NCBI GenBank assembly: GCA_040954595.2
Contig: CM082585.2
Location: 11,673,079-11,730,719, forward strand
Length of the DNA stretch: 57,641 nt
From: Balanoglossus misakiensis
Lineage: Eukaryota; Animalia; Hemichordata
Reading direction: 5' to 3'
Shown here: positions 1 to 57,641 of the stretch, piece after piece
Layout: each line of letters opens with the position of its first letter
Numbering within the stretch: position 1 is the first letter of the stretch
Made by a program: the position numbers and the translations under genes
Notes under the pieces: model-generated
What the model was told of the DNA's origin: nothing
Databases searched by the model: none
What the model saw: the letters and a program-made list of their open reading frames with translations, nothing else

Positions 1-88
1 AATCAGAGACAACTACAGTGATAACATCTCTGTAATCAACCAATCAGACATCACAATTCACTTGCAACATTCCTCTTTTATTTATAGC

Positions 89-3000
89 CAAAAGGTATTG
101 ACCACTCAGAGATCATTTATGCATTTCAACTGTGGGTTGCCTGTGTCTCCTGCATGATGTATCCACTTCCCATCAATCAAGGAACCCTCGTCAGATTTCC
201 GATTTCAAGACATGAGGGTAAGTAGAAGTAGCACGACAAAAATCATCGCAATTAAAACCTCTCTCAACTTGCTGTGCAAAACCTCTTCTTGCCCAGTGAT
301 ACATTTATGTTATCTATAAACACATGTCAGCAAATATTTCACACTTTGATTTCTTCTTTTCTCCTTTCAGATCATTATGGTGAATTTTTGATTACACTGC
401 TTCCTCCTAGTGGTGACACATCCAGAATGCAATATTTTCTTCTGCATCCGTATATTGCAAGAAAAGTGAAGATCACAGTGGCTGAGAAGCTTTCACCCCA
501 GTCTAAGCTTCCCTCAGTACCCAGCATGCCTTGCAGCAATGTTCGTCAGTTGGATCCGCCTATAGTGGGAGCCAGAATAAGAGATTTAGGGTAAGGAGGC
601 CATCTTTTATGAAATATATTGAATTTGTAGATAAGATAAAAAAGATCTAATTCTGTTTCCTTTCTCGTTTTAATTGTAGCGGTGTGAACACTCCCAGCCA
701 GACAGCACTTGACCATCTCAAGGTCAGCCTAGGAATCCGTCCACTGGCGAATTTTATCTGCAAGCAAACAAGAGGCCTATTCAATGGAGGCTTACTCATC
801 CATGGTGCTAAAGGTGTCGGTAAATCCACTCTGGCGAGGGCACTGTCTAGAGAAGTCAGTGAATGGCCTTATCTGTGCTTCACCACTATCATTCAATGCA
901 AACAACTCAAAGGTAGCTCTACGAATTGTTATATACTTTTGTGTTGAACTTTGCCACAAACTGCAAATTTTCAGGCTGAATATGTTATTGATATACTAGG
1001 AATAAAAAGATACCACTTCTAAACTAAAATAGAATAATCCTTCTCAGATACTTCAGTCATGAGTGTCTATGTCATATTTCATTTTCTCTTCAAGGCAAGA
1101 GAGTAGAGAATATTCGGAAGTTATGGGATGAGGCCTTCCAGGAAGCATTTTGGAGACAGCCATCTGTGATCGTATTGGACGATTTGGATCATGTGACCAG
1201 TTCTCCGCTAGGCCCCGAACAGGAACTAGGTCCAGAGGCTGTCTACAACACTAGGGTTGCTCAAAGTATGTACTTTTTCAAATCCAGATCCAGTAACTAT
1301 TGAAAAAGTCAAAGTTTTAGCCGATGTTTTGTGAGTCTCAAAGGAACCACTGGTAATTCATATCTTGATTATCTCTTTCTTATGACAGCCCTGAAGGACA
1401 TCATCTTGTCATCACTGTCAGCCAATCATCAAGTGGCTCTCATAGCAACCAGCAAATCACAGAAGACCATCCATCCATCACTGGTGGCAACAAGAGGGAC
1501 TCACATCTTCCAAAATATCATCGAGCTTACTCCACCAAGTGCAGTGAGTAATACAGCCACTTTTGTTCTTCACCTGACCCCTGACCTTTTAATGTTTGCA
1601 GTAAAGAGTACACAGACTGTCTGAACAAAGAAGAGTGCTTTTTTAATTGCAGGCGGAAAGAAAGGAAATCTTCAAATCTGTGATCGAGTCAAAGACAGAG
1701 GTGGACATGAGAAGCATCAACTCCATGAATTTGGAAAGTATTGCATCCAAAACAGAAGGCTATGTTGCGAGGGACATTGTGATGGTTGTCGAGCGGGCCA
1801 TACATGCAGCCAGTAGAAGGGAGCTGTGTGAAAACCTGTGTGTTGCCCTGGAAACAGAAGGTGTGATATGCATTTTGTTGTTGCATTTTTAGTGGCATTA
1901 TCATGTGTACAGTTGATGTTATTATTTTCTCGCAATATTTTGTCTTTCAGAAGGGACGGGCGAGATTCTTTTGACAGACACTGACTTCCATGCAGCACTG
2001 GATAATTTCACTCCATTGTCATTGCTGAATGTACCACTGCATAGTGCCGGAAAACTTGGTTGGCAGGACGTCGGAGGGCTGACAGAGGTGAAAAGAACAC
2101 TGATAGAAACACTAGAACTACCAGCCAAGGTGAGCTTGTTAAATTCTTGTCTTGTTTTATTTTCTCACAAGTGAGGCACAATAATGTGAGTATAATGATT
2201 CTATTTTGTTACTCTCCACTACAGTACCCAGCATTATTTAGTAATTGCCCACTGAGACTCAGATCTGGACTTCTGTTGTACGGGGCGCCAGGAACAGGGA
2301 AAACTCTTCTTGCAGGCATTGTGGCAAAGGAATGTGGTTTACGTTTCATCAGTATAAAGGTATGTTTGGGAAACAGTGAATATTTATACAATCTGATCAT
2401 CCAATTCTTTTGCATTTTTAGATTTTCTATAACTCTGCTAATAATTGGTCTTTTGCATTCATTGATAGGTAGGTACCCTGTAATTGTTATGTGGCAGGAA
2501 ACTTTTATTGGTCATCTGTTTTTTCATTCATAACACTTTGTTTTGCAGGGACCTGAGTTGCTGAGTAAGTACATAGGTGCCAGTGAGCAAGCAGTTAGAG
2601 ATATGTTTACCAGAGCCCAGAGTGCTAAACCATGTATTCTGTTCTTTGATGAGTTTGACTCCCTGGCTCCAAGGTAAGACTTAATTAAATTGACCCCCTA
2701 GGTTCATAGAAGGTATAAATGTGACTCCCTAGCATCCAAAGTTAGTGTTTGATTTCCCAATGTCACCTTGAAATCAGTAATCAGACTTCTCATCTCCAGA
2801 GCAAATATCATATTCCAATGCTCTGTCATTTACATACCCTATTTGTTTTGCCATTGAAGGAGAGGTCACGATAGTACAGGGGTCACAGACAGAGTGGTCA
2901 ATCAACTTTTGACCCAACTTGACGGTGTGGAGTCGCTGGATGGTGAGTAGAACAACACACTCTGTGCCCAATTATCCATAAAATAAAGGAATAAAGGAAT

Positions 3001-4366
3001 CATGAATTACAACTTTCAAGAAGTTGAAGTCAAGTTGTTAATTGTGTTTTACTCCTCAGGGGTGTATGTCTTGGCTGCCACAAGTCGACCTGATTTGATT
3101 GACCCTGCTTTGCTCAGACCTGGCAGACTTGATAAATGTCTGTACTGCCCTCTACCAGGCAAGGTGAGAAAGATTTCTCTCCCAATAGTTTATCATTATG
3201 GTATTTGCCATTTGTATTAGCTTGCATCAGTTCTTATTTATATGGGAGCATTTAGTGTTATCAGGATTGTTTCACTATTTTATCACAGGAAGAAAGACTG
3301 GAAATTCTGCAAGCTCTCTCAAGAAAAATGCATCTGGACGAAGATGTGCAGTTGGAAACCTTAGCAGAAAAGTGTGAAGGTTTCACTGGGGCTGATTTCA
3401 AGGCATTGTTGTACAATGCACAGCTTGAAGCAATTCATAAAGTGATCGGGTATGAAAACTATGACGTGAACGGCCATCAGGATGCAGATCAGGACTTGGA
3501 GATGATTGAGGTCGCGAGGAAGATCGAAGCTAATGATTGGCAGCTGACTTTTATGGAAGCAAATGGGGAGAATGGATTCACCTCGCTTGAGAAATGTTCC
3601 GAGGAGCGACAGTCGTTCATCAAACAGATGAAGGAATCCATGCAGAAACACGCCGTGCAACAACAACAACAACAACAACAACAACCACTTACCGGCACCC
3701 AGATTGGTGATGAAGCAAATGCTGCTGCAAGTGATGAGGATGAAACCGACTCTAAACTTGAGGAAATGCCGTTCAACGACCTGCAGAAAGTCACTTACAT
3801 GCCGACAGTCCGAGATGGGATTTTAGATGTAGAGCATGATGTACCAAGCAAAGTCATTGAAGAGGTTAATATCATCAGGGAAAATTACTATCATCAACAA
3901 CACAGACTACATGAGGTGAGACCATTTGATGTTTCATCAAATGTTCATTTGTCTCCGATCTGCATATTTAAAGTCACAGCCAGAAACATTTCACTAATAA
4001 TAATGATATAGACCCGTCTAATCAGTAGTTATGTCTATTTTAAAATATGCAGATTGATCCCGGAAAGACCGACACCAAGAGAAAGAGAAATGCCATAAAA
4101 ATTAGTCAAGAATATTTGATGAATGCTGCCATGGTGATGAGACCTTCAGTGTCACCAAGGGAACAAGTGAAATACCAGATGATGTAAGTAAACAATTTTT
4201 TTTATCTGGTTCCTATTTCATTGTCAATCTCCGCTTGACTTCAATTCATCTTGAACTGTGTTATTGTTGTTATTTTGTTTCCAGTTATGGTAATTTTGTC
4301 AAGTCCAGAGGAGGTGACTTTGGTCTGTCAGAATCTACTGGAGAAAAACGAACAACCCTTGCTTAG
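89..4366 (+). CDS. PEX1: Peroxisomal AAA+ ATPase PEX1, multi-exon, 5' end outside the window
   Basis: Spliced GT-AG exons give a degenerate D1 (GAKGVGKST; LDDLD) and an active D2 ([59 protein letters not shown]). The C-terminus GEKRTTLA* (TAG 4364-4366) resembles the vertebrate PEX1 end. Confidence 0.95.
3658..3684 (+). repeat. (CAA)9 coding microsatellite giving poly-Gln in a long PEX1 exon
   Basis: The caacaacaa run lies in the in-frame ORF 3328-4011. Confidence 0.9.
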
Positions 4367-4898
4367 GATCTGATAAATACTTTGAAGTGAACACACTGAT
4401 CTGTCACTGAAGGATCATTCTTTGAGGGATTAAGGGAGCTATGCATTTCATCACACGTTTGATAGTTGAACAGTTTCTTTATTAGGCCAACTTTGACAAA
4501 CAGCATAAAAAGTTTGATAAAACATTGAATATTCATTTGAAAGAGATCAAAATTATATGTATTCACATTTCTTCACAGTAAAACTGCACTGTTTAAAGAC
4601 TCATAATTAAAAGATTTTTTTCTTTGGGCAGCAATCGATGTAAAATCATTTACATGTTAGAAATTGTAAAGAAAAATCTACAGGAAGTTTTGTTGAGGAA
4701 GTTCTTTCTGTGACTGGCATTTTTTATATTCGAATGAATCAAACTGTCTTGCTAGCTGCTTTGCCAATACATGTATGTCCTTTCCTCAAAGGTGCAATAT
4801 TTTCTACTGATTTGTAAGAAACTGTATTTTCTATTTCCTAGGGAATAATTTTGCAATAAAAAAGGAAAAATTCATGATACTAGTAAAATGTTTTTGTA

Positions 4899-6517
4899 TT
4901 ATTTTTGTTTTGCTGCCTTTCTTTTCTTCTTCTGCCTCTGACGTTTCTCATTTGGAATATTTTTCATTTGTTTCACGTTCAGTTCTTGATACTCTATTTT
5001 TCCTTTTGCAGGCTTTTTCTTCTTCTTTTTCTTTTCTTTAACTTCTGGTTCAGCTTTCCGTTTCTTTGTTTTCCTTTCTTTTAGTCGTGTTTCAGTTTTC
5101 TGTTTCTTCTTTTTCTTTTCTTTTATTTGTGGTTCAAGTTTCTGTCTCTTAGCAGGAGGCTCCAAATCTTCTGTTGTGTCCAAGATGACATAAGAGTCTC
5201 TACTTGATTTGTCCAAACCAGTTTCATCCAGTCCAGTCTGGTTCTCACTCACATCAGACTGGCAAACTCCACTCTGTATTGAGTCACCATGCTGGAGCTT
5301 CACATTGGCCTTGTGGGTCGCTATTTTCTGAGTCAGCACCTCACGGTGTTTCAACCATGGCACTGTTAATGGCGGCGCTTTTGCAACAACAAACTTCACA
5401 AGATCATCAAACGCAGGGTTATCATCTTCACCACAGTGCTGAAAACAAAATATGATTTTTTTAAATGATAATATAATTCATGTCCTACGGTTATGGCAAA
5501 AAAATCAACCTCAAAATCAACCACGACCACGTCACTTTAAAAAGAAAAACACTACCTTGAATCCAATGGCTAGCAAAGAAGTGAACCCAAGAATGGGTGC
5601 CAAGGTGTTGCTAAGCGATGATACACACAGAGCTGGTGTCTGCCGTGACACGCACAGTGGGATCAGGTGAGTAGTTAATAATTCTGGTTTGACTGATTTG
5701 CAAACCATGACCAATCTCAGCTGACTTCTCTCCAAACCTTTGGTGACTTCGTTGATGCCATATAGGAGCTGGGATCTGAAAGAGTTGTTGAAGTATGTTC
5801 TTGGGTACAATGAGACAAAAGTAACAGAAAGGCAAAGGAGCAAAAATAATTAAATAGACTACAGAACATTGGGTGAATCTCCATTCTTTTCAGTGATGGG
5901 CTAAACCACTACACAAGATTCATACCTTAACTTTGATGCTTCAATCTTTTTCTTTGCACTCTCTGGGTCATTTTCAGCTTTTTCTTCTAATTTCCTGTTT
6001 TCTGTTCTCTTTCTGTTGACTGATTTTCGTTTCTTGAGACGAGACTCCAATGGCTGGAAAACACTACGAGAGAAAAATCAAAACATTTGTTGAATTGACA
6101 CAAACGAAATAATTTTAGTCCAACATGGCTTGGCCAATTTAGAGCTGAATATTTTAAATTTAAACAATGTTTAGGTGACAATGTCTTACCTTTGAATTTC
6201 TTGCAATATTAAAGCTGTATCACCTCCTTGCAATCTGGGCCTGCAATAAATTAAAGTTAAACCATAGATACTCTACAATAGCATGCGCCTGTATGTTCAT
6301 GTACATGTGATTTTACAAGACCATGATGGGATGATTGGATTATTTTTGGGGGAAAGAGTCTGACAATAACATGTATGTTTATGTACCGGTATTATGCATG
6401 CAATACACACACACACGTGCACACACATACAAACATAGAACCTTACCACGAAATCTTATATGGCGAGTCTATTGAGTTTTTGACAGTGAACTTGTCTCCC
6501 TGCTTTTCGTTACCCAT
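4899..6517 (-). CDS. RPP38: Ribonuclease P/MRP subunit p38 (L7Ae domain, Lys-rich C-terminus)
   Basis: Exons ~6517-6447, ~6241-6191, ~6054-5926, ~5777-5556 and ~5438-4899. N-terminus FTVKNSIDSPYKISW; L7Ae core QLLYGINEVTKGLER...LVMVCKSVKPELLTTHLIPL...LLAIGFK. Start codon is tentative. Confidence 0.85.
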
Positions 6518-6789
6518 GCCTATGACATATGGAACAGCGACTAGGACCAGATCTTCTTTCTAGCCTCGCATATCAGGCACGTTTATCGTTGTGAAGCTTG
6601 TATCATGTGATCACTGTCCCCTCGTAACCTTTGACCTGAAATCAGGTGACTTTAGAAGTCGTTCCCGCGTGCTGGTCAAAACACTCAAAGGTCAAGTATG
6701 AAGTTTTCAGGGTGACAGTTGTTTTTATTGAAAGAGCTGTTGTTGTAGGTCGTTCTTATTGGAGATTTTGACTCCTTATTCTACCAAAG

Positions 6790-9523
6790 ATGCCAAAAGC
6801 TGCCAGAAAAGCTTCCGAAAAGGAGCGAAATCAATGGGTTATAGTTTTACCAGGTGAGTCTATGATATGAACACCATGTCGATTTTTGGTTAGCTGCCCT
6901 CTCGAGCTGCTGATGAACTCAGTGCCTGGGCTTCACTGTCAATATTTTATTTTATCAAAATGTCACTGTTCAGATTTGAATTTGTGTGTTCTAGTCCATT
7001 GATGTCGTCGTGACACAGATAAATATTTTATTTTCAGAATCTGAAATCAGTGATATAAAACCCAATGACCAGGAACCAAACTTTGTCAAGTTAAGACATC
7101 CCAAGACAGGTGTGTAATAAATTATTGTGTAATAAATGAATGAAATAGAATGAATGTATAAATCTGGTTATCTTTCTTTGGTTAAAACCTTTCACACACA
7201 CATTACCTTTGGGTTGCTTTTCCTCCCCAGACCAAGGTGCTATGTTTATGTTCAGTAGCAACAATACCAAAGTGTTAGAAGTTCTACGCTTTGAAGACGA
7301 GTACAGATCATGGTTTATTGGTCAGACAGTGCAAGAAGGTGAGTTGTCATTTCTGATCAAAATTCAATCAATCAGATCTACAGTACAAATAAATCCATCC
7401 CAATAAAATACTATCTTGAAATCTGCTTAATAAATTTATTCTTGTTTTTTTCAGATGGAAGCTTATATATTACAACACCAATTGATCCTCTTTTCTTAAC
7501 ACTGCCATATCTCATGAGAGCTGATCAGGTATGTTCGCTATGAAAAATCATACATTTTTCAATTCACCTCTTATTAATCAATATTAACCTGAAAATAACT
7601 TGTGAATATACAAATGTAGATTTTTAGAAAAGGACTCTGACATACCTCTGAACATTCATCCAAATCATCATCATTTCTTATTTTATCTTGTCTTCCTTTG
7701 CAGAGTGGTATGTACATGACGTTGGATCAAATCTTATCCGATGGAGATTACCCACAGTGCACTAGGTTAAGTGAATGCAAAGGATTGGTTGATCTGACTT
7801 GTGTTGCAGACTGGAAAGGTGAATATATTGCCAAAATGGCTATAATTTATGACAGCATATATCATGTTTGAGAGTGAGACAGAGATGAGCCATTTATGTG
7901 TGGTCATCCTTTCTTTGCATTATTTTCTCCAAATTATCCTGTGTTTCTGATGTTGAGAACTTTTATAAACTTGATCTTCTATGCAACTGTACAGGCAGCG
8001 ACGACATAAAAGCTTACAGATACAGCAAAACCAAGACACTGGAATGGTTGAAAATGAAAGTTGAAAGAACGGCAGAAAAACTTAAAGGAAAGAAAATCCA
8101 CACTGGTGGTGGTTCCAAAGTAGAAACTTTTGTCAGAAGTAAAAAAGATGAAGCAACTAAAGGTAAAGTTAGCTTAGCTGGGGTATCCAATGTTCAAATG
8201 CTGAGAATTGGAAATTCACAAACTGCAATTCCACACCTGGCATGTTTGAGTGTAATACTGTATGATTAGATAATGTTGATGTTTATTGACGTTTTTATCC
8301 CTGGCAGATGACTACATACGTTATAGCTACGGTTTGATATCAGACTACATTAACCCTGATTTGAGTCAAGAATTGCATGCACACCTAGGGTAAGTCTTTT
8401 AACCAATCCTACTCTTTGACTCACAATGATCAAAACACCCATCAGAACTCGGTATTTGATCTGGTATAATGTTGTTATATGGTGAAAATTGTCATGTTGA
8501 AATGTCTTTAACTACCATATGACTCTCTTTTTTGAAATATTGCAGAATTCAAGAAATGGTTGAAGAATCCAAAACAAAATCAGAGGAACCACCAGCAAAG
8601 GTAAGAAAATGTTCAGTTGTCCCCAAATGTTTGTTGTGGTCCCCAAAAAGACAAATTTTTGTGACTTTCACAAGCTTTTTGTATGGTACTATGGCTATAT
8701 AGAGTTCTCGGGATTCCTAATCTTCATACACCCCTGGGAAATCTTGGCTTCCAAATTTTTAAGACTTTGAATGTGTAAAATTTTTCAGAAACCAAGACTT
8801 GCCAATGGAACAGAGCCAGAAGAAGACTACACCAAGTTTAACAGCGGGGGAAATAAAAAACAAGACAAGGTAATGCAAAAAATAATACAGCAGTTTATGT
8901 TCTGTTTACAAACAATTTGAGAGTAGAGTTAAAACAATCAGTGATTCCACAATACTACTATGATAATGAATGCCTTGTCACTTGAATATTATCATAGTAA
9001 GAGGTGAGAATGCCCCATCTTTTCTAGCCAAGGTATGTTTATTTCGGCATGTTGACCTCCCTGAAATCATACCTTGGCCTGAGGGCTGTAATTACTATGT
9101 TTCACAAGCATCATCACACGGTCATAAAAGAAGGCCTTTTTTAGAAGACAATCGCGTAATGTCTACCAACTGCGGCTGGTGCATGTGCACTTCACGGAAC
9201 CACACTTATGAAGATGGGGATGCGTATGAACTTAGAAGGTGAGCTTGAGGAACGTGACTAGTGGAACTGGAAGTTGAAAATCTTAGTGCTATCAGGGACT
9301 TTGTCTTGCAGAACTAACGAAAACTGTTTACCATGATTATATGTAACACTTGCTTTGATTTGTATTTTTTTTTAACAAAATGTGAGCACAGTGCCCACTG
9401 ACGCTATTTTTATCATTATAGGTGAAGCTGACAGCAGCACAGAAAGCACTGCAGAAGGTGGACAAGACTGGAATGAAGAGTATTGCTAGCTTCTTTTCAA
9501 AACCACCCAAGAAAACAAAATGA
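6790..9523 (+). CDS. RNASEH2B: Ribonuclease H2 subunit B
   Basis: Spliced exons: FVKLRHPKT, YRSWFIGQTVQEDGSLYITTPIDPLFLTLPYL, YRYSKTKTLEWLKMKVER, PEEDYTKFN, and the C-terminal PIP box KVDKTGMKSIASFF...*. Confidence 0.93.
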
Positions 9524-10281
9524 CTGAAAATCTGCATTTTGTTGTTTACATCAAATACTCTGGGATGTACCACAATCTGGGATTGTGGGGAAGCTGGACC
9601 CTTGGTCCTGGTCAAGAAATCTTCACGCCTGTGTTCCAATTCTGACTGTTTGATTCACTGAAATAGGATTTTAGCTTTTGTAACTGAAATAAGTTTATTC
9701 ACCTGGAAAAACTTCCTCTGAAATGAATATTAAATTTCCCTGGGAGAGGTCTCAGAAGTCTGAAAGGTGTACAATACTGCCAAAGCATTGGAAATGTGGA
9801 TTTATGTGTTTTCAAATATTAAGCTGTTTCATAAATATACACTGTCAACTTCAAGGAACTTTCAGAGAAATGTCTATTTTTCATAAGTATGTTGTATCCT
9901 GTTGATATAAATCCAGTTAACCTCATATGTAATTAACTGCCTTTACTTCAGAGTGATTGGGTGTTGTGCAAATATATATATATAGCAATACTTCTTTAAT
10001 ACACAGTGGTGTAATGGCCAACCTGGAGTGTGTAATTTACTGGCTTGGGTACAATAAAGAGACCTTTGATAGAAAATAGCCGTTACTGTACTTTATTTTT
10101 AAAATATACCAGGATTTTGAAGAAGAAAAGTTCCCCATAATGACTCTCAAAAATACAAATTCCATATGCATCCACATGTTTATAGAAACCATTTCCCATA
10201 GAAAGCTAAATTTGTAATTCATAGCCTGTTACTTAATATGTCATTGTGCGTTTAGCAATTACATTTGGCAATGACATTATC

Positions 10282-13200
10282 TTATAACTTGTTTCTGGCC
10301 TCGTTGAATGAGTTGATCTGATTATAGGGATATGGTTCTTCAACTTGACTTAGTTCATCGAGTAATATCATCTGAAAAAAGGACAAATAAGCATGATACA
10401 ATGTCTTAGTCGACAAAATGTAAGATGCCCTTATGAAAGTAACACCAAACTGTCGAAACGATGGAACCTGACCACACTTCACTCCATTAATGCCAACATC
10501 TACTGACACTTTTCTTAATGTGTATCTCATATATCGAGCGATGCAATTTTACCACCTCACCTGTTGATTTGTTAGTTCCCACCCACTAGCTGCACCCATG
10601 TTGTTGTCTAGTTGTTGTAACGTCTTTGCTCCAATGATGACAGAAGGAACGGTGTCTTTTTGTAGCAACCAGCGGATTGCAACTTCAGAGAGGGTTTTCC
10701 CTGTGTATTGTGATATTACACATTAAAATTAAATATATTTATACATTTCTGATGGACTTAAAACAGAGTTGGCCGCTTTTTCGTTTTAAAATTGACATGA
10801 TAACACAATACATGTGTAATGAAAATACAAATATCAGATATATAACAGGTAGATGTTTTAAACTCTGAAGAAAAATAACGTGATTGTCTCACCATGCTCA
10901 TTTCCAATTTTCTCCATTCCTGCCAGTAATTTGTAAACTTGTGGATTGCCTGAAAACTTAGAGTAGCTAGGGTGACTTTCTTTCTCATATGTTCTGTTTT
11001 CCTCGACATATGCGATCCTGCTTCCCGGTGGTGGCGCTTTGCCTTCTCTGATCTTACCGGTCAACCAACCACTGTCAACGTTGTGTAAGAGAAAATGTTA
11101 TAACAAAGAAATACATGTGTATATTTAAAACCAAATACTTGCAGAAATGCCGTTACTGGTTTCACTGTTCAGTAGTCTTTGACAGTTCCTCAATGTTTTC
11201 ACAAGTATGAGTGATCTCAAATGCCACTAGATTAGTCCATGGAATAGTGATTGGTGGGTATGACGAAACATTCATATTTCGAACCTTTTCAATGCACCCC
11301 ATGGCAGGGATCGCGTTAACGCAGAATTCCGCGTCCGGGACGCAAGCTTTTTTGCTGGGACGCGGGTTCACTTTGATGTCTGCGTCCGGGGAACCCCAGC
11401 TGAGCGCACACTGCAGTAATTAATGATCGTCTTGTAATTTTAATTTGTTTATTCAAAAACGCTTTTACGGCTTGCTAATCCAGAAGATTGACACTTGTAA
11501 ACAAAAACAAAGTGTGAAATAATCATTTGACTAAAGCATGTTAGAGTTTTCCTGACAACAAAAGAAAAACTGGCTTCGTTTTTTCTTTGGCAGGTCCGCC
11601 AATTGCCTTGTCAACAAGTTGTGAACGATGTGTCATTAATTAGGGGCCGATGTCGAGAGCGGGTGGTCGCGCGCGATCGCGGGACGTACCCATGCAGCCG
11701 GCCGGCTGCATCGAGCGGTGGACCCGATGTACCGCGCACGGTCAATCGAACGCGCGCGACCTTGTTTTCGACAGTTCAGCGGGTGTCTTTGTTGACTCTC
11801 TCGTTCTATGTGTTTGATTTCCGCAAAAAAGAGAAAATTTCTCGCTTTTGATTATGCTTTTTACAGCCTGTCTATCTTCATTGGTGTACATGTAATCCTT
11901 TCACCCATTTTCGCTTGAAAATCTTTGATTTATCCGACTCCATGTAGCTGGACTGGGTTAAATATGGGGGCAAAACTCGTCAACGATCAGAACACTCTGA
12001 CATCGATAGCTATGCATCGCTTCCTCACTGTGGTTCCCCGTATAAACACAGGGGGCTCTCCCTCCGCGATTTTATTGTTTGTTTGTTTGTTTGTTGTTGT
12101 TGTTGTTGTTATTGATTGGCAAAATCTTTTTCTCAAGCTATGTCAAACTTCAATGAACAGAAAGCCAGAAGGAAATTACTTTATAATAAAAAATGAAACG
12201 TTCATAGAAAATGAAAATAAATGTGGAAATACACTTAAATTGTGATGTTGACTTCGCCAGTAAGTGTGTGGCGAGTACGTATGTGTTATAATATATTGAA
12301 AAAATGGGGACCCACAAAAATATTTAGGGACCCCTGATATTCACAAGGAAGGGGTCCCAGGGACCCCAAGATTTTGAGGCCTAGCGCAATCCCTGCCCCA
12401 TGGGAACAAAGCTATGCCTTCATTTCTGCAGACATCCATGACTTCAAACTCTAATGTTCTACTCAACAAGCTGTATTGCGCCTGCATTCAAAGAAAATAT
12501 TACAAATGTAGCGTTAACGTTAGTTATGAGTCTAATTGCAGTACCTTATACATATACTAATTCACTTTGAAAAATGGGGGTCGTATACATGTACCTGGAG
12601 GCTTATAAATGGTTCGAGTCCCATTATCTTGCATTCGTAGACGATTTTTTGCATTTGCCATCCTGCTACATTACTGGCACCCAGATATCTGACTTTTCCA
12701 CTTCGGACCAGGTCATCCATCGTCCGTAGAGTTTCTTGGATTGGTGTTGCTTTGTCCCAGCAATGAATCTGATGAGAATTGTTGATATCGATCACAAATA
12801 CATCGCAATATTCGATGGTATGACCAACACGTCCAAAACATTTATAATACAACTCTACTGGAACTAGTTGAATCTCTGTGGTCGAACATAAAAAAAAAAT
12901 CAAAGTATGGCACCTTTTCACCATCGTTACAAGAAACCAATGATTATAATGTGCAGGTGCTGAAGATTTTTGCAACCCTACCTGGTAGAGATCAATGTAA
13001 TCTGTCTGTAGTCTTTTTAAACTTTGTTCCACACTCCAACGCATGTGTTTCCTTCCTAACCCCGCACCGTTGGGGTCACCTGGTTTTGTTATGTGCCAAC
13101 ATTTTGTTGCGACCACCATGTCTTCTCTGTTTTTTCTCCTCCGGAACAAACAAACAGTAAAAAAATTTGAAACATTTTTTCCCGACAAAATTTGTGACAG

Positions 13201-14070
13201 CCCTCATCAGGATCCATACGACATTTAATCGGTGGTTTCCAAAAGTTCCAGGACTTAAGTTATTTTATTGAAAAAGATTGGTATAAATAGATTTTTACTA
13301 CGTTATGCACAGAAATAGATTTTTTGTCATAAATAGTTTATATTTATACCACCCATTTTCTATTGTTGTACTCTAATCTATTCCTTATCATTTACATTTC
13401 GTTTTTCCCTTACACTGATGAGTGGCAAAACTATACACAGGACGTTGAAGCATATATGCAAATACGGATGATTAAAACAATCACTTAAAATAATACTTCG
13501 CCATCCATGATCCTATATATTTTTCGGACAACCCGTCCTGATAAGCATCTGCAGTGTCGATGAAATTGCCGCCATATTCAGCGTATCTATCTAAAATCTG
13601 ATGAGACAGACGTTCGTCACATTGGCCTGGGCGACCGTGCTTAAAAGAAAAACACAAAGCAAATTTCTGCGTGAGAGAAGAACTTCTGTGGAAAGAAATA
13701 ATGTCAATTGTGTTTTCGAGAGTTATTCATGGTGCGATATTTACCCAGCGCTTACATTTCTACCGGGCTGTGGAACCTTTTCACATATCATTATTTTATC
13801 ATTTCATTTCCACATTCATATTTCTTGAGTAAGAATTTTAAAACATGTTGGCATGGTGTACTTAAAGGTACTGGTAGTATTGACCTACTTTCTTTAGCAA
13901 ATATTACGCTGACCTTTCAATTGGGTCGTATGGTAATGGTTAAAGCAAACATGTACCTTGTCTTCTCCGAATGTCACCGTTCCCAGGCAAATGTTTGACA
14001 CCTTTAACCCAGAATTGCCAAAATAATTGTACTTCACTCGCGCAAGCAATCTTGCTGTTGTTCTCACCAT
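10282..14070 (-). pseudogene. Aldo-keto reductase (YajO/Tas-like); this allele has a transposon inserted in coding exon 5
   Basis: Eight exons: SGLKVSNICLGTVTFG | GNFIDTADAY | VVATK...SLKRLQTDYIDLYQ | IHCWD...GKVRYLGASN | QYSLLSR...LFPWG[insertion]ALK | GWLTGK | AIRWLLQ...IIGAKTLQQLDNN | ...NKL*. The catalytic D/Y/K/H residues are present and I saw no other lesion. Confidence 0.85.
11305..12395. mobile_element. Non-autonomous hAT-superfamily DNA transposon (1091 bp)
   Basis: Imperfect TIRs: CAGGGATCGCGTTA on the left, CAGGGATTGCGCTA (reverse complement) on the right. Perfect 8-bp TSD CCCCATGG at 11297-11304 and 12396-12403. Subterminal GGGAC/GTCCC repeats. No transposase ORF. Confidence 0.92.
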
Positions 14071-14158
14071 GTCGGCTGCTGACGATTTGGACTGATAGTG
14101 ATGGACAGGTTATAAAGGGGAAACCACCTTGGTGCATTTATAAACAAACATCTGTCAA

Positions 14159-14174
14159 CAGCGCCCTCTATTGG
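14159..14174 (-). promoter_or_regulatory. CTCF-like motif between the divergent AKR and INTS6 genes
   Basis: CAGCGCCCTCTATTGG is the reverse complement of CCAATAGAGGGCGCTG, a near-consensus CTCF core. Confidence 0.55.
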
Positions 14175-14269
14175 AGCAACTGTCAGGTGAAACTCTACTG
14201 ATCAATGAGTCGAGTATGGTTAAACTGAATATACATGTAGATGCCGTATCTGTATTGAAATCCATCACA

Positions 14270-14302
<33 letters not shown>

Positions 14303-14420
14303 AGCAACTGTCAGGTGAAACTCTACTGATCGATGAGTCGAGTATGGTTAAACTGAATATACATGTAGATGCCCTATCTGTATTGAAATCCATCACAGAT
14401 GATGATGAAGATGATGGTGG

Positions 14421-14462
<42 letters not shown>

Positions 14463-14471
14463 CGACGATGG

Positions 14472-14523
<52 letters not shown>
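14175..14523. repeat. Tandem duplication of a ~95-bp unit, each copy ending in a (GAT)n microsatellite
   Basis: The unit agcaactgtcaggtgaaactctactgatc...ccatcacag starts at ~14176 and ~14303 with 2 mismatches. The first copy is followed by ~11 GAT-type triplets and the second by ~40. Confidence 0.92.
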
Positions 14524-15443
14524 AAGTGTGATTTTGACGACCCCACGCCTCTCTTTCGCCGCATGTAGACTTTTGACCAAAGAAGTAGACTCTGGCACGA
14601 CTTTTGACCCCACTCATATGTACTTATTTACAAACCATGATATATAGATGCACGTCCATTTTACCCAGCATTTTGCAGAAAATATATACTATGAGTTTTG
14701 CCATCAATATTTGTTCCAAATGTTCCAAATCGAAATTTGGGATTACGCTCTAAAGTATATGTTAGAGACCAGTGCCCAAGATATACATAGTTATCATCAA
14801 AAATGAAAATGACTAAACTTTATGAATTAAATTCATTCATTCTTACGAGTCAAACTTTTATTTTTAACCATAAACTTTCATGACCAGGTCCAACTCATGA
14901 ATGATGAATATGTAAGCTTATAGACCCTATGTACTCCATGTAGAAACCGACCATGCCCTTATGCAAAGCTTATTCATATCACGACAACGTTTCTACAGGC
15001 TATTGAGAATGTACCATTTCAGGAATTTGCCGTCAGCTTAGGGGACCCGCCTTCCATCCCCTAAATCATACAGTTTAATGGAAATATGAGAGATCTATTC
15101 TCGGTTTGTAACGTTCTCTGTGTCTTGACGTGACGCTAGTGTTTTCACAAAATAAACAAACCGATTGTGAAAGCCAGCGTGTGTAAGCGGTTGACAGCGT
15201 TAATCCTTCAAAGGGGTTATTGTACTCGTCGTAGATGGCGTTCTCATCCTGCGAATGGCTGCAATGTGTCACGTGACATGGAGCAGTTATTGGCGTGTGG
15301 ATTTCATAGCTGCTGTGAACGGCAGCTTTGCGCTCAGTTGCCCGGAGAGGAAAGAGAAGAATTAGCGGCCTTAAAATAGGCCCTAAACTCAACAAGGCCT
15401 CACATAATTACACAGATCGGCAGTTAAACACCCCATCTACAAC

Positions 15444-18400
15444 ATGCCGATCTTAGTTTTTCTCGTCGATACCAGTGCGTCGATGAATCAGCGGACTTAT
15501 GTTGGGACTACATTATTAGATGTAGCGAAGGGGGCTGTAGAGACCTTTATGAAGGTACGTCATATGCATAATAAACCCTGTTTTGTCTTTTGTTGACCGT
15601 CACTCCACGGACACTTTCCCCGTATTTGTTCAGGGAAAAAACATTGCCGTAAGATTTGATGATATGTTTTACACTCTTATGATATATTTTACAGCTTCGA
15701 GCCCGCGATCCAGCGAGTAGAGGAGACCGCTACATGCTAGCTTCTTATGATGACCCACCCGCCACAATAAAGGTAAAACTTCCCTGTCAATTTTGTTTAT
15801 TTTTCTTCACAGATTTAGAAATTCTATCGCCTGCATGTGCAGACAGAAATGATTTTTTATCAGAAAATTACATGCATGCACCAGATAGCGGCACAAATGC
15901 GGCAAATTCCGTAATAATCTTAGGAGCGCACGACCACGCTCTACCTGGTCCGTCGGACATCTTGTAAAACTGTAGTGACGTGAAGTATTGTGGGTATAAG
16001 CTACGTAGACATGTCATTTGCATAGCATATGCAAAGTAGGCGATCGAGGGAATGCACATGCATGCTTGGAGTTGTAAACATTTTATTTCAATCCCTGTGA
16101 CAGTATGTTTTCAGAAACAAAATATGGTGGAAAGTTACTCAACTGTAGGCCTGGCAGTCGGTTAATTGTTATCCGAAAACAAATATTTTTTGTCAATTAT
16201 TGCAAGTAAGATATTAATTTTTTAGTTGTGTGGTTTCGGGTAGAACAGTCAATTTCACCAAGATTTCAGCAACCTATCATGCTATTTATTTCTTTTTATG
16301 ATGATAGGCCGGTTGGAAAGAAAATCATGCAACTTTCATGAACGAGCTGAAAAATTTACAAGCAAATAGTCTGTCCGGCCTTGGACCGGCCCTCAAACAG
16401 ACTTTTGATTTGCTGAATGTGAACAGACTACACTCAGGAATCGACAACTATGGTCAGGTTGGTATTGTCAAACTTTGTCTCATATTCTGTGGAAAAGAGA
16501 AGTAGAGAGTTAGTGTTTCCATGACAATAGATGACCCTTTTTAGAATCATTTGGTAAGGTCATCAGTCTAGACTTCCAGTTTCTGCTTAGATCAGATCAT
16601 AGTCATAACAACTGTTACAATTTCTGCCCGATTTATATTTCAGGGTCGTAATCCGTTTTTTCTGGAACCAGCCATGATCATCACATTGACAGATGGTAAT
16701 AAACTCACCAGTCTCACAGGAACATATGAGGAGGTAGGAATTTACCAGGAACTCTTATTAAAGAAATACAATCATCTGTAATTTACAATGTACATATGCT
16801 CATATATAGTCAAAGGACACATAAGATCCCAGATCAAGCAAAAGTTTATTCCATTGTTGTTGTGTTTTCCAGTTGCATCTTCCCATGCACTCATCACCAC
16901 CAGGAAGTGAACTGACCAAGGAACCTTTCCGATGGGATCAGAGGTTATTTTCCATAGTGCTAAGGATGCCGGCAGCCCCGTCCCCATATCTTGACCGGAA
17001 TGCCAACCAGCAACTTCCATGGGCTGAAGATTGTCCTGTCAATGCCATGTGTGACGTCACTGGAGGTGAGAAATAACACACATGTGGCATCTTTCAATAA
17101 ATTGATTTTTTGCTGCTCAGAACAAAATAACAAGAAAATCTATATAAAAAATACAGATGTTCTCAGTTTGAACAAGTGTTGTTGTTTTTCTGCTACATAT
17201 TCACTCTTTGGTTTCTTTTTTCTTTCTCTTTTTCTCTGCCAGGTCGTTCATATGTTGTAAACTGTGTAAAACAGTTGAATCAGTGTCTCGAGTCATTGAC
17301 TCAAAAAGTCCAAAGTGGTGTAGTTCTTCATTTTGAACTCTTCGGTTCTGAACCAGCTCCTGTCAATCAAGAAGGTAGGTTCAAAACAAGATGTGCTTTT
17401 TCAGTAGCATTTAATAATCAAGAGGTCAAAAAGTTGCTTGTTTCAAATGTAGGTCAAACAATAAAAAGTTCCAGGGAATGCAAACTCTTGAAACGTCGTT
17501 GAATATTAAACCTCTCCTGCATTGTCCTGGAAAGGCCTGGATAAACCAGTAAATGTTTCCATTTATTTTATGAACAGGAAAGACTACACCCGTTGCAAAT
17601 AACCTTGACAGAAAATCACCTATCGTCATGGAAACAGACAAGCCAGTGAATGGTCCACTCAGTGAAAACAATAATCTTGAAAATAACAGAAATAAAGATG
17701 AAGGTAAGTCATTTATAGTAAAAGGGTCTGGAATTGTCATCTGTCAGAGTTCTATCACAATAGGAACAGAAACCAAAACTGGTGCTGTAAAAGTTAAACT
17801 TCCCAGTGACATCATCTTTGGGGTCATGAACTTTTGACCCTAGGGTAGCAGTACATAATATACACACATTGATTGGTCATGAGGGTAATCAATCTCACTG
17901 CAAAGTATGTTTTATCTTCTCAGTTCCAGGTAAGAACTCTGTCCTGACAAATCATAGCGGGAACAACATCCGGAATACATCACCAACCACAGCGGCCAGT
18001 GCAGCGTGGCAGAGTAGTCATAAACTTATCTATGTCAGACCTAATCCCAAGACAGGTGTTCCGATGGGTCACTGGCCGATACCGGAATCATTCTGGCCAG
18101 ATGCTACTGCTCCAACACTGGTAAGTTGATCTGTGTATGTGTACATTGTTGTATCAATAAGACCACACTTATACAATTTTACAAAAATTGATGATTCATA
18201 ACTCGTGACTGGTAATTGTCACCTTTTTATTTCACAGCCTCCCCGAGATGCTCACCCTATTGTACGTTTTGTCTGCACCGACTGTGAACCCATGATTCTG
18301 GAAAATTTGCCGTTTGACAAATATGAACTGGAGCCTTCGCCTCTCACGCAGTTCATTCTTGAAAGAAAAGCACCTCAACTTTGCTGGCAGGTATGGTTGA

Positions 18401-21393
18401 AATTACAAATCGAGAAAATAGCTGTTGCAATAAAAAATGATATTCAGCTTTTCTCTTAAAGGAAGTACTGGCTTCTGATTCATGATCATGCTAACTTTTT
18501 CACATATTTTTTATTTGCAGGTGTTCGTCAGTAACAGTTGTAAATACAGTGACTTAGGTTACCCGTTTGGTTATCTGAAAGCAAGCGTCAGTCTCACTTG
18601 TGTCAACTTATTTGTCCTGCCCTATAATTATCCAGTTTTGATATCATTGTTAGGTAAGTGAGATCTTCATATGCTCTAGTGGCTTTTCATTCAGGAGACT
18701 GATGAAAAACTTGTGACGTGAACTTAATAGATATCGAATGATAATCACATGTATTTATTGTTATTTATTCCCTGTAGATGAACTTTTCAAAGTACATAAA
18801 TTAAAGCCAAGTGCAAAATGGAGGCAGACGTTTGATATCTACCTCAAAACAGTACCAAGTTACTATGCTGGGGTGAGTATTATATTTAGATTGGATAAAA
18901 ATTCAGCTGGGACTGTGAAACCATCAATTTCATCCATGCAATGTGTGCTATATCAATCCACAATTGGATGTGACGTTCAGATGATTTTGGTTCATGAGGA
19001 ATTCTCTGTGCATGAAATGATCTTTGACTTCATCTCTTCCTTTCTGTGTTGCAGTCACTTCGGACAGCGCTGCGGCGGATGGGCACACCCAACTTGATCC
19101 CAGACAACGTGGAGAACTGCATCGGCTACAGTGTAGTCTCACACCTCAAGAAACTTAAACAGCAGTCCAGAATAGAGGCGGACAGACTAGCAGTACAAAT
19201 AAGCAGTATCAAGAATAAAGGCCAAGAAGGTGCTGTCAAAGTTATACCGAGGTTAGTGATGATTTTGTGTCTACGATTGTGGAAATATATGTTTATACTG
19301 TATTGAAATGTATCAGTGATATGGAACTGACAAGACTTTCTCTAGTCACCTTGGAAGGTATTGTCTTCTATAGTACATGTAAATGAAATGACATTTTCTG
19401 ATTGTTATTGCCTGCACAGGTCACCGTTGCCATCATTAGCCAAACAGAGAGATTTCCAACAGCTACTTCAAAACTTCACCGGGGAGACTATTGCCTTGAA
19501 GCAAGACCACAATGTCAACGAGTTCCCCAACTTCACTCTGGCCCTGAATAACAAAGATATCAAGCCACAGAGTTTCAGAAATCCGTTTGATATCCCCAGG
19601 AAAGATATATTGGATCAGATCTTCCGTATGAGGACAAATTTCCTGAGAACATCGGCAACGACGCAGCCAAGGTTTCAAGATGAAGGTGAGATTTCATGCG
19701 TACAATCACACGCCGTTCATTGCCCAAGCCACCATAGTTTAGATCAGGCAAGACTTACACAAATGTACACTTTATATACATCGTGTAATACCAGTGCATA
19801 CTCTTGTTGTCTTCCATGCAGATCAAAGTCACAGCATACCAGTTGCTGAGATGGGTAATTATCAAGAGTACTTAAAACGCATGCCAGCGCCGCTACGAGA
19901 TGCTGATCCAGCACCGGCCAGACTTCACACTTTTGGAAATCCATTCAAGTTGGACGATAAGAACAAGGTGAGTGAATCAGCCATGATGTGTGGTCATTCT
20001 GTAGTAGCTCTTGTAGAGTAAGGAGGAATCTGGTAAACCGGAATCTGTATTCTCTGCAGACATGAGGGTTGTACTTAGATATTTTGATAAAAGGAGAAAT
20101 TATTGGTATAATTATCAATTATTTTTGTTTGACAGAAAATGATGGTTGATGAGGCAGACGTGAACGAGGCCATGACAGGACCCCAGGTGCGCAACAAACG
20201 CCAGATGGACACACCACCTGGATCTCCTGCACCCAAGCGACAACGTAGCATGTCACCCTCACCACCAAGCAGACGACCACCTCCAAACATGCCGCCTAAT
20301 TCACCCACCAATCAATATTTTAGGCGATCACCCTCACCCATGCCTCTTGGCAAACCACCGTCTACTTCCCAGCAAATAGCTATGCAACAAAATAAAGGTT
20401 AGTCAGGAGTTTATTCAAGTGATTGCAAGATATTTAAAAAATCTATATGACTGGATCAAATGTAGCGAAATCTCCCTATACCGTCGTTGCTATGTTTCAC
20501 ATGACCTCTGAACCCTCATGCATCAACATGAAGCAACATTAACATAACATTTGCAATTTTGACAGTGTGTCTCTTTTAAAATTACATACATGTTTTGCTC
20601 TGATGTCAGCATGAGAACCTCTTTTTTTAAGTCAACTCTCTTGTGGTCAACAGATATGAAGAAATTAGAAAATAGTAAACTGATAAAGAATGAAGAGGAC
20701 CTCCACAATGTGAGAGAAATTCTCAGTCTCGCTTCGCAACAACAGAAACAACTTCAAGAAGCAGAAGAAGACATGGATGTGCAAATTGTCAATCATAGCA
20801 ACGGTGCTGAAGATGAACCAATCACACAGACTCTTACAAAGAAACCCAGTGTGGACAATGTGAGAGGCGAGGAGCCAATCACAGAGAGTGTTACTGTGAC
20901 GGGGAAATCGCTGACCAATAATGTGGAGCCTAAGAGGAAGGAAAGCAAGATTGTTGTGACTGATCCAAGGACAATTATTGAGAATAATCTGAAATTACGG
21001 GATGAAATTGTCAAGGTCATAAGGAGACCAGGAAAAAGTAAGTAATGGCCCCATAAGATAACATTTGCATACTTATTTGCATAAACATGAATATGAATGT
21101 GAATATGAGTTATTTGCATACATTTACATATACATGTATTATTTGCCATCTAATCGGATTTCCTCTTTGTATTTTCCCCCTTAGATCACGCCATCATCTT
21201 TGAACATTTGAGCTCAGTGTGTGGTGATGCTCAAATAAAGTACATGTTCATCAACGAGGTCATTCGCGAGGCGACGCGATTCAAGAGGAAATCGCTCATA
21301 CAGCATTTACAGTTGTATCAACAATCAATCAACAAATCGAACCGGACAATGTCTCGTCAGAACAGTGTACTTCCCCACCATTCGCGGAGGTAG
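15444..21393 (+). CDS. INTS6: Integrator complex subunit 6 (vWA domain)
   Basis: MPILVFLVDTSASMNQRTY...LDVAKGAVETFMK, GIDNYGQGRNPFFLEP, GSELTKEPFRWDQRLF, GHWPIPESFWPD, LPFDKYELEPSPLTQFILERK, HSIPVAEMGNYQEYLK, LHTFGNPFK, EVIREATRFKRKSL; TAG at 21391-21393. Confidence 0.96.
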
Positions 21394-24300
21394 TAGCTCT
21401 TCATGGTTGTACATAGTAGATGGTAGAATGAACTGTGATTCTTTTTTTACCGGAGTAAGTCCACCTTCAAACGAAATGGTATGTTCCACCATGTGGGGCA
21501 TTCTATTCTATGTCAAAGGGGAAAGCAGGTTTCAACTGTGTTTGTTTGCAGGATATACACCTTCAAATAATTTTGTTTGCTCCAGTATGGGGGATATTCA
21601 GCTTTCTTAGTTTGTGTGCGGATATGCAACTTGCAAGTCAAATCTATCCACTCTGATGAATTGTTGCCACAAAAATCATTTCAAAGCAGGATACCCTCGA
21701 CAATTGTTCAAGTTTTTGTTATCCTAAAGTCTCATTCATAATTTATACATTATGTGGATTGTTTTTGGAACAATCTATGTCCTGTTTATTGAAACGTAAA
21801 TCATAAATTATTACAGCTCTACACACAGCCTATGTTGGTGTCATAACGCACATATCCCAGAACGTAATATCTGGGAAGTATCACAAGGGTTTCTGAAGAC
21901 CATGTTGAAATCTGTGTTATTTTTTCCCATGAAGCTAAGTCACAGTTGAACAAGAAGTTTGTGCTGAATTTGCATTTTGCCACGTACTTAAAAACAGCTA
22001 CAGCAAACTGACAGAGTTTCAAAAATGCATTGTCCATGTCCAAGTGGTTTGATGGGATCATGAATTGGTTTATAAAGACTCACTATTCTCTTGCAGATCT
22101 ATTTTTCTATCATTGAAAGATTGAGAGCAATTTTTTGTGATGAACTGTGTAACTCGTGGAAAAGTTTGAAAACAGTGTTGCCAGCAGTAAAATTTAAATG
22201 AACATACTAAAAATTGTCTCATTCATTCCGTTAACCACTGGTGGTGCTGTTCACGCCAATGACCAATCTTTGTCATGCAGCGCCCTCTATGTCAGTAGAT
22301 TGAGGAAATCCTTCTGGATCATAGAAGCCGACTTGCCCCTATTTCTTCAAAAAACACTTGTGTGAACACCCAGGCTACTTGACAGATTCAGTAAGACTGT
22401 AATTTAAAGCAATAAGATTTGTACAAGTGTTTCTGTATTTATAGATTTCCGAACACTCGCATTTTTTTAACTTAAAATGTGCCCCCAAATAGACAACGGT
22501 ACAAGTAAAACAAAACTCTGTTTTGCTGTAGCATCATCTGTTAAAGTTTTCATTGTTTGTGTGTATTTCTTTTTAGGTTATAGATACTTTTAAAATGTGC
22601 TTTCCAAATTGTTCTCAACTTGTGAATAACAACTAAATGTGATTCTTCACATCATATTATGTCATGCGCACTGTCAAGACGTTTTCAGTCATCCTCACTT
22701 GGGTCATTAGTACAGTCCGGATACAATACTGCCCTCTAGTGCCAGATTCCTGAAATTCATTTGTTTAAATATGTCCGCATGGGAAGTTGTTCTCCAATTA
22801 CTGTGGTGTTTCATGTCAACTTCCATGCCAACACTGCCAGCAATTTTGGCTTGTAATTGTAAATATTGGTAAACATATTGAATTCCATTTTTGATGCAGA
22901 GAGATTTTTGGATTTTTTGGACTGTACATAAAATGACAATTTTTCATATATATATAAATAAATTTATATATATATGTATAACCTTCGTGTGATAAACTTT
23001 TCTGAGTGTAACAAAGGTGTGCCTGAGTTTAGCATTTTCCAAACTGTAAATATTTTTTTTTGATTTTGTAAAACATGTTGAAAAGATGCCACAGATGCAA
23101 TGTATTTATTTACCACACTTTTGTAATAAAAAAAGCGTAGAAAATTGATATGATTGTTTCACATGGATTACCATACATTGTGTGTGATTGCAGACACGAA
23201 TACATTATATGGCTAACAGCATCCAGACAACATCTGTGATTTTGGTATGCTAAACAACTCAATCACATCTACCAATCACAAGCTTCGCAAAATGACCTGA
23301 TGAATGGTGAATGACACATTTTGATTGGATAGTTGTCAGCTAGTTCATTTGCCAGATGGTCAGTGAGGTGCCACTTCCATCATTCGAGACTCAGTCTTTG
23401 ACGTACAAGCATCATGGCTGAAAGTAGTGACGACAACGACCACAGTATTCACCACCAAGAGCGATAGCTGACGCGACGACCAAGTGAAAGTCATGACTGA
23501 CAATAAGGACTGGATTTTCCAAGATTTTGGTAGCCTCATTGAAGATAATGTACATGGAAAGTGACTACGAAAATTGAGGGTGACTGTTCTCCTGGCTTGC
23601 AGCCCCAATTGCACACATCCTCTACAGTAAGTAAATTTTCTATCATTTTTTTCTCAAAATATTTAAATGTAAAGTTATTCTTTGATTAGGGATTTTTGAT
23701 TACATGTCAGTAAGGTACTTCAAAGAAGTTCTGGTTCATCGAAAAAAAATTGACACTCAACCAAAACCGTGTGCTAGGTAGAAATGAAACCCCAGTCAAA
23801 GGTCGAGCCCAGGGCAAAGATTACACTGAGACAAAGATGGCCGAACTAAGTATGCGCACCTGGAAGCAGTTCTTCCTGGTGGAGGCAGCATTTCTTTCAA
23901 AATGAACAATGGCTAATCTATTAGTGAGTGAATGTTATGCCAGGTAGAGGGGCACATCTGGATACTCAGTGTAATATCTCAGGACAAAATTCAAAAGCAC
24001 ACTGTCCCAAGAGAACAAAGTCTGGGCATGTCTGGAATAGTGGTGTATACATCTTTATTGATACCATGGTCAACATTTACATATCAATTGTTACAGTCAG
24101 ACAGACAAAAATATACAACAACCCAGAACGAAAACTTGACAGATTGCAGGATATGACTCAGCAAGATCTGTGTGACAGCTCGAGTTACAACCATATGTCA
24201 TCTTTGCTGAGTGTTTTAAGTACTTATAGTAATATACACAATTACAGAGCACAACAACAATATACAACAGTTGTGAGATGCCACATAGACCGTCATTAAA

Positions 24301-24630
24301 ATCACAAACCTAATGCTAAAAGACACATTGAGATCTAAAGATGACACACTTACATTGATTACTCCATTCTAATACTTCTCACTGACACAGTTCTGACGTT
24401 TACCAAATGTGCCACACATCTATCATATACAATATTGCTGATAATTCCACATATGAATCTGTTATATTTTATCAGATTATCACAAATTTCTACACACGAT
24501 TGTAACATACTGCATTACATTATTGCTTCTAAAAATGTCACAGACGTACGTTCAGCCTCTAAAGTTTCACTGCTCAACTGATTATCTTTTGCACAGCTCC
24601 AGAGCACAACATGATATTCAGGAAACATAC

Positions 24631-27600
24631 TCATTTGATAGTTAGGCTGATTTTGACATCAAAATATCCCTTTGTATAAGCCACGTAACTAGCGATAGCG
24701 CCACCAATCAATGCAGTGGATGCCATGAACGTGATAAACCCTCCGGCTGATGGCAGATTTCGTTCCATGAATGTTGTGTGAAAAGGTAGTGCTGGAACAT
24801 CCTGCAATATCCAGCAAAGTTGATACTGTAACAGGTCTAGCTTTTGGATCATTACCAGTACTTATGCAGTTGTATAAAAATTTGCCGAAAGGCCATAAAG
24901 AAGATTTTAATTCACAACCCCAAAACTTTGTTTTATTAAAAAATAAAATGCAGCATTTTTTGCTTACCGGACGTGGTGGTTCATCACACCATATTTGATC
25001 AGCAGAAATTTTATCCATGTGATGTAGGATCTGATGAAAAGAAGGAAAAACTAATAAGAAGTATGAATTATTTATAAAACATAGTTTGCTTTGTTTATTA
25101 TTTTTAAATGCAATTCATAATTTGTTCATTATTTCTTATATACACAAGTGTCTATGAACAGACATTAATACTGATCACTAAATTAATAGCACCCCTCAGA
25201 TTGTCCATACCTCTCTTGAAGCTCTTTCTCCGGCCTGTATAGCACCTTCCATGTATCCTGACCACTCTGTTGCTGTCTCAGTGCCAGCAAAATACAGCCT
25301 TCCTATTGGCTCACGAAGTGATCTGAAACAAAAAACAATAGAGTAGGATAGCACAGCAACCAATAGGCACACTCATTACAAAACTAAAGTCACTGACTGA
25401 GACATTTTGGTCAGGTTCAAATGTTAGCCAAGTTGTTCTCATCTGTTCAAGAAGACAAGATGAATTTCTACACTTTACAAAAAATATTATAAGACAGCAA
25501 ACTAGTACATTACCCTGTTGGTTTTCTGGTTATACCTTCCATATTTGGAAAGGTGGATTTTTGTGATCAAATATACAGTGTACTTACCTTCCATATTTGG
25601 CAAACTGGCCTGGTGGAACAATTGTTGTATAGCAGCCACCTGTGTACTGTTCTTCCATCCAGTTTTTTTCTAAATAGAATATTGGGCTGAGTGCCTCGTC
25701 ATTGTCAAAGGTTTTGGCCAAAGCTTCGCAAACCAAGCATTTCCTGTAAACATAAACATTGAACCAGTTGTTGCAATGCTGTGTGTAAGCTAGCACAGAA
25801 GAAAGGTCAACTCAATAAGCTGCAGTACATCACAAAATACAAATCAAGGCTGTAAAGGTTATTTTTATAAAATAATTCTCTCGGTCTTCACCTCTCATCT
25901 TGTGATTTTTCAGCAAATCTTCTTGCTTGGTCTCCGATCACAAATCTGCAGATGTCAAAAGAAGGGTTATTAATTCATGAAAAAATTGGCTATATGCGAA
26001 ATCTTCCAGGGTCTCGTGAGGTTCAGAAAATTGTCTCTGACTTGGAGCTCACTGTTGTTATAATTCTACTTACGTTACTACAGCTGGATATTTCCCATCA
26101 GGCTTTGTATCATCCAACACATGCACGAATGGGATGTCTGGATCAATTGCTATGACAGATCCATTCATGTCTGAATAAAAACGGCAGAGAAACATATTGA
26201 TGTTCTGATTCTCCAGAGGGCACTCAGGAGTTTTTTGATACAATTGATAGTTCATGGTGAAATTACTACAAGCTATATAACAATATTATACTATCATTTT
26301 CTGAAATCACAAATCCCATTATAGAAGAGACAGTTTCAACATGCTTGTAGTTGTAGATGCAGTCGTTTGCGTTCATGCATATTAATATCTAGTGCACCAT
26401 GGACCAGCCACCATATACTTACGTTTTTTACGCCAAAATGGTGTTTTGTAGTAAGCTATGCATTTCATACTCGCACCCATTGGATGGCGTTGCGTCAGTT
26501 GGTTACACATTGGTGTCAGAGGAGGATCGTATATTATATGTGATCTCATTGGTGGAGGAAGTGCTAAGATGACGTAACTACACTAGATGAGCCAATCACC
26601 ATTAGTGAAGGAGATAGATGATAAAAATTGGTTTAAAGAGCATGTCATTGTGGGAAAATTAGCAAAATCATGTTTGAATCTCAGTCTGAAGACATAGAAA
26701 CTTATTCGTTATATCTGAACAAAATCAATTTTAGTCATGCATATATAAAATGAAGCAAAGACATAAACAAACTGTTGTTACCTGGTAAACTTCACCTCCT
26801 ACAATGGTTACCATGGCACCATGATCTACTTGTTGTATTTTCACAACTGGTGAGTCTAATTTCAGTTTGTCACCCAGTCTCTCAGCTAGTCTCTTGCTAA
26901 TTTGTTGTGTTCCACCAATGAACTTCCTCTCCTGTGAAAATCACATGATTCCACAATTACATAGAGATTCTCACAATGTTGTTACATTTGGTAGTGCTGA
27001 TTTGCATAGTAACTCAAACTCACCTGTCCACCATTTGTTGTTGATGATATTCTCATGAATCCTCCGCATTGTCTGATATACCACAGATACCATAGCATAG
27101 AAATTTCATGGGGTTCGGCACATACATTTATTAGAACTTGTTGTCTAGCGAAGTCCTTCATCTTCCTGAAATTACAAAAATTACAGGAAACAGAGTGAAA
27201 CCATCGGAGGAAATCAGCTAACATGGAACAATGGAAAATAACGTCCTTCATAGTTTATTCATACACTTTTGAGCTGTACATATTCAGTAATTAGGAAAAC
27301 AGTTTGTAAAGAAAGACATGGGCGAAGTTGAACCAAATCATAAGGAAACAACGCCATAATATCTTTTCATCAAAATAGACCTACTTTGTCCACAAATTTT
27401 TCTCAATCCATTCTTTCATGTTGGTGTTGTCCCATTTCTCGGCATACGGACAATCCCAAGGTGCATCCATAGGAATCTGAAATCACAGCATCTTGATTTT
27501 AATAATAGTCATACATTTTGTACAAATAAAACGCCACAATGTGATTTTACAATTTATAAGCTCTGTGAAAACCAGGAGCAAGCTTTGTATAAACAACGTT

Positions 27601-30600
27601 TCTTACCATGCTTCCAAGTCTATCCCATTCCCGGATGAGATGGTTGAAATCCAGATAGATCAACGGATTCCAGAACCTGGGAAAGTATCCTTCGTAGGGA
27701 ATTCCCCTACCCTGGATGAAACAGAAGGGAAAAGGAAAATGCTGTAAAAAGAACCCACCATTCAAGGAAAAAACTCCCCATAAATTATCTTGCCACTTTA
27801 GCTGTTCTTTAGACCCTCAAAATTTTTATACAAATAATGATTTGTAAGAACACTCACATTTTCAACCCAAACTGATTTTTCATCTTCCTTCAAGATGTAA
27901 TTCTTCACACCAACTTCAGCTGCGACTCGGAAGAGCCTGTTCTGAGTAACACCACCGTAAGATCCACCCAAGTCACACCATCCAAAATCATCACCCTGTA
28001 AGAGAATGCTATAGGTCATAAATGCATACATAACATTTGACAATTGCATCTGCATGTTTGAAGCACTATCATCTCTAACTTTTGGTAATTCTTTTCAATA
28101 TGTTTGTTTTGCACGCAAACTGCGGAACTGTTTTCAAATCCTAAAACACAATAAAATGTTTGGTGGTATGCTTATCAACACAGCCGATGGCCAGTCTGCA
28201 ACCCTACCACATGGCAGAGCAACTTCTGATGAGAAACAAATTAAACCCCCCTCCTCCCAATTTCACAATGACAGTACCTCAATAGTCAGAGTCCGACCGC
28301 CAACCCTGTCCCTCGCCTCCAAAAGAAGGAAATCAATACCCTCCTTCTGTAGCAAATGGGCTGCACTCAAACCTAAAAAGTAAACAAAAGTTAGAATATC
28401 ACGAATGTACCATAGTTGATTTCAAGAACGCATATCCAGGCTGACATGTTGTCCACTTTATTCAACCAGAATTAAACATTTATGACTTTGAAAAAAGATG
28501 CATTGATGGACGAAAAATCTATTCTCTGCCGGTCAGAATGATTGAGCCTTTCAATGTCATATCAGACATTCAGAGGTGTCATTGTGAATCCATACAATAC
28601 ATAACTATAATTATTGAGTTTCCATGGAGATACTCAGCGCTGTACATCACATTACCTCTGTGTAGCAACAGTATGACAATATGGCTGATACTGTTTTGAA
28701 CACATCATTTAAAAAAATATGCAGTAAACATGATTTTAAATTTGCAGCAGCTGCTCAAAAACAATTTCCTCTGCATGACTCTGATATTGATCATGAGTTT
28801 TTCTGTAAATAATGATGATAGTACTTGAAAAGCAATTAAAAATGTCACTCAAATTCATACATTTGTATGGATGTAATTACTTTTTAGTAGAATGTATTAT
28901 GTGTCTATGCAAACCAGACATATTGCATTACCAAAATCAACATTAATTTTGTAATGACTCATGATGTCAAATTTTGCAACTTGGTGCTAAGTTGTTTTAG
29001 TCCATTTTATTAAATTAGAGCAAATGGTATTAATTGCATAAAACAATGATTGGTTGACCTGCAGGTAAAATTACACCTTTCCCTTCAAGCAATTTCAATC
29101 ACTTAGTGTGTAATTTAACTTCGGAGGTCATTTTATTTTATAGATAGAATTCTGATCAGGTGAAAACCCTTCATTATGCTGTAAGCCATGAAACTCTTGA
29201 GTCTACACTTTTTCCCATTGAACATCTGCACCCTGACATCAATATTCTCAGCTTGTCATTTTCAGGCACCCGGGAATCATCAATGCAAACACTGGGATTG
29301 CTTTTATTTCCATCTCAGGAGAATAATGACATGCTCACGCTGGACACTAAATTTTTCAATTACTATATCCTCCAAGTGAGAGTTAATTCTTAGATTCCAT
29401 ATTATGAAGACTTCTCCCATTCATGTTTCAAGCCAAGATTTCCTCTTAATACATGCATGTTTGAAGATGATTTAGATTTACTTCAGGATACTAAAAGTAG
29501 AGCCCAGGGAGTTATCTTTCTATGATTTATAATATTCTAGTTTTTGTGTGTGTATGTGTGTGTAATTTATGACCACTGCAAGTGGAACAACAGCCCAGAT
29601 TTATTATAGAGTAACAACCCTAGGAGAACTCTTTCCGCTCCGAAAATCACAGAGCTTTACAAAGATTTAGAAAGTCAATCCACAAAATGATGAATACTGA
29701 TGGAAAGGTACAAGTCACGTAGTAGGGAACTTGAATCAACATTTCACGGCCTACTATAGTTGTCCCTCTCTATTAAATTCGTCCCCAGGGACAAATCTTA
29801 GTTTGTAAAACATGACCATCAATAATAGCAGATCCATTCTAAGTGATTTGGCAGAAATATATTTTACGAATACCTTTCATGAAAAATTCATAATACAAAG
29901 TCCTTTCTGAAATGAAAGGAACCCACGTAATCATGCAAAGTGCAAATTATTAATGTAAAAAAATTGGAAGAATCAAACCACTTATTCACAGGAAGGAAGG
30001 CTATAGCTTAAATAATTGATCAACGTTTATATGCCAAACTGACTTATTGCATTCTACTGTTCTGGGGTATTGTCATTAATACTATGGTTTGTGATTATTT
30101 TCTGTTATTGCAAACTTCTCAATGAAGGTAAAGGATTTAATATGCATTCTGATATTATGATAAATGAACATTACTTTTTTGATCAAAAGCAAGCTCCAAT
30201 GGGGACTGTGAATTTATGGCCTCAGCTAGACGTATTCCCTGAATTTCATTGTGAACGAGATTTGTGTGTATTTTAGACCGCTGGGTATAGCAACGTTTTC
30301 CATAGCTACAGTGAAGCCGTAACATGAGGTTAATCTCCATGGAGTAACTTCAGACAGGCTACGTGCTTGAATGATCATGTCACATGACATACAACCAAAG
30401 GTCATCCAACAATTGAAATGCAAGACATAACTCTCTATTGGCTGGTCGACAAGGCAATTGCACAGGATAAAATACTTCAGATTAACAGAATCAATGCATA
30501 CAAAATGCCATCAGAATAATGGACTTTATGGATGCTTAATACAGTAAAAGTGGGTGAAAGAAATGAACAAAAATGCTCAAATGTTTGCGTTTTAATATTC

Positions 30601-31433
30601 ACTCAAATTTGCAGTTATACCTGAGTGTCAATATCACAGATGATTTTTTATTTCTCCACTTTATTTGATAACATCTTTACAATGGTAAAGGTACTTATTG
30701 TGTACAGTGGACAGGTGAGATCATCTATAATGCAAGATTCGGGACAGACAAGCAATAAAATTTGGCCTTGAGTTACCATCATAAAATACACACAACAGGA
30801 AAGATCACACAAAAATGCTGTGTTTGCCACTGTGTGACAGATTGGAGAGTGATATATGACAAGGGCGCTGATTGGATAATAAACGTTCTATGAAGAACGT
30901 ACCAAATATGTTAGCCAATGGCGTGGCGTGTAGTACACGGACAGGGTATTCATGCAATGTACCAGACGACAGTCTTGCAGACGACATTAAATGTCAATAT
31001 CTCTAGTTCAAATTTACATTGCCATATTTTACTTTCATTCAAGACAATGGAATACTTTTGTCGCATTCTCGTCTTCGGCTTGTATGATGCAAAATATCGC
31101 CAACTCGTGTGAATAATTTGTCAATCCCAGGCCAAGGATGTGAGGTTCTATAAAGTATAAAGTTCTAGCTCTGTCGAGGATCATTACCGAGTTACGACCA
31201 GGGGAGATCTACGTTCTGTAACACGATAAGAGATCATCGAGGGGGATTTAGGTCAACGACTTGGTCGACATCGTCCCTTGGCTGATGCATGCATTGTCAT
31301 TGTATTTTTAGGTTCAACGACGTTTAGTATTTATGACAGTCATCATTGTACTGTGTTGATCGAAAGCTGGGCCCCACTTACCGCTTAGTCCCGCGCCGAT
31401 TACAATAACATCGTGACGACCATCGCTTGCCAT
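24631..31433 (-). CDS. Flavin-containing monoamine oxidase (MAO-A/B-like) with a C-terminal membrane anchor
   Basis: Exon 1 [18 protein letters not shown] (31433-31382) is followed by a 3-kb intron. Later exons give [33 protein letters not shown]...[34 protein letters not shown] (covalent-FAD Cys), [19 protein letters not shown] and a hydrophobic tail. Confidence 0.93.
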
Positions 31434-33387
31434 TCTGTGATCGTGAAGTCTTCGAATGTAGAGATATCAGCGATTACTAATTCGCTTACAAAATAATCAC
31501 TTCTTTCAGATCAAACACCGCGATGAACCGTGCAGGCTCCGCCCACCTTTATACAGAATAGCAGACAACTGTCGTCCCCAGCTAATCAATGCAAGTGCAA
31601 TCACCTTTTATACTAAACTCCCTAGCTGGTTGAAAATCGCTTACTTCGATTTACACACCTAAGTTACAAGATTTGCTACTTCTACCATTAATTTAAGCTG
31701 TTTTTTTTTTAATTTCCATCCATTTTTTTCCACACTTCAATTCACATCCCTTTTCAACTTACCGACTGCTTTTCAATGATTATTTTTTACTCTCTGTGCT
31801 GTGTCAGCCATTTGTCCTTGGTGGCAAGTTGTGATCAGATTCCGATAAAGAGGTCCAGTCACCCACGCTAATCGAAAGAAAGTGCCATCTCTAGAGAACA
31901 TTGTATCATTCATTTAAATATATTCCTCAGAAGAAGATGCCTCTAATACATAGCAACACACAAAAGTTCATGCATTCTCACACCAACTCATACCAACACA
32001 CAAAAACAGTGACACACTAAATGCATAAAACTGAATTGTATTAACACAATGAACTTATGTACAGCACGAAAAGTGTGACTTAAATTTGTCACCAACAATT
32101 CAACTGTGAAATGCCCATAATAACATTAAAATGAACTTTCAATAATAAACATATATAATTATATAAATATCATACAAGTGCGATTTGTAAATTGTGAAGA
32201 ATTATCTCGTAATACTTGAAAGATGCAAGGCTACTGTAATTTACTTTGTCAAAAAACAACAGATGAAATGAGAACACTTGATAGGCTACAGGCCAGTGAG
32301 AAATAGAAACTCTTAACAGCAAATTATAAGCATCAACATCTGCATATCCAGCATATTCAGTGAAACCTAACTGTACATGAAAGGATCAAGAAAGTTGATA
32401 TATCGTCATGTATACAGCACACAAATGACTGGCCATGAAGGCAACAGCATACAGCTGTCTCCCCAAGGGAGCATATAATATAAAGAGAAGTTTGAAAATT
32501 GCTCCTGAATTCAGTCAAGCAGTTATTGAAGTGTACAACTTACATTCACACTGATGAGATTTAATACTTTCAAGTGAGCTATGAAATTGTCATTGCTGTT
32601 ATGAATATGCGGACAATTGTAGTTCTGGCCGTTGGTGGCGGTATCACACTCCCAAGAGTCATTGCAGGCAATACTAACTGCAGGGAGTGGCCCACTAAAC
32701 AGCACAACTTATCGTCAAAACTTTGAAGTTAATTTGAGCATCTCAGATAGAATGTATAAGATACACTTTAATTTCCATGACTCTGACATGCAGTTTTTGT
32801 CTGTTTGCCTGTACATAGGCTCTGAAACAGTCAAGGAATGTTGAATTTTGTCAAGTGTATCAACTGCTATGGTTATAGTGATCAACTTTAAATGTGAAAG
32901 TACATGAACTGTGCAGGTCTACAACTACTGTCTTTAAGATCTTCAATCTGATCTTTGAACTGTACAAAATATATTTCAGCATGGCAAAAACTTGTTCTTA
33001 GTTTAAAGTTTATTCATTGAATTAGGTGGGATATCGTTGTCCTGACTTATGATTAGGATTTTTTTCATAAAAGTGAATTTAAAATTTATGAAAACTTAAG
33101 GAACTTCAACATTTTTGAACTGTCAATATTATTTTGCAAAATTTGTTAAATTCAACATGTTACTTGAAAGGTCTATAACAAAATTCTTCAACTACATGAA
33201 AACTTCAAAAACATTGCCAAAATCCCGCAAATGTTAGGGTATACACTTTTTCAGAATATTCCGTCGTTGAGGTTTGACTTCGTCCTCACACCTTCTCCGT
33301 CCACAATGGTACAGTCCATCGATTCCAAATACAATAGGCTTGGACCACTATGTAGGGGTAGAAGAGAGTTTTGATTGTGCGTATTTG

Positions 33388-36300
33388 TCAAGAAATACTG
33401 GTATGAACCGATGGGTCAGGGTTCGTAGTATTATTATGTCTCAGCAAATAGCTGTCCCTTGAACCCTTGGCACGATTTACATTGTTTCTATTCCTGCGCC
33501 AATCATTGTCGTATTGTCTCTGCAGTTTCATTGCCAGCTGAAAGTCCAGCTCTTCCTGTGAAAGTAGCGGCTTCTGAGGACTTGTAAAGCGTTCCATTGA
33601 CCTCCGAGATTTCTCTCCGTCTGCTTTGAATTTCTTGGGTTTGTTTCCCTGATCACCGCTGGTTTGACGCTTCCTTCTGATTGCTCCACTCTGAGTTTGA
33701 GTGACCTGGTCTTTGGCATCCTTGTTGTCAGAGACTTTCAATTTCTTTGGAGTAGTTTGTAATTCGTTATCAATACTTGATGTGCTGGTTACATCACTTG
33801 CACACTGTGAGTTTGCCTGGCTGCTCTTTCTTCTCCTGGGAGAAACTGCCATAGCATTGGCAATACTGTTATTTGGCAAATTTCCTGCTGTGTGTTGTGA
33901 CCTTTTGGTGCAGTCGAAGGGCTTGGTTGGAGGCCTATCACACATTTTCACTTGGTCTTGTGTTTTGGTTTTCCTGGGAGATCGGGGTGAGCTTGAAGGG
34001 CAGCTAGTCTCACTTGCTGTACGAGTCCGAGCTAGTTTGTCTCTTCTGTTGTTTGAATCAACAGTGGTACCACTCACAAGGGAGTTATCAGTATTTTTAG
34101 CTCCCCTGTTAAACATATCTGCTATAGTTCTCACTTTTGAAGTCTTGGCGTCTTTTGGCACTTGATCAAACTTCAATGTCCGTGAAGGTTTCCCACTACT
34201 TTTACACAAATCTTTGGCTGCTACTGAGTTATTATTGTTCCTGTTTCCAGATCTATTTCTGGTTCGTATCTTGTATGCAGTTCTGTCCACCACAGCGACA
34301 TCTTTGGCTTTTTCATTCAGACACTTCACACCAAGTTCATCACTCTGACTTGCACCGATTTTTACATTGTGACCCCTAAATCCAGTCTTGACTTTCTCCT
34401 GTGATTGTAAAACAGTTTGAATTTCCTCATCAGAATCCGATTTGTAGTCTGAGGGAATTTTCAGAGTTGATTTGTCAGGATGTCTACCACCACTCCTATC
34501 TCTGACAGTGAGGTGCTGCTTTGAACCACATTCTGGATCTGACTTTCTCATTTTTGCAGACTGTTCTGAAGTAACAGTTGATGACGCCTTTCTTTTCCTA
34601 GAACTCAACTCAGCTGGAACATGATTTGGTATCATGTCACACTCTGCTCTCAAGCTACGTGTTCTATCATTCACACTGCTGCTCAGAGAAACCAAGACAA
34701 GGTGTGGCGAGGGTTTTCCCACATCACCACCAGTCATCGTTCCCTTAGATTGGTTTGCCAACACCTGTTTGCGCTCGTCTGCCAGACTCAGCCATTTTGC
34801 CATCACAAGAGGTGAATGTTGGAGCCAACTCTCGTCTTCATTCAATTTGCTTTTACTGAGGTTGCAAGGTGTTGTGTGAACAAGTACTGGCGTTAATAGT
34901 GTGCCATCCAGACGTCTTTTGGGTGGTGTTCGTGGAGATGTGTGTATAGGTTTAAAATGATTCAGTTCTGGTGCGATGCTATCGATGCTTGTCGCGCTGT
35001 TCCTGCCTCCAGTTGGACTCTTCCTCCTCACCACATCAGTGTCATCTCCTTCTTTCTCCGGATCCCCTTCCTGATGCTTTTCCTCGGTAGATTTATCCAG
35101 GGATTCAATGTCAAGGTCAGTGGTATCACTGCAACTCCTGCTGGGCAGTGGCTCGCTGACGTAGTCCGGAAAGAAGCAGGATTCGGAATCTGATCGGCTC
35201 GGTGAGGTGGACTTGGATGAAGCTTTGGCAAAAAATGTCTCTATGCTGACAAGATATTCTTTACTGCCTGTCGATGACCTGCTTCCTCTCTTGTTGCCAC
35301 TTGGAGTCTTTTTTGATGGACCTGGCACAGCACTGGCGTCGGGAGATCTGCTTGTGTTTGGGACCTGTGAACGAAAATGGAATTTATGCTATAAGTACAG
35401 TAAACATTGTCTTACACTGAACACAAGTAGAGATCAGGGCCAGCTGTCAGTTTCCAGGAGTTTGGTTTACGCCTGTGTTTTCATGAAGATTAACAGATCA
35501 GAACTGTACTAAAGCACAGGGATAGTGAAAACACGTTCACAAGTAACTACCTGATTCAGTTCTTGCTGCAGTTTCCTGGCAAGTACTTCGTCGCCTTCAG
35601 GGACATGATTGAGCTGATCGTAAAGTCTCTTGGCTAACTCCTCATCACTCAGAATGCCATCTTCAAGATCTGGTTCTGAATCAACCATTGGTACCGGTAC
35701 ATCCTAGATAGTAAAAGCATACAGACTTTTAATGATCATACCAGTCAGGTTAAAGTACATAAGAGGTGATTGCAGAAATACAAAGCGCTTACCTTGCCAA
35801 CATTTTCATTTAACTTTTTGGCTAACTCTTCATCTCGTAGCCTTTGTACCTCAGATGCTTTCTTCATTTCTTCCAGGTGTTTCATCTCTTCTTCTTGTAG
35901 TTTCTTGATCAACTCAGCACTTGCCTGAAACTCTAGTTCTTCTTCCTGTCTTTTCTGCTGCCTCAGCTGAATAATAGTGAAAACCAACATTGACCATCAC
36001 TCATTCTTGAATCATTCAAAATATATGCAATCTTAGACACGTCCTTTGATCATATATAGAAAATGCTGAATTTATAGCCATATTACCTGATTCAGCTGTT
36101 CTTCATACTCTTTCCTAACCTCTCCTGGTTCGCAGATATTTGGTACATTGTGAGAAATAATTTCTGGAAAGAAGTACATGAAGTTGCATGTAAGCCAATG
36201 GGCAAACTGTTTGAAACTAATTTTGTATACACTTAACTACAGGGTGGTAACTACATTAGTTTTACCAAGTACATGTAGATTATACCCAATCGCATAGGAA

Positions 36301-36825
36301 GTTAACATTAACAAATGAACCGTGGCGACAATCGCCCGGGGCCCCCCGGGGGTTGATTAGTGGGCGTGTCACTTGACCCGTAATATTGTCACTATTTGGC
36401 GGGCTCCTTTAAAATTATGCTGTCTGCCTAGGCCAGAAAAGTCAATGTATCGACTTATTTACCCCACATTTTAACAAGACAACCGTACCTTCCTCGAAAC
36501 TCTCATCTTCAAAGCCTTCTAAACGCCTTCTACACTTTTCCGGAAAAGCAGCTTGAATAATCCTCCATCGATTCTGGTCGATCAATTTGTTTTCTCGAGA
36601 TCGCTTTCGGGCCCAGCTGCTGATCCTAATCCTACACATCGGACAGGTGAAGTTGGCTTCCTCGACATTCTTTCGGAAACAGGGCATACAAAGTTCGTGA
36701 GAGCATGGCATGGTTACCGGCTCGATCAGAATCGACATACATATCGGACATATACAATCCGAAAGCAACAAATCTGGCCGATTAATGTCAAGCGTCGGAC
36801 GCGATCTGTCGTCCTTAGCCGCCAT
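33388..36825 (-). CDS. RNF168: RNF168-like RING E3 ubiquitin ligase
   Basis: Exons 36825-36489, 36163-36087, 35966-35793, 35703-35551 and 35364-33388. RING CPICMSILIEPVTMPCSHELCMPC...CPMCRIRISSWAR; EPGEVRKEYEEQ; UMI/MIU motifs; C-terminal MIU-LRM QEELDFQLAMKLQ...NRAKGSRDSYLLR. Confidence 0.9.
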
Positions 36826-37077
36826 TTTGCAAAGTTTTGACAAGTCTCGTTGTGCGCGTGACGAGAAATGACGAAATGTTTATAAATAAATCGAAAAAAC
36901 TGATTACGATGTATTTTAGAAATATTTTGTTCATATCTTCCGAGTATTTGTCCAATTTGGTGTTTTGACCATTTCATAATCTGATTAAGGTATATGGCAC
37001 ACACATTTCCATTTTTGTGATATAATTTCAAAACAGACCTGTTGAACTAAATTTCCCATGAATCTGAGCAAACTAAG

Positions 37078-40000
37078 ATGGCTGCGCCCTGTCCACTTGT
37101 CGCGGGTGAGTTGATATATTGAGTTGACCCGAAAAATGAGAAAGAGTGCATACTTTGACAGTTTGAAAATATGCGACACTAACACGGAGTGAAACAAACT
37201 AGAATTTTGCAAGAATGTTGTGTGAAAGTTCTTTTCTTTGAAGTATCTCGAGTTAGACTGCCACATGGCAATGTTTTCGTCGCACGTGCACGTGTGATAA
37301 TGTACACACCTTCCACGTTGTGTCCCCCTCATACATCTTACCATATTGCTGCAGTTTTGTAGCCCCGCGACTACCCTTGACGATTTTTGTCTAACTTCCC
37401 CATACCATGTGGTACGTCCATGCCCTCACATAAACAGCCGTAGATCCGCAGCAGATAAATGTAGCCCTGAATCCCGTACAGTGTTTTCCGAGAAGGGGGC
37501 GTTGCCCCCAAAAGACTGCCAGAGCACCAGGGTTACAATTATTGCACTTGCATATGTTTGGTTGTATTCTCTTTTTACAGTGCGGGCCTCTGCAGGCACA
37601 TCGTTATTTCAAGGACCACCAGCATTGAAACAGTTTGACAACTTTTCAAGGTGACTATTTATTTTCTCTTTCAGTGACCTTTGACCTTGTTAACCAACTA
37701 AAGCTAATCTTTATACATGTATAACTATGGCCAATTTCATCAGGTCTGTTGGGTTGGATGTGTGTGTATTGCAATTTTCATATAATAGTATATCATTTAG
37801 CAAATACTAGTAATATGTAACAATAAATTAAGTAATGTACATTATATGTCAAATGAATAGTGAATGATCTCTTTCTTCATCTCTTGCAACAGTGACACAA
37901 GCCCAAGATGTAGAGTAATAGCATTCAGTGCTGATGGCAGTCTCTTTGCATGGTGTAATGGACAAGTGTAAGTATTACTTTTCATAAGTTATCTCTTTAA
38001 CTAATGGCTGATCAGCTGTAGCTGATAACAGAAATTGTCAGTAGTTGATGGTGGACAAATTCAGATCTGCCTATGACTGTATTTTCATGCCAGGTTTTGA
38101 AATTTCAACCACGAATGTCTCAACCATCCATGTCCAATAATGTGCGATTTTTCCCCTTGCAGCATAAATATCACCAGTTTACCAACAGGTGACTTTGTGC
38201 AGAGAATTGACCGACCCAAAACTGTGTGTCTGCAGTTTTCACCCAGAAACAACATTTTGGCAACTTGGGAACCTTATGCTGGTGAGTTATAAATCATGAG
38301 TGTTGAATGTCATGTAGCATATTGATTAGGTTGGTACATGTAATATAATGAATGCAGTCTTCTGGGGACTTTGAATTTTAACCCAATTTTGTAGGATTTA
38401 GCAGGAAAAACCATAAACCTACTACCTCTGTTGAATTCAGTTACCAAGGATACACCAGCAGGAACTCCTAATTTGCATTTATGGGATGTGAAGACTGCGC
38501 AAGACCTCAAAGGGTTTGTACAGAAGAGACAAGATACATGGTTAGTGCATTGACTTGCTGGTAGAAATCTTGTCAGGTCCCCTTTTCTCTCTACAATCTT
38601 GTTTGGTGTTTTGAAAGATGTGATGACAGCTAAACCTGATCAATATATTTTGGACATCTTCATACATGCAACAGAAATAATAAAACAAAATTCCCGACCT
38701 ACCTTCTCTATTTTTCTTTCAGGTGCCCTCAGTGGTCATCGGATGAGAGTATCTGTGCCAGAAATGTGAACAATGAAATCCATTTCTTTGAAGGCAATAA
38801 CTTCGGTGGGTACCTCTCTGTTAAAATCTGTTTGGGAAAAAAATTGATGCAGAACATGCATGGCAATGCTTGTTGGTCCAGAAGTCTGGTTGAGAATGTG
38901 TGATGACTCTCACATCATTTGCAGCGCTTCCTACCCACTGATTTTGATTTGATTTGATTTTTCACCCACACTAGACACCATAGTCAGAAAGCTTCACATC
39001 CAAAAGATTGCAGACTTCCGACTCTCTCCAGGTGACATGCCTTGCAAAGTAGCAACATATGTGCCAGGATCAAAGGTAAGATTGCAGCAGCATTATTAAA
39101 AAGTTTATCTGTAAAATATTATTATGATATGAAATACAAATGTGTTTATGAATAATTCAGCAGAATACAAATTTTCTATTTTCCAGGGTGCACCATCATT
39201 TGTACGTGTTTACAAATATCCAAATTTGGAAGGTCCTGGATCGATGATTGCAAACAAGAGTTTCTTCAAGGCTGACAGGGTCAACATATTGTGGAATAAG
39301 AAAGGTAAGCTATCAACTGAAAATCTACATGTACACTCCAGGATATTCAATGGGGATATTATAAGCCCAAAAGAGAATACATATCACTCCTATAGTTGTT
39401 TCTGTTGAAATATTGTGTTATATTTTACATCTTGACCATTCCTCACAGGGACTGATTTGTTGGTGATTACAACAGTAGACGTTGACCAAACAGGTGCATC
39501 ATATTACGGTGAACAAGCTCTTCATTACATCAGTGCAAATGGAGAAACAAGTAATGTACCTCTGGGTGAGTAGCCTGACCGCGCTCTGTGAACTCTGACC
39601 TATGACACCTAGAATGACTCCTGTTACGTTGCTTGGTAGCCCATGACCTTCAACTATCAATGCAGGTGGGCAAGTTTGATTTGATGTTCCCGTAAAAACT
39701 ATCAATGCACCTTTGCTAAGTTTAAGTCTCTATCATGTAACATTGGCATTTGTTTTTCCCTTTCCAGCCAAGAAAGGTCCTATATATAGTGTAGATTGGA
39801 ATGTGAATTCCACTGAATTCTGTGTTGTGTATGGATGTATCCTTTGTTGTTTTCATGTCTAGTTTTAGACAATGTTTTGAATTCTTTCTCGAAACATTTG
39901 TGCCAGACCTTGGTTGGGTTCTGACTTCGTATTCTATGTCTATATCTAATTGCCAAAGATATGTATTCTAGTCATGGCTACGTTGTAGTTACATCATGTG

Positions 40001-42324
40001 TGTTTGAGATCACAAAATAAGGCCATGACTTCCAAATATGGATAACAAGAGCGATACTCCTTAACTGAGTGACAGTTATGCCTGCCAAGGCAACATTGTT
40101 CAACTTGAAATGTGAGCCTGTGTTTGACTTTGGTACTGGACCCAGGAATATTGTACACTACAATCCACAAGGAACCAATATCCTTTTGATATACGTTTAG
40201 TGTCACTGTTCAATTTTCTATACATATAGTTCAGATAGATGATACAGACAGACACTGTAGCATGCACACATTCACACGTGCGTGCACCTACACAAACACA
40301 CACGTACACACATACACATGTGCCACAAGCTCACCGACATGAGAATCACTAAATGAACTTTAACAAAATTTTCCCTAACTGTTGTCACTTATTTGCTTGG
40401 CTGGATTTGGTAACCTGAGAGGAAACATGGTAAGTTAATTATGCAAGGAAAAGGTGTGCAGAGTTTAACAAAAATTGTAACGTTTCTCCCACTGGACCGT
40501 GTACTGTTTGTCTTGCCTCACATGAAAATGTCCTCCATGTAAATTTCCTAGCCACGCATGACCTTGCAGAGTCTTGTGGAGTTCTGACAATAACGCATCT
40601 TAAAATGTTTAATTTCAGGAATTCTGGGATCGCAAGAATCTGAAGAATATCAGCAAGATGACCGCCAGTGATTCGACTCACTTTGAATGGTCTCCAGATG
40701 GCGCTCACTTCTTGACTTCTACATGTTCACCCAGGTTGAGAGTAGGAAATGGGTGAGAGAGGGGGTACTTTATGGGATAAGCTGGGCTTTGTGGGGGCAG
40801 ATAGGTTCATAACCTGGGTATGTCATTTAAATGACTTTGTCTCATTGGAGCATGTGTCTTTATAAAACACTGTCTGGGAGTAATGAATATACAGTGGCTG
40901 ATTTCATGGTTTGATTAGTTCGATGTCTTCAAAGCAGTGAGGTGGATGTCAATCAATTATTAGAGAATACAATTTTGTGTACTTAGGTTCAAAGTCTGGC
41001 ACTATACAGGAAGTTTACTGTACGAGACAGAAGTAGGGGAATTGTGGGAAGCCACCTGGCAGAGTTTCCTAGAGGGAGTGCTCCCAGAGAAACCAATAGT
41101 GTACCAAGCTGTTCCATCATCCGTCAGCCCCTCCAAACCAGAAGCAAAACCTAATGCATACAGACCCCCAGCCCTGCGAGGACAGCCCCACAAAGCCATT
41201 AGCGTGGTAAGTACAGAAATCTAGTAGAATCAAAAATTGTGAATTGTTACATTACCAGTTATGTTGAGTTGTCCAAATTTAACGTAAAGAATATAGTGCA
41301 CTTTGCAATAGTGTAGGTACAAAACTGACAGGTCAAATCCTCGTCTGTTTTTCCAGCACGCTCGGGAGGAGGAATTGCCACAGAATATGAAACCCAAAGG
41401 AGACAGTGGTAAGAAATGCTACATTTTCTCCAGAAGTGTGAATTGCGCCCTCTATGCCAACAGAGTGAATGAATGGGGGATGGAAAAAAGACAGATCCAG
41501 TCTTGTTTGAAAGTGGTTGACTATTCAAACTGCTTTGTCAGTTATGTTATGCCCCTTTTCTTCTTTTTTACAGAACATTTATCAAAGTCTGCTCTGAGGA
41601 ATAAAAAGAAAAGAGAATCGAAAGCAAAAGGCAAACACGAGGTGAGGATTTGTTAAGATTAGTTTAGAGTGTGATGAAGGGGAAAGAACATTGGTCATCT
41701 TAACAGACAGAATAGATGTCTGTGATATCTAATAGTATTTTTGTTTTCAAATTTGAAGGATGAGTTATCCCAGGAAAAACGAGATGCCATCGCCATGGCA
41801 GCCTACGTCATGGCTCCATCTCAACCAGCACCACATGTCCAGAATACTTTTGACCCAGACAGCAGTGGTGCCGATCCTGAGACAGAGAAAAAAATCAAAG
41901 GACTGAGAAAGGTAGACCTATATTGTTAGTTTTTTGCAGATGTAGTCTAAAGGGAATAGAGACTCTTAAAATATTAACAACCCCATGTTGGATGAAAACC
42001 AACCAAAAATCTGTACTTGGAATGGATTTTGGTGCCATTTTCCAAACATATCAAATTTTCAACATTGAACACAATATAGATACCCAAGAGAGCAGATTTT
42101 TTTCAAACTGAATATTGCAAACTCTGAGCTCTGTGAAATTGGAATAGAAGTGTTGCTAGGAGATAGGTCTTTAATTTGCTTTTAAATTTGTTTTCTAGAA
42201 ATTGAAGCAGATCGAGAAGCTAAAAGAACAGGCAGCATCAGGAAAGCAACTTGAGAAAAACCAGTTGGAGAAACTTGCAACGGAAGACGCCATACTGCAA
42301 GAACTGGAAGAACTCAAACTTTAG
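37078..42324 (+). CDS. EIF2A: Eukaryotic translation initiation factor 2A (WD/beta-propeller)
   Basis: MAAPCPLVAVRAS..., KSFFKADRVNILWNKKG, SYYGEQALHYI, KKGPIYSVDWN, FCVVYGFMPAKATLFN, LAGFGNLRG, EWSPDG, SPRLRVGNG, AYRPPALRG, KLKQIEKLKEQ...LEKNQLEKL; TAG at 42322-42324. Confidence 0.96.
39837..40075 (+). other. U12-type (minor spliceosome) GT-AG intron in EIF2A
   Basis: Donor GTATCCTTT; branch site TCCTTAAC at 40058-40065, 10 nt from the AG; no polypyrimidine tract. Splicing restores VYG-F-MPAK. Confidence 0.92.
40178..40388 (+). other. U12-type AT-AC intron in EIF2A
   Basis: Donor ATATCCTTT; branch TTCCCTAAC at 40371-40379; acceptor AC at 40387-40388. Splicing restores NPQGT-I-ICLAGFGNL. 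Confidence 0.92.
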
Positions 42325-43529
42325 AAATCTTTATTCCAGGTAGCTTATTCAGTTTTCTAAGATAGTGGTCATTTTGTTATCTCTGGAGTCTTTATAGCCA
42401 GTGCAAAATGCAAGTCAGCTGTCCAAGATGGTGGCTGTACTGTAAGCTATGGAGGAGGAAATCAGTCAACAAACAAACATATTGACTGTCCAAGATGGCA
42501 GCCGTTATCGTAATATGACAAGTTTCTTTATGTAATCTGAAAATCATTTGAAAGTTTAGCACAATATATACAACACTCTTAAAGATTTTTTTTGCATGAG
42601 TCATAGTTCCATCCCATAGCTACTCATCTAAATCTAAATGTTATATTTTTTTTTATGATCTGGTTTTTCTCCATATTCAATTTTTTTTATTGTAAACCAA
42701 GCATCACAAGTAATCCTGTACTCTTCATTTACCGTTCCATTGTTAATCTTTTTCTTGTAAATAAAATAATAATTTTCACCATATGATAATTATCGTGGAT
42801 GGATGGAGTGTGTGATTTATGTGATCAGCAGATCTTCCTCTGAATTCAAATATTAGTTGTCAGACCAATAGTGTGTCTGGGCAACAAAGGGGTTTGTAGT
42901 AGGATAGCAGACAAACCTCTTATCATCAGAGACAGTTCTCGTGCTAGAGCACCGTGTACTTTTTATAAGTGTCATAATCGGGGCCAAGTATATTCCCCCA
43001 TGACAACCAAGCTACACTCATGATCAAATCAATGAAAAAAATACACACAGGATATGATGAATCTACTTTCGGAATCATTTTATTGACAAATCAATAATAT
43101 AAAAACATAAAATCTTTCATATAAATGCTCAACATCTAAGTGTCATGATAAATTTTAAAATTTTCAATGTATTTGGGGAAAAAAATAAAAATTTTGCATT
43201 ACTACATCCCTACAAGGGATTACTTTGCAGTCAAGGACAACTTTTGTCCAATACAGTAAGTGGCAACATTGTACATGTCAATAAATATGCTCAATAATAT
43301 AAGAACACTTGATAGCAAGTTTAAAATGTTAAATATTAATTTCCTATAAAAGGGATATTAAAATACTTTTTTTAAAATGTTCATTAATTTCCCATAAAAG
43401 GGATATTAAAATTCTATAATGTAGTAAAAACTTCCCATTAAAGTCAACTAAGGTGCAAAATTCTGAGAAAGGTTTATTATTAAATTTAAATCTCTATAAA
43501 AATGCCCCTAACGGCTACCATGGTGACCA

Positions 43530-46500
43530 TCAAATCGTATTACTGATTACAGTATTGCGAATGTCTTGGAGGCTGAAAGCTGTGTTGAAGACAAAGTTTT
43601 CTGGGTCTTTCTGTTCCATCAGCATAATCCCTTTGCCACTGACTGCTAAGTAGAGACCTACAGAGGAAAACAAAACAGAATCTGTCTAGGTTACAATATT
43701 CTTGCATAGTAAAGAGTTATCTTGGATCAGATTGCAAACAAATGTTTTTAGATGATGAGAGAAAAGTAGTAAATGTATTCATGATTGCTTACCTCTAAAA
43801 TATGCTGACTCAAAGACATATCTATCTGTACCCTTAGCCCACAGTCTGCGATAAAACACTCTGCCATCAACATGTTTCAACTTCTCCAGGCTGACAAAGC
43901 CCACCTTCTGAAAAATAGAAAGCATTGGATATATTTTAAAATCCCCACTCATTTTTGGTGTGAAAGTAACCTTAGCTATTTATATACAAGAAAGCCATGA
44001 CAACACTTAGTTTTCAAGTTTGAGAATTATTTTACCTTGAATGTCAGACTGCGATTACGTCCTGTTGAAACGGCCAGGCACTTGTTGAATTGTTGGTTGA
44101 AGAGTACGACCGCAAGATCTGGATCGTCTGGGTTGACTTCATTTTGTATGTCGTATGGCCACAGAACTTTGTACTGGTACATTGTCCATTGTCCTGCAAT
44201 TATTCACAGAAGGAATAGACTAATTTAGAGATAAAAAGTTCAATACTTACAATCATCTTGCATCAATCAAGATACCTTGCTGAAAACTGTTTTCATTCTC
44301 TGCCATGTATGAACAAAAATCTGTTTTCTCTCACCTTCTTTGAAATCATTATTTGCCGCCACTACTTGCAATCGATTCCTGTCAGGCATGGCAACAAAAG
44401 AACTGGAATCATTGGAAGGATATATATATGTGTTGTATCTGTCATAGTAATGCACCATGGGGAATCCATCATCAGATTTATCTATGTATTCCCTCTCCAA
44501 GACAATTGTCTCAAAAACAATTTTGCCATCTGGAAATCAAACAAAATAGAATCAGATTAGCAATTGAGTGTTGCACTCAACATACAGCCAATATGTCACA
44601 GTTTCAGGGAGGAAACATGTCCTTGTGAACAAAACGAGACTGACCATCAAACTAGCATACTTGGTTTTATCTCTAACTTTTTAAAAAGAAACTTCATTGG
44701 CCAATACACCGACACACAATAATTGAAGGTGGTGTAAAAACTCACTGTCAATCAGAATGTCTATCTTGATTTCAATAAATGTGTACACTTCAGTTGGTCC
44801 GTCATCTTCATCATCATCATCGTCGTCGTCATCATCAGGCTCAAGTTCTATCTTTCTCTTCAAGATCTGCAAACACAAAAATATTTCCATGCTATTGAGA
44901 ATTGTTCCAACTCTTTAATCACATGGCAGATGTTAGTAAATGTTCATTCAATTACACACTGTCACTGCATGAAATAATTCTGAAAATGTACATGCATGCA
45001 ATTTGACCACCAACTTTTACCAAACTTTATTCCTATTTTTATCCAGGACTGGTGACTTTGGTTAGATTAGTATTTGCTAATGACTGTTTGTGGAGGACGT
45101 GACAATTTTGCATACTTACAAATATAATTTGTCCGTCCATTTGATGAAAACGGTCTAAGATATCCCTGTGTTCAGCTGCTGAGACATCAAGGCCATTAAC
45201 TGCATGCAGAACATCACCAACTCTGTGAGATTGAAAATATATCATGTTACAAGAGGACATTAAAGTTTGATCCAACTCGGGGAGAAAAGATTATTTTGCA
45301 GTGTTCTGCTGTGTTTGTGACAGCAGTCTTTAGTCACCTTTCAATGTTATCCAATACACAAGACCACATCAAAACTGTGTATGCGACTACAATGTTCCGA
45401 CTAAAATACTATATGGCAGCTACATTAATACCTCAATTTGGTTTTCTTTACAAAATCATGTTGTTCTTCTACCGCCGTAATTTTGTGCTTCTTTCTATCT
45501 GGAGTTTTGTCGTCGACATCTGTGCTGAATTTTACTCCCAGTGAGTGAAGATGATCATCCGTGCAAGGTATTTTGATGTCAGATTCCTCATGGATTATTG
45601 GTGCTTCCTGTGCAGCAGTCAATACATAAAAACAATTAGTCAAGATCTGCTTTGTTTCATCATTAAAAAACAACATGCACTAAATGCCTGTACTCTAACA
45701 CTAACCAGGCATTGTCTAAAATATTATTCTGGCTTTCATTAACGTTTTTGTTTTATTAAAACAATCAAAGCAATCTTATCTTTTAGCTATTTGGTATAAA
45801 ATATACTCCATTTCTGTGTTTGTAAACAAACAAACAAACAAACAAACAAACAAACCATGAGAGAACATCCCATGGCCATATCCCTGTGATGGAGCTACAC
45901 TATCTCCATCATGGGTTTTACCGATTGCATAATTTAAAGGCTATAAATAACCGAGGAATTTCCCTTACATTGCAGAGATGACAGCTCGAACTTCCGTATT
46001 TAAATACATGTACGGCCAAGATTGCCCAGCGAATTTAGTGAAGTATGTACAATTTCACCATCGATGGCTGAAATATGGTTCGTGAATAACCCCAATCGTG
46101 CCACGGCGCAAGGGTCAAACCGGCGAAGAAAACGGTGAGTGATTTATAGACCGCGGAACCACCACTTGTAATGAATTATCTGAGTGGAAAAACGATCGAA
46201 GGGGTTGGGGAAAATTTGCCAATAGGATGACATGAAATTGACAACTTACCATACTATCCTGTGCTCGTATACAAGGTGTTATCACCTCGATCACTTTGTG
46301 TTCAAAGTCTTCCAGGCGGGAATGAATTGTGCTTGTCAAGGAGCCAATGAAGGATTCACTTTCCACAGGACGCGATTTTTGAAGCCCGCTGACTCTCTCT
46401 TCTCCGCACAGCTTTCCATCAACGCTGTCGTCAAATTCACCATCGAGGCCCAGACCTCGCATGGCGGTTGTGAACGACTTCTGTTTTTTAAATGCGCGAG

Positions 46501-46546
46501 GATCAGGCGATCGCGATCGAGATCGAGTAGTTTTTTGTCCAATCAT
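43530..46546 (-). CDS. Leaderless 430-aa protein with a PDZ-like domain, an acidic linker and an IL-1/IL-18-like beta-trefoil cytokine domain
   Basis: Eight phase-compatible GT-AG exons (46546-46250, 45607-45432, 45222-45120, 44866-44746, 44529-44335, 44193-44036, 43907-43793, 43657-43530; 1293 nt). PDZ: SLGVKF...ITAV...LRVGDVLHAVNGLDVSAAEHRDIL. C-terminal domain: QWTMYQYK...LAVVLFNQQFNKCLAV...SLTFK...RVFYRR...YVFESAYFRGLYLAV...NTAFSL. Confidence 0.8.
45955..45964 (-). promoter_or_regulatory. NF-kB consensus site in intron 1 of the IL-1-like gene
   Basis: GGGAAATTCC on the minus strand matches GGGRNWYYCC. Confidence 0.45.
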
Positions 46547-46634
46547 GTCGAAGTCTCCGATTTTTTTCAGAGTGTGTCTCGGTTAAACATCTACTAGTAA
46601 AGTTCCCAGGCTGTCGAATGCTCAGGCTGTCGAT

Positions 46635-46681
46635 ATTTATAGACATGGAAATCCGTGACGTGTACAGACGGGGAATTCCCC
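46635..46681 (-). promoter_or_regulatory. Candidate inducible promoter of the IL-1-like gene: TATA box, CRE-like site and palindromic NF-kB site
   Basis: Minus-strand TATAAAT at 46641-46635, TGACGT at 46656-46661, and GGGGAATTCCCC at 46670-46681, 124 bp upstream of the ATG. Confidence 0.7.
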
Positions 46682-47584
46682 ATCGGGAACAGTTCACTAT
46701 TCAGTTGGGTAGGTCAACATTTTTGGTGGTGTTAGCAAACTTATCAATTTCAAAACATTCGAATTATTGTAGGAAATCAAGAGTAGCGTACGCCAACCTT
46801 GGGGTCCGGTGTGTATTTTTATGACATTTTTCTTTCTTCGATATTTTTGCAATCCCCCCTTTTAAAGTTGGTCCTGCACACCCCTCCGTCGTGACTTTGG
46901 TTTACACCGATCGCAACCCACACATTTCCATATTTGGCAGCTCCAGCGGAAATCAATACGAACACAGGAAGTCAGAGTCAATCGACTTTACATGATGTAA
47001 TATTGCACGTGTGAAGCTCAAGAAAAGTTGGAAATGAGAAAAAAAGCATGAAACATAGAGGCTGTGCGTGATTTTTTTTATAACAAGCGTTGTCTTGTCA
47101 TCTGCAAATTTTGGCAAGACAATTTGAGATGGCGGGGGGGGGGGAACAACACAATACACATAATTAATCTTACAGCAGTTATCATTTATTGTAAAATCTT
47201 GGATACCAAACTTAAGACCTCAACACACTACTTATTTGCAAATAATTGGACAAAATCACTGACATTTCATTTCATTTTGGTTAATTTCTTCTATTTGGTA
47301 ACTATATGAAAGTTCAAAAAATATCCTCACTAATTTACAAATCTATTGCAAACATGATGTTGGTCATTCTTTATAGTAAAGACTTGTACTATAAAAAAAT
47401 TTCATGTAAATAATTATTTTGCTACACACTACAAATCGGACATTCAAGGTTTCTTTGACTTTTCTGATGTGATGACCTTCGATATCTGAAAGTGTGATTA
47501 TCTTTGCCAATACAGTGCAATTGGGATGATGATTAGTATCTTCCCTATCACTGCTGATAATTCAATCTTTATAGAGTGATCTAA

Positions 47585-47669
47585 CCCTTTCATCGGCATG
47601 GTTCAGTCCAAACCCATTGTTTTCTATGGTAAGGCTGGACCTCTAAAGAGCGAACTAGGGGTGAAAGGG
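47585..47669. mobile_element. Short piggyBac-like MITE (85 bp)
   Basis: TIRs CCCTTTCA...TGAAAGGG, flanked by CTAA (degenerate TTAA) on the left and TTAA on the right. Confidence 0.6.
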
Positions 47670-48017
47670 TTAATCTATTGGACTTCTGGAAGTTGATGCA
47701 AACATGACATTCATAACCCAAATTGAGTTTCAATTTGTATGGACATCATGTACAAACACTTGGCAGTTGGATCTTTACAAGAAACATGTACTTTTCAGTG
47801 GTGGCGGCGTCAGCTAAAAACTGCATTTCTTGGACATAAGATACAATTATCTACTTAAAGCAATTATAACACATTGTACATGTGTCGGACATTTCTTAAA
47901 GCTCTCAACTTTTCAGCAGCTTTTGAGTTCTACGTTTACCAAATGTCTTTTGGCCACAATTGCTTATTTCTGACACTAGCATTTGCCAGAAATTGTGATG
48001 TCATTTTAAAGTCAAAA

Positions 48018-51000
48018 CTAAATTGCGATATCAGGAACATGTTCATGATGGACCTGAGCTTTAATGTTTTCTCTTTTCGTTTCATCGTCGTCCACACTTA
48101 CAGCGACAAAGTCTGTTTCTAGTGCTGAATCTGCACTCACTGCAGTTCCACTTCTGGTAGTTACACCCCCGTTGTCCAGTCCCGGCCCGTCCACCAGGTC
48201 AGAGGTCGGTGAACCGCAATACCCACTCTCACCCGATGAGCTTATCTGCCAATCGATCAGATTCTGTCGCTCCAACTCTTCCGACTGGAGCGTCTTCGAC
48301 TGATCAGATATAGCCTTCAGGGCGTGGGATCTCCCTGACGGACTTCTTGGTAACTGCAGCAACAATGTCTTCCAGAATTTGGCGGTTTTCTTCAAATTGT
48401 CCGGTTGCCATTTCAGACAATTTGTGACCCTGATGATGTGTTTCAGGGCTTTCATGTGATCAATATCTGCATTGGCTGGAAGTTCTTTGGCAATGATGAT
48501 TACCAGGTTGCTGTGGAGTTTGAGAGAATGTTCTAATGCCACGTTGAATTGAAACGAACTCCAATGCTCCTTCAGGTAGTCGGGGGTCAGCACAATGATC
48601 CAACTTTGGCTGGCTTCAATCGACTCAACAACACTATCTGCAATAGCTATCATACAAATACAAATGAAAAGTTAGTAAAACGTGTGATTTTTTGGAAATT
48701 TTTACTTTCAAATCTATAAATTTCTGATGTAGTTTTGCAACAATGCATGTACAGGATACAGTCATTTGATTAACTTTTGATACACTGATTATAGAATATT
48801 TTAGGTTTAATCAGAAAGCAATTATGACTTACCAGTTCCAGCCAAGAAATCTCTTTGCTCGACACAAAGTTTGAATCCGCACTTTCCCTCAAGGTAGCGC
48901 ATAATGACATATTTGACAAAGCGAAAATCTTGATCTGTTCCACTGTGTGAGATGAACACATCATACTTCTTGTCATCTGTGGAAACAGAACACACATGTG
49001 GATGAAACTGTATGACACATGGCAGTTGCAATGTGCTACAAACAGGTATTGTCTTCCTAAAAAGTTTATACTACATTCCTGATTATTAAAGATACAAAGT
49101 CTCACTTTTAGTACGGTAAAGAAATTTAAAATTTCAAAAAAATTATCAAAAATTTATCAATATTAAAGTTACATGTTTATCATCATGGCCGATCTCAGTG
49201 ACGCAAATTCAAATTTTGGCCTTGAGTGAGAAACTTCCAGGTTTTCCTGTTAACTTCCATATTTATTTTGTGTGCAAACAATTATCCGGTACTCATATTC
49301 AGCAGATACCGGAAAATTCCAGTTAATGACGGACAAAATTTGGGTCAGGGACTGCTGTACTGTGACCTATATTCCTGCCCAGTTGAATGCTCTGCAATTC
49401 TCTGGTTTGCTTCATACATCCTTCATTGCACATGGGGTCTTTGGTAAACTGGGTTTATATTAGAATATTTCTCTGGAAGTGTATATAAACCAAAGTTCAA
49501 AGACTGACGATCATATTTCTCATGCGTGTTTATCATTGGAGCACGTATTCAGGACTATGACCCAGTTATCTTTGGCACTGATGAATGGGTGAATGCACTG
49601 GCTCTATAGACATTAAAAGCCATGAATACTATTTCCAAGAAATTTTATTCTGGGGGGGATATGGTGAGCAGGAGTGGGGTGCTTTGAGCAGAAGAAAAGA
49701 AACAAGTTTGACAATTCGTGGCGATAATGTTACATTCTTTGGAACGTGGATCCGGACATGTTTTTCACGGAATAGAACAGAAATATATTTCTTTGAATAC
49801 AGTAATCATCCTATCAGTTCCGCTGTACAGGTTATAAGGTCAAACACAGAATGATGTCTGAGTATCTTATGTCTGGACTGGTCTTTTGAAATTCTTAAAA
49901 TTTTCTCAGCATATCTCAAATATCCATTGTTGAAGTATTACCCAGCATCTAGGTTTTTTTGAAATGCGATAACTGGGTTAAAAGGTTTATGAGGCTTTGA
50001 TATGATTTAAAGGCTGACACCAGTGAACCCACTTGTAATTGTTTGACAAGGCTACGTGACTTGAATCCTATGACCTATATATGGTACTGGTTAAAACCAA
50101 TTTTGGTTGTCACTGTTTTGTAAATATTTTCACACCTGTTGAATATTAGGCTTGTGCTTTCGCAGTGGTATTACCACATGGTTCAGTACAAGGAAAAACA
50201 TCAACAGCTTTGATGAGAGAACAAACATTAACTAATGGAATGTTTATCAAACTGCCCTCTTGATGACATCACAAAACTGGTTTTGGTCACTGGACCGCTC
50301 GCGTAAACATGTTAACAACCGACAACAAGGCGGTGACTGCCCTATTGTGAGTTGTGACCCCACGAAAGGTGTGGCAAAAGTCCAAGGAGGGGTCATGACC
50401 TCCAGGAGGCAGCTATAAAAAAAAATAGTACCATATACGGTAGTAAGTTGCTGATCAATTTCCGTAGGAAATTACCATCACCTATTCAACAAAGACTGAA
50501 CAGGCCAGCAATTAACTTACATAATGTTGAGTAATCGAAGAACTGCGGACCGGACCGGAACTACAAGTAGGAATGTGCTCTTTAGAAAATATAACACAGC
50601 AGTGTAACTGAATAATACACTCATGATTTCTACATATCGTGTTTTATGGGAAGAGCTGATCTGTAATTAGACTCTGGTTATGAAATGTGATATTGTATAT
50701 TGCACATTTCTCCGTCTCAAGAAGGCAACTCAGTCTTTTTGAGTTCAATCAGAGTTCAGAACCTGATGGGCCTGCAAATATACCAGATATCACTAGAAAT
50801 ACTCAGAGACCAGGTGTATGTAGACCATTGTGGTGGCAGTTTTGCATGTCCTCAAGATATTCTCTTTGAATTTAATTTTGTAGGTATGTGTATAACATGT
50901 AATTAACAGACTGGTGGAAAACAGTTTAAAATTCATGTTTGTCCCTTCTTTTATTATATATATATTTGCTTAAATAAATATTAACATATTTGGAAGAGTA

Positions 51001-53646
51001 ACGCAAAATGGACATGACTCCAAGATCATTTACAAATACATAAATCTGCATGCATGAAATATTGATAAATCTGTGAAATATATTATAAAGAATGTTGAAT
51101 ATTTCTGTATGGTATAAATATCTCTAACACTGTAAAAAACTCCTCTGTATCCAAGTCTGTATCTGTATATTGTAGAATTCTTCAGGTCTTTCATAAACCC
51201 TTGAGGCTCTTGGTGAAACACTACCAAGACTATCATAAAAGCAGACTGCTGATTGGTTATTGCTCATCTTCTGTGGTCACTCCAACCAATTGGAACCATT
51301 CTTCTGATACACTGTGAGATGTCGCCAGGTCATAACACCGCTTCTTACATTTTTGCACTGGCAGTCAGAAAGAGGCTGTTTATGTGTTCAACATCCCAAC
51401 CATTACCTCTAACCCCCCCCCCCCCCTAGATGAAACCCTGCAACTCTCATTGTCAATGAAAGATCAACAGTTCTAAGAAAAATTCTTAATCTTTTCTTAA
51501 GTAAATATTTCTTGTAAAAATGTCTATGAATTTAAAATTCACACATTTAACATTATCTCACTAGTTTCCCCTTTACTATGTAAAATTGCTACATAGCAGC
51601 TTATCACTGTTACTAATATAGTACAACAAAGAATCTTATGTATTCAAAAGACGATAAATGGTAACAAATGCATGACACAGCATATTCTACCAGGGTCTAG
51701 TATGTATGTTGCCTTTCATGTGGAGAGCGCCTTCTAGTGGTAAATCTGGCAGTTCATGTTTTACTTGAACATTTCTTTGTCACCTTCAGCCAAAGATTTA
51801 AGAAAAATACTACTGTATCTTCGATTGTTTTTGAAACCTTTTTTATACAACATGTTTGTCAAATGTGTTATATGTGCTTCTGTTGTCTTCCGTTTTGAGG
51901 TTTGTGCGATCCTTTTCTGGCAGAGAGGGCGCTTTCTCGAGTGAGGGAGGACACTTACCATTTTTTTCCACTTTGCCAAAATTGTACTTGTAGATGAGTT
52001 TTATATCAAGTTTGAATGTCATGCCAAGGGCGGACAGAATGAGTGCCATGATGACAATCGATGAAAGGACTATAATTATGATCAATAGGGTTGTGCTTTC
52101 TGCAGTTGAAGGTCCTGGATTTGGATCTGAAAGAAAATGGAGAACATTCTAAATTGAAAAGTATTGTATTTGATATGTACAACGAAAGTTATTATTTATA
52201 ACTAGCCTACTTTAAAGGCCAATATTTGTTGATGTTAGCATTTCTATAGATTTTAACAAATGATCACTTTTTCACTTTTTAAATCAGGGATACAGTTGCA
52301 TGCTGTTACCCTCACAGCCAGTCAATATGCATATACTATATCCCCCTGGAGTTGCTTTGTTATCTGCCTCTGCAAATGTACAATAAACAGACTTACCCCC
52401 ATAACTCAGTACCAAAGGAATATCTATGCTTCCATGGGCGTTGACTGCTTTCACTACATATGTGGCATAAGTAGACGCTCTTATGTCTTGTATGTAAAGA
52501 TATATGCCGATGGTTTCATTGTCATCTCTGAAATCAATACACAAATAATTTTGTTGTTGTTGTTGTTGTTGACTAGTTTTGTTTGGTTATCAATTGCAGT
52601 CCTATCCTACCATTGAATACAACAGGGTGGAACTATATTTTCATGGAAAGGGTCTTGCTATTTGCCTCTCACCTTCCCCTCTGTCTGGTACTGTATGTTC
52701 TGTTATCTAAGTCTTCTATGAAGTAATGACTTGTCTGGTTGTGCTTGTACCAAAAAATCATCTTGTCTTCGTCTCCACCATGTCCAAAGAAGAACTCGCA
52801 GTAGAACGTCACATTAGAGCCATGGAGTCTGGTGTAGTTACGGCAACGTGTCGAGTTCAGCTGGTGGGGTTTCTCTGTAAACTGCATTGCTGTGTGTGTA
52901 TGGGAAAAGTTTGAAAAACAATTTGCTTTGTTAATTTTTAACTGAGAGTAGTGATGATCTGACGGAATTGAACACATCTGTACTTTGGATTGAATGTACA
53001 CCAATATACTGCAATTTATTCTCAACAGAGCCATACAGACATGACCATGTACTTGAAAAATTCAAAGAAAATCTTACGTTTGGCCTGTAGTTCTTTGGTG
53101 TGGCTGATTGTACTTGTTCCATTGGAAGCACTACATGTATAGCTTGCCTCATCCCTCGTCATCAAATACCGGAATACTAAGGTCTGGTTTCCATTATCCA
53201 TGAAAGTCTCTGCTTGATCGACCCCTTTCCATGGATAAGGATCAGAGCCTTTATACCAAGTCATCATCAAATACCCTTCGGCACAGCACGACATGTCTTT
53301 GTATTGGGTAATGGTTCCAAACTCAAGATCACCCATGTCTGGGTTTGTGAACTTGAAAGTGTCATCTATATTGAAAAGAAACAGCAATCAAATACCAAAA
53401 GATCAACTAAAAGTACATGATAATGATACCCCTAACTATTGACTTGTCATAAAACTGAAAGTTGTTTTATAAAAGCGAAAGTTGCGTATTTAATTACATC
53501 TTGGTTGTCAAGTTGTGAGACCCACCTTCATCGTGCCCATTAAACTGATCACAGACGTTTTTCCCATGAGCATGGAATACCAAAATCGAAGACAATATTA
53601 TTATGACTATTCTGGACTGCAGTGGACACCTTGTCAGTTGTTCCAT
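48018..53646 (-). CDS. IL-1 receptor-like protein: signal peptide, 2 Ig domains, transmembrane helix, TIR domain and long C-terminal tail
   Basis: Exons 53646-53526, 53365-53078, 52889-52673, 52527-52397, 52126-51959, 48976-48833 and 48646-48018. Ig1 C...TWYK...DEASYTC; Ig2 VTFYC...FWYK...ATYVVKAVN; TM LLIIIIVLSSIVIMALILSALG; TIR YDVFISHS...FKLCVEQRDFLAG...SIEAS..WIIVLTPDYL...FWKTLLLQLP. Confidence 0.92.
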
Positions 53647-53731
53647 GGTTTTCAATGAACTGAAATAGTAAAGCAATATCATTTCGGATGTTATGCTATT
53701 TTACACGTAAATGATGAATTCAGCATAATTT

Positions 53732-53741
53732 GGGAAACCCC
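53732..53741. promoter_or_regulatory. NF-kB-like site just upstream of the ATG-bearing exon of the IL-1R-like gene
   Basis: GGGAAACCCC on the plus strand, GGGGTTTCCC on the minus strand. Confidence 0.45.
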
Positions 53742-54593
53742 GCCTGCGTCATCGCCTTACAAAGGAACTGATGAAGTGCGGAGGAGTGCGTAACGGCCCG
53801 TACGTCATTAATCTCACCCCTGACTTTGTTCATGTATGAGCGTGACCAGGAAGGTCCAAGAAAGTAACTTACAAACACAATGTTGGTCTGATCACAGTGA
53901 CTGTGCTGATCACCATCACCATCAGTAAGATCAGGATGTGACAACCGTGTTCCACTTTCAAAAACTTTGTACACAACATACATTCCATGCCAATATTACC
54001 TTAAATAATTACGGACTCATGTTACTTTCAACGTCATGTTGCATTTCATAGCCGCGTGATGACCTCATTTGACTCGGACGCAAAGCGCGCGTTTTAGGGC
54101 AAATTCCAGGAAATCGCCGCCTTAGAACCGGAAGTAAATAAATGTGACTTCAGTACAATTCAAAGTAGGCAAAGATGGCTAGAATAGCTTCGCAGACATA
54201 GCCATTTTACCTGTTTAAACTATTTTACCCCACTGCGATTTTAAAGTTTTAATTAACACAGTTGCTAAGCAACCAGACGCCACAGCCGGCCCACCAAAGG
54301 TACAACCCCTCCCTACCATACTTACCCACCCCCATCAATTCATGAATTGGTCCAGTTCAGTTCCTCTTGCACTCAATGCGCAGTCTCTGTCCACGTTCTT
54401 GCAAAGGTGGCACCCTTCGACAGTGAAGAACTTTGTTTTCATTTTCCCTACCCGGTACTCCAGTATTCTTGCCAATATAGAGTAGTTGTGTAGAGGGTAC
54501 ACGGTTTGTCAGGTCAGTAGTCTTTTCATCAAAGACATTCTTGTGGGAAGATCGTACCAAATAATTTATTTGACGCTTTAAAACCCTTCGACC

Positions 54594-57500
54594 ATGGCGG
54601 TGAGTAATGACTACAGGTTGTGGTGTACATTTGTACGACAACCGAACTTCAGAAGAGATTGGAGATATTACCGTGGTGTGAAGGTGGAAACGGGGAAATG
54701 GGATGGTGGGTTTGATGGGAGTAACTACTGTAGATGTTATAATTAAGTCCTAACACCCACAGATTCCCTGGTGATTGTGTATTGCAAGGTACATGTAGCC
54801 TGGATAGGCGTTTACAATACATGCCATCACTAACCCTGGAACAGCTGAATGTGATGCCAGGTCATGCAGTGATGGATGTATTGTATTTGATGTGTTGGCA
54901 CAGCCATGGAGTACATTAAGCTACTAGTAGTACCTCAAATGGTCTAGCCTAGAATCTATAACATTGCTTATTTTGGGTCACAAGTGGATTCTATGTGTAT
55001 GGAGTGACCTAGCTTCAGCTCAGTAGCTCGAGGTTAAACCAATAGGCAAAAACCTCGAGGTAATGAAGTGCAGCTAGGTGTGACCTAGCAAATGTGCAAA
55101 TTAAAATCAACTGTAGAGATAGGCTCCAACCTTCCGCTGCTAGATGTAATTGATGCTTGCAGGTTTGTTCTTCTGCTGTCACCTCTCTGCAAAAGAACAA
55201 GAGCAGAAAGAGGCAAACACCCAGCAAATGTAAAGGTGGCACCTATCTCTACAACTGGTTTTTATGCATTCTAAAAATTAACTGCAAATTTTGAAACCAG
55301 GTGACATTTGTTATTCCGAACTGCGTGACTAAGCCCCTTTTGATAATGGTATATTAGAAAACTGTATGCTCCTTTAGCAAGTGTGGTTTTTGCATGTATT
55401 ATTTTCAGTTTGCATGCAACATGTGGCCGGGATATTAGTGTTTACCATATTTATCCTATTGTGGATGGTTTTGTAAATTTACAGAGCTGTACAACAACTC
55501 TCTCATTATTAAGAAATCAGATGTTTCAACTTCTGGAGAAAAAACCTACATAATAAGAATTAAATAATTCTAACATTGACTGTTGTGAACAAAAAGTTGG
55601 GAGTTTTTTAATGCAGGGTATTTTTATGGCATAGACTATGAATAGAAAAAGTACAGTAAATCTGTTTGGAACAACATCATAACATGTGTTACATACTGAT
55701 CTGTTTATTTATGGGTCAGTGATTTATAAAATCAGCGTATTATTAAAAGGAACGACACAGGTCCAGGTCATGGATTCCCTGATTTCTATCTCTTCTATTG
55801 GTTGGAAATCTGGTCAACATTGGAAAATGGGATAAACATAAGGACCAAAATGGCCAATTGATTCATTTTCTTAACCTTTGACCTTTACAGTCAGATACAT
55901 GGGGAGACTGGGATGAGAAGTTTCTATCGGAGGAAAAACACCAATTTGGAAAGATGAATGAAGAGAACAAAGAGGCAGCGTCACCGGGCGGAGAAGGGGC
56001 AACGAAAACCACCCCACAAAAATCAGGAAAGGTAAGGATGGAGATTTACAACGCATTTGCAAAGGTTTTCAACAGAATTTTTATACTACTCCATTTATGG
56101 CTGCTCAGTGTAATAAGTGTTGGTTTATTGCTGACCTCTGCAATATTATTTGTTTCTTGTCCAGCTGGATTCCTTGTCAAGGGAAGATTTGATCAAGTAT
56201 ATCAAAAAACAACAGATACTGGTCCAGAAAATCAGAGCAAAATGTGATGGTAGGTGCATAGCAATGAAATCATCAAAAATTAAAGTGGAATGTGATTTCT
56301 TCATTTTACATCAGCAAGTTTTGCTTCTTCGTTACCCTTTATTTCAGCAAATACATTCAATTTTTTTTTACAGACTTAGCCAAAAAGAACACAGAACTGG
56401 AAAAGGATAAGAATGATAGCTCGAGTGCCGAGGGCCAAGGCAAAATTCAGGTGAGTTTGACAATGAAATGTATGATAAAGATTAACTGTTAGTGCATGTA
56501 TGTGTTGTGTTAGTCTAGAGATTATCTGGTGATTTTCCCTGCAAATAGGAATGTCTATAGACTGCTATGAGAACCTCTAAGCAACTATTTCTGCATTGCA
56601 GGAGTTAGAGTCTGAACTTGCAGACTTGAAAGCTGAACACAAAGAATTGATGGCCGCTTATAGTGGTGTCCAACTACAACAGGAAAATTCAGTGCAAATC
56701 CATGAGGTAAGAGAATGTTACATGCAGGCACATATACCTTACATAAAGTATTGACAGAATAGGTGGCGGTTTTGAACAAATTAGACAGACATTGTCAAGT
56801 TCAGATTTGCAATGGATATTTCCCTAAGAAATCTAATAAAGACTAATATTGATCTCCTTTGTAAAATAAAAAAATGATTCTAGGATCTACAAAGTAAGGT
56901 CAGTGAATGGACAGAAAAGTTTACAAAAAGTGAAGAAGAAAAGAAAAAAATCCAGGAACAGTATAATGCTGAGGTGAAAAAGAATCAGGTGAGTTAGTCT
57001 GTGCTGGAATGAAAGAATGATACTGATTGGCTACTTGACACCAACTGCTTGTTTAAATATCCAATTGTCTGCTGTTTTTTAAACTGGGTGATTTGAAGAC
57101 TCTGTTGGTACCCAGCATGCATGTGAGAATCCCCTCTTCCCAACAAATAGGGTTGCAGCAAAAATAGTTCAATCTTTATGCTGTTGATAAAGTTGGGTTT
57201 GTGGGTAACCTTGGTGTGTGTTGGTATTAAGGTGGTTCCTTCCATGTTCCCTTGGTTATTAGAACATGGCAGAGCAGTTTGAGTGCATGAAGATGAAAGA
57301 GGAAACCATGGCAACCACATTCCAGTGTCTGCAAGAGGAGTGTCAGAAGCTGACTCAGGAGAAAAAAGTAATGCCTTTATTTACAACATACCGGTATTAT
57401 CAAAAGAAAAAATTCAGAAACAAATGCATGTGTAAATCAATGTTTATGCATGTTGAGACAGAATTGTGTCTGATTGACCCTTGACCTTTGAACTTGTGGA

Positions 57501-57641
57501 TCATTGCAGGACTTGAGTGATCAGGTCAGTGTTTTGACCGTGGCCAGAGATGAAACCATGAAGGCTATGAAAGCGCTGAAGCAAGAGCAGCAGGGTAGCG
57601 ACAGTGCCAGCGCTCAGCTGCAGGTCCAGATAGAAGCTCTG
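54594..57641 (+). CDS. GCC2: GRIP and coiled-coil golgin GCC2/GCC185, 3'-partial
   Basis: TPQKSGK|LDSLSREDLIKYIKKQQILVQKIRAKCD matches the GCC2 N-terminal motif and is followed by coiled-coil exons. A tentative first coding micro-exon ACC-ATG-GCG|GTGAGT (54594-54599) splices in frame to 55891; otherwise the start is 55954. Confidence 0.82.

What the first reader, a model, noticed from the sequence alone, without database searches (positions are those of the whole stretch)
43530..46546. Candidate invertebrate interleukin-1-family cytokine with a PDZ prodomain, hidden across small exons
Seen: the last four exons splice into YIYPSNDSSSFVAMPDRNRLQVVAANNDFKEG|QWTMYQYKVLWPYDIQNEVNPDDPDLAVVLFNQQFNKCLAVSTGRNRSLTFK|KVGFVSLEKLKHVDGRVFYRRLWAKGTDRYVFESAYFRG|LYLAVSGKGIMLMEQKDPENFVFNTAFSL... 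This follows a PDZ-like domain, and there is no signal peptide. Knowledge: the blocks are colinear with the IL-1beta/IL-18 beta-trefoil (IL-18 IISMYK..MAVTI..IISFK..FFQR..FESSSYEGYFLAC; IL-1beta FESAQFPNWYIST..ITDFTM). IL-1 ligands are leaderless pro-proteins long considered vertebrate-specific. Inference: this is an ancient IL-1-family ligand that automated annotation would label a PDZ or uncharacterized protein. I recall recent reports of PDZ-linked IL-1-like proteins in invertebrates, so family-level novelty needs a literature check.
Basis: partly seen in the sequence, partly recalled or inferred. Interest (0 to 1): 0.95.

Follow-up and report, generated by a model that had tools for sequence, protein, structure and literature searches.

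The report
Acorn worm ancestral interleukin-1 gene
This is an intact eight-exon gene, likely from an acorn worm, whose protein is 58% identical to an already published "ancestral interleukin-1"; it likely acts as an infection-induced alarm signal and lies next to a gene for an interleukin-1-receptor-like protein, an arrangement that is also already described.

Summary
Confirmed, but the family is published. Eight minus-strand exons (46546-43530, seven GT-AG introns) give a 430-aa reading frame without a signal peptide. It is 57.9% identical (242 of 418) across all eight exons to Ptychodera flava XP_070538561.1, which is PflaIL-1 of the IL-1anc family (PDZ plus IL-1 trefoil; Nat Ecol Evol 2026, PMC13736523). 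A low-confidence model of that orthologue's C-terminal part is a beta-trefoil. All 18 listed Foldseek hits at E<=0.001 are IL-18, IL-33 or IL-1beta, but a second aligner ties IL-18 with ricin-type lectins. The neighbours are EIF2A, a two-Ig/TM/TIR receptor and a GCC2-like gene, matching the published hemichordate locus. The window's own protein was not folded and no RNA was seen. Leads not found in the paper's main text: NF-kB-type sites just upstream of both ligand and receptor genes, and a possibly circularly permuted PDZ whose Asp-rich loop holds a caspase-like site. This scan has found IL-1anc genes before in sea urchin, annelid and abalone DNA. Verdict: new member of a known kind.

The parts
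46250..46546 (-). Exon 1 (99 aa): start codon and likely disordered N-terminal region with basic NLS-like motif and first DxxD-G site
   Evidence: 36/93 identical to P0009; pLDDT <50 for residues 1-60 of the orthologue model
46475..46501 (-). Candidate monopartite nuclear localisation signal (residues 16-24)
   Evidence: K-K-x-K pattern kept in all 5 full-length homologues; same position as the NLS predicted for PflaIL-1 and SkowIL-1.2 in Table S2; untested
46415..46429 (-). Caspase-like site 1, D43-G44 (DxxD-G), between NLS and PDZ
   Evidence: present in P0004, absent in P0009, P0006, P0007; prediction only
45432..45607 (-). Exon 2: first half of PDZ, with the carboxylate-loop-like SLGV at 45544-45533
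   Evidence: Pfam PDZ on orthologue residues 114-188
45120..45222 (-). Exon 3: second half of PDZ
   Evidence: 13 of 13 PDB hits are PDZ-protein entries; tblastn E 1.7e-8
44746..44866 (-). Exon 4: end of PDZ core, poly-Asp stretch (44845-44798) with caspase-like site 2 (D214-G215), then a beta-strand that may complete a permuted PDZ
44335..44529 (-). Exon 5: linker strand and first trefoil strands (trefoil starts about 44458)
   Evidence: 41/65 identical to P0009; model strands
44036..44193 (-). Exon 6: middle trefoil strands
   Evidence: 28/52 identical to P0009, 33/51 to P0006
43793..43907 (-). Exon 7: trefoil strands with the FES motif (43814-43806)
   Evidence: 26/34 identical to P0009; FES in all 5 homologues
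43530..43657 (-). Exon 8: last trefoil strands and stop codon
   Evidence: 27/41 identical to P0009
46670..46681 (.). Palindromic NF-kB-type site 124 bases upstream of the ATG, followed by a CRE-like half site (46660) and a TATA box (46641)
   Evidence: consensus match only
45955..45964 (-). NF-kB-type site in intron 1
   Evidence: consensus match only
43473..43478 (-). First AATAAA after the stop (a second at 43084)
48018..53646 (-). Upstream neighbour: IL-1R-like receptor gene, 7 coding exons, 557 aa: signal-peptide-like N-terminus, 2 Ig domains, transmembrane helix, TIR, long tail
   Evidence: model; Pfam I-set, Ig_3, TIR; best TIR hits IL1RAPL2/1, SIGIRR, IL-1RAcP
53732..53741 (.). NF-kB-type site 86 bases upstream of the receptor gene's modelled ATG, with CRE-like half site at 53751
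37078..42324 (+). Downstream neighbour (tail to tail): EIF2A
   Evidence: Pfam eIF2A E 5.8e-13 and 1.3e-5 on two exons; start codon
55890..57641 (+). 5' exons of a coiled-coil gene, likely GCC2, running off the window (first exon possibly at 54594)
   Evidence: reading frames; the GCC2 name is a recalled resemblance plus the paper's synteny; Pfam gave no hit on the 2 exons tested

Best explanation
This is an intact, single-copy eight-exon gene encoding a leaderless 430-aa orthologue of the published acorn-worm IL-1anc protein PflaIL-1, and it likely works as an inducible IL-1-type alarm cytokine. Shown: gene structure, open frame, 58% full-length identity to PflaIL-1, PDZ match, FES motif, no signal peptide, neighbours EIF2A and an Ig-Ig-TM-TIR receptor gene. 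Predicted (on the orthologue only): C-terminal beta-trefoil closest to IL-18/IL-33/IL-1beta. Inferred: microbial sensing activates NF-kB, which would switch on the gene through the kB-CRE-TATA promoter; the precursor would be held in the nucleus or cytoplasm (basic NLS); a caspase may cut at D43 (removing the NLS) or D214 (in the acidic stretch); the trefoil-bearing product would leave by a non-classical route (gasdermin pores or cell lysis) and bind an IL-1R-like receptor, most simply the one encoded next door. Identity as IL-1anc: about 0.97. The whole cytokine mechanism: about 0.65.
For: Open 8-exon frame. 242/418 identity to XP_070538561.1, which Table S2 of PMC13736523 lists as PflaIL-1. 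Orthologue: Pfam PDZ E 4.6e-5 and Pfam IL1 E 0.009. Glandiceps homologue residues 225-412: best ESM Atlas cluster IL-18, score 0.90, 176 shared features, 14 of 30 hits with the IL1 family set. Profile of alignment A4 against PDB sequences: the trefoil part hits IL-18 (E 0.06-0.3) and no FGF or ricin chain. Foldseek on the trefoil model: 18 of 18 listed rows at E<=0.001 are IL-1 family (14 IL-18, 2 IL-33, 2 IL-1beta; 2 duplicate rows hidden), first ricin-type at rank 26, first FGF entry at rank 32. Locus matches the paper's statement that ambulacrarian IL-1anc is linked to EIF2A, a putative IL-1R and, in hemichordates, GCC2. Exons 2-3 PDZ and 5-8 trefoil match the authors' description. kB pattern: 14 matches versus 2.87+/-2.19 expected, 0 of 100 shuffles; 3 of 7 distinct loci lie at the 5' ends of ligand and receptor genes. 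Family members are induced by infection or cGAMP in lamprey, urchin and anemone.
Confidence: 0.7

Rival explanations
1. Same family, opposite sign: the protein binds the IL-1R-like receptor but dampens signalling, as a receptor antagonist or together with a decoy-like receptor.
For: Fish nIL-1F, a PDZ-bearing member, is reported to inhibit IL-1beta activity and to bind IL-1R1 in grass carp (passages of PMC7144542). The neighbouring receptor has Ala where IL-1RAcP, SIGIRR and TLR15 have the BB-loop Pro, and its best TIR hits include the regulatory-type SIGIRR and IL1RAPL.
Against: Only one IL-1-like gene is in the window (tblastn) and the paper lists one for P. flava, so there is no obvious agonist to antagonise. 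TLR3 signals with Ala at this position (A795; passage, routing recalled).
Confidence: 0.13
2. An IL-1anc by descent that works mainly inside the cell: a nuclear or cytoplasmic PDZ scaffold, or a constitutive alarmin released only by cell death, without regulated processing.
For: NLS-like motif kept in 5 of 5 homologues; SpurIL-1.1 and 1.2 are nuclear and were not reported cleaved; no signal peptide; PDZ groove motifs are kept.
Against: Tight linkage to a receptor gene from cnidarians to ambulacrarians, kB sites at both genes and a secreted lamprey paralogue point to extracellular signalling.
Confidence: 0.12
3. The C-terminal domain is another kind of beta-trefoil (ricin-type lectin, FGF, fascin) and the IL-1 label reflects shared fold only.
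Against: Sequence-aware searches favour IL-1: Pfam IL1 on 2 of 3 homologues tested and no ricin or FGF family, IL-18 only in the profile search, ESM features, Foldseek; IL-18 aligns longer and with about twice the identity; receptor linkage.
Confidence: 0.03
4. The gene is not expressed, or is spliced differently so that the trefoil is lost.
For: No RNA evidence was seen; a GT at 44275 and a 63-nt AG..GT segment exist.
Against: Seven canonical introns, no stop in 430 codons, 54-74% identity in exons 2-8 to the orthologue with no gap longer than 1 residue at junctions 2-7, TATA and poly(A) signals.
Confidence: 0.02

Closest known systems
PflaIL-1 (Ptychodera flava XP_070538561.1, LOC139118898), IL-1anc family, PMC13736523 Table S2
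   Same: 57.9% identity over 418 aligned residues, from first to last residue; NLS-like motif, PDZ, acidic stretch, FES motif; no signal peptide; its X1/X2 isoform break falls at this gene's intron 1.
   Different: A distinct protein (42% different), probably from another acorn-worm species; three motifs of it are absent from all 7 supplementary files. Longer poly-Asp run and an extra DxxD-G site at D43.
Glandiceps talaboti LOC144442221 and LOC144442320 (NCBI 'uncharacterized'), and unnamed protein P0004
   Same: Same architecture, 40-46% identity, all exons align.
   Different: Two paralogues in Glandiceps on a contig of the same length, one copy in this window; no DxxD-G in the Glandiceps proteins. 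Glandiceps is not named in the paper's supplements.
Fish nIL-1F / nIL-1Fm (vertebrate IL-1anc; PMC7144542)
   Same: PDZ plus IL-1 domain; induced by flagellin and CpG (passages).
   Different: Reported to act as an IL-1beta antagonist; not compared by sequence here.
Mammalian IL-18, IL-33, IL-1beta
   Same: Predicted beta-trefoil, FES-type motif, leaderless precursor; best Foldseek and profile hits.
   Different: 13-19% structural identity; no PDZ in the mammalian proteins; activity here untested.

Membership tests
IL-1anc (PMC13736523) | N-terminal PDZ domain | tested here: met
   Exon 3: 13 of 13 PDB hits PDZ-type; orthologue Pfam PDZ above cut-off; fold matches; exons 2-3 are 61-62% identical to the orthologue.
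IL-1anc (PMC13736523) | C-terminal IL-1-type beta-trefoil | tested here: met
   Tested on the orthologue P0009 (54-74% identical in exons 5-8), not on the window's joined protein: trefoil fold; IL-1 type by Foldseek, Pfam IL1, profile and ESM features; VIA-align alone cannot separate IL-18 from ricin-type; model pLDDT 54.
IL-1anc (PMC13736523) | (F/L)ES motif in strand 9 | tested here: met
   FES at residues 382-384, 43814-43806.
IL-1anc (PMC13736523) | No signal peptide; under 500 aa | tested here: met
   430 aa; best 12-residue hydropathy 0.29 in the first 45 aa, against 3.31 for the neighbouring receptor. Hydropathy only; no dedicated predictor.
IL-1anc (PMC13736523) | Sequence orthology to a listed member | tested here: met
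   242/418 identical to PflaIL-1.
IL-1anc (PMC13736523) | Ambulacrarian microsynteny: EIF2A and putative IL-1R | tested here: met
   Both are immediate neighbours.
IL-1anc (PMC13736523) | Hemichordate linkage to GCC2 | tested here: inconclusive
   A coiled-coil gene starts beyond the receptor; the GCC2 name is recalled, Pfam gave no hit on 2 short exons.
IL-1anc (PMC13736523) | Conserved exon layout and intron phases | tested here: inconclusive
   Exons 2-3 PDZ and 5-8 trefoil match the authors' text; the phase values are only in a figure that could not be read. Phases 1 and 0 for introns 5 and 6 fit what I recall of IL1B.
IL-1anc (PMC13736523) | Induced on immune challenge | not testable with these tools
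   No expression data seen; kB-type sites are indirect.
IL-1 superfamily (functional sense) | Proteolytic maturation, non-classical release, IL-1R binding and signalling | not testable with these tools
   Only motifs; undemonstrated for the family apart from one cleavage.
Ricin-type / FGF trefoils | Sequence or profile match to RicinB or FGF families | tested here: inconclusive
   No such family listed for 5 full-length homologues in Pfam or in the PDB profile search; fold similarity ties with IL-18.

The most novel reading that the evidence does not exclude
The locus is an NF-kB-co-regulated ligand-receptor pair, and the IL-1anc PDZ is circularly permuted (protease-type): its last strand comes after the Asp-rich stretch, so that stretch is a loop inside the PDZ. 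A caspase cut at D214 would then break the PDZ apart rather than merely clip a linker, making the PDZ a caspase-triggered latch on the cytokine, while a cut at D43 would first free the precursor from the nucleus. Basis: top 12 VIA-align hits of the orthologue model are protease/bacterial-type or engineered permuted PDZ domains spanning to model residues 220-231, while classical PDZ rows mostly stop at 189-198 (the type labels are recalled); DxxD-G in the same loop, by eye, in five listed hemichordate, crinoid and sea-cucumber proteins. 'permut', 'circular' and 'promoter' do not occur in the paper's main text.
Probability: 0.2. Interest if true: 0.6.

Novelty: new member of a known kind. Interest (0 to 1): 0.28.

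Why it matters
Invertebrate IL-1 was a long-standing gap, but it was filled in 2025-2026 and acorn worms are already in the published list, so the gene itself adds one more species-level member. Its value is practical: a compact, single-copy locus with ligand and candidate receptor side by side in the sister group of chordates is a clean place to test the two steps that the paper leaves open, receptor binding and processing of PDZ-bearing forms. The kB sites and the permuted-PDZ reading give concrete, cheap hypotheses for those tests.

Tried and rejected
Single-exon word searches with exons 6 and 5 found nothing (17 and 4 candidates, none at E<=10), although the P. flava orthologue is in that collection: a sensitivity limit. 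Pfam on the 8 single exons gave no PDZ or IL1 hit; exon 7 had no PDB sequence hit; ESM Atlas on exon 5 alone gave only unnamed bacterial clusters at 0.81-0.82. Of the 5 hits of the exon-7 HMMER search, 3 (P0001, P0003, P0005) are repeat-rich unrelated proteins and were dropped. Foldseek on the full-length model gave no match at E<=0.001; its top 8 rows were IL-1 family but with rmsd about 15. Alternative donor 44276, the 63-nt segment 45400-45338 and skipping exon 2 or 4 were rejected. A family-wide self-binding PDZ ligand at the C-terminus was rejected: by eye 13 of 40 uncut PDZ-bearing sequences in Table S2 parts 2-4 end in V/I/L/F, near the roughly one in four expected from composition (recalled). 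AU-rich elements in the 3' region are not clearly above chance (6 versus 3.3 in 460 bases, P 0.11; 2 versus 0.27 in the first 70 bases, P 0.02). No second IL-1-like gene was seen in the window by tblastn with three homologues. A ligand-receptor co-fold was not run: only one receptor Ig domain lies in a single exon and the ligand would have been a stand-in from another species. No whole genome was available, so copy number elsewhere is unknown.

Full report
Observation. Reading the minus strand in three frames and joining exons by their AG and GT boundaries gives eight exons from the ATG at 46546 to the stop at 43530: 46546-46250, 45607-45432, 45222-45120, 44866-44746, 44529-44335, 44193-44036, 43907-43793, 43657-43530. 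All seven introns are GT-AG, 128-642 bases long, with phases 0,2,0,1,1,0,1, and the frame is open for 430 codons. The N-terminus is hydrophilic (best 12-residue hydropathy 0.29 in the first 45 aa), so there is no signal peptide by this measure. AATAAA follows at 43478 and 43084.

Homologues. Word-based searches with single exons failed. A full HMMER scan with exon 7 returned 5 proteins at E<=0.001; two are full-length relatives, three are unrelated repeat proteins and were dropped. A profile search then gave 4 proteins among 4110 candidates. With cluster members the set is Glandiceps talaboti LOC144442221 (P0006, P0002) and LOC144442320 (P0007), Ptychodera flava XP_070538561.1 and .562.1 (P0009, P0008) and an unnamed protein P0004. 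The spliced model is 57.9% identical to P0009 (242 of 418; score 1207, best of 100 shuffles 82), 45.9% to P0006, 41.4% to P0007 and 40.4% to P0004, with all eight exons aligned. The alternative donor at 44276 truncates the protein (366 aa, score 776) and an extra 63-nt segment lowers the score (1181). The break between the two P. flava isoforms falls at the position of intron 1. The host is therefore most likely an acorn worm close to Ptychodera (inference); the species was not determined. No RNA data were seen, so splicing rests on this collinearity.

Literature. A search for IL-1, PDZ, invertebrate, ancient, trefoil returned one work in two versions; a search for the term IL-1anc returned only the same work. 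Of PMC13736523 (Nat Ecol Evol 2026) I read the abstract, introduction, results, most of the discussion, most extended-data legends, parts 1-4 of 7 of supplementary file 4, part 4 of 10 of the peer-review file and searched passages; figures were not visible and table cells are cut at 400 characters. Of the preprint PMC12338702 I saw passages only; its supplement could not be read. The paper defines IL-1anc as PDZ plus IL-1 trefoil, no signal peptide, (F/L)ES motif, from cnidarians to fish, and lists XP_070538561.1 as PflaIL-1 together with two Saccoglossus proteins. Three motifs of the window protein occur in none of the 7 supplementary files, so this exact protein is not in the published table; the authors mention more than 80 further unlisted ambulacrarian members from 28 species in their reply to reviewers, which may include it.

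Surroundings. Tail to tail lies EIF2A (37078-42324; Pfam eIF2A). Upstream on the same strand lies a 7-exon gene for a 557-aa receptor with a hydrophobic leader, two Ig domains, a transmembrane helix and a TIR domain whose best PDB matches are IL1RAPL2, IL1RAPL1, SIGIRR and IL-1RAcP. Beyond it begins a coiled-coil gene that resembles GCC2 (name recalled, not confirmed by a tool). This is the arrangement the paper reports for hemichordates. tblastn with three homologues finds only this one IL-1-like gene in the window.

Regulatory and processing motifs. A palindromic kB-type site lies 124 bases upstream of the ATG, followed by a CRE-like half site and a TATA box; a second kB-type site is in intron 1 and a third 86 bases upstream of the receptor's modelled ATG. 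The pattern has 14 matches in the window versus 2.87+/-2.19 in shuffles (0 of 100), collapsing to 7 loci; a random 300-base stretch holds one with probability 0.037, and three control gene starts (EIF2A, the RING gene, an approximate GCC2-like position) have none. The pattern was chosen after the site was seen. Residues 16-24 match the NLS predicted for PflaIL-1 and SkowIL-1.2. Two DxxD-G sites, D43 and D214, flank the PDZ core (P 0.03-0.05 against shuffles; one site each in P0009 and P0004, none in the Glandiceps proteins). The only mapped cleavage in the family, SpurIL-1.3 Asp184, is also followed by Gly and, by eye, the same motif lies upstream of the PDZ in SpurIL-1.1 and 1.2, which resembles D43 more than D214. 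PDZ-bearing proteins were not reported cleaved in the paper.

Mechanism and verdict. Best reading: an inducible, leaderless IL-1-type precursor, held inside the cell, possibly trimmed by a caspase, released non-classically and sensed by an IL-1R-like receptor, most simply the neighbour. Gene, orthology, domain order and locus are shown; fold is predicted on the orthologue; induction, cleavage, release and binding are inferred. Rivals are an antagonist role as reported for fish nIL-1F (passages of PMC7144542), a mainly intracellular role, a non-IL-1 trefoil and a mis-spliced or silent gene. Earlier notes of this scan describe IL-1anc genes in sea urchin, annelid and abalone DNA (unchecked) and none for this genome. 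The finding is real and correctly read, but it is a further member of a published family in a lineage already covered: interest 0.28.

Noticed in passing
window 48833-48850 (-), receptor TIR domain: The IL-1R-like neighbour has Ala in place of the BB-loop Pro seen in IL-1RAcP, SIGIRR and TLR15, as TLR3 does at A795; with its roughly 100-residue C-terminal tail it may use another adaptor or be regulatory.
   Followed up: partly
window 53875-53979 (-): A further ATG-bearing, hydrophobic exon-like stretch with a GT donor lies upstream of the receptor's modelled first exon; it could be a 5' exon, which would place the kB site at 53732 in intron 1.
   Followed up: no
window 46394 (-), inside exon 1: A phase-0 GT sits at the position where P. 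flava isoform X2 leaves exon 1 early: a possibly conserved alternative donor giving a 49-residue shorter N-terminus.
   Followed up: partly
window 43533-43544 (-): The protein, P0009 and P0004 all end in S-N-x-(I/V), a possible PDZ-ligand tail that C-terminal tags, as used in the paper, would mask; not enriched family-wide (13 of 40 by eye).
   Followed up: partly
window 46475-46495 (-): The basic motif is followed by a Ser kept in all five homologues (alignment), resembling a basophilic kinase site (recalled) that could gate nuclear import.
   Followed up: no
window 33388-36825 (-): RING-finger gene with a 666-codon last exon (Pfam zf-C3HC4 E 1.1e-9), probably RNF168-like (recalled), head to head with EIF2A about 250 bases apart.
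   Followed up: partly
window 1-32000: Exon fragments suggest PEX1, RPP38, RNASEH2B, an aldo-keto reductase, INTS6 and a monoamine oxidase (names recalled, not tested). Human RNASEH2B and INTS6 lie near ESD, and EIF2A, RNF168 and IL1RAP on one arm, as I recall, which would fit old linkage.
   Followed up: no
window 27697-27707 and 11388-11397: Two further palindromic kB-type sites, the first within the amine-oxidase-like gene region.
   Followed up: no
window 14265-14647: A long triplet repeat giving poly-Asp, poly-Ser and poly-Met frames.
   Followed up: no
window 43330-43410: A direct repeat of about 30 bases in the 3' region between the gene and EIF2A, seen by eye.
   Followed up: no

What the first reader, a model, noticed from the sequence alone, without database searches (positions are those of the whole stretch)
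43530..53646. Tandem ligand-receptor cassette: IL-1-like gene directly downstream of an Ig-TIR receptor gene
Seen: the receptor stop codon (48018) is only ~1.5 kb from the ligand ATG (46546), on the same strand, and both genes have NF-kB-type sites near their 5' ends. Knowledge: invertebrate Ig-TM-TIR receptors are generally orphans, and vertebrate IL-1/IL-1R signalling activates NF-kB, which re-induces IL-1. Inference: this is a physically linked, co-regulated IL-1/IL-1R module forming a feed-forward inflammatory loop in an invertebrate. It is the best candidate in this window for an undescribed system.
Basis: partly seen in the sequence, partly recalled or inferred. Interest (0 to 1): 0.93.

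Follow-up and report, generated by a model that had tools for sequence, protein, structure and literature searches.

The report
Acorn-worm IL-1 gene beside candidate receptor
An interleukin-1-like cytokine gene, likely from an acorn worm, sits 1.5 kb behind the gene for a membrane receptor that likely binds it; the pairing is real but already published for this animal group, and binding is still untested.

Summary
Two intact minus-strand genes lie in tandem with 1,471 bp between them: a 565-aa receptor (signal peptide, two Ig, TM, TIR, tail; 7 exons) and a 430-aa PDZ + IL-1-type protein (8 exons). Each has an exact kB consensus site within 140 bp of its ATG. It is not undescribed. The ligand is an IL-1anc, and its linkage to a putative IL-1R, GCC2 and EIF2A in hemichordates is reported in PMC13736523 and its 2025 preprint. 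The window has that neighbourhood. The Ptychodera receptor orthologue (60% identical) and the paper's PflaIL-1 have consecutive RefSeq numbers. Binding, signalling and the loop are not shown, in the paper or here; the complex predictor was not available. Small additions: kB sites at both genes; the ectodomain matches domains 2-3 of IL1RAPL1; the TIR has Ala for the BB-loop Pro and Gln for the helix-C Glu in three acorn worms. So the receptor could need a partner chain or act as a brake. Verdict: new member of a known kind, interest 0.3.

The parts
53526..53646 (-). Receptor exon 1: ATG and hydrophobic N-terminus (predicted signal peptide)
   Evidence: hydropathy; aligns with homologue N-termini
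53078..53365 (-). Receptor exon 2: first Ig domain
   Evidence: Pfam I-set E 7e-5, just under the curated cut-off; 69% identical to P0029 over this domain
52673..52889 (-). Receptor exon 3: second Ig domain, first half
   Evidence: family profile matches IL1RAPL1 residues 166-276
52397..52527 (-). Receptor exon 4: second Ig domain, second half
51959..52126 (-). Receptor exon 5: transmembrane helix and juxtamembrane stretch
   Evidence: Kyte-Doolittle peak 3.17
48833..48976 (-). Receptor exon 6: TIR box 1 and BB loop (RDFLAG, Ala where TLR2, TLR6 and IL1RAPL have Pro)
   Evidence: Pfam TIR; alignments
48018..48646 (-). Receptor exon 7: rest of TIR (Gln at the helix-C Glu position), about 110-aa Ser/Thr/acid-rich tail, stop
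   Evidence: Pfam TIR E 6e-8
53732..53741 (.). kB consensus site upstream of the receptor ATG; CRE-like words at 53751 and 53807
   Evidence: function untested
46670..46681 (.). Palindromic kB consensus site in the ligand's upstream region; CRE-like word at 46661
   Evidence: function untested
46636..46641 (-). TATAAA, likely TATA box of the ligand gene
   Evidence: start site not mapped
46250..46546 (-). Ligand exon 1: ATG, no signal peptide, basic N-terminus with KKQKS (candidate nuclear localisation signal)
   Evidence: the paper predicts an NLS at the matching place in PflaIL-1 and SkowIL-1.2
45955..45964 (-). Second kB consensus site, ligand intron 1
45432..45607 (-). Ligand exon 2: PDZ domain, first half
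   Evidence: family profile hits PDZ structures, best E 1e-4
45120..45222 (-). Ligand exon 3: PDZ domain, second half
44746..44866 (-). Ligand exon 4: PDZ end and acidic linker with LEPD and DEDDG words (candidate protease sites)
   Evidence: cleavage is inference
44335..44529 (-). Ligand exon 5: end of pro-region and first strands of the predicted beta-trefoil
   Evidence: found P0008 at E 9e-8
44036..44193 (-). Ligand exon 6: predicted beta-trefoil
43793..43907 (-). Ligand exon 7: predicted beta-trefoil with the FESA motif
43530..43657 (-). Ligand exon 8: last strands and stop; AATAAA at 43478 and 43084 and six ATTTA in the 630 bp downstream
38085..42111 (+). Flanking gene EIF2A (approximate span), tail to tail with the ligand gene
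   Evidence: Pfam eIF2A E 6.5e-5, above the cut-off, on one exon; ORFs
54594..57641 (+). Flanking coiled-coil gene, likely GCC2, head to head with the receptor (candidate ATG 947 bp from the receptor ATG); runs off the window
   Evidence: The name GCC2 is recalled resemblance plus the published synteny; Pfam and the Atlas did not name it

Best explanation
This is the acorn-worm-type IL-1anc/IL-1R-like locus: a gene for a PDZ + predicted beta-trefoil pro-cytokine lies behind a gene for a two-Ig/TM/TIR receptor that likely binds it, and both genes are likely switched on by NF-kB. Shown here: two intact genes, their domains, their order between EIF2A and a likely GCC2, and kB consensus sites. Inferred steps: (1) an immune stimulus activates NF-kB, which induces both genes, the ligand gene more strongly (palindromic site next to a TATA box, a second site in intron 1, AU-rich 3' end); (2) the leaderless precursor stays in the cytosol or nucleus and is cut in the acidic linker behind the PDZ domain, or is released whole from dying cells; (3) the trefoil binds the two Ig domains, which correspond to domains 2-3 of vertebrate IL-1R-family chains, and brings two receptor chains together; (4) the paired, non-enzymatic TIR domains recruit an adaptor and re-activate NF-kB, which closes a positive loop.
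For: Intact gene models that match homologues end to end: receptor 60% to P. flava P0029 and 55% to G. talaboti P0001; ligand 43%, 38% and 38% to P0025-P0027. PDZ support in homologues and family profile. Trefoil: FESA motif; Atlas top hits are IL-18, IL-1 and IL-33 clusters at 0.85-0.89; 11 of the first 12 Foldseek rows name an IL-1-family cytokine. By eye the ligand shares long exact words with PflaIL-1 in the paper's Table S2, which the paper modelled as an IL-1 trefoil. Adjacency looks conserved: P0029 is XP_070538560.1 and PflaIL-1 is XP_070538561.1; the paper reports linkage from cnidarians to ambulacrarians. The ectodomain's best PDB match is an IL-1R-family chain (E 5e-9, next titin 2e-5). 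IL-1anc genes are induced by immune challenge in lamprey, sea urchin and Nematostella. kB sites exceed chance.
Against: The paper states that direct ligand-receptor interaction and pro-inflammatory function remain to be demonstrated. The receptor lacks domain 1. Its closest solved ectodomain is IL1RAPL1, which a review lists as an orphan receptor; IL-1R1 and IL-1RAcP ectodomains are not among the 48 rows at E up to 0.1. Vertebrate two-Ig DIGIRR is inhibitory. The BB loop has Ala, not the Pro of the IL-1R-family pattern. Two phylogenetic surveys read invertebrate Ig-TIR proteins as convergent. Only 1 of the 8 cloned IL-1anc proteins is reported cleaved by caspase, sea urchins lack the linkage, and two sea urchin IL-1anc are nuclear. 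My own folds of a homologue had low confidence (pLDDT 37.6 and 42.9; no Foldseek row at E up to 0.001; best VIA Z 5.0, tied with unrelated trefoils). Housekeeping neighbours are linked just as durably, so linkage alone does not show binding.
Confidence: 0.55

Rival explanations
1. The receptor binds or joins the ligand complex but acts as an NF-kB-induced brake or decoy, like SIGIRR or DIGIRR, so the loop is negative feedback.
For: Two Ig domains as in inhibitory DIGIRR (also noted by the paper). No BB-loop Pro in 3 of 3 full-length acorn-worm receptors. Long Ser/Thr-rich tail. SIGIRR TIR is among the close PDB hits.
Against: TIR boxes are well conserved (79% to P. flava over the TIR). TLR3 signals with Ala at this position. 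No tree was built that places it with SIGIRR; TLR and IL1RAPL TIRs score as well or better.
Confidence: 0.15
2. It is one chain of a heterodimer: it needs a second Ig-TIR chain encoded elsewhere, as vertebrate IL-1 receptors need an accessory chain.
For: Vertebrate complexes use a binding chain plus an accessory chain. The paper finds 'one or more' putative IL-1R genes at these loci. The window holds only one such gene (tblastn).
Against: No second chain could be looked for, as no genome is held. Homologue searches gave one receptor per named species, but with limited sensitivity.
Confidence: 0.15
3. The two genes are old neighbours without a ligand-receptor relation: the receptor is an orphan or adhesion-type Ig-TIR protein, and IL-1anc works mainly inside the cell or through another receptor.
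For: EIF2A, GCC2 and ESD stay linked with no signalling role. The receptor shares a divergent upstream region of under 1 kb with the likely GCC2 gene, which could hold it in place. Convergence arguments. Nuclear IL-1anc proteins.
Against: The ectodomain is closest to the IL-1R family. One convergence argument rested on the absence of IL-1 in invertebrates, which no longer holds. Both genes carry exact kB sites near their starts.
Confidence: 0.15

Closest known systems
IL-1anc family and the ancestral IL-1/IL-1R locus (Fontenla-Iglesias et al., PMC13736523; PflaIL-1, XP_070538561.1)
   Same: PDZ + C-terminal IL-1-type domain, FES motif, no signal peptide, basic N-terminal patch; linked to a putative two-Ig IL-1R, EIF2A and a likely GCC2, as described for hemichordates.
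   Different: The sequence is none of the three hemichordate rows in Table S2. One IL-1anc copy is seen in the window, against two named in S. kowalevskii and at least two in G. talaboti. The paper's main text has no occurrence of 'promoter', 'binding site', 'BB loop', 'homodimer' or 'IL1RAPL'.
Vertebrate IL-1R family (IL-1R1/IL-1RAcP; IL1RAPL1 and IL1RAPL2)
   Same: Ig ectodomain, one TM helix, TIR; the two Ig domains align with IL1RAPL1 domains 2-3, and IL1RAPL2 and IL-1RAcP TIRs are among the best PDB hits.
   Different: Two Ig domains, not three; RDxxAG, not RDxxPG; Gln for the helix-C Glu; TLR TIRs score equally well; no accessory chain known.
Teleost DIGIRR and SIGIRR
   Same: Reduced Ig number, TIR, long C-terminal tail (tail recalled, not tested).
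   Different: No evidence of orthology; inhibitory activity untested; this receptor is linked to a cytokine gene.

Membership tests
IL-1anc | N-terminal PDZ domain | tested here: met
   Family profile hits PDZ structures, best E 1e-4, and nearly all 60 rows shown are PDZ proteins. Pfam PDZ hits in 3 of 3 homologues, E 6e-4 to 3e-3, below the curated cut-offs. Single window exons gave no Pfam hit.
IL-1anc | C-terminal IL-1 beta-trefoil fold | tested here: inconclusive
   Tested on homologue P0025, not on the window's spliced protein. Atlas IL-18/IL-1 clusters at 0.89, a lead only. AF2 pLDDT 42.9. Foldseek top rows are IL-1 family at E 0.017 or worse. VIA Z 5.0 for IL-33 and IL-1Ra, tied with other trefoils. 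The paper models the P. flava orthologue as a trefoil.
IL-1anc | (F/L)ES motif near the C-terminus | tested here: met
   FESA at residue 382, and in 3 of 3 homologues.
IL-1anc | No signal peptide | tested here: met
   Highest 19-residue hydropathy 1.21, no segment above 1.6; a hydropathy scan, not a signal-peptide predictor.
IL-1anc | Trefoil on three to five exons with conserved intron phases | tested here: inconclusive
   Four exons, with introns in phases 1, 0, 1, fit the stated count. The figure with the reference phases cannot be viewed.
IL-1anc | Hemichordate microsynteny: EIF2A, putative IL-1R, GCC2 | tested here: met
   EIF2A by Pfam and receptor by Pfam. GCC2 fits by position and coiled-coil character, but no tool named it.
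IL-1anc | Immune induction, cleavage and release | not testable with these tools
   Needs expression data and experiment.
Invertebrate putative IL-1R (Ig-TM-TIR) | Extracellular Ig folds, TM helix, intracellular TIR | tested here: met
Jawed-vertebrate IL-1R family (group 4 TIR) | One or three Ig domains | tested here: not met
   Two Ig domains; definition from PMC7075850. Teleost DIGIRR is a two-Ig exception.
Jawed-vertebrate IL-1R family (group 4 TIR) | BB loop RDxxPG | tested here: not met
   RDFLAG in the window, P0001 and P0029; pattern from PMC7075850.
Jawed-vertebrate IL-1R family (group 4 TIR) | Binds an IL-1 cytokine and signals as a heterodimer | not testable with these tools
   Needs experiment.

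The most novel reading that the evidence does not exclude
The acorn-worm receptor is a primordial one-gene IL-1 receptor: a chain made of only domains 2-3 that serves as both binding and accessory chain around one IL-1anc trefoil, signals through a proline-less, TLR3-like BB loop, and is co-induced with its ligand through kB sites in one 10-kb unit. That would show the state from which the vertebrate three-Ig heterodimeric system arose.
Probability: 0.2. Interest if true: 0.7.

Novelty: new member of a known kind. Interest (0 to 1): 0.3.

Why it matters
Whether invertebrate Ig-TIR proteins are true IL-1 receptors is the open question left by the IL-1anc paper. A compact locus with one ligand gene, one receptor gene and kB sites at both is a clean pair for that test, in a deuterostome group not yet studied by experiment. 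The system itself is not a discovery; the same pair is available from annotated P. flava.

Tried and rejected
No whole genome is held, so paralogues and a second receptor chain could not be sought. RNA runs: none was listed; this is no evidence on expression, and the splice models lack read support. The complex predictor was not available, so there is no verdict on binding. Pfam IL1 does not detect the window's exons and hits only 1 of 3 homologues weakly (E 0.09). PDB sequence searches with ligand profiles listed PDZ proteins and no IL-1 in the rows shown (60 of 74, 34 of 34). Of 23 hits in the search of representatives, 22 were multi-stretch matches to short parts of the exon; I read 2 of those (repeat proteins) and dropped all 22, keeping P0008. 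Both AF2 models were low in confidence. The idea that the ligand's PDZ binds the receptor's hydrophobic C-terminus was rejected: the last residues differ in P0001 and P0029. A conserved caspase site was not established: DEDDG is in the window, but P0025-P0027 have no DxxD-small word in the linker. TIR NADase activity is unlikely, since Gln replaces the Glu whose catalytic role I recall. The Atlas did not name the right-hand gene. Three look-ups of earlier findings showed nothing. Six paper searches listed no test of IL-1anc binding to an invertebrate receptor; the library lacks most subscription journals.
Full report
Observation. The minus strand holds two spliced genes. Joining exons by coordinates gives a 565-aa receptor (7 exons, 53646-48018) and a 430-aa ligand (8 exons, 46546-43530). 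All 13 introns are GT-AG, and each frame has one stop, at its end. The gap between receptor stop and ligand ATG is 1,471 bp. Both models align over their whole length with proteins annotated in other species, and tblastn with those proteins finds most of the same exons and no second copy in the window. No reads were available to confirm splicing.

Regulatory sites. Exact kB consensus sites lie 86-95 bp upstream of the receptor ATG, 124-135 bp upstream of the ligand ATG, and in ligand intron 1. The window has 7 such loci against 2.25-2.5 expected, and a given 200 bp holds one with a probability of about 0.008. This is more than chance, but the test was framed after seeing the sites. Three of the 7 loci lie at unrelated genes, and relaxed matches are not enriched. 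The ligand gene also has a TATAAA and a CRE-like word beside the site, and six ATTTA downstream of the stop; that this is typical of inducible cytokine genes is recalled knowledge. A pyrimidine-rich stretch ending in CAG 14 bases before the receptor ATG could be a splice acceptor, which would put that kB site in a 5' intron.

The receptor. It has a hydrophobic N-terminus, two Ig domains, one TM helix, a TIR domain and a tail of about 110 aa. Its closest relatives are from acorn worms: P. flava P0029 at 60% and G. talaboti P0001 at 55%, so the window is likely hemichordate. A profile of the ectodomain matches IL1RAPL1 domains 2-3 best (E 5e-9; titin next at 2e-5; IL-1R2 at 0.048; alignment). 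The TIR scores about equally against TLR and IL-1R-family TIRs. In the window, P0001 and P0029 the BB loop reads RDFLAG and helix C has Gln where the aligned TLR and IL1RAPL domains have Pro and Glu. TLR3 has Ala at this place and uses TRIF (PMC7215789, passages), and TRIF-like TIRs are reported only from jawed vertebrates (PMC7075850, passages), so the adaptor here is an open question.

The ligand. It has no hydrophobic leader, a PDZ domain on exons 2-4, an acidic linker, and a C-terminal domain with FESA. Homologues are two G. talaboti proteins and one unnamed protein, at 38-43%. Fold evidence from my calls is consistent but weak, and was obtained on homologue P0025: Atlas hits to IL-18, IL-1 and IL-33 clusters under the 0.9 threshold, low-confidence AF2 models, IL-1-family entries heading a Foldseek list with no significant E-value, and trefoils of all kinds at Z 4-5. 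The stronger argument is orthology. By eye, PflaIL-1 in the paper's Table S2 runs parallel to the model from start to end and shares exact words such as YPSNDSSSF and LAVSGKGIMLM; I computed no identity for it.

Neighbourhood. From the left: an AAA ATPase (PEX1-like), an L7Ae-family gene, RNase H2 subunit B, an aldo-keto reductase, INTS6, an amine-oxidase-like gene, a RING gene, EIF2A, ligand, receptor, and a coiled-coil gene (PEX1, amine oxidase and GCC2 are recalled labels). PMC13736523 says that hemichordate IL-1anc genes are linked to GCC2, that all ambulacrarians have one linked to EIF2A, and that, except in sea urchins, they are linked to putative IL-1R genes; it infers an ancestral IL-1/IL-1R locus. 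As a separate check, P0029 is XP_070538560.1 and PflaIL-1 is XP_070538561.1; consecutive numbers suggest adjacent genes but are not coordinates. In G. talaboti the receptor and both ligand homologues have the same longest-contig length, 25,030,103; their distance is unknown.

Mechanism. The most likely reading is an inducible cytokine-receptor pair: NF-kB induction, a leaderless precursor that is cut or released on cell death, binding of the trefoil to the two Ig domains, TIR pairing, and renewed NF-kB activity. Only the anatomy and the motifs are shown here. Immune induction is shown for homologues in three other species, and caspase cleavage for one sea urchin protein. The authors state that binding and pro-inflammatory action are unproven. 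Rivals: an inducible brake, one half of a heterodimer, or mere neighbours. Two surveys read invertebrate Ig-TIR proteins as convergent (PMC7075850, section 29; PMC2858798, passages); the second argued partly from the supposed absence of invertebrate IL-1.

Papers seen. [quoted passage not shown] Its figures, including the synteny figure, cannot be viewed. The peer-review file mentions more than 80 further ambulacrarian IL-1anc from 28 species, a list I did not see and which might include this gene. bioRxiv 10.1101/2025.07.17.662885: passages only, supplements not seen. PMC9020223: passages. Verstak et al. 2013: seen only as a reference title and a citing sentence.

Verdict. A real, intact and conserved gene pair, and a further example of a locus in print since July 2025. 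What remains is a good test case and three details I did not find in the paper's main text: kB sites at both genes, the domain 2-3 match of the ectodomain, and the proline-less BB loop. Interest 0.3.

Noticed in passing
window 53646-54599: The receptor and the right-hand coiled-coil gene (likely GCC2) are head to head. A candidate two-codon first exon at 54594 puts the ATGs 947 bp apart, with a CpG-rich patch at 54000-54200 (observed/expected 1.41 against 0.5 for the window) and two one-mismatch kB-like words at 54098-54118. A shared promoter region could explain part of the conserved linkage.
   Followed up: partly
window 48240-48200 (receptor tail, minus strand): An ESGYxGSPT word is kept in the otherwise divergent tail of the window's receptor, P0001 and P0029. 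It resembles the phosphodegrons of some cytokine receptors (recalled, untested).
   Followed up: no
window 27697-27707: An exact palindromic kB site lies in an intron near the 5' end of the amine-oxidase-like gene; two more exact sites lie at 11388 and 12052, downstream of the aldo-keto reductase gene.
   Followed up: no
P0025, P0026 (G. talaboti): Two IL-1anc paralogues, 78% identical, with the same longest-contig length as the receptor homologue P0001; this genus is not in the paper's tables searched.
   Followed up: partly
P0028: An unnamed 338-aa receptor homologue ends just after the TM region; its contig is 1,143 bases, so it is most likely a read-through into an intron or a cut fragment and not a natural decoy.
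   Followed up: no
window 33388-36879 (minus): A RING-finger gene with a long low-complexity last exon, RNF168-like by recall, lies head to head with EIF2A.
   Followed up: no
window 14265-14647: A long GAT/CAT triplet repeat near the 5' end of the aldo-keto reductase gene, with a short duplicated stretch in front of it.
   Followed up: no

Follow-up and report, generated by a model that had tools for sequence, protein, structure and literature searches.

The closest described relatives

The gene described here has its closest relatives in the IL-1anc genes of ambulacrarians (PMC13736523; Fontenla-Iglesias et al. 2025/2026). According to the peer-review file of that study, the genes of 28 ambulacrarian species, more than 80 in all, share a remarkably conserved structure, in which exons 2 and 3 encode a PDZ domain and exons 5 to 7 together with the start of exon 8 encode a trefoil. 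In the sections of the paper available, linkage of IL-1anc genes with EIF2A is described for all ambulacrarians and with GCC2 for hemichordates and crinoids, and IL-1R-like genes are linked as well. Its section 7 and the legend of Extended Data Fig. 7 state that the phasing of two trefoil introns is conserved in IL-1anc, which is used there to support a shared origin; hence, the intron argument for homology is already in print. Among the vertebrates, teleost nIL-1F (IL-1Fm) combines a PDZ with an IL-1 domain, as does the gene reported here, and the published description of lumpfish nIL-1F gives seven coding exons and six introns, one fewer than in our gene. The published structure of the vertebrate IL-1beta gene shows seven exons, and the phases of its coding introns are II, 0, I, I, 0.

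We analysed a stretch of 57,641 nt of Balanoglossus misakiensis DNA (contig CM082585.2), referred to as the window, which contains one more gene of this kind.

Gene model and splice junctions

The gene lies on the minus strand and comprises eight exons and seven introns, with a product of 430 amino acids that joins a PDZ domain to a predicted beta-trefoil. Exon 1 (46250..46546) contributes 297 nt of coding sequence from the ATG and is followed by a phase-0 intron. The first half of the PDZ domain is encoded by exon 2 (45432..45607, 176 nt; intron 2 in phase 2) and the second half by exon 3 (45120..45222, 103 nt; intron 3 in phase 0), while exon 4 (44746..44866, 121 nt; intron 4 in phase 1) holds the end of the PDZ domain and an Asp-rich linker. 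Exon 5 (44335..44529, 195 nt) leads from the linker into the first trefoil strands, exon 6 (44036..44193, 158 nt, phase 1-to-0) is the central trefoil exon and ends at SLTFK (Lys350), exon 7 (43793..43907, 115 nt) carries an FES motif (Phe382), and exon 8 (43530..43657, 128 nt through the stop codon) adds the last trefoil strands. The seven introns have the phases 0, 2, 0, 1, 1, 0, 1, are 128 to 642 nt long, and all obey the GT-AG rule.

Three of them fall within the trefoil. Intron 5 (141 nt, phase 1, donor after 44335) splits Gly298, two residues before Trp300 of the WTMYQY strand, intron 6 (128 nt, phase 0, donor after 44036) directly follows SLTFK, and intron 7 (135 nt, phase 1, donor after 43793) splits the codon of Gly389 in FESAYFR-G-LYLA. 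The first-pass annotation had proposed exactly these three introns with phases 1, 0 and 1, and all of its coordinates proved correct on the minus strand. Its 158-nt phase 1-to-0 exon (44193-44036) was confirmed as well, as the best in-frame choice against three homologs.

The junctions are predicted from sequence and homology. For each of them, all in-frame GT/AG pairs at a distance of up to 40 nt were considered and their products scored against three hemichordate homologs; among 1 to 13 candidates per intron, the modelled junction obtained the top score in seven of seven cases. For intron 6, a NAGNAG acceptor came second (43904 versus 43907, minus strand); its use would drop one Lys and leave phase 0 unchanged. 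At the boundary of exon 1 and intron 1, two isoforms of a Glandiceps talaboti homolog (P0002 and P0007) part ways within one codon of the modelled point.

Affiliation to the IL-1anc family

We consider it nearly certain that the gene is a member of the IL-1anc family. Members of this family are characterized by an N-terminal PDZ domain, a C-terminal IL-1-type beta-trefoil of 12 strands, an (F/L)ES motif in strand 9 and the lack of a signal peptide. We base the assignment on the PDZ domain and FES motif of the gene, on its close homology to PflaIL-1 of Ptychodera flava and on synteny, and not on the intron pair alone; the initial proposal of true homology to the IL-1 superfamily was borne out. 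PflaIL-1 (XP_070538561.1), as described in PMC13736523, likewise has a PDZ domain, a predicted trefoil and the FES motif and is without evident signal peptide, and it resembles our gene in its eight exons, with exons 2 and 3 for the PDZ domain and 5 to 8 for the trefoil, as well as in being linked to EIF2A, to an IL-1R-like gene and, probably, to GCC2. Our model is in close agreement, judged by eye, with the PflaIL-1 sequence in Table S2 of that study. A search for WTMYQY gave no match across the seven supplementary files of PMC13736523, therefore the B. misakiensis gene is absent from Table S2, but could belong to the more than 80 genes that are mentioned only in the peer-review file.

The searches for homologs returned hemichordate-type proteins only, three among 867 and three among 3895 candidates. 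Altogether four hemichordate-type sequences show 40-47% identity to the model over about 340-410 aligned residues. The products of Glandiceps talaboti LOC144442221 and LOC144442320 (P0002, P0007 and P0005) have the same layout at 40-47% identity and are named only 'uncharacterized protein'. These two IL-1anc-like genes of G. talaboti have near-adjacent locus numbers, and one of them has an alternative first exon. Exon 6 as HMMER query gave four matches, one of which, P0002 (340 aa, a G. talaboti uncharacterized protein by its NCBI name), is 65% identical across the whole exon, whereas the other three (P0001, P0003, P0004) matched in short repeated stretches, so that P0002 alone was used. With exon 5, the word-based search gave no match among four candidates and the ESM Atlas search only leads below 0.9. 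A metagenome scan retained one locus among 595 pattern matches; its reading frame is uninterrupted and therefore yields no intron positions.

Evidence for the PDZ domain comes mainly from P0002, in which PDB entry 2qt5 is matched with E 2.5e-5 and all 18 PDB matches contain PDZ domains, while the Pfam match to PDZ_6 (E 4.9e-4) is below the cut-off; exons 2 and 3 of the window gene align with that region. The window PDZ exons taken singly are without Pfam match, and a profile of the whole protein matched 33 PDB sequences, all of them containing PDZ domains. In the ESM Atlas, P0002 is closest to an echinoderm PDZ cluster (0.96), followed by chordate Interleukin-1 clusters (0.95), the latter family set appearing in 15 of 30 hits. 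The IL-1 pro-peptide (PF02394) was not found in P0002, where a Pfam scan at E up to 10 gave three families, all PDZ, and no FGF (core domain PF00167) was present among the Pfam or PDB sequence matches. The N-terminus is basic, and by inspection no hydrophobic signal stretch was seen in the translation.

The FES motif at position 382 aligns with the FES of IL-18 in a profile alignment. However, a bacterial RsgI5 domain (PDB 9fnk) contains repeated FES-x-x-Y-x-G-Y motifs and scores slightly above IL-18, therefore the motif is not unique to IL-1. The assignment reproduces, by an independent route, the 2025-2026 result that IL-1 cytokines are older than the vertebrates, and provides another IL-1anc gene of hemichordate type beside a candidate receptor.

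Sequence and structure of the predicted trefoil

In PDB, 19 sequences were matched by the trefoil profile (E up to 10), 18 of them being IL-18 or IL-36Ra and none FGF. The top match is the bacterial RsgI5 domain (E 0.24), the matches to the IL-1 family are all non-significant (E 0.32-0.69), and IL-18 is the best vertebrate match (E 0.32). Pfam IL1 reached E 0.02 at best, in two of the seven alignment members, and exon 7 alone gave no match in PDB. Within these non-significant matches, the register places SLTFK on IISFK and FESALYRG on FESSSYEG of IL-18, and a second query gave the same register. The distance from the Lys of SLTFK to the Phe of FES is 32 codons in the window gene against 31 from the Lys of IISFK in IL-18, which is, unlike the window gene, without PDZ domain. 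The profile alignment stops short of the phase-1 intron, the register of which we therefore infer.

Structure prediction was of low confidence. Two AlphaFold2 models on shallow alignments had a mean pLDDT of 38.3 and 43.2, and Foldseek with the second of them gave no match at E 0.001 or better (TM about 0.2); in the non-significant ranking from this low-confidence model, IL-1 family chains occupy ranks 1-10 and FGFs appear from rank 21. A trefoil model for PflaIL-1 is listed in a figure legend of PMC13736523.

A conserved hairpin of predicted beta structure precedes the trefoil in the linker and spans intron 4 (44746-44794 and 44475-44529, minus strand). It resembles, as we assume, the hairpin of the IL-18 pro-region; a search from that point gave only a C-terminal IL-18 match.

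The central intron pair in IL-1, IL-18 and FGF

The two central trefoil introns of conserved phase that characterize IL-1anc are present in the window gene with phases 1 and 0, as in human IL1B. PDZ introns of conserved phase are a further trait of the family; those of the window gene have phases 2 and 0. The first-pass annotation had given a phase 1-to-0 exon for IL1B, which was accurate, as the published HGVS coordinates of the variants c.467-334G>A and c.597+76G>A delimit an exon of 131 nt. From these coordinates, a phase-1 intron in codon 156 and a phase-0 intron after codon 199 can be computed, which correspond to the mature residues 40 and 83 counted from the Asp116 cut site. Both exons are phase 1-to-0, but differ in length (131 versus 158 nt). 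Mature residue 40 of IL1B lies two before Phe42, just as the split Gly298 lies two before Trp300. From the usual trefoil strand patterns, we infer that Phe42 and Trp300 are equivalent. In IL18, an exon boundary presumably follows directly after IISFK in phase 0; no published coordinates of it were found in the literature searched. It is highly probable that the two central introns are truly homologous with those of IL1B.

A similar exon exists in human FGF10, the only FGF gene checked. Its exon 2 (c.326-429, 104 nt) is phase 1-to-0, starts inside Ser109, as given by the acceptor sequence and by the location of c.327C>G (p.Ser109Arg) in exon 2, and ends after Ser143; the split codon lies two before Leu111. 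We presume that this exon spans the same four trefoil strands as the IL-1beta exon. FGF10 is a beta-trefoil and, like the window gene, has a central phase 1-to-0 exon, but this exon has only 104 nt, the gene consists of three exons, and a PDZ domain is lacking. Given the phase 1-to-0 exon of FGF10, the intron pair does not separate IL-1 from FGF. It likely points to descent from a trefoil gene of IL-1/FGF type and marks shared ancestry, but does not single out IL-1. Hence, the earlier claim that gene structure supports homology stands as far as the phase match with IL1B is real, but has to be narrowed because FGF10 has the same pair.

These data bear on the view that the intron match is specific to IL-1 and proves membership by itself, which we regard as unlikely. 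The FGF10 exon is the argument against it, bearing in mind that it concerns one FGF gene and that its strands are presumed to be equivalent to those of IL-1beta. The phases and approximate positions do agree with IL1B, the phase-0 site aligns with IISFK of IL-18, and PMC13736523 draws on the intron phasing to argue for a common origin. In the main text of that study, FGF is treated only as another trefoil family and in an alignment comparison, the term FGF has no occurrence in its supplements, and no prior statement of the coincidence between FGF and IL-1 introns was found in the FGF and IL-1 literature searched, as far as its text was available. Central introns that are apparently common to FGF are a weaker marker of IL-1, yet they bear on a possible common ancestry of the trefoils of IL-1, IL-18/IL-33 and FGF. 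In the available text of Rivers-Auty 2018, IL-18 and IL-33 are equally distant from IL-1 and FGF, and separate origins are argued; introns shared to the exact codon, if true, would weigh against such separate origins.

The five-intron phase string and a possible origin of the IL-1beta pro-peptide

The agreement may extend beyond the trefoil. Introns 2-6 of the window gene have the phases 2, 0, 1, 1, 0, which is the whole phase string of vertebrate IL-1beta; for the first three introns, the correspondence is one of phase. Under assumed phase frequencies, the 1-then-0 pair alone would occur by chance with a probability of about 0.14, the three additional matches, which were noticed after the fact, with about 0.03, and the complete string with about 0.005.

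These estimates bear on the possibility that the introns coincide by chance or parallel gain and that the protein, a trefoil fused to PDZ, arose separately (FGF-, fascin- or AbfB-like) and is no IL-1-type cytokine. The chance value for the pair, the unequal exon lengths (158 versus 131 nt), the bacterial domain that scored above IL-18 and the argument of Rivers-Auty 2018, in the text available, that independent trefoil origins are possible can be cited in its favour. However, the Atlas neighbours are Interleukin-1 clusters, 18 of the 19 weak PDB matches belong to the IL-1 family, an IL-1R-like gene adjoins, and a chance match to the complete IL-1beta string has the low value given above, so that we rate a separate origin as very improbable. 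The preferred reading is that of an eight-exon IL-1anc gene with PDZ domain and predicted trefoil, the central phase 1-to-0 exon of which likely goes back to a common ancestor with the vertebrate IL-1 genes, and probably with FGF too.

The phase-2 and phase-0 introns lie in the PDZ domain of the window gene and in the pro-peptide of IL-1beta. Vertebrate IL-1beta has a pro-peptide where the window gene has its PDZ domain, and the two show no significant sequence match. From the phase match of five introns, a testable origin of this pro-peptide can be proposed, namely that its exons descend from PDZ exons which eroded in place. Against such a link, Pfam shows no similarity to the IL-1 pro-peptide, and the exon lengths differ. 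The upstream introns of IL18 are not known to have the 2, 0 phases. In the parts of PMC13736523 available, amniote IL-1s are stated to have undergone loss of the PDZ domain, and the two uses of 'pro-peptide' there do not concern this origin. Only tentatively, we propose that the vertebrate IL-1alpha/beta gene is in its entirety an IL-1anc gene with the PDZ domain eroded in place, that the pro-peptide is the relic of the PDZ region, its phase-2, -0 and -1 introns being those of the PDZ domain and linker, and that the central 1-to-0 exon is of even greater age, with codon equivalence between IL-1, IL-18 and FGF. If true, there would be one ancestral gene for all animal trefoil cytokines, which would counter an independent origin of IL-18.

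The intron after the FES strand

Intron 7, which interrupts the protein after FESAYFR, had initially been taken as lineage-specific. IL-1beta indeed is without it, since its last intron is the phase-0 one, but the intron is probably clade-wide and not a peculiarity of this species. The ambulacrarian exon layout, as summarized in the peer-review file of PMC13736523, matches the window gene exon for exon, therefore the additional intron is probably at least Ambulacraria-wide; a gain in ambulacrarians and a loss in vertebrates both fit.

Neighbouring genes and a candidate receptor

The window gene sits in the published ambulacrarian IL-1anc locus, between EIF2A and an IL-1R-like gene. EIF2A is represented by exons of part of the gene on the plus strand (39133..41221; Pfam eIF2A E 0.015 and 0.042, below the cut-off) as the downstream neighbour. 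Directly upstream and in the same orientation (48018..53365, minus strand), six exons join into one open frame of 520 codons for an IL-1R-like protein of the order Ig-Ig-TM-TIR, with Pfam matches to I-set (E 3.8e-5) and TIR (E 6.2e-8 and 1.7e-4) and a long acidic tail; its 5' signal-peptide exon was not located in the window. Further on, a coiled-coil gene starts on the plus strand (55882..57641) without Pfam match, which we take to resemble GCC2.

kB-type sites and a possible route of activation

Upstream of the start codon, a perfect NF-kB-type palindrome, GGGGAATTCCCC (46670..46681, minus strand), ends 29 nt before a TATAAA at 46641. Together with a CRE-like ACGTCA and a kB half-site, these elements form a promoter-like cluster (46641-46681, minus strand) within about 45 nt. 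A second kB-type site, GGGAAATTCC, is situated in intron 1 (45955..45964, minus strand). In the window, the kB pattern has 14 matches at seven loci against 2.87 expected, a number reached in none of 100 shuffles, palindromes being counted several times; two of the loci are within 600 nt of the start codon. From its sequence, the palindrome with the TATA element is a candidate inducible promoter. A kB-type palindrome also occurs upstream of the IL-1R-like gene (53732-53741). AU-rich elements were considered too and rejected, as six ATTTA motifs stand against 3.2 expected (p 0.09).

With regard to the protein, the Asp-rich linker between PDZ domain and trefoil is kept in all four homologs and is a candidate caspase region, and the full-length homologs retain a KKQKS motif. 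An NLS is predicted at the corresponding place of PflaIL-1 in PMC13736523. The same source, in the parts available, reports that sea urchin relatives are induced and caspase-cleaved, with one sea urchin paralog cut by a native caspase, that caspase-1 cleaved only one of eight IL-1anc proteins tested, and that ligand-receptor binding is still undemonstrated for IL-1anc.

By analogy with sea urchin SpurIL-1.3, one can imagine that infection would switch the gene on via NF-kB and that the pro-protein, having no leader, would remain cytoplasmic or nuclear until a caspase cuts the Asp-rich linker and thereby removes the PDZ part. The trefoil might then exit by an unconventional route, e.g. through gasdermin pores, and could signal via the adjoining IL-1R-like receptor. 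We regard the probability of such a cleavage, release and receptor route for the window protein as evenly balanced. In view of the single case of cleavage among eight IL-1anc proteins tested and of the lack of proof for binding (PMC13736523), a role as uncleaved alarmin or in the nucleus has to be taken seriously as a rival. The protein would then be a true IL-1anc that acts without cleavage, either as a PDZ scaffold inside the cell or in the nucleus, or as a cell-death alarmin comparable to IL-1alpha or IL-33. The basic N-terminus, the KKQKS motif retained in full-length homologs, the NLS predicted at the matching place of PflaIL-1 and the resistance of most tested IL-1anc proteins to cleavage (PMC13736523) are consistent with such a role, but the retention of the Asp-rich linker in all four homologs and the cleavage of one sea urchin paralog by native caspase speak against it, and we find it somewhat doubtful. 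For the route by cleavage and release, the adjoining ligand and receptor genes, each with an upstream kB-type site, are a ready pair for the missing binding test in an invertebrate.

In the remaining part of the window (1-37000), other genes encode an AAA ATPase, RNase H2 subunit B, an L7Ae-family protein, an aldo-keto reductase, a flavin amine oxidase and a RING protein, and one further gene has a Pfam match only to the INTS6 beta-barrel. The AAA ATPase is presumably PEX1-like, the gene with the INTS6 barrel DEPDC5-like and the RING protein RNF168-like. Another near-perfect kB palindrome (27697-27707) is found near minus-strand exons of the amine-oxidase-like gene.

What the first reader, a model, noticed from the sequence alone, without database searches (positions are those of the whole stretch)
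43530..57641. IL-1-like / IL-1R-like / GCC2 adjacency echoes human chromosome 2q11-q14
Seen: the three genes are immediate neighbours. Knowledge: the human IL1R cluster (2q11-12), GCC2 (2q12) and the IL1 ligand cluster (2q14) share one region. Other genes in the window also map near IL-1-pathway paralogs: EIF2A and RNF168 on 3q with IL1RAP, MAOA/B and INTS6L on X with IL1RAPL1/2, and RNF169 on 11q with IL18. INTS6 and RNASEH2B are both at 13q14. Inference: this may resemble the pre-duplication ancestral IL-1 locus.
Basis: partly seen in the sequence, partly recalled or inferred. Interest (0 to 1): 0.7.

Follow-up and report, generated by a model that had tools for sequence, protein, structure and literature searches.

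The report
Acorn-worm ancestral IL-1/receptor/GCC2 gene cluster
This stretch, likely from an acorn worm, holds a likely ancient interleukin-1 gene beside an IL-1-receptor-like gene and a probable GCC2 gene, an arrangement already published as the ancestral IL-1 locus, while its match to the human IL-1 ligand cluster on chromosome 2 is probably coincidental.

Summary
The adjacency is real. EIF2A is followed by an 8-exon gene for a leaderless 430-aa protein (PDZ domain, acidic linker, FES-motif C-terminal domain), then an 8-exon signal peptide/2-Ig/TM/TIR receptor, then a coiled-coil gene that is probably GCC2. Closest relatives found are from the acorn worm Glandiceps. The ligand-like gene fits the IL-1anc family. 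The IL-1anc/IL-1R/GCC2 cluster, including the EIF2A link in hemichordates, is already published as the ancestral IL-1 locus (PMC13736523). The human-2q echo holds only in part. The receptor-side mapping fits one old linkage group, but nearness of GCC2 to an IL-1R gene is then not surprising (rough chance 0.09-0.19). The ligand side likely fails: chicken has IL1B on chr22 (older build) and the IL-1R cluster on chr1, IL1B keeps other neighbours, and vertebrate IL-1anc sits at a separate locus lost in amniotes. Added here: kappaB-like sites in both genes, one in a kappaB-CRE-TATA promoter, suggesting a co-induced feed-forward pair; and Ala instead of Pro in the receptor's BB loop. My fold tests of the trefoil were inconclusive and binding is untested.

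The parts
43530..46546 (-). IL-1anc-type gene, 8 coding exons: 46546-46250, 45607-45432, 45222-45120, 44866-44746, 44529-44335, 44193-44036, 43907-43793, 43657-43530. 430 aa, no signal peptide, basic N-terminus, PDZ domain (exons 2-4), acidic linker (aa 201-214), C-terminal domain with FES motif (aa 382-384, exon 7)
   Evidence: Gene model; hydropathy; 48%/43% identity to Glandiceps XP_077987627/6; PDZ in the homologue; motifs
46634..46681 (-). Candidate promoter of the IL-1anc gene: palindromic kappaB-like site 46670-46681, CRE-like half site 46656-46661, TATA box 46634-46641, 88-135 nt upstream of the ATG
   Evidence: function inferred
45955..45964 (-). kappaB-like site in intron 1 of the IL-1anc gene
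48018..53988 (-). IL-1R-like receptor gene, 8 exons: 53988-53873 (may be partly untranslated; the Glandiceps protein aligns from exon 2, second ATG at 53646), 53659-53526, 53365-53078 (Ig1), 52874-52673 and 52527-52397 (Ig2), 52126-51959 (TM), 48976-48833 and 48646-48018 (TIR plus tail of about 110 aa)
   Evidence: Model and BLASTP; Pfam TIR and Ig; best PDB TIR hits IL1RAPL2/1; homologue ectodomain hits IL1RAPL1
53732..53741 (.). kappaB-like site (matches on both strands) in the receptor's first intron, about 90 nt upstream of the second ATG
54594..57641 (+). 5' part of a coiled-coil gene, probably GCC2/GCC185; tentative 6-nt first exon 54594-54599, then 55891-56031, 56165-56249, 56374-56450, 56602-56706, 56884-56988, 57263-57367, 57510 to window end; head-to-head with the receptor
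   Evidence: Model; identity recalled plus published linkage, not confirmed by tools
37600..42324 (+). EIF2A gene (start approximate), tail-to-tail with IL-1anc; the published marker of the ambulacrarian IL-1anc locus
   Evidence: linkage

Best explanation
This is likely the acorn-worm copy of the published ancestral IL-1 locus: an EIF2A gene, a leaderless PDZ-containing gene of the IL-1anc type, a two-Ig TIR receptor gene and a probable GCC2 gene lie side by side, and the cytokine and receptor likely form an NF-kB-induced ligand-receptor pair. Shown: gene order, exon models, domains, kappaB-like sites. Inferred working: infection-activated NF-kB switches on the cytokine through the kappaB-CRE-TATA promoter and the receptor through its intronic site; the leaderless precursor is cut, probably by a caspase at an aspartate in the acidic linker, which frees the beta-trefoil from the PDZ pro-part; it leaves without a signal peptide, binds the Ig ectodomain, and the TIR domain, likely with a partner chain, reactivates NF-kB (about 0.45 for this whole chain of steps). 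In vertebrates the old linkage group was duplicated and scrambled: IL-1R genes and GCC2 likely stayed on one descendant segment, IL-1anc stayed elsewhere and was lost in amniotes, and the IL1B cluster likely reached human 2q separately.
For: Architecture and the 8-exon layout match the family description (PDZ in exons 2-3, trefoil in exons 5-8, FES motif, no signal peptide). By eye, two stretches match the paper's Ptychodera IL-1 at 19 of 23 and 26 of 33 residues. Atlas nearest clusters for the homologue's C-terminal part are IL-18/IL-1/IL-33 (6 of 7 rows shown, best 0.86, a lead only); weak Pfam IL1 hit in 1 of 4 homologues (E 0.091); the top 5 and top 4 Foldseek rows are IL-1-family (none significant). 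Receptor TIR exon scores best against IL1RAPL2/1 (E 6e-11 to 2e-10) over SIGIRR and TLRs (E 3e-6 and weaker). Glandiceps ligand and receptor homologues are each on a contig of the same length, 25,030,103 bp. The paper reports IL-1anc linked to IL-1R and GCC2 in hemichordates and to EIF2A in all ambulacrarians. kappaB-like sites: 4 of the window's 7 lie in the two genes; shuffles give mean 0.37 and 0 of 500 reach 4. Chicken and human gene positions.
Against: My two AlphaFold models were of the Glandiceps homologue, from shallow alignments, and poor (pLDDT 43 and 44); no trefoil match was significant and the wide structural search gave only Z<5. With the whole Glandiceps receptor as query, TLR15/TLR2 TIR scored about as well as IL1RAPL2 (65 versus 66.5 bits), so IL-1R clade membership is not settled and no tree was built. 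The paper notes that vertebrate one- and two-Ig family members are inhibitory, that the domain layout may be convergent, and that only 1 of the tested IL-1anc proteins was cut by caspase. The BB loop has Ala where IL1RAPL2 has Pro. One of the four kappaB-like sites is in coding sequence, the motif was looked for after the genes were named, and their share of the window's sites is only modestly high (P 0.024). GCC2 identity is unconfirmed. Chicken IL1B was unplaced in the later build.
Confidence: 0.85

Rival explanations
1. Human 2q11-q14 as a whole (IL-1R cluster, GCC2 and the IL1 ligand cluster) is the direct, continuously linked descendant of this locus.
For: The human receptor and ligand clusters are 10.5 Mb apart, and GCC2 lies between them (recalled). 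A rough genome-wide chance of any of 3 ligand loci falling within 11 Mb of any of 4 receptor loci is 0.085. CKAP2L, tied to IL1B, has a paralogue at 13q14 near INTS6 and RNASEH2B (recalled), so IL1B may have moved out of this linkage group long ago.
Against: Chicken IL1B on chr22 (v2.1) versus receptors on chr1; eight flanking genes of non-mammalian IL1B loci map to human chr7; IL1B neighbours are CKAP2L, SLC20A1, PSD4, OGDH, none recognised among this window's genes; vertebrate IL-1anc lies in a region distinct from the IL-1alpha/beta locus.
Confidence: 0.1
2. The cluster is ancestral, but the receptor is not the signalling receptor of its neighbour: it is an inhibitory or accessory chain, or a convergent Ig-TIR fusion outside the vertebrate IL-1R clade.
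For: Only two Ig domains, a long tail after the TIR and Ala in place of the BB-loop Pro; vertebrate one/two-Ig members are inhibitory; convergence has been proposed; TLR TIRs score close to IL1RAPL2 for the homologue.
Against: Both TIR and ectodomain find IL1RAPL1/2 among their best PDB hits; linkage to IL-1anc is kept in cnidarians and most ambulacrarians; both genes carry kappaB-like sites.
Confidence: 0.3
3. The PDZ protein is not an IL-1 homologue, and the adjacency is chance.
For: No window exon hits Pfam IL1; my fold tests were not significant; the trefoil fold can arise convergently.
Against: Close match to the published Ptychodera IL-1anc, same exon layout and FES motif, IL-1-family nearest neighbours in three weak searches, and published cross-phylum microsynteny.
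Confidence: 0.05

Closest known systems
Ancestral IL-1anc/IL-1R/GCC2(/ESD) locus (Fontenla-Iglesias et al., Nat Ecol Evol 2026, PMC13736523; preprint PMC12338702)
   Same: IL-1anc next to a putative IL-1R and GCC2; EIF2A adjacent; PDZ plus FES-motif domain; no signal peptide; 8 exons; ESD not seen in the window, as reported for hemichordates.
   Different: Sequence differs from the Ptychodera and Saccoglossus proteins listed, so another species; one IL-1anc gene in the window where Saccoglossus and Glandiceps have at least two; kappaB-CRE-TATA promoter not mentioned in the paper's main text (0 hits for 'promoter' and 'binding site').
Vertebrate nIL-1F / IL-1anc (fish; PMC7144542)
   Same: PDZ domain plus IL-1 family domain.
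   Different: 7 coding exons in lumpfish; reported as an IL-1beta antagonist in some fish; different immediate neighbours.
Vertebrate IL-1 receptor family (IL1RAPL1/2, IL-1RAcP, SIGIRR)
   Same: Signal peptide, Ig ectodomain, one TM helix, TIR domain; best TIR hits IL1RAPL2/1; long C-terminal tail.
   Different: Two Ig domains instead of three; BB-loop Ala instead of Pro; ligand unknown.
Human 2q11-q14 IL1R and IL1 clusters
   Same: IL-1R genes, GCC2 (position recalled) and IL-1 ligands on one chromosome arm.
   Different: Spread over more than 10 Mb against 14 kb here; the ligands are the classical PDZ-less type; ligand and receptor clusters are on different chromosomes in chicken.

Membership tests
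IL-1anc | N-terminal PDZ domain | tested here: met
   On the Glandiceps homologue (48% identical to the window model): Pfam PDZ_6 E 5e-4, below cut-off; GRIP1 PDZ E 2.5e-5; structural match Z 8.5, rmsd 2.8, 92 aligned. Window exons align across it; single window exons alone gave no Pfam hit.
IL-1anc | C-terminal 12-strand beta-trefoil | tested here: inconclusive
   Low-confidence models of the homologue (12 strands assigned); IL-1-family chains rank first in Foldseek but E>0.001 and rmsd 12-15; Atlas 0.86; wide search Z<5. The paper models the Ptychodera protein as a trefoil (legend).
IL-1anc | (F/L)ES motif in strand 9 | tested here: met
   Single FES at aa 382-384 in exon 7, aligned in 3 of 3 homologues.
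IL-1anc | No signal peptide | tested here: met
   Highest 15-residue hydropathy near the N-terminus 0.13; hydropathy scan only.
IL-1anc | Conserved exon layout (exons 2-3 PDZ, 5-8 trefoil) | tested here: met
   8-exon model against the authors' description in the peer-review file; exact intron phases are in a figure I could not see.
IL-1anc | Immune induction, proteolytic processing | not testable with these tools
   Only indirect: kappaB-like promoter and acidic linker.
Putative invertebrate IL-1R | Extracellular Ig domains, TM helix, intracellular TIR | tested here: met
Vertebrate IL-1R clade | TIR phylogeny groups with IL-1R family | tested here: inconclusive
   Best hits IL1RAPL2/1 for the window exon but TLR15/2 nearly tied for the homologue; no tree built, as no vertebrate sequences were held.
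Vertebrate IL-1R clade | Three Ig domains in ligand-binding chains | tested here: not met
   Two Ig domains in the window model and in P0001; two is the reported invertebrate state.
GCC2/GCC185 | Long coiled coil with C-terminal GRIP domain | tested here: inconclusive
   Only the first 229-252 residues are in the window; Pfam and Atlas gave generic coiled-coil leads; the GRIP end lies outside.
Ancestral IL-1 locus | IL-1anc tightly linked to IL-1R-like and GCC2, with EIF2A in ambulacrarians | tested here: met
   subject to the GCC2 caveat.

The most novel reading that the evidence does not exclude
The cytokine and its two-Ig neighbour are a true cognate, NF-kB-co-induced feed-forward pair kept together since the cnidarian-bilaterian ancestor, and the IL1R-cluster/GCC2 linkage on human 2q11-q12 is a surviving piece of that same block, which would make the invertebrate receptors real orthologues of vertebrate IL-1Rs rather than convergent Ig-TIR fusions.
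Probability: 0.3. Interest if true: 0.65.

Novelty: already known. Interest (0 to 1): 0.27.

Why it matters
The locus itself is published, so this window adds one more acorn-worm example. It is still a compact, single-ligand, single-receptor case for two questions the paper leaves open: whether IL-1anc binds the linked receptor, and whether invertebrate Ig-TIR receptors are orthologues of vertebrate IL-1Rs. The kappaB-CRE-TATA promoter and the BB-loop Ala give concrete, testable predictions. The human 2q ligand-receptor proximity should not be cited as the ancestral state.

Tried and rejected
No whole genome is held, so no paralogue count or wider synteny. No RNA run was listed, so splicing and expression are unverified; this is no evidence either way. 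Word-based homologue search with ligand exon 5 found nothing. The HMMER search gave 23 hits, of which only P0008 matched in a single stretch across the exon; the other 22 are short repeat matches and were dropped. Two AlphaFold runs on shallow alignments gave poor models; the wide structural search of the trefoil part listed no clear family. Complex prediction for ligand and ectodomain was not available. GCC2 could not be confirmed by Pfam or Atlas. Literature searches for a text statement of the vertebrate paralogon or of chicken GCC2 position returned 0 papers; Simakov 2020 (PMC7269912) holds the linkage-group assignments in figures I could not see; one further paper was not held. Earlier findings of this scan: none. 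A hidden gene between the three, or a third Ig exon in the 3-kb receptor intron, was considered and not found (only 1 of the intron's ORFs was scanned).

Full report
Observation. The window is intron-rich animal DNA with no whole genome held. Exon models built from the sequence give three open genes in 43530-57641. (a) Minus strand 46546-43530: 8 exons, 7 GT..AG introns, 430 aa. (b) Minus strand 53988-48018: 8 exons, 603 aa, signal peptide, two Ig domains, one TM helix, TIR and a tail. (c) Plus strand from about 54594/55891 to the end: a coiled-coil frame of 229-252 aa. EIF2A ends 1206 nt from (a). No gene was recognised in the spacers. No RNA run was listed, so the splicing rests on splice signals, open frames and protein homology.

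Gene (a). The only full-exon relative among 23 HMMER hits is Glandiceps talaboti LOC144442221, 48% identical over 322 columns, its longer isoform 43% over 428; two more relatives are 38%. The organism is therefore likely an acorn worm. The homologue has a PDZ domain. The window protein has a basic N-terminus, an acidic linker at 201-214, one FES motif at 382-384 and no signal peptide. These are the features of the IL-1anc family in PMC13736523 (seen: abstract, sections 6, 7, 11, first parts of 12 and 63, passages, and searches of the supplements; figures not seen). Its Table S2 lists a Ptychodera IL-1 that by eye matches two stretches at 19 of 23 and 26 of 33 residues, and the peer-review file describes the same exon layout. 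My own fold evidence is weak: both models had pLDDT near 44, Foldseek ranked IL-37, IL-33, IL-18 and IL-36Ra first without significance, the wide search gave nothing clear, the Atlas gave IL-18 at 0.86 and Pfam IL1 hit 1 of 4 homologues at E 0.091.

Gene (b). It is 54% identical to Glandiceps XP_077988342, named IL1RAPL2-like. The window TIR exon hits IL1RAPL2/1 best; the homologue's ectodomain hits IL1RAPL1 (E 1e-7), but its TIR scores nearly as well on TLR15/2. Clade membership is therefore unresolved. The BB loop has Ala where IL1RAPL2 has Pro, in both acorn worms; that this Pro matters for MyD88 binding and that IL-1R1 also lacks it is recalled. The Glandiceps ligand and receptor proteins are each recorded on a contig of 25,030,103 bp, which suggests one chromosome but does not show adjacency.

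Gene (c). The GCC2 label is recalled from an N-terminal motif and fits the published linkage; no tool confirmed it.

Regulation. The pattern GGGRNWYYCC matches 14 times (7 places) against 2.87 expected. Four places are in the two genes (shuffle mean 0.37, 0 of 500 reach 4; binomial share P 0.024). One is a perfect palindrome followed by a CRE-like half site and a TATA box just upstream of the cytokine ATG; one is in cytokine intron 1, one in receptor intron 1, one in receptor coding sequence. The paper's main text has no hit for 'promoter' or 'binding site'. The search was made after the genes were named, and a match is not proof of function.

Mechanism. Shown: order, models, domains, motifs. 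Inferred from the family and mammalian IL-1 biology: NF-kB induction, cleavage in the acidic linker, leaderless release, binding to the Ig-TIR receptor, feed-forward signalling. The paper shows caspase cleavage for one sea-urchin protein only and says ligand-receptor binding is undemonstrated.

What is known. The paper states that hemichordates link IL-1anc to GCC2, all ambulacrarians link one copy to EIF2A, most link it to putative IL-1R genes, and infers an ancestral IL-1/IL-1R/GCC2/ESD locus (same in the 2025 preprint, passages).

The human 2q echo. Gibson 2014 (PMC4090809; sections 3 and 14, passages) places the human receptor cluster at 102.6-103.1 Mb and the ligands at 113.5-113.9 Mb; in chicken the receptor cluster and IL1RAPL1 are on chr1, IL1RAPL2 on chr4, IL1RAP on chr9, and IL1B on chr22 in build v2.1 (unplaced in v4.0), with eight flanking genes mapping to human chr7. 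Rivers-Auty 2018 (PMC5861070; section 7, passages) gives CKAP2L, SLC20A1, PSD4 and OGDH as IL1B's conserved neighbours and ties the receptor cluster to IL1RAPL2 through MAP4K4 copies; lumpfish data agree that only CKAP2L is shared with human (PMC7144542, passages). Vertebrate IL-1anc is in a region distinct from the IL-1alpha/beta locus and lost in amniotes. So the ligand cluster likely joined human 2q later. The human positions of GCC2, EIF2A, RNF168, RNF169, MAOA/B, INTS6, INTS6L, RNASEH2B and ESD are recalled, not from a call; they fall on 2q, 3q, X, 13q and 11q segments that I recall as duplicates of one ancestral group. That supports macrosynteny, which the paper also reports (legend), but is expected for any genes of one invertebrate chromosome (PMC7269912, passages). 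With assumed segment sizes of 250-550 Mb, a single-copy gene lands within 6 Mb of one of four IL-1R loci with probability 0.09-0.19: suggestive, not significant. The terms 2q14, paralogon and chromosome 2 are absent from the paper's supplements held as text and 'human chromosome' from the preprint, and four searches found no paper on this point, so the IL1R-GCC2 carry-over into vertebrates may be unremarked; figures I could not see may bear on this.

Verdict. Real cluster, correctly read as the ancestral IL-1 locus, already published; the human-2q argument holds at most for receptor and GCC2. Interest 0.27.

Noticed in passing
window 1-42324: Rest of the window: PEX1-like AAA ATPase (about 1-4400, +), RPP38-like L7Ae gene (about 4900-5900, -), RNASEH2B (about 7000-9000, +), aldo-keto reductase (about 10000-14100, -), INTS6 (about 15000-21400, +), MAO (about 22000-32000, -), RNF168 (about 33400-36900, -), EIF2A. 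PEX1 and RPP38 names are recalled from Pfam AAA and L7Ae hits.
   Followed up: partly
window 27697-27707: A second palindromic kappaB-like site inside the MAO gene region; two more matches at 11388 and 12052 in the aldo-keto reductase region.
   Followed up: no
window 48833-48976 (receptor exon 7): TIR BB loop has Ala at the usual Pro position, conserved in Glandiceps.
   Followed up: partly
window 53873-53988: An in-frame upstream exon with its own ATG and hydrophobic stretch precedes the signal peptide of exon 2; the Glandiceps protein lacks it. Either untranslated or an alternative start.
   Followed up: no
window 53988-54600 and 36880-37600: Two head-to-head gene pairs with short spacers: receptor/GCC2-like and RNF168/EIF2A; a shared promoter could help keep the receptor and GCC2 together.
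   Followed up: no
P0008, P0026 (Glandiceps talaboti): Glandiceps has two IL-1anc paralogues (79% identical) on a contig of the same length as its receptor, while the window shows one. P0027, an unnamed JGI protein on a 2395-base contig, is a further relative.
   Followed up: partly
window about 14390-14620: A GAT/CAT trinucleotide-type repeat giving spurious poly-Asp/His/Met frames between the aldo-keto reductase and INTS6.
   Followed up: no
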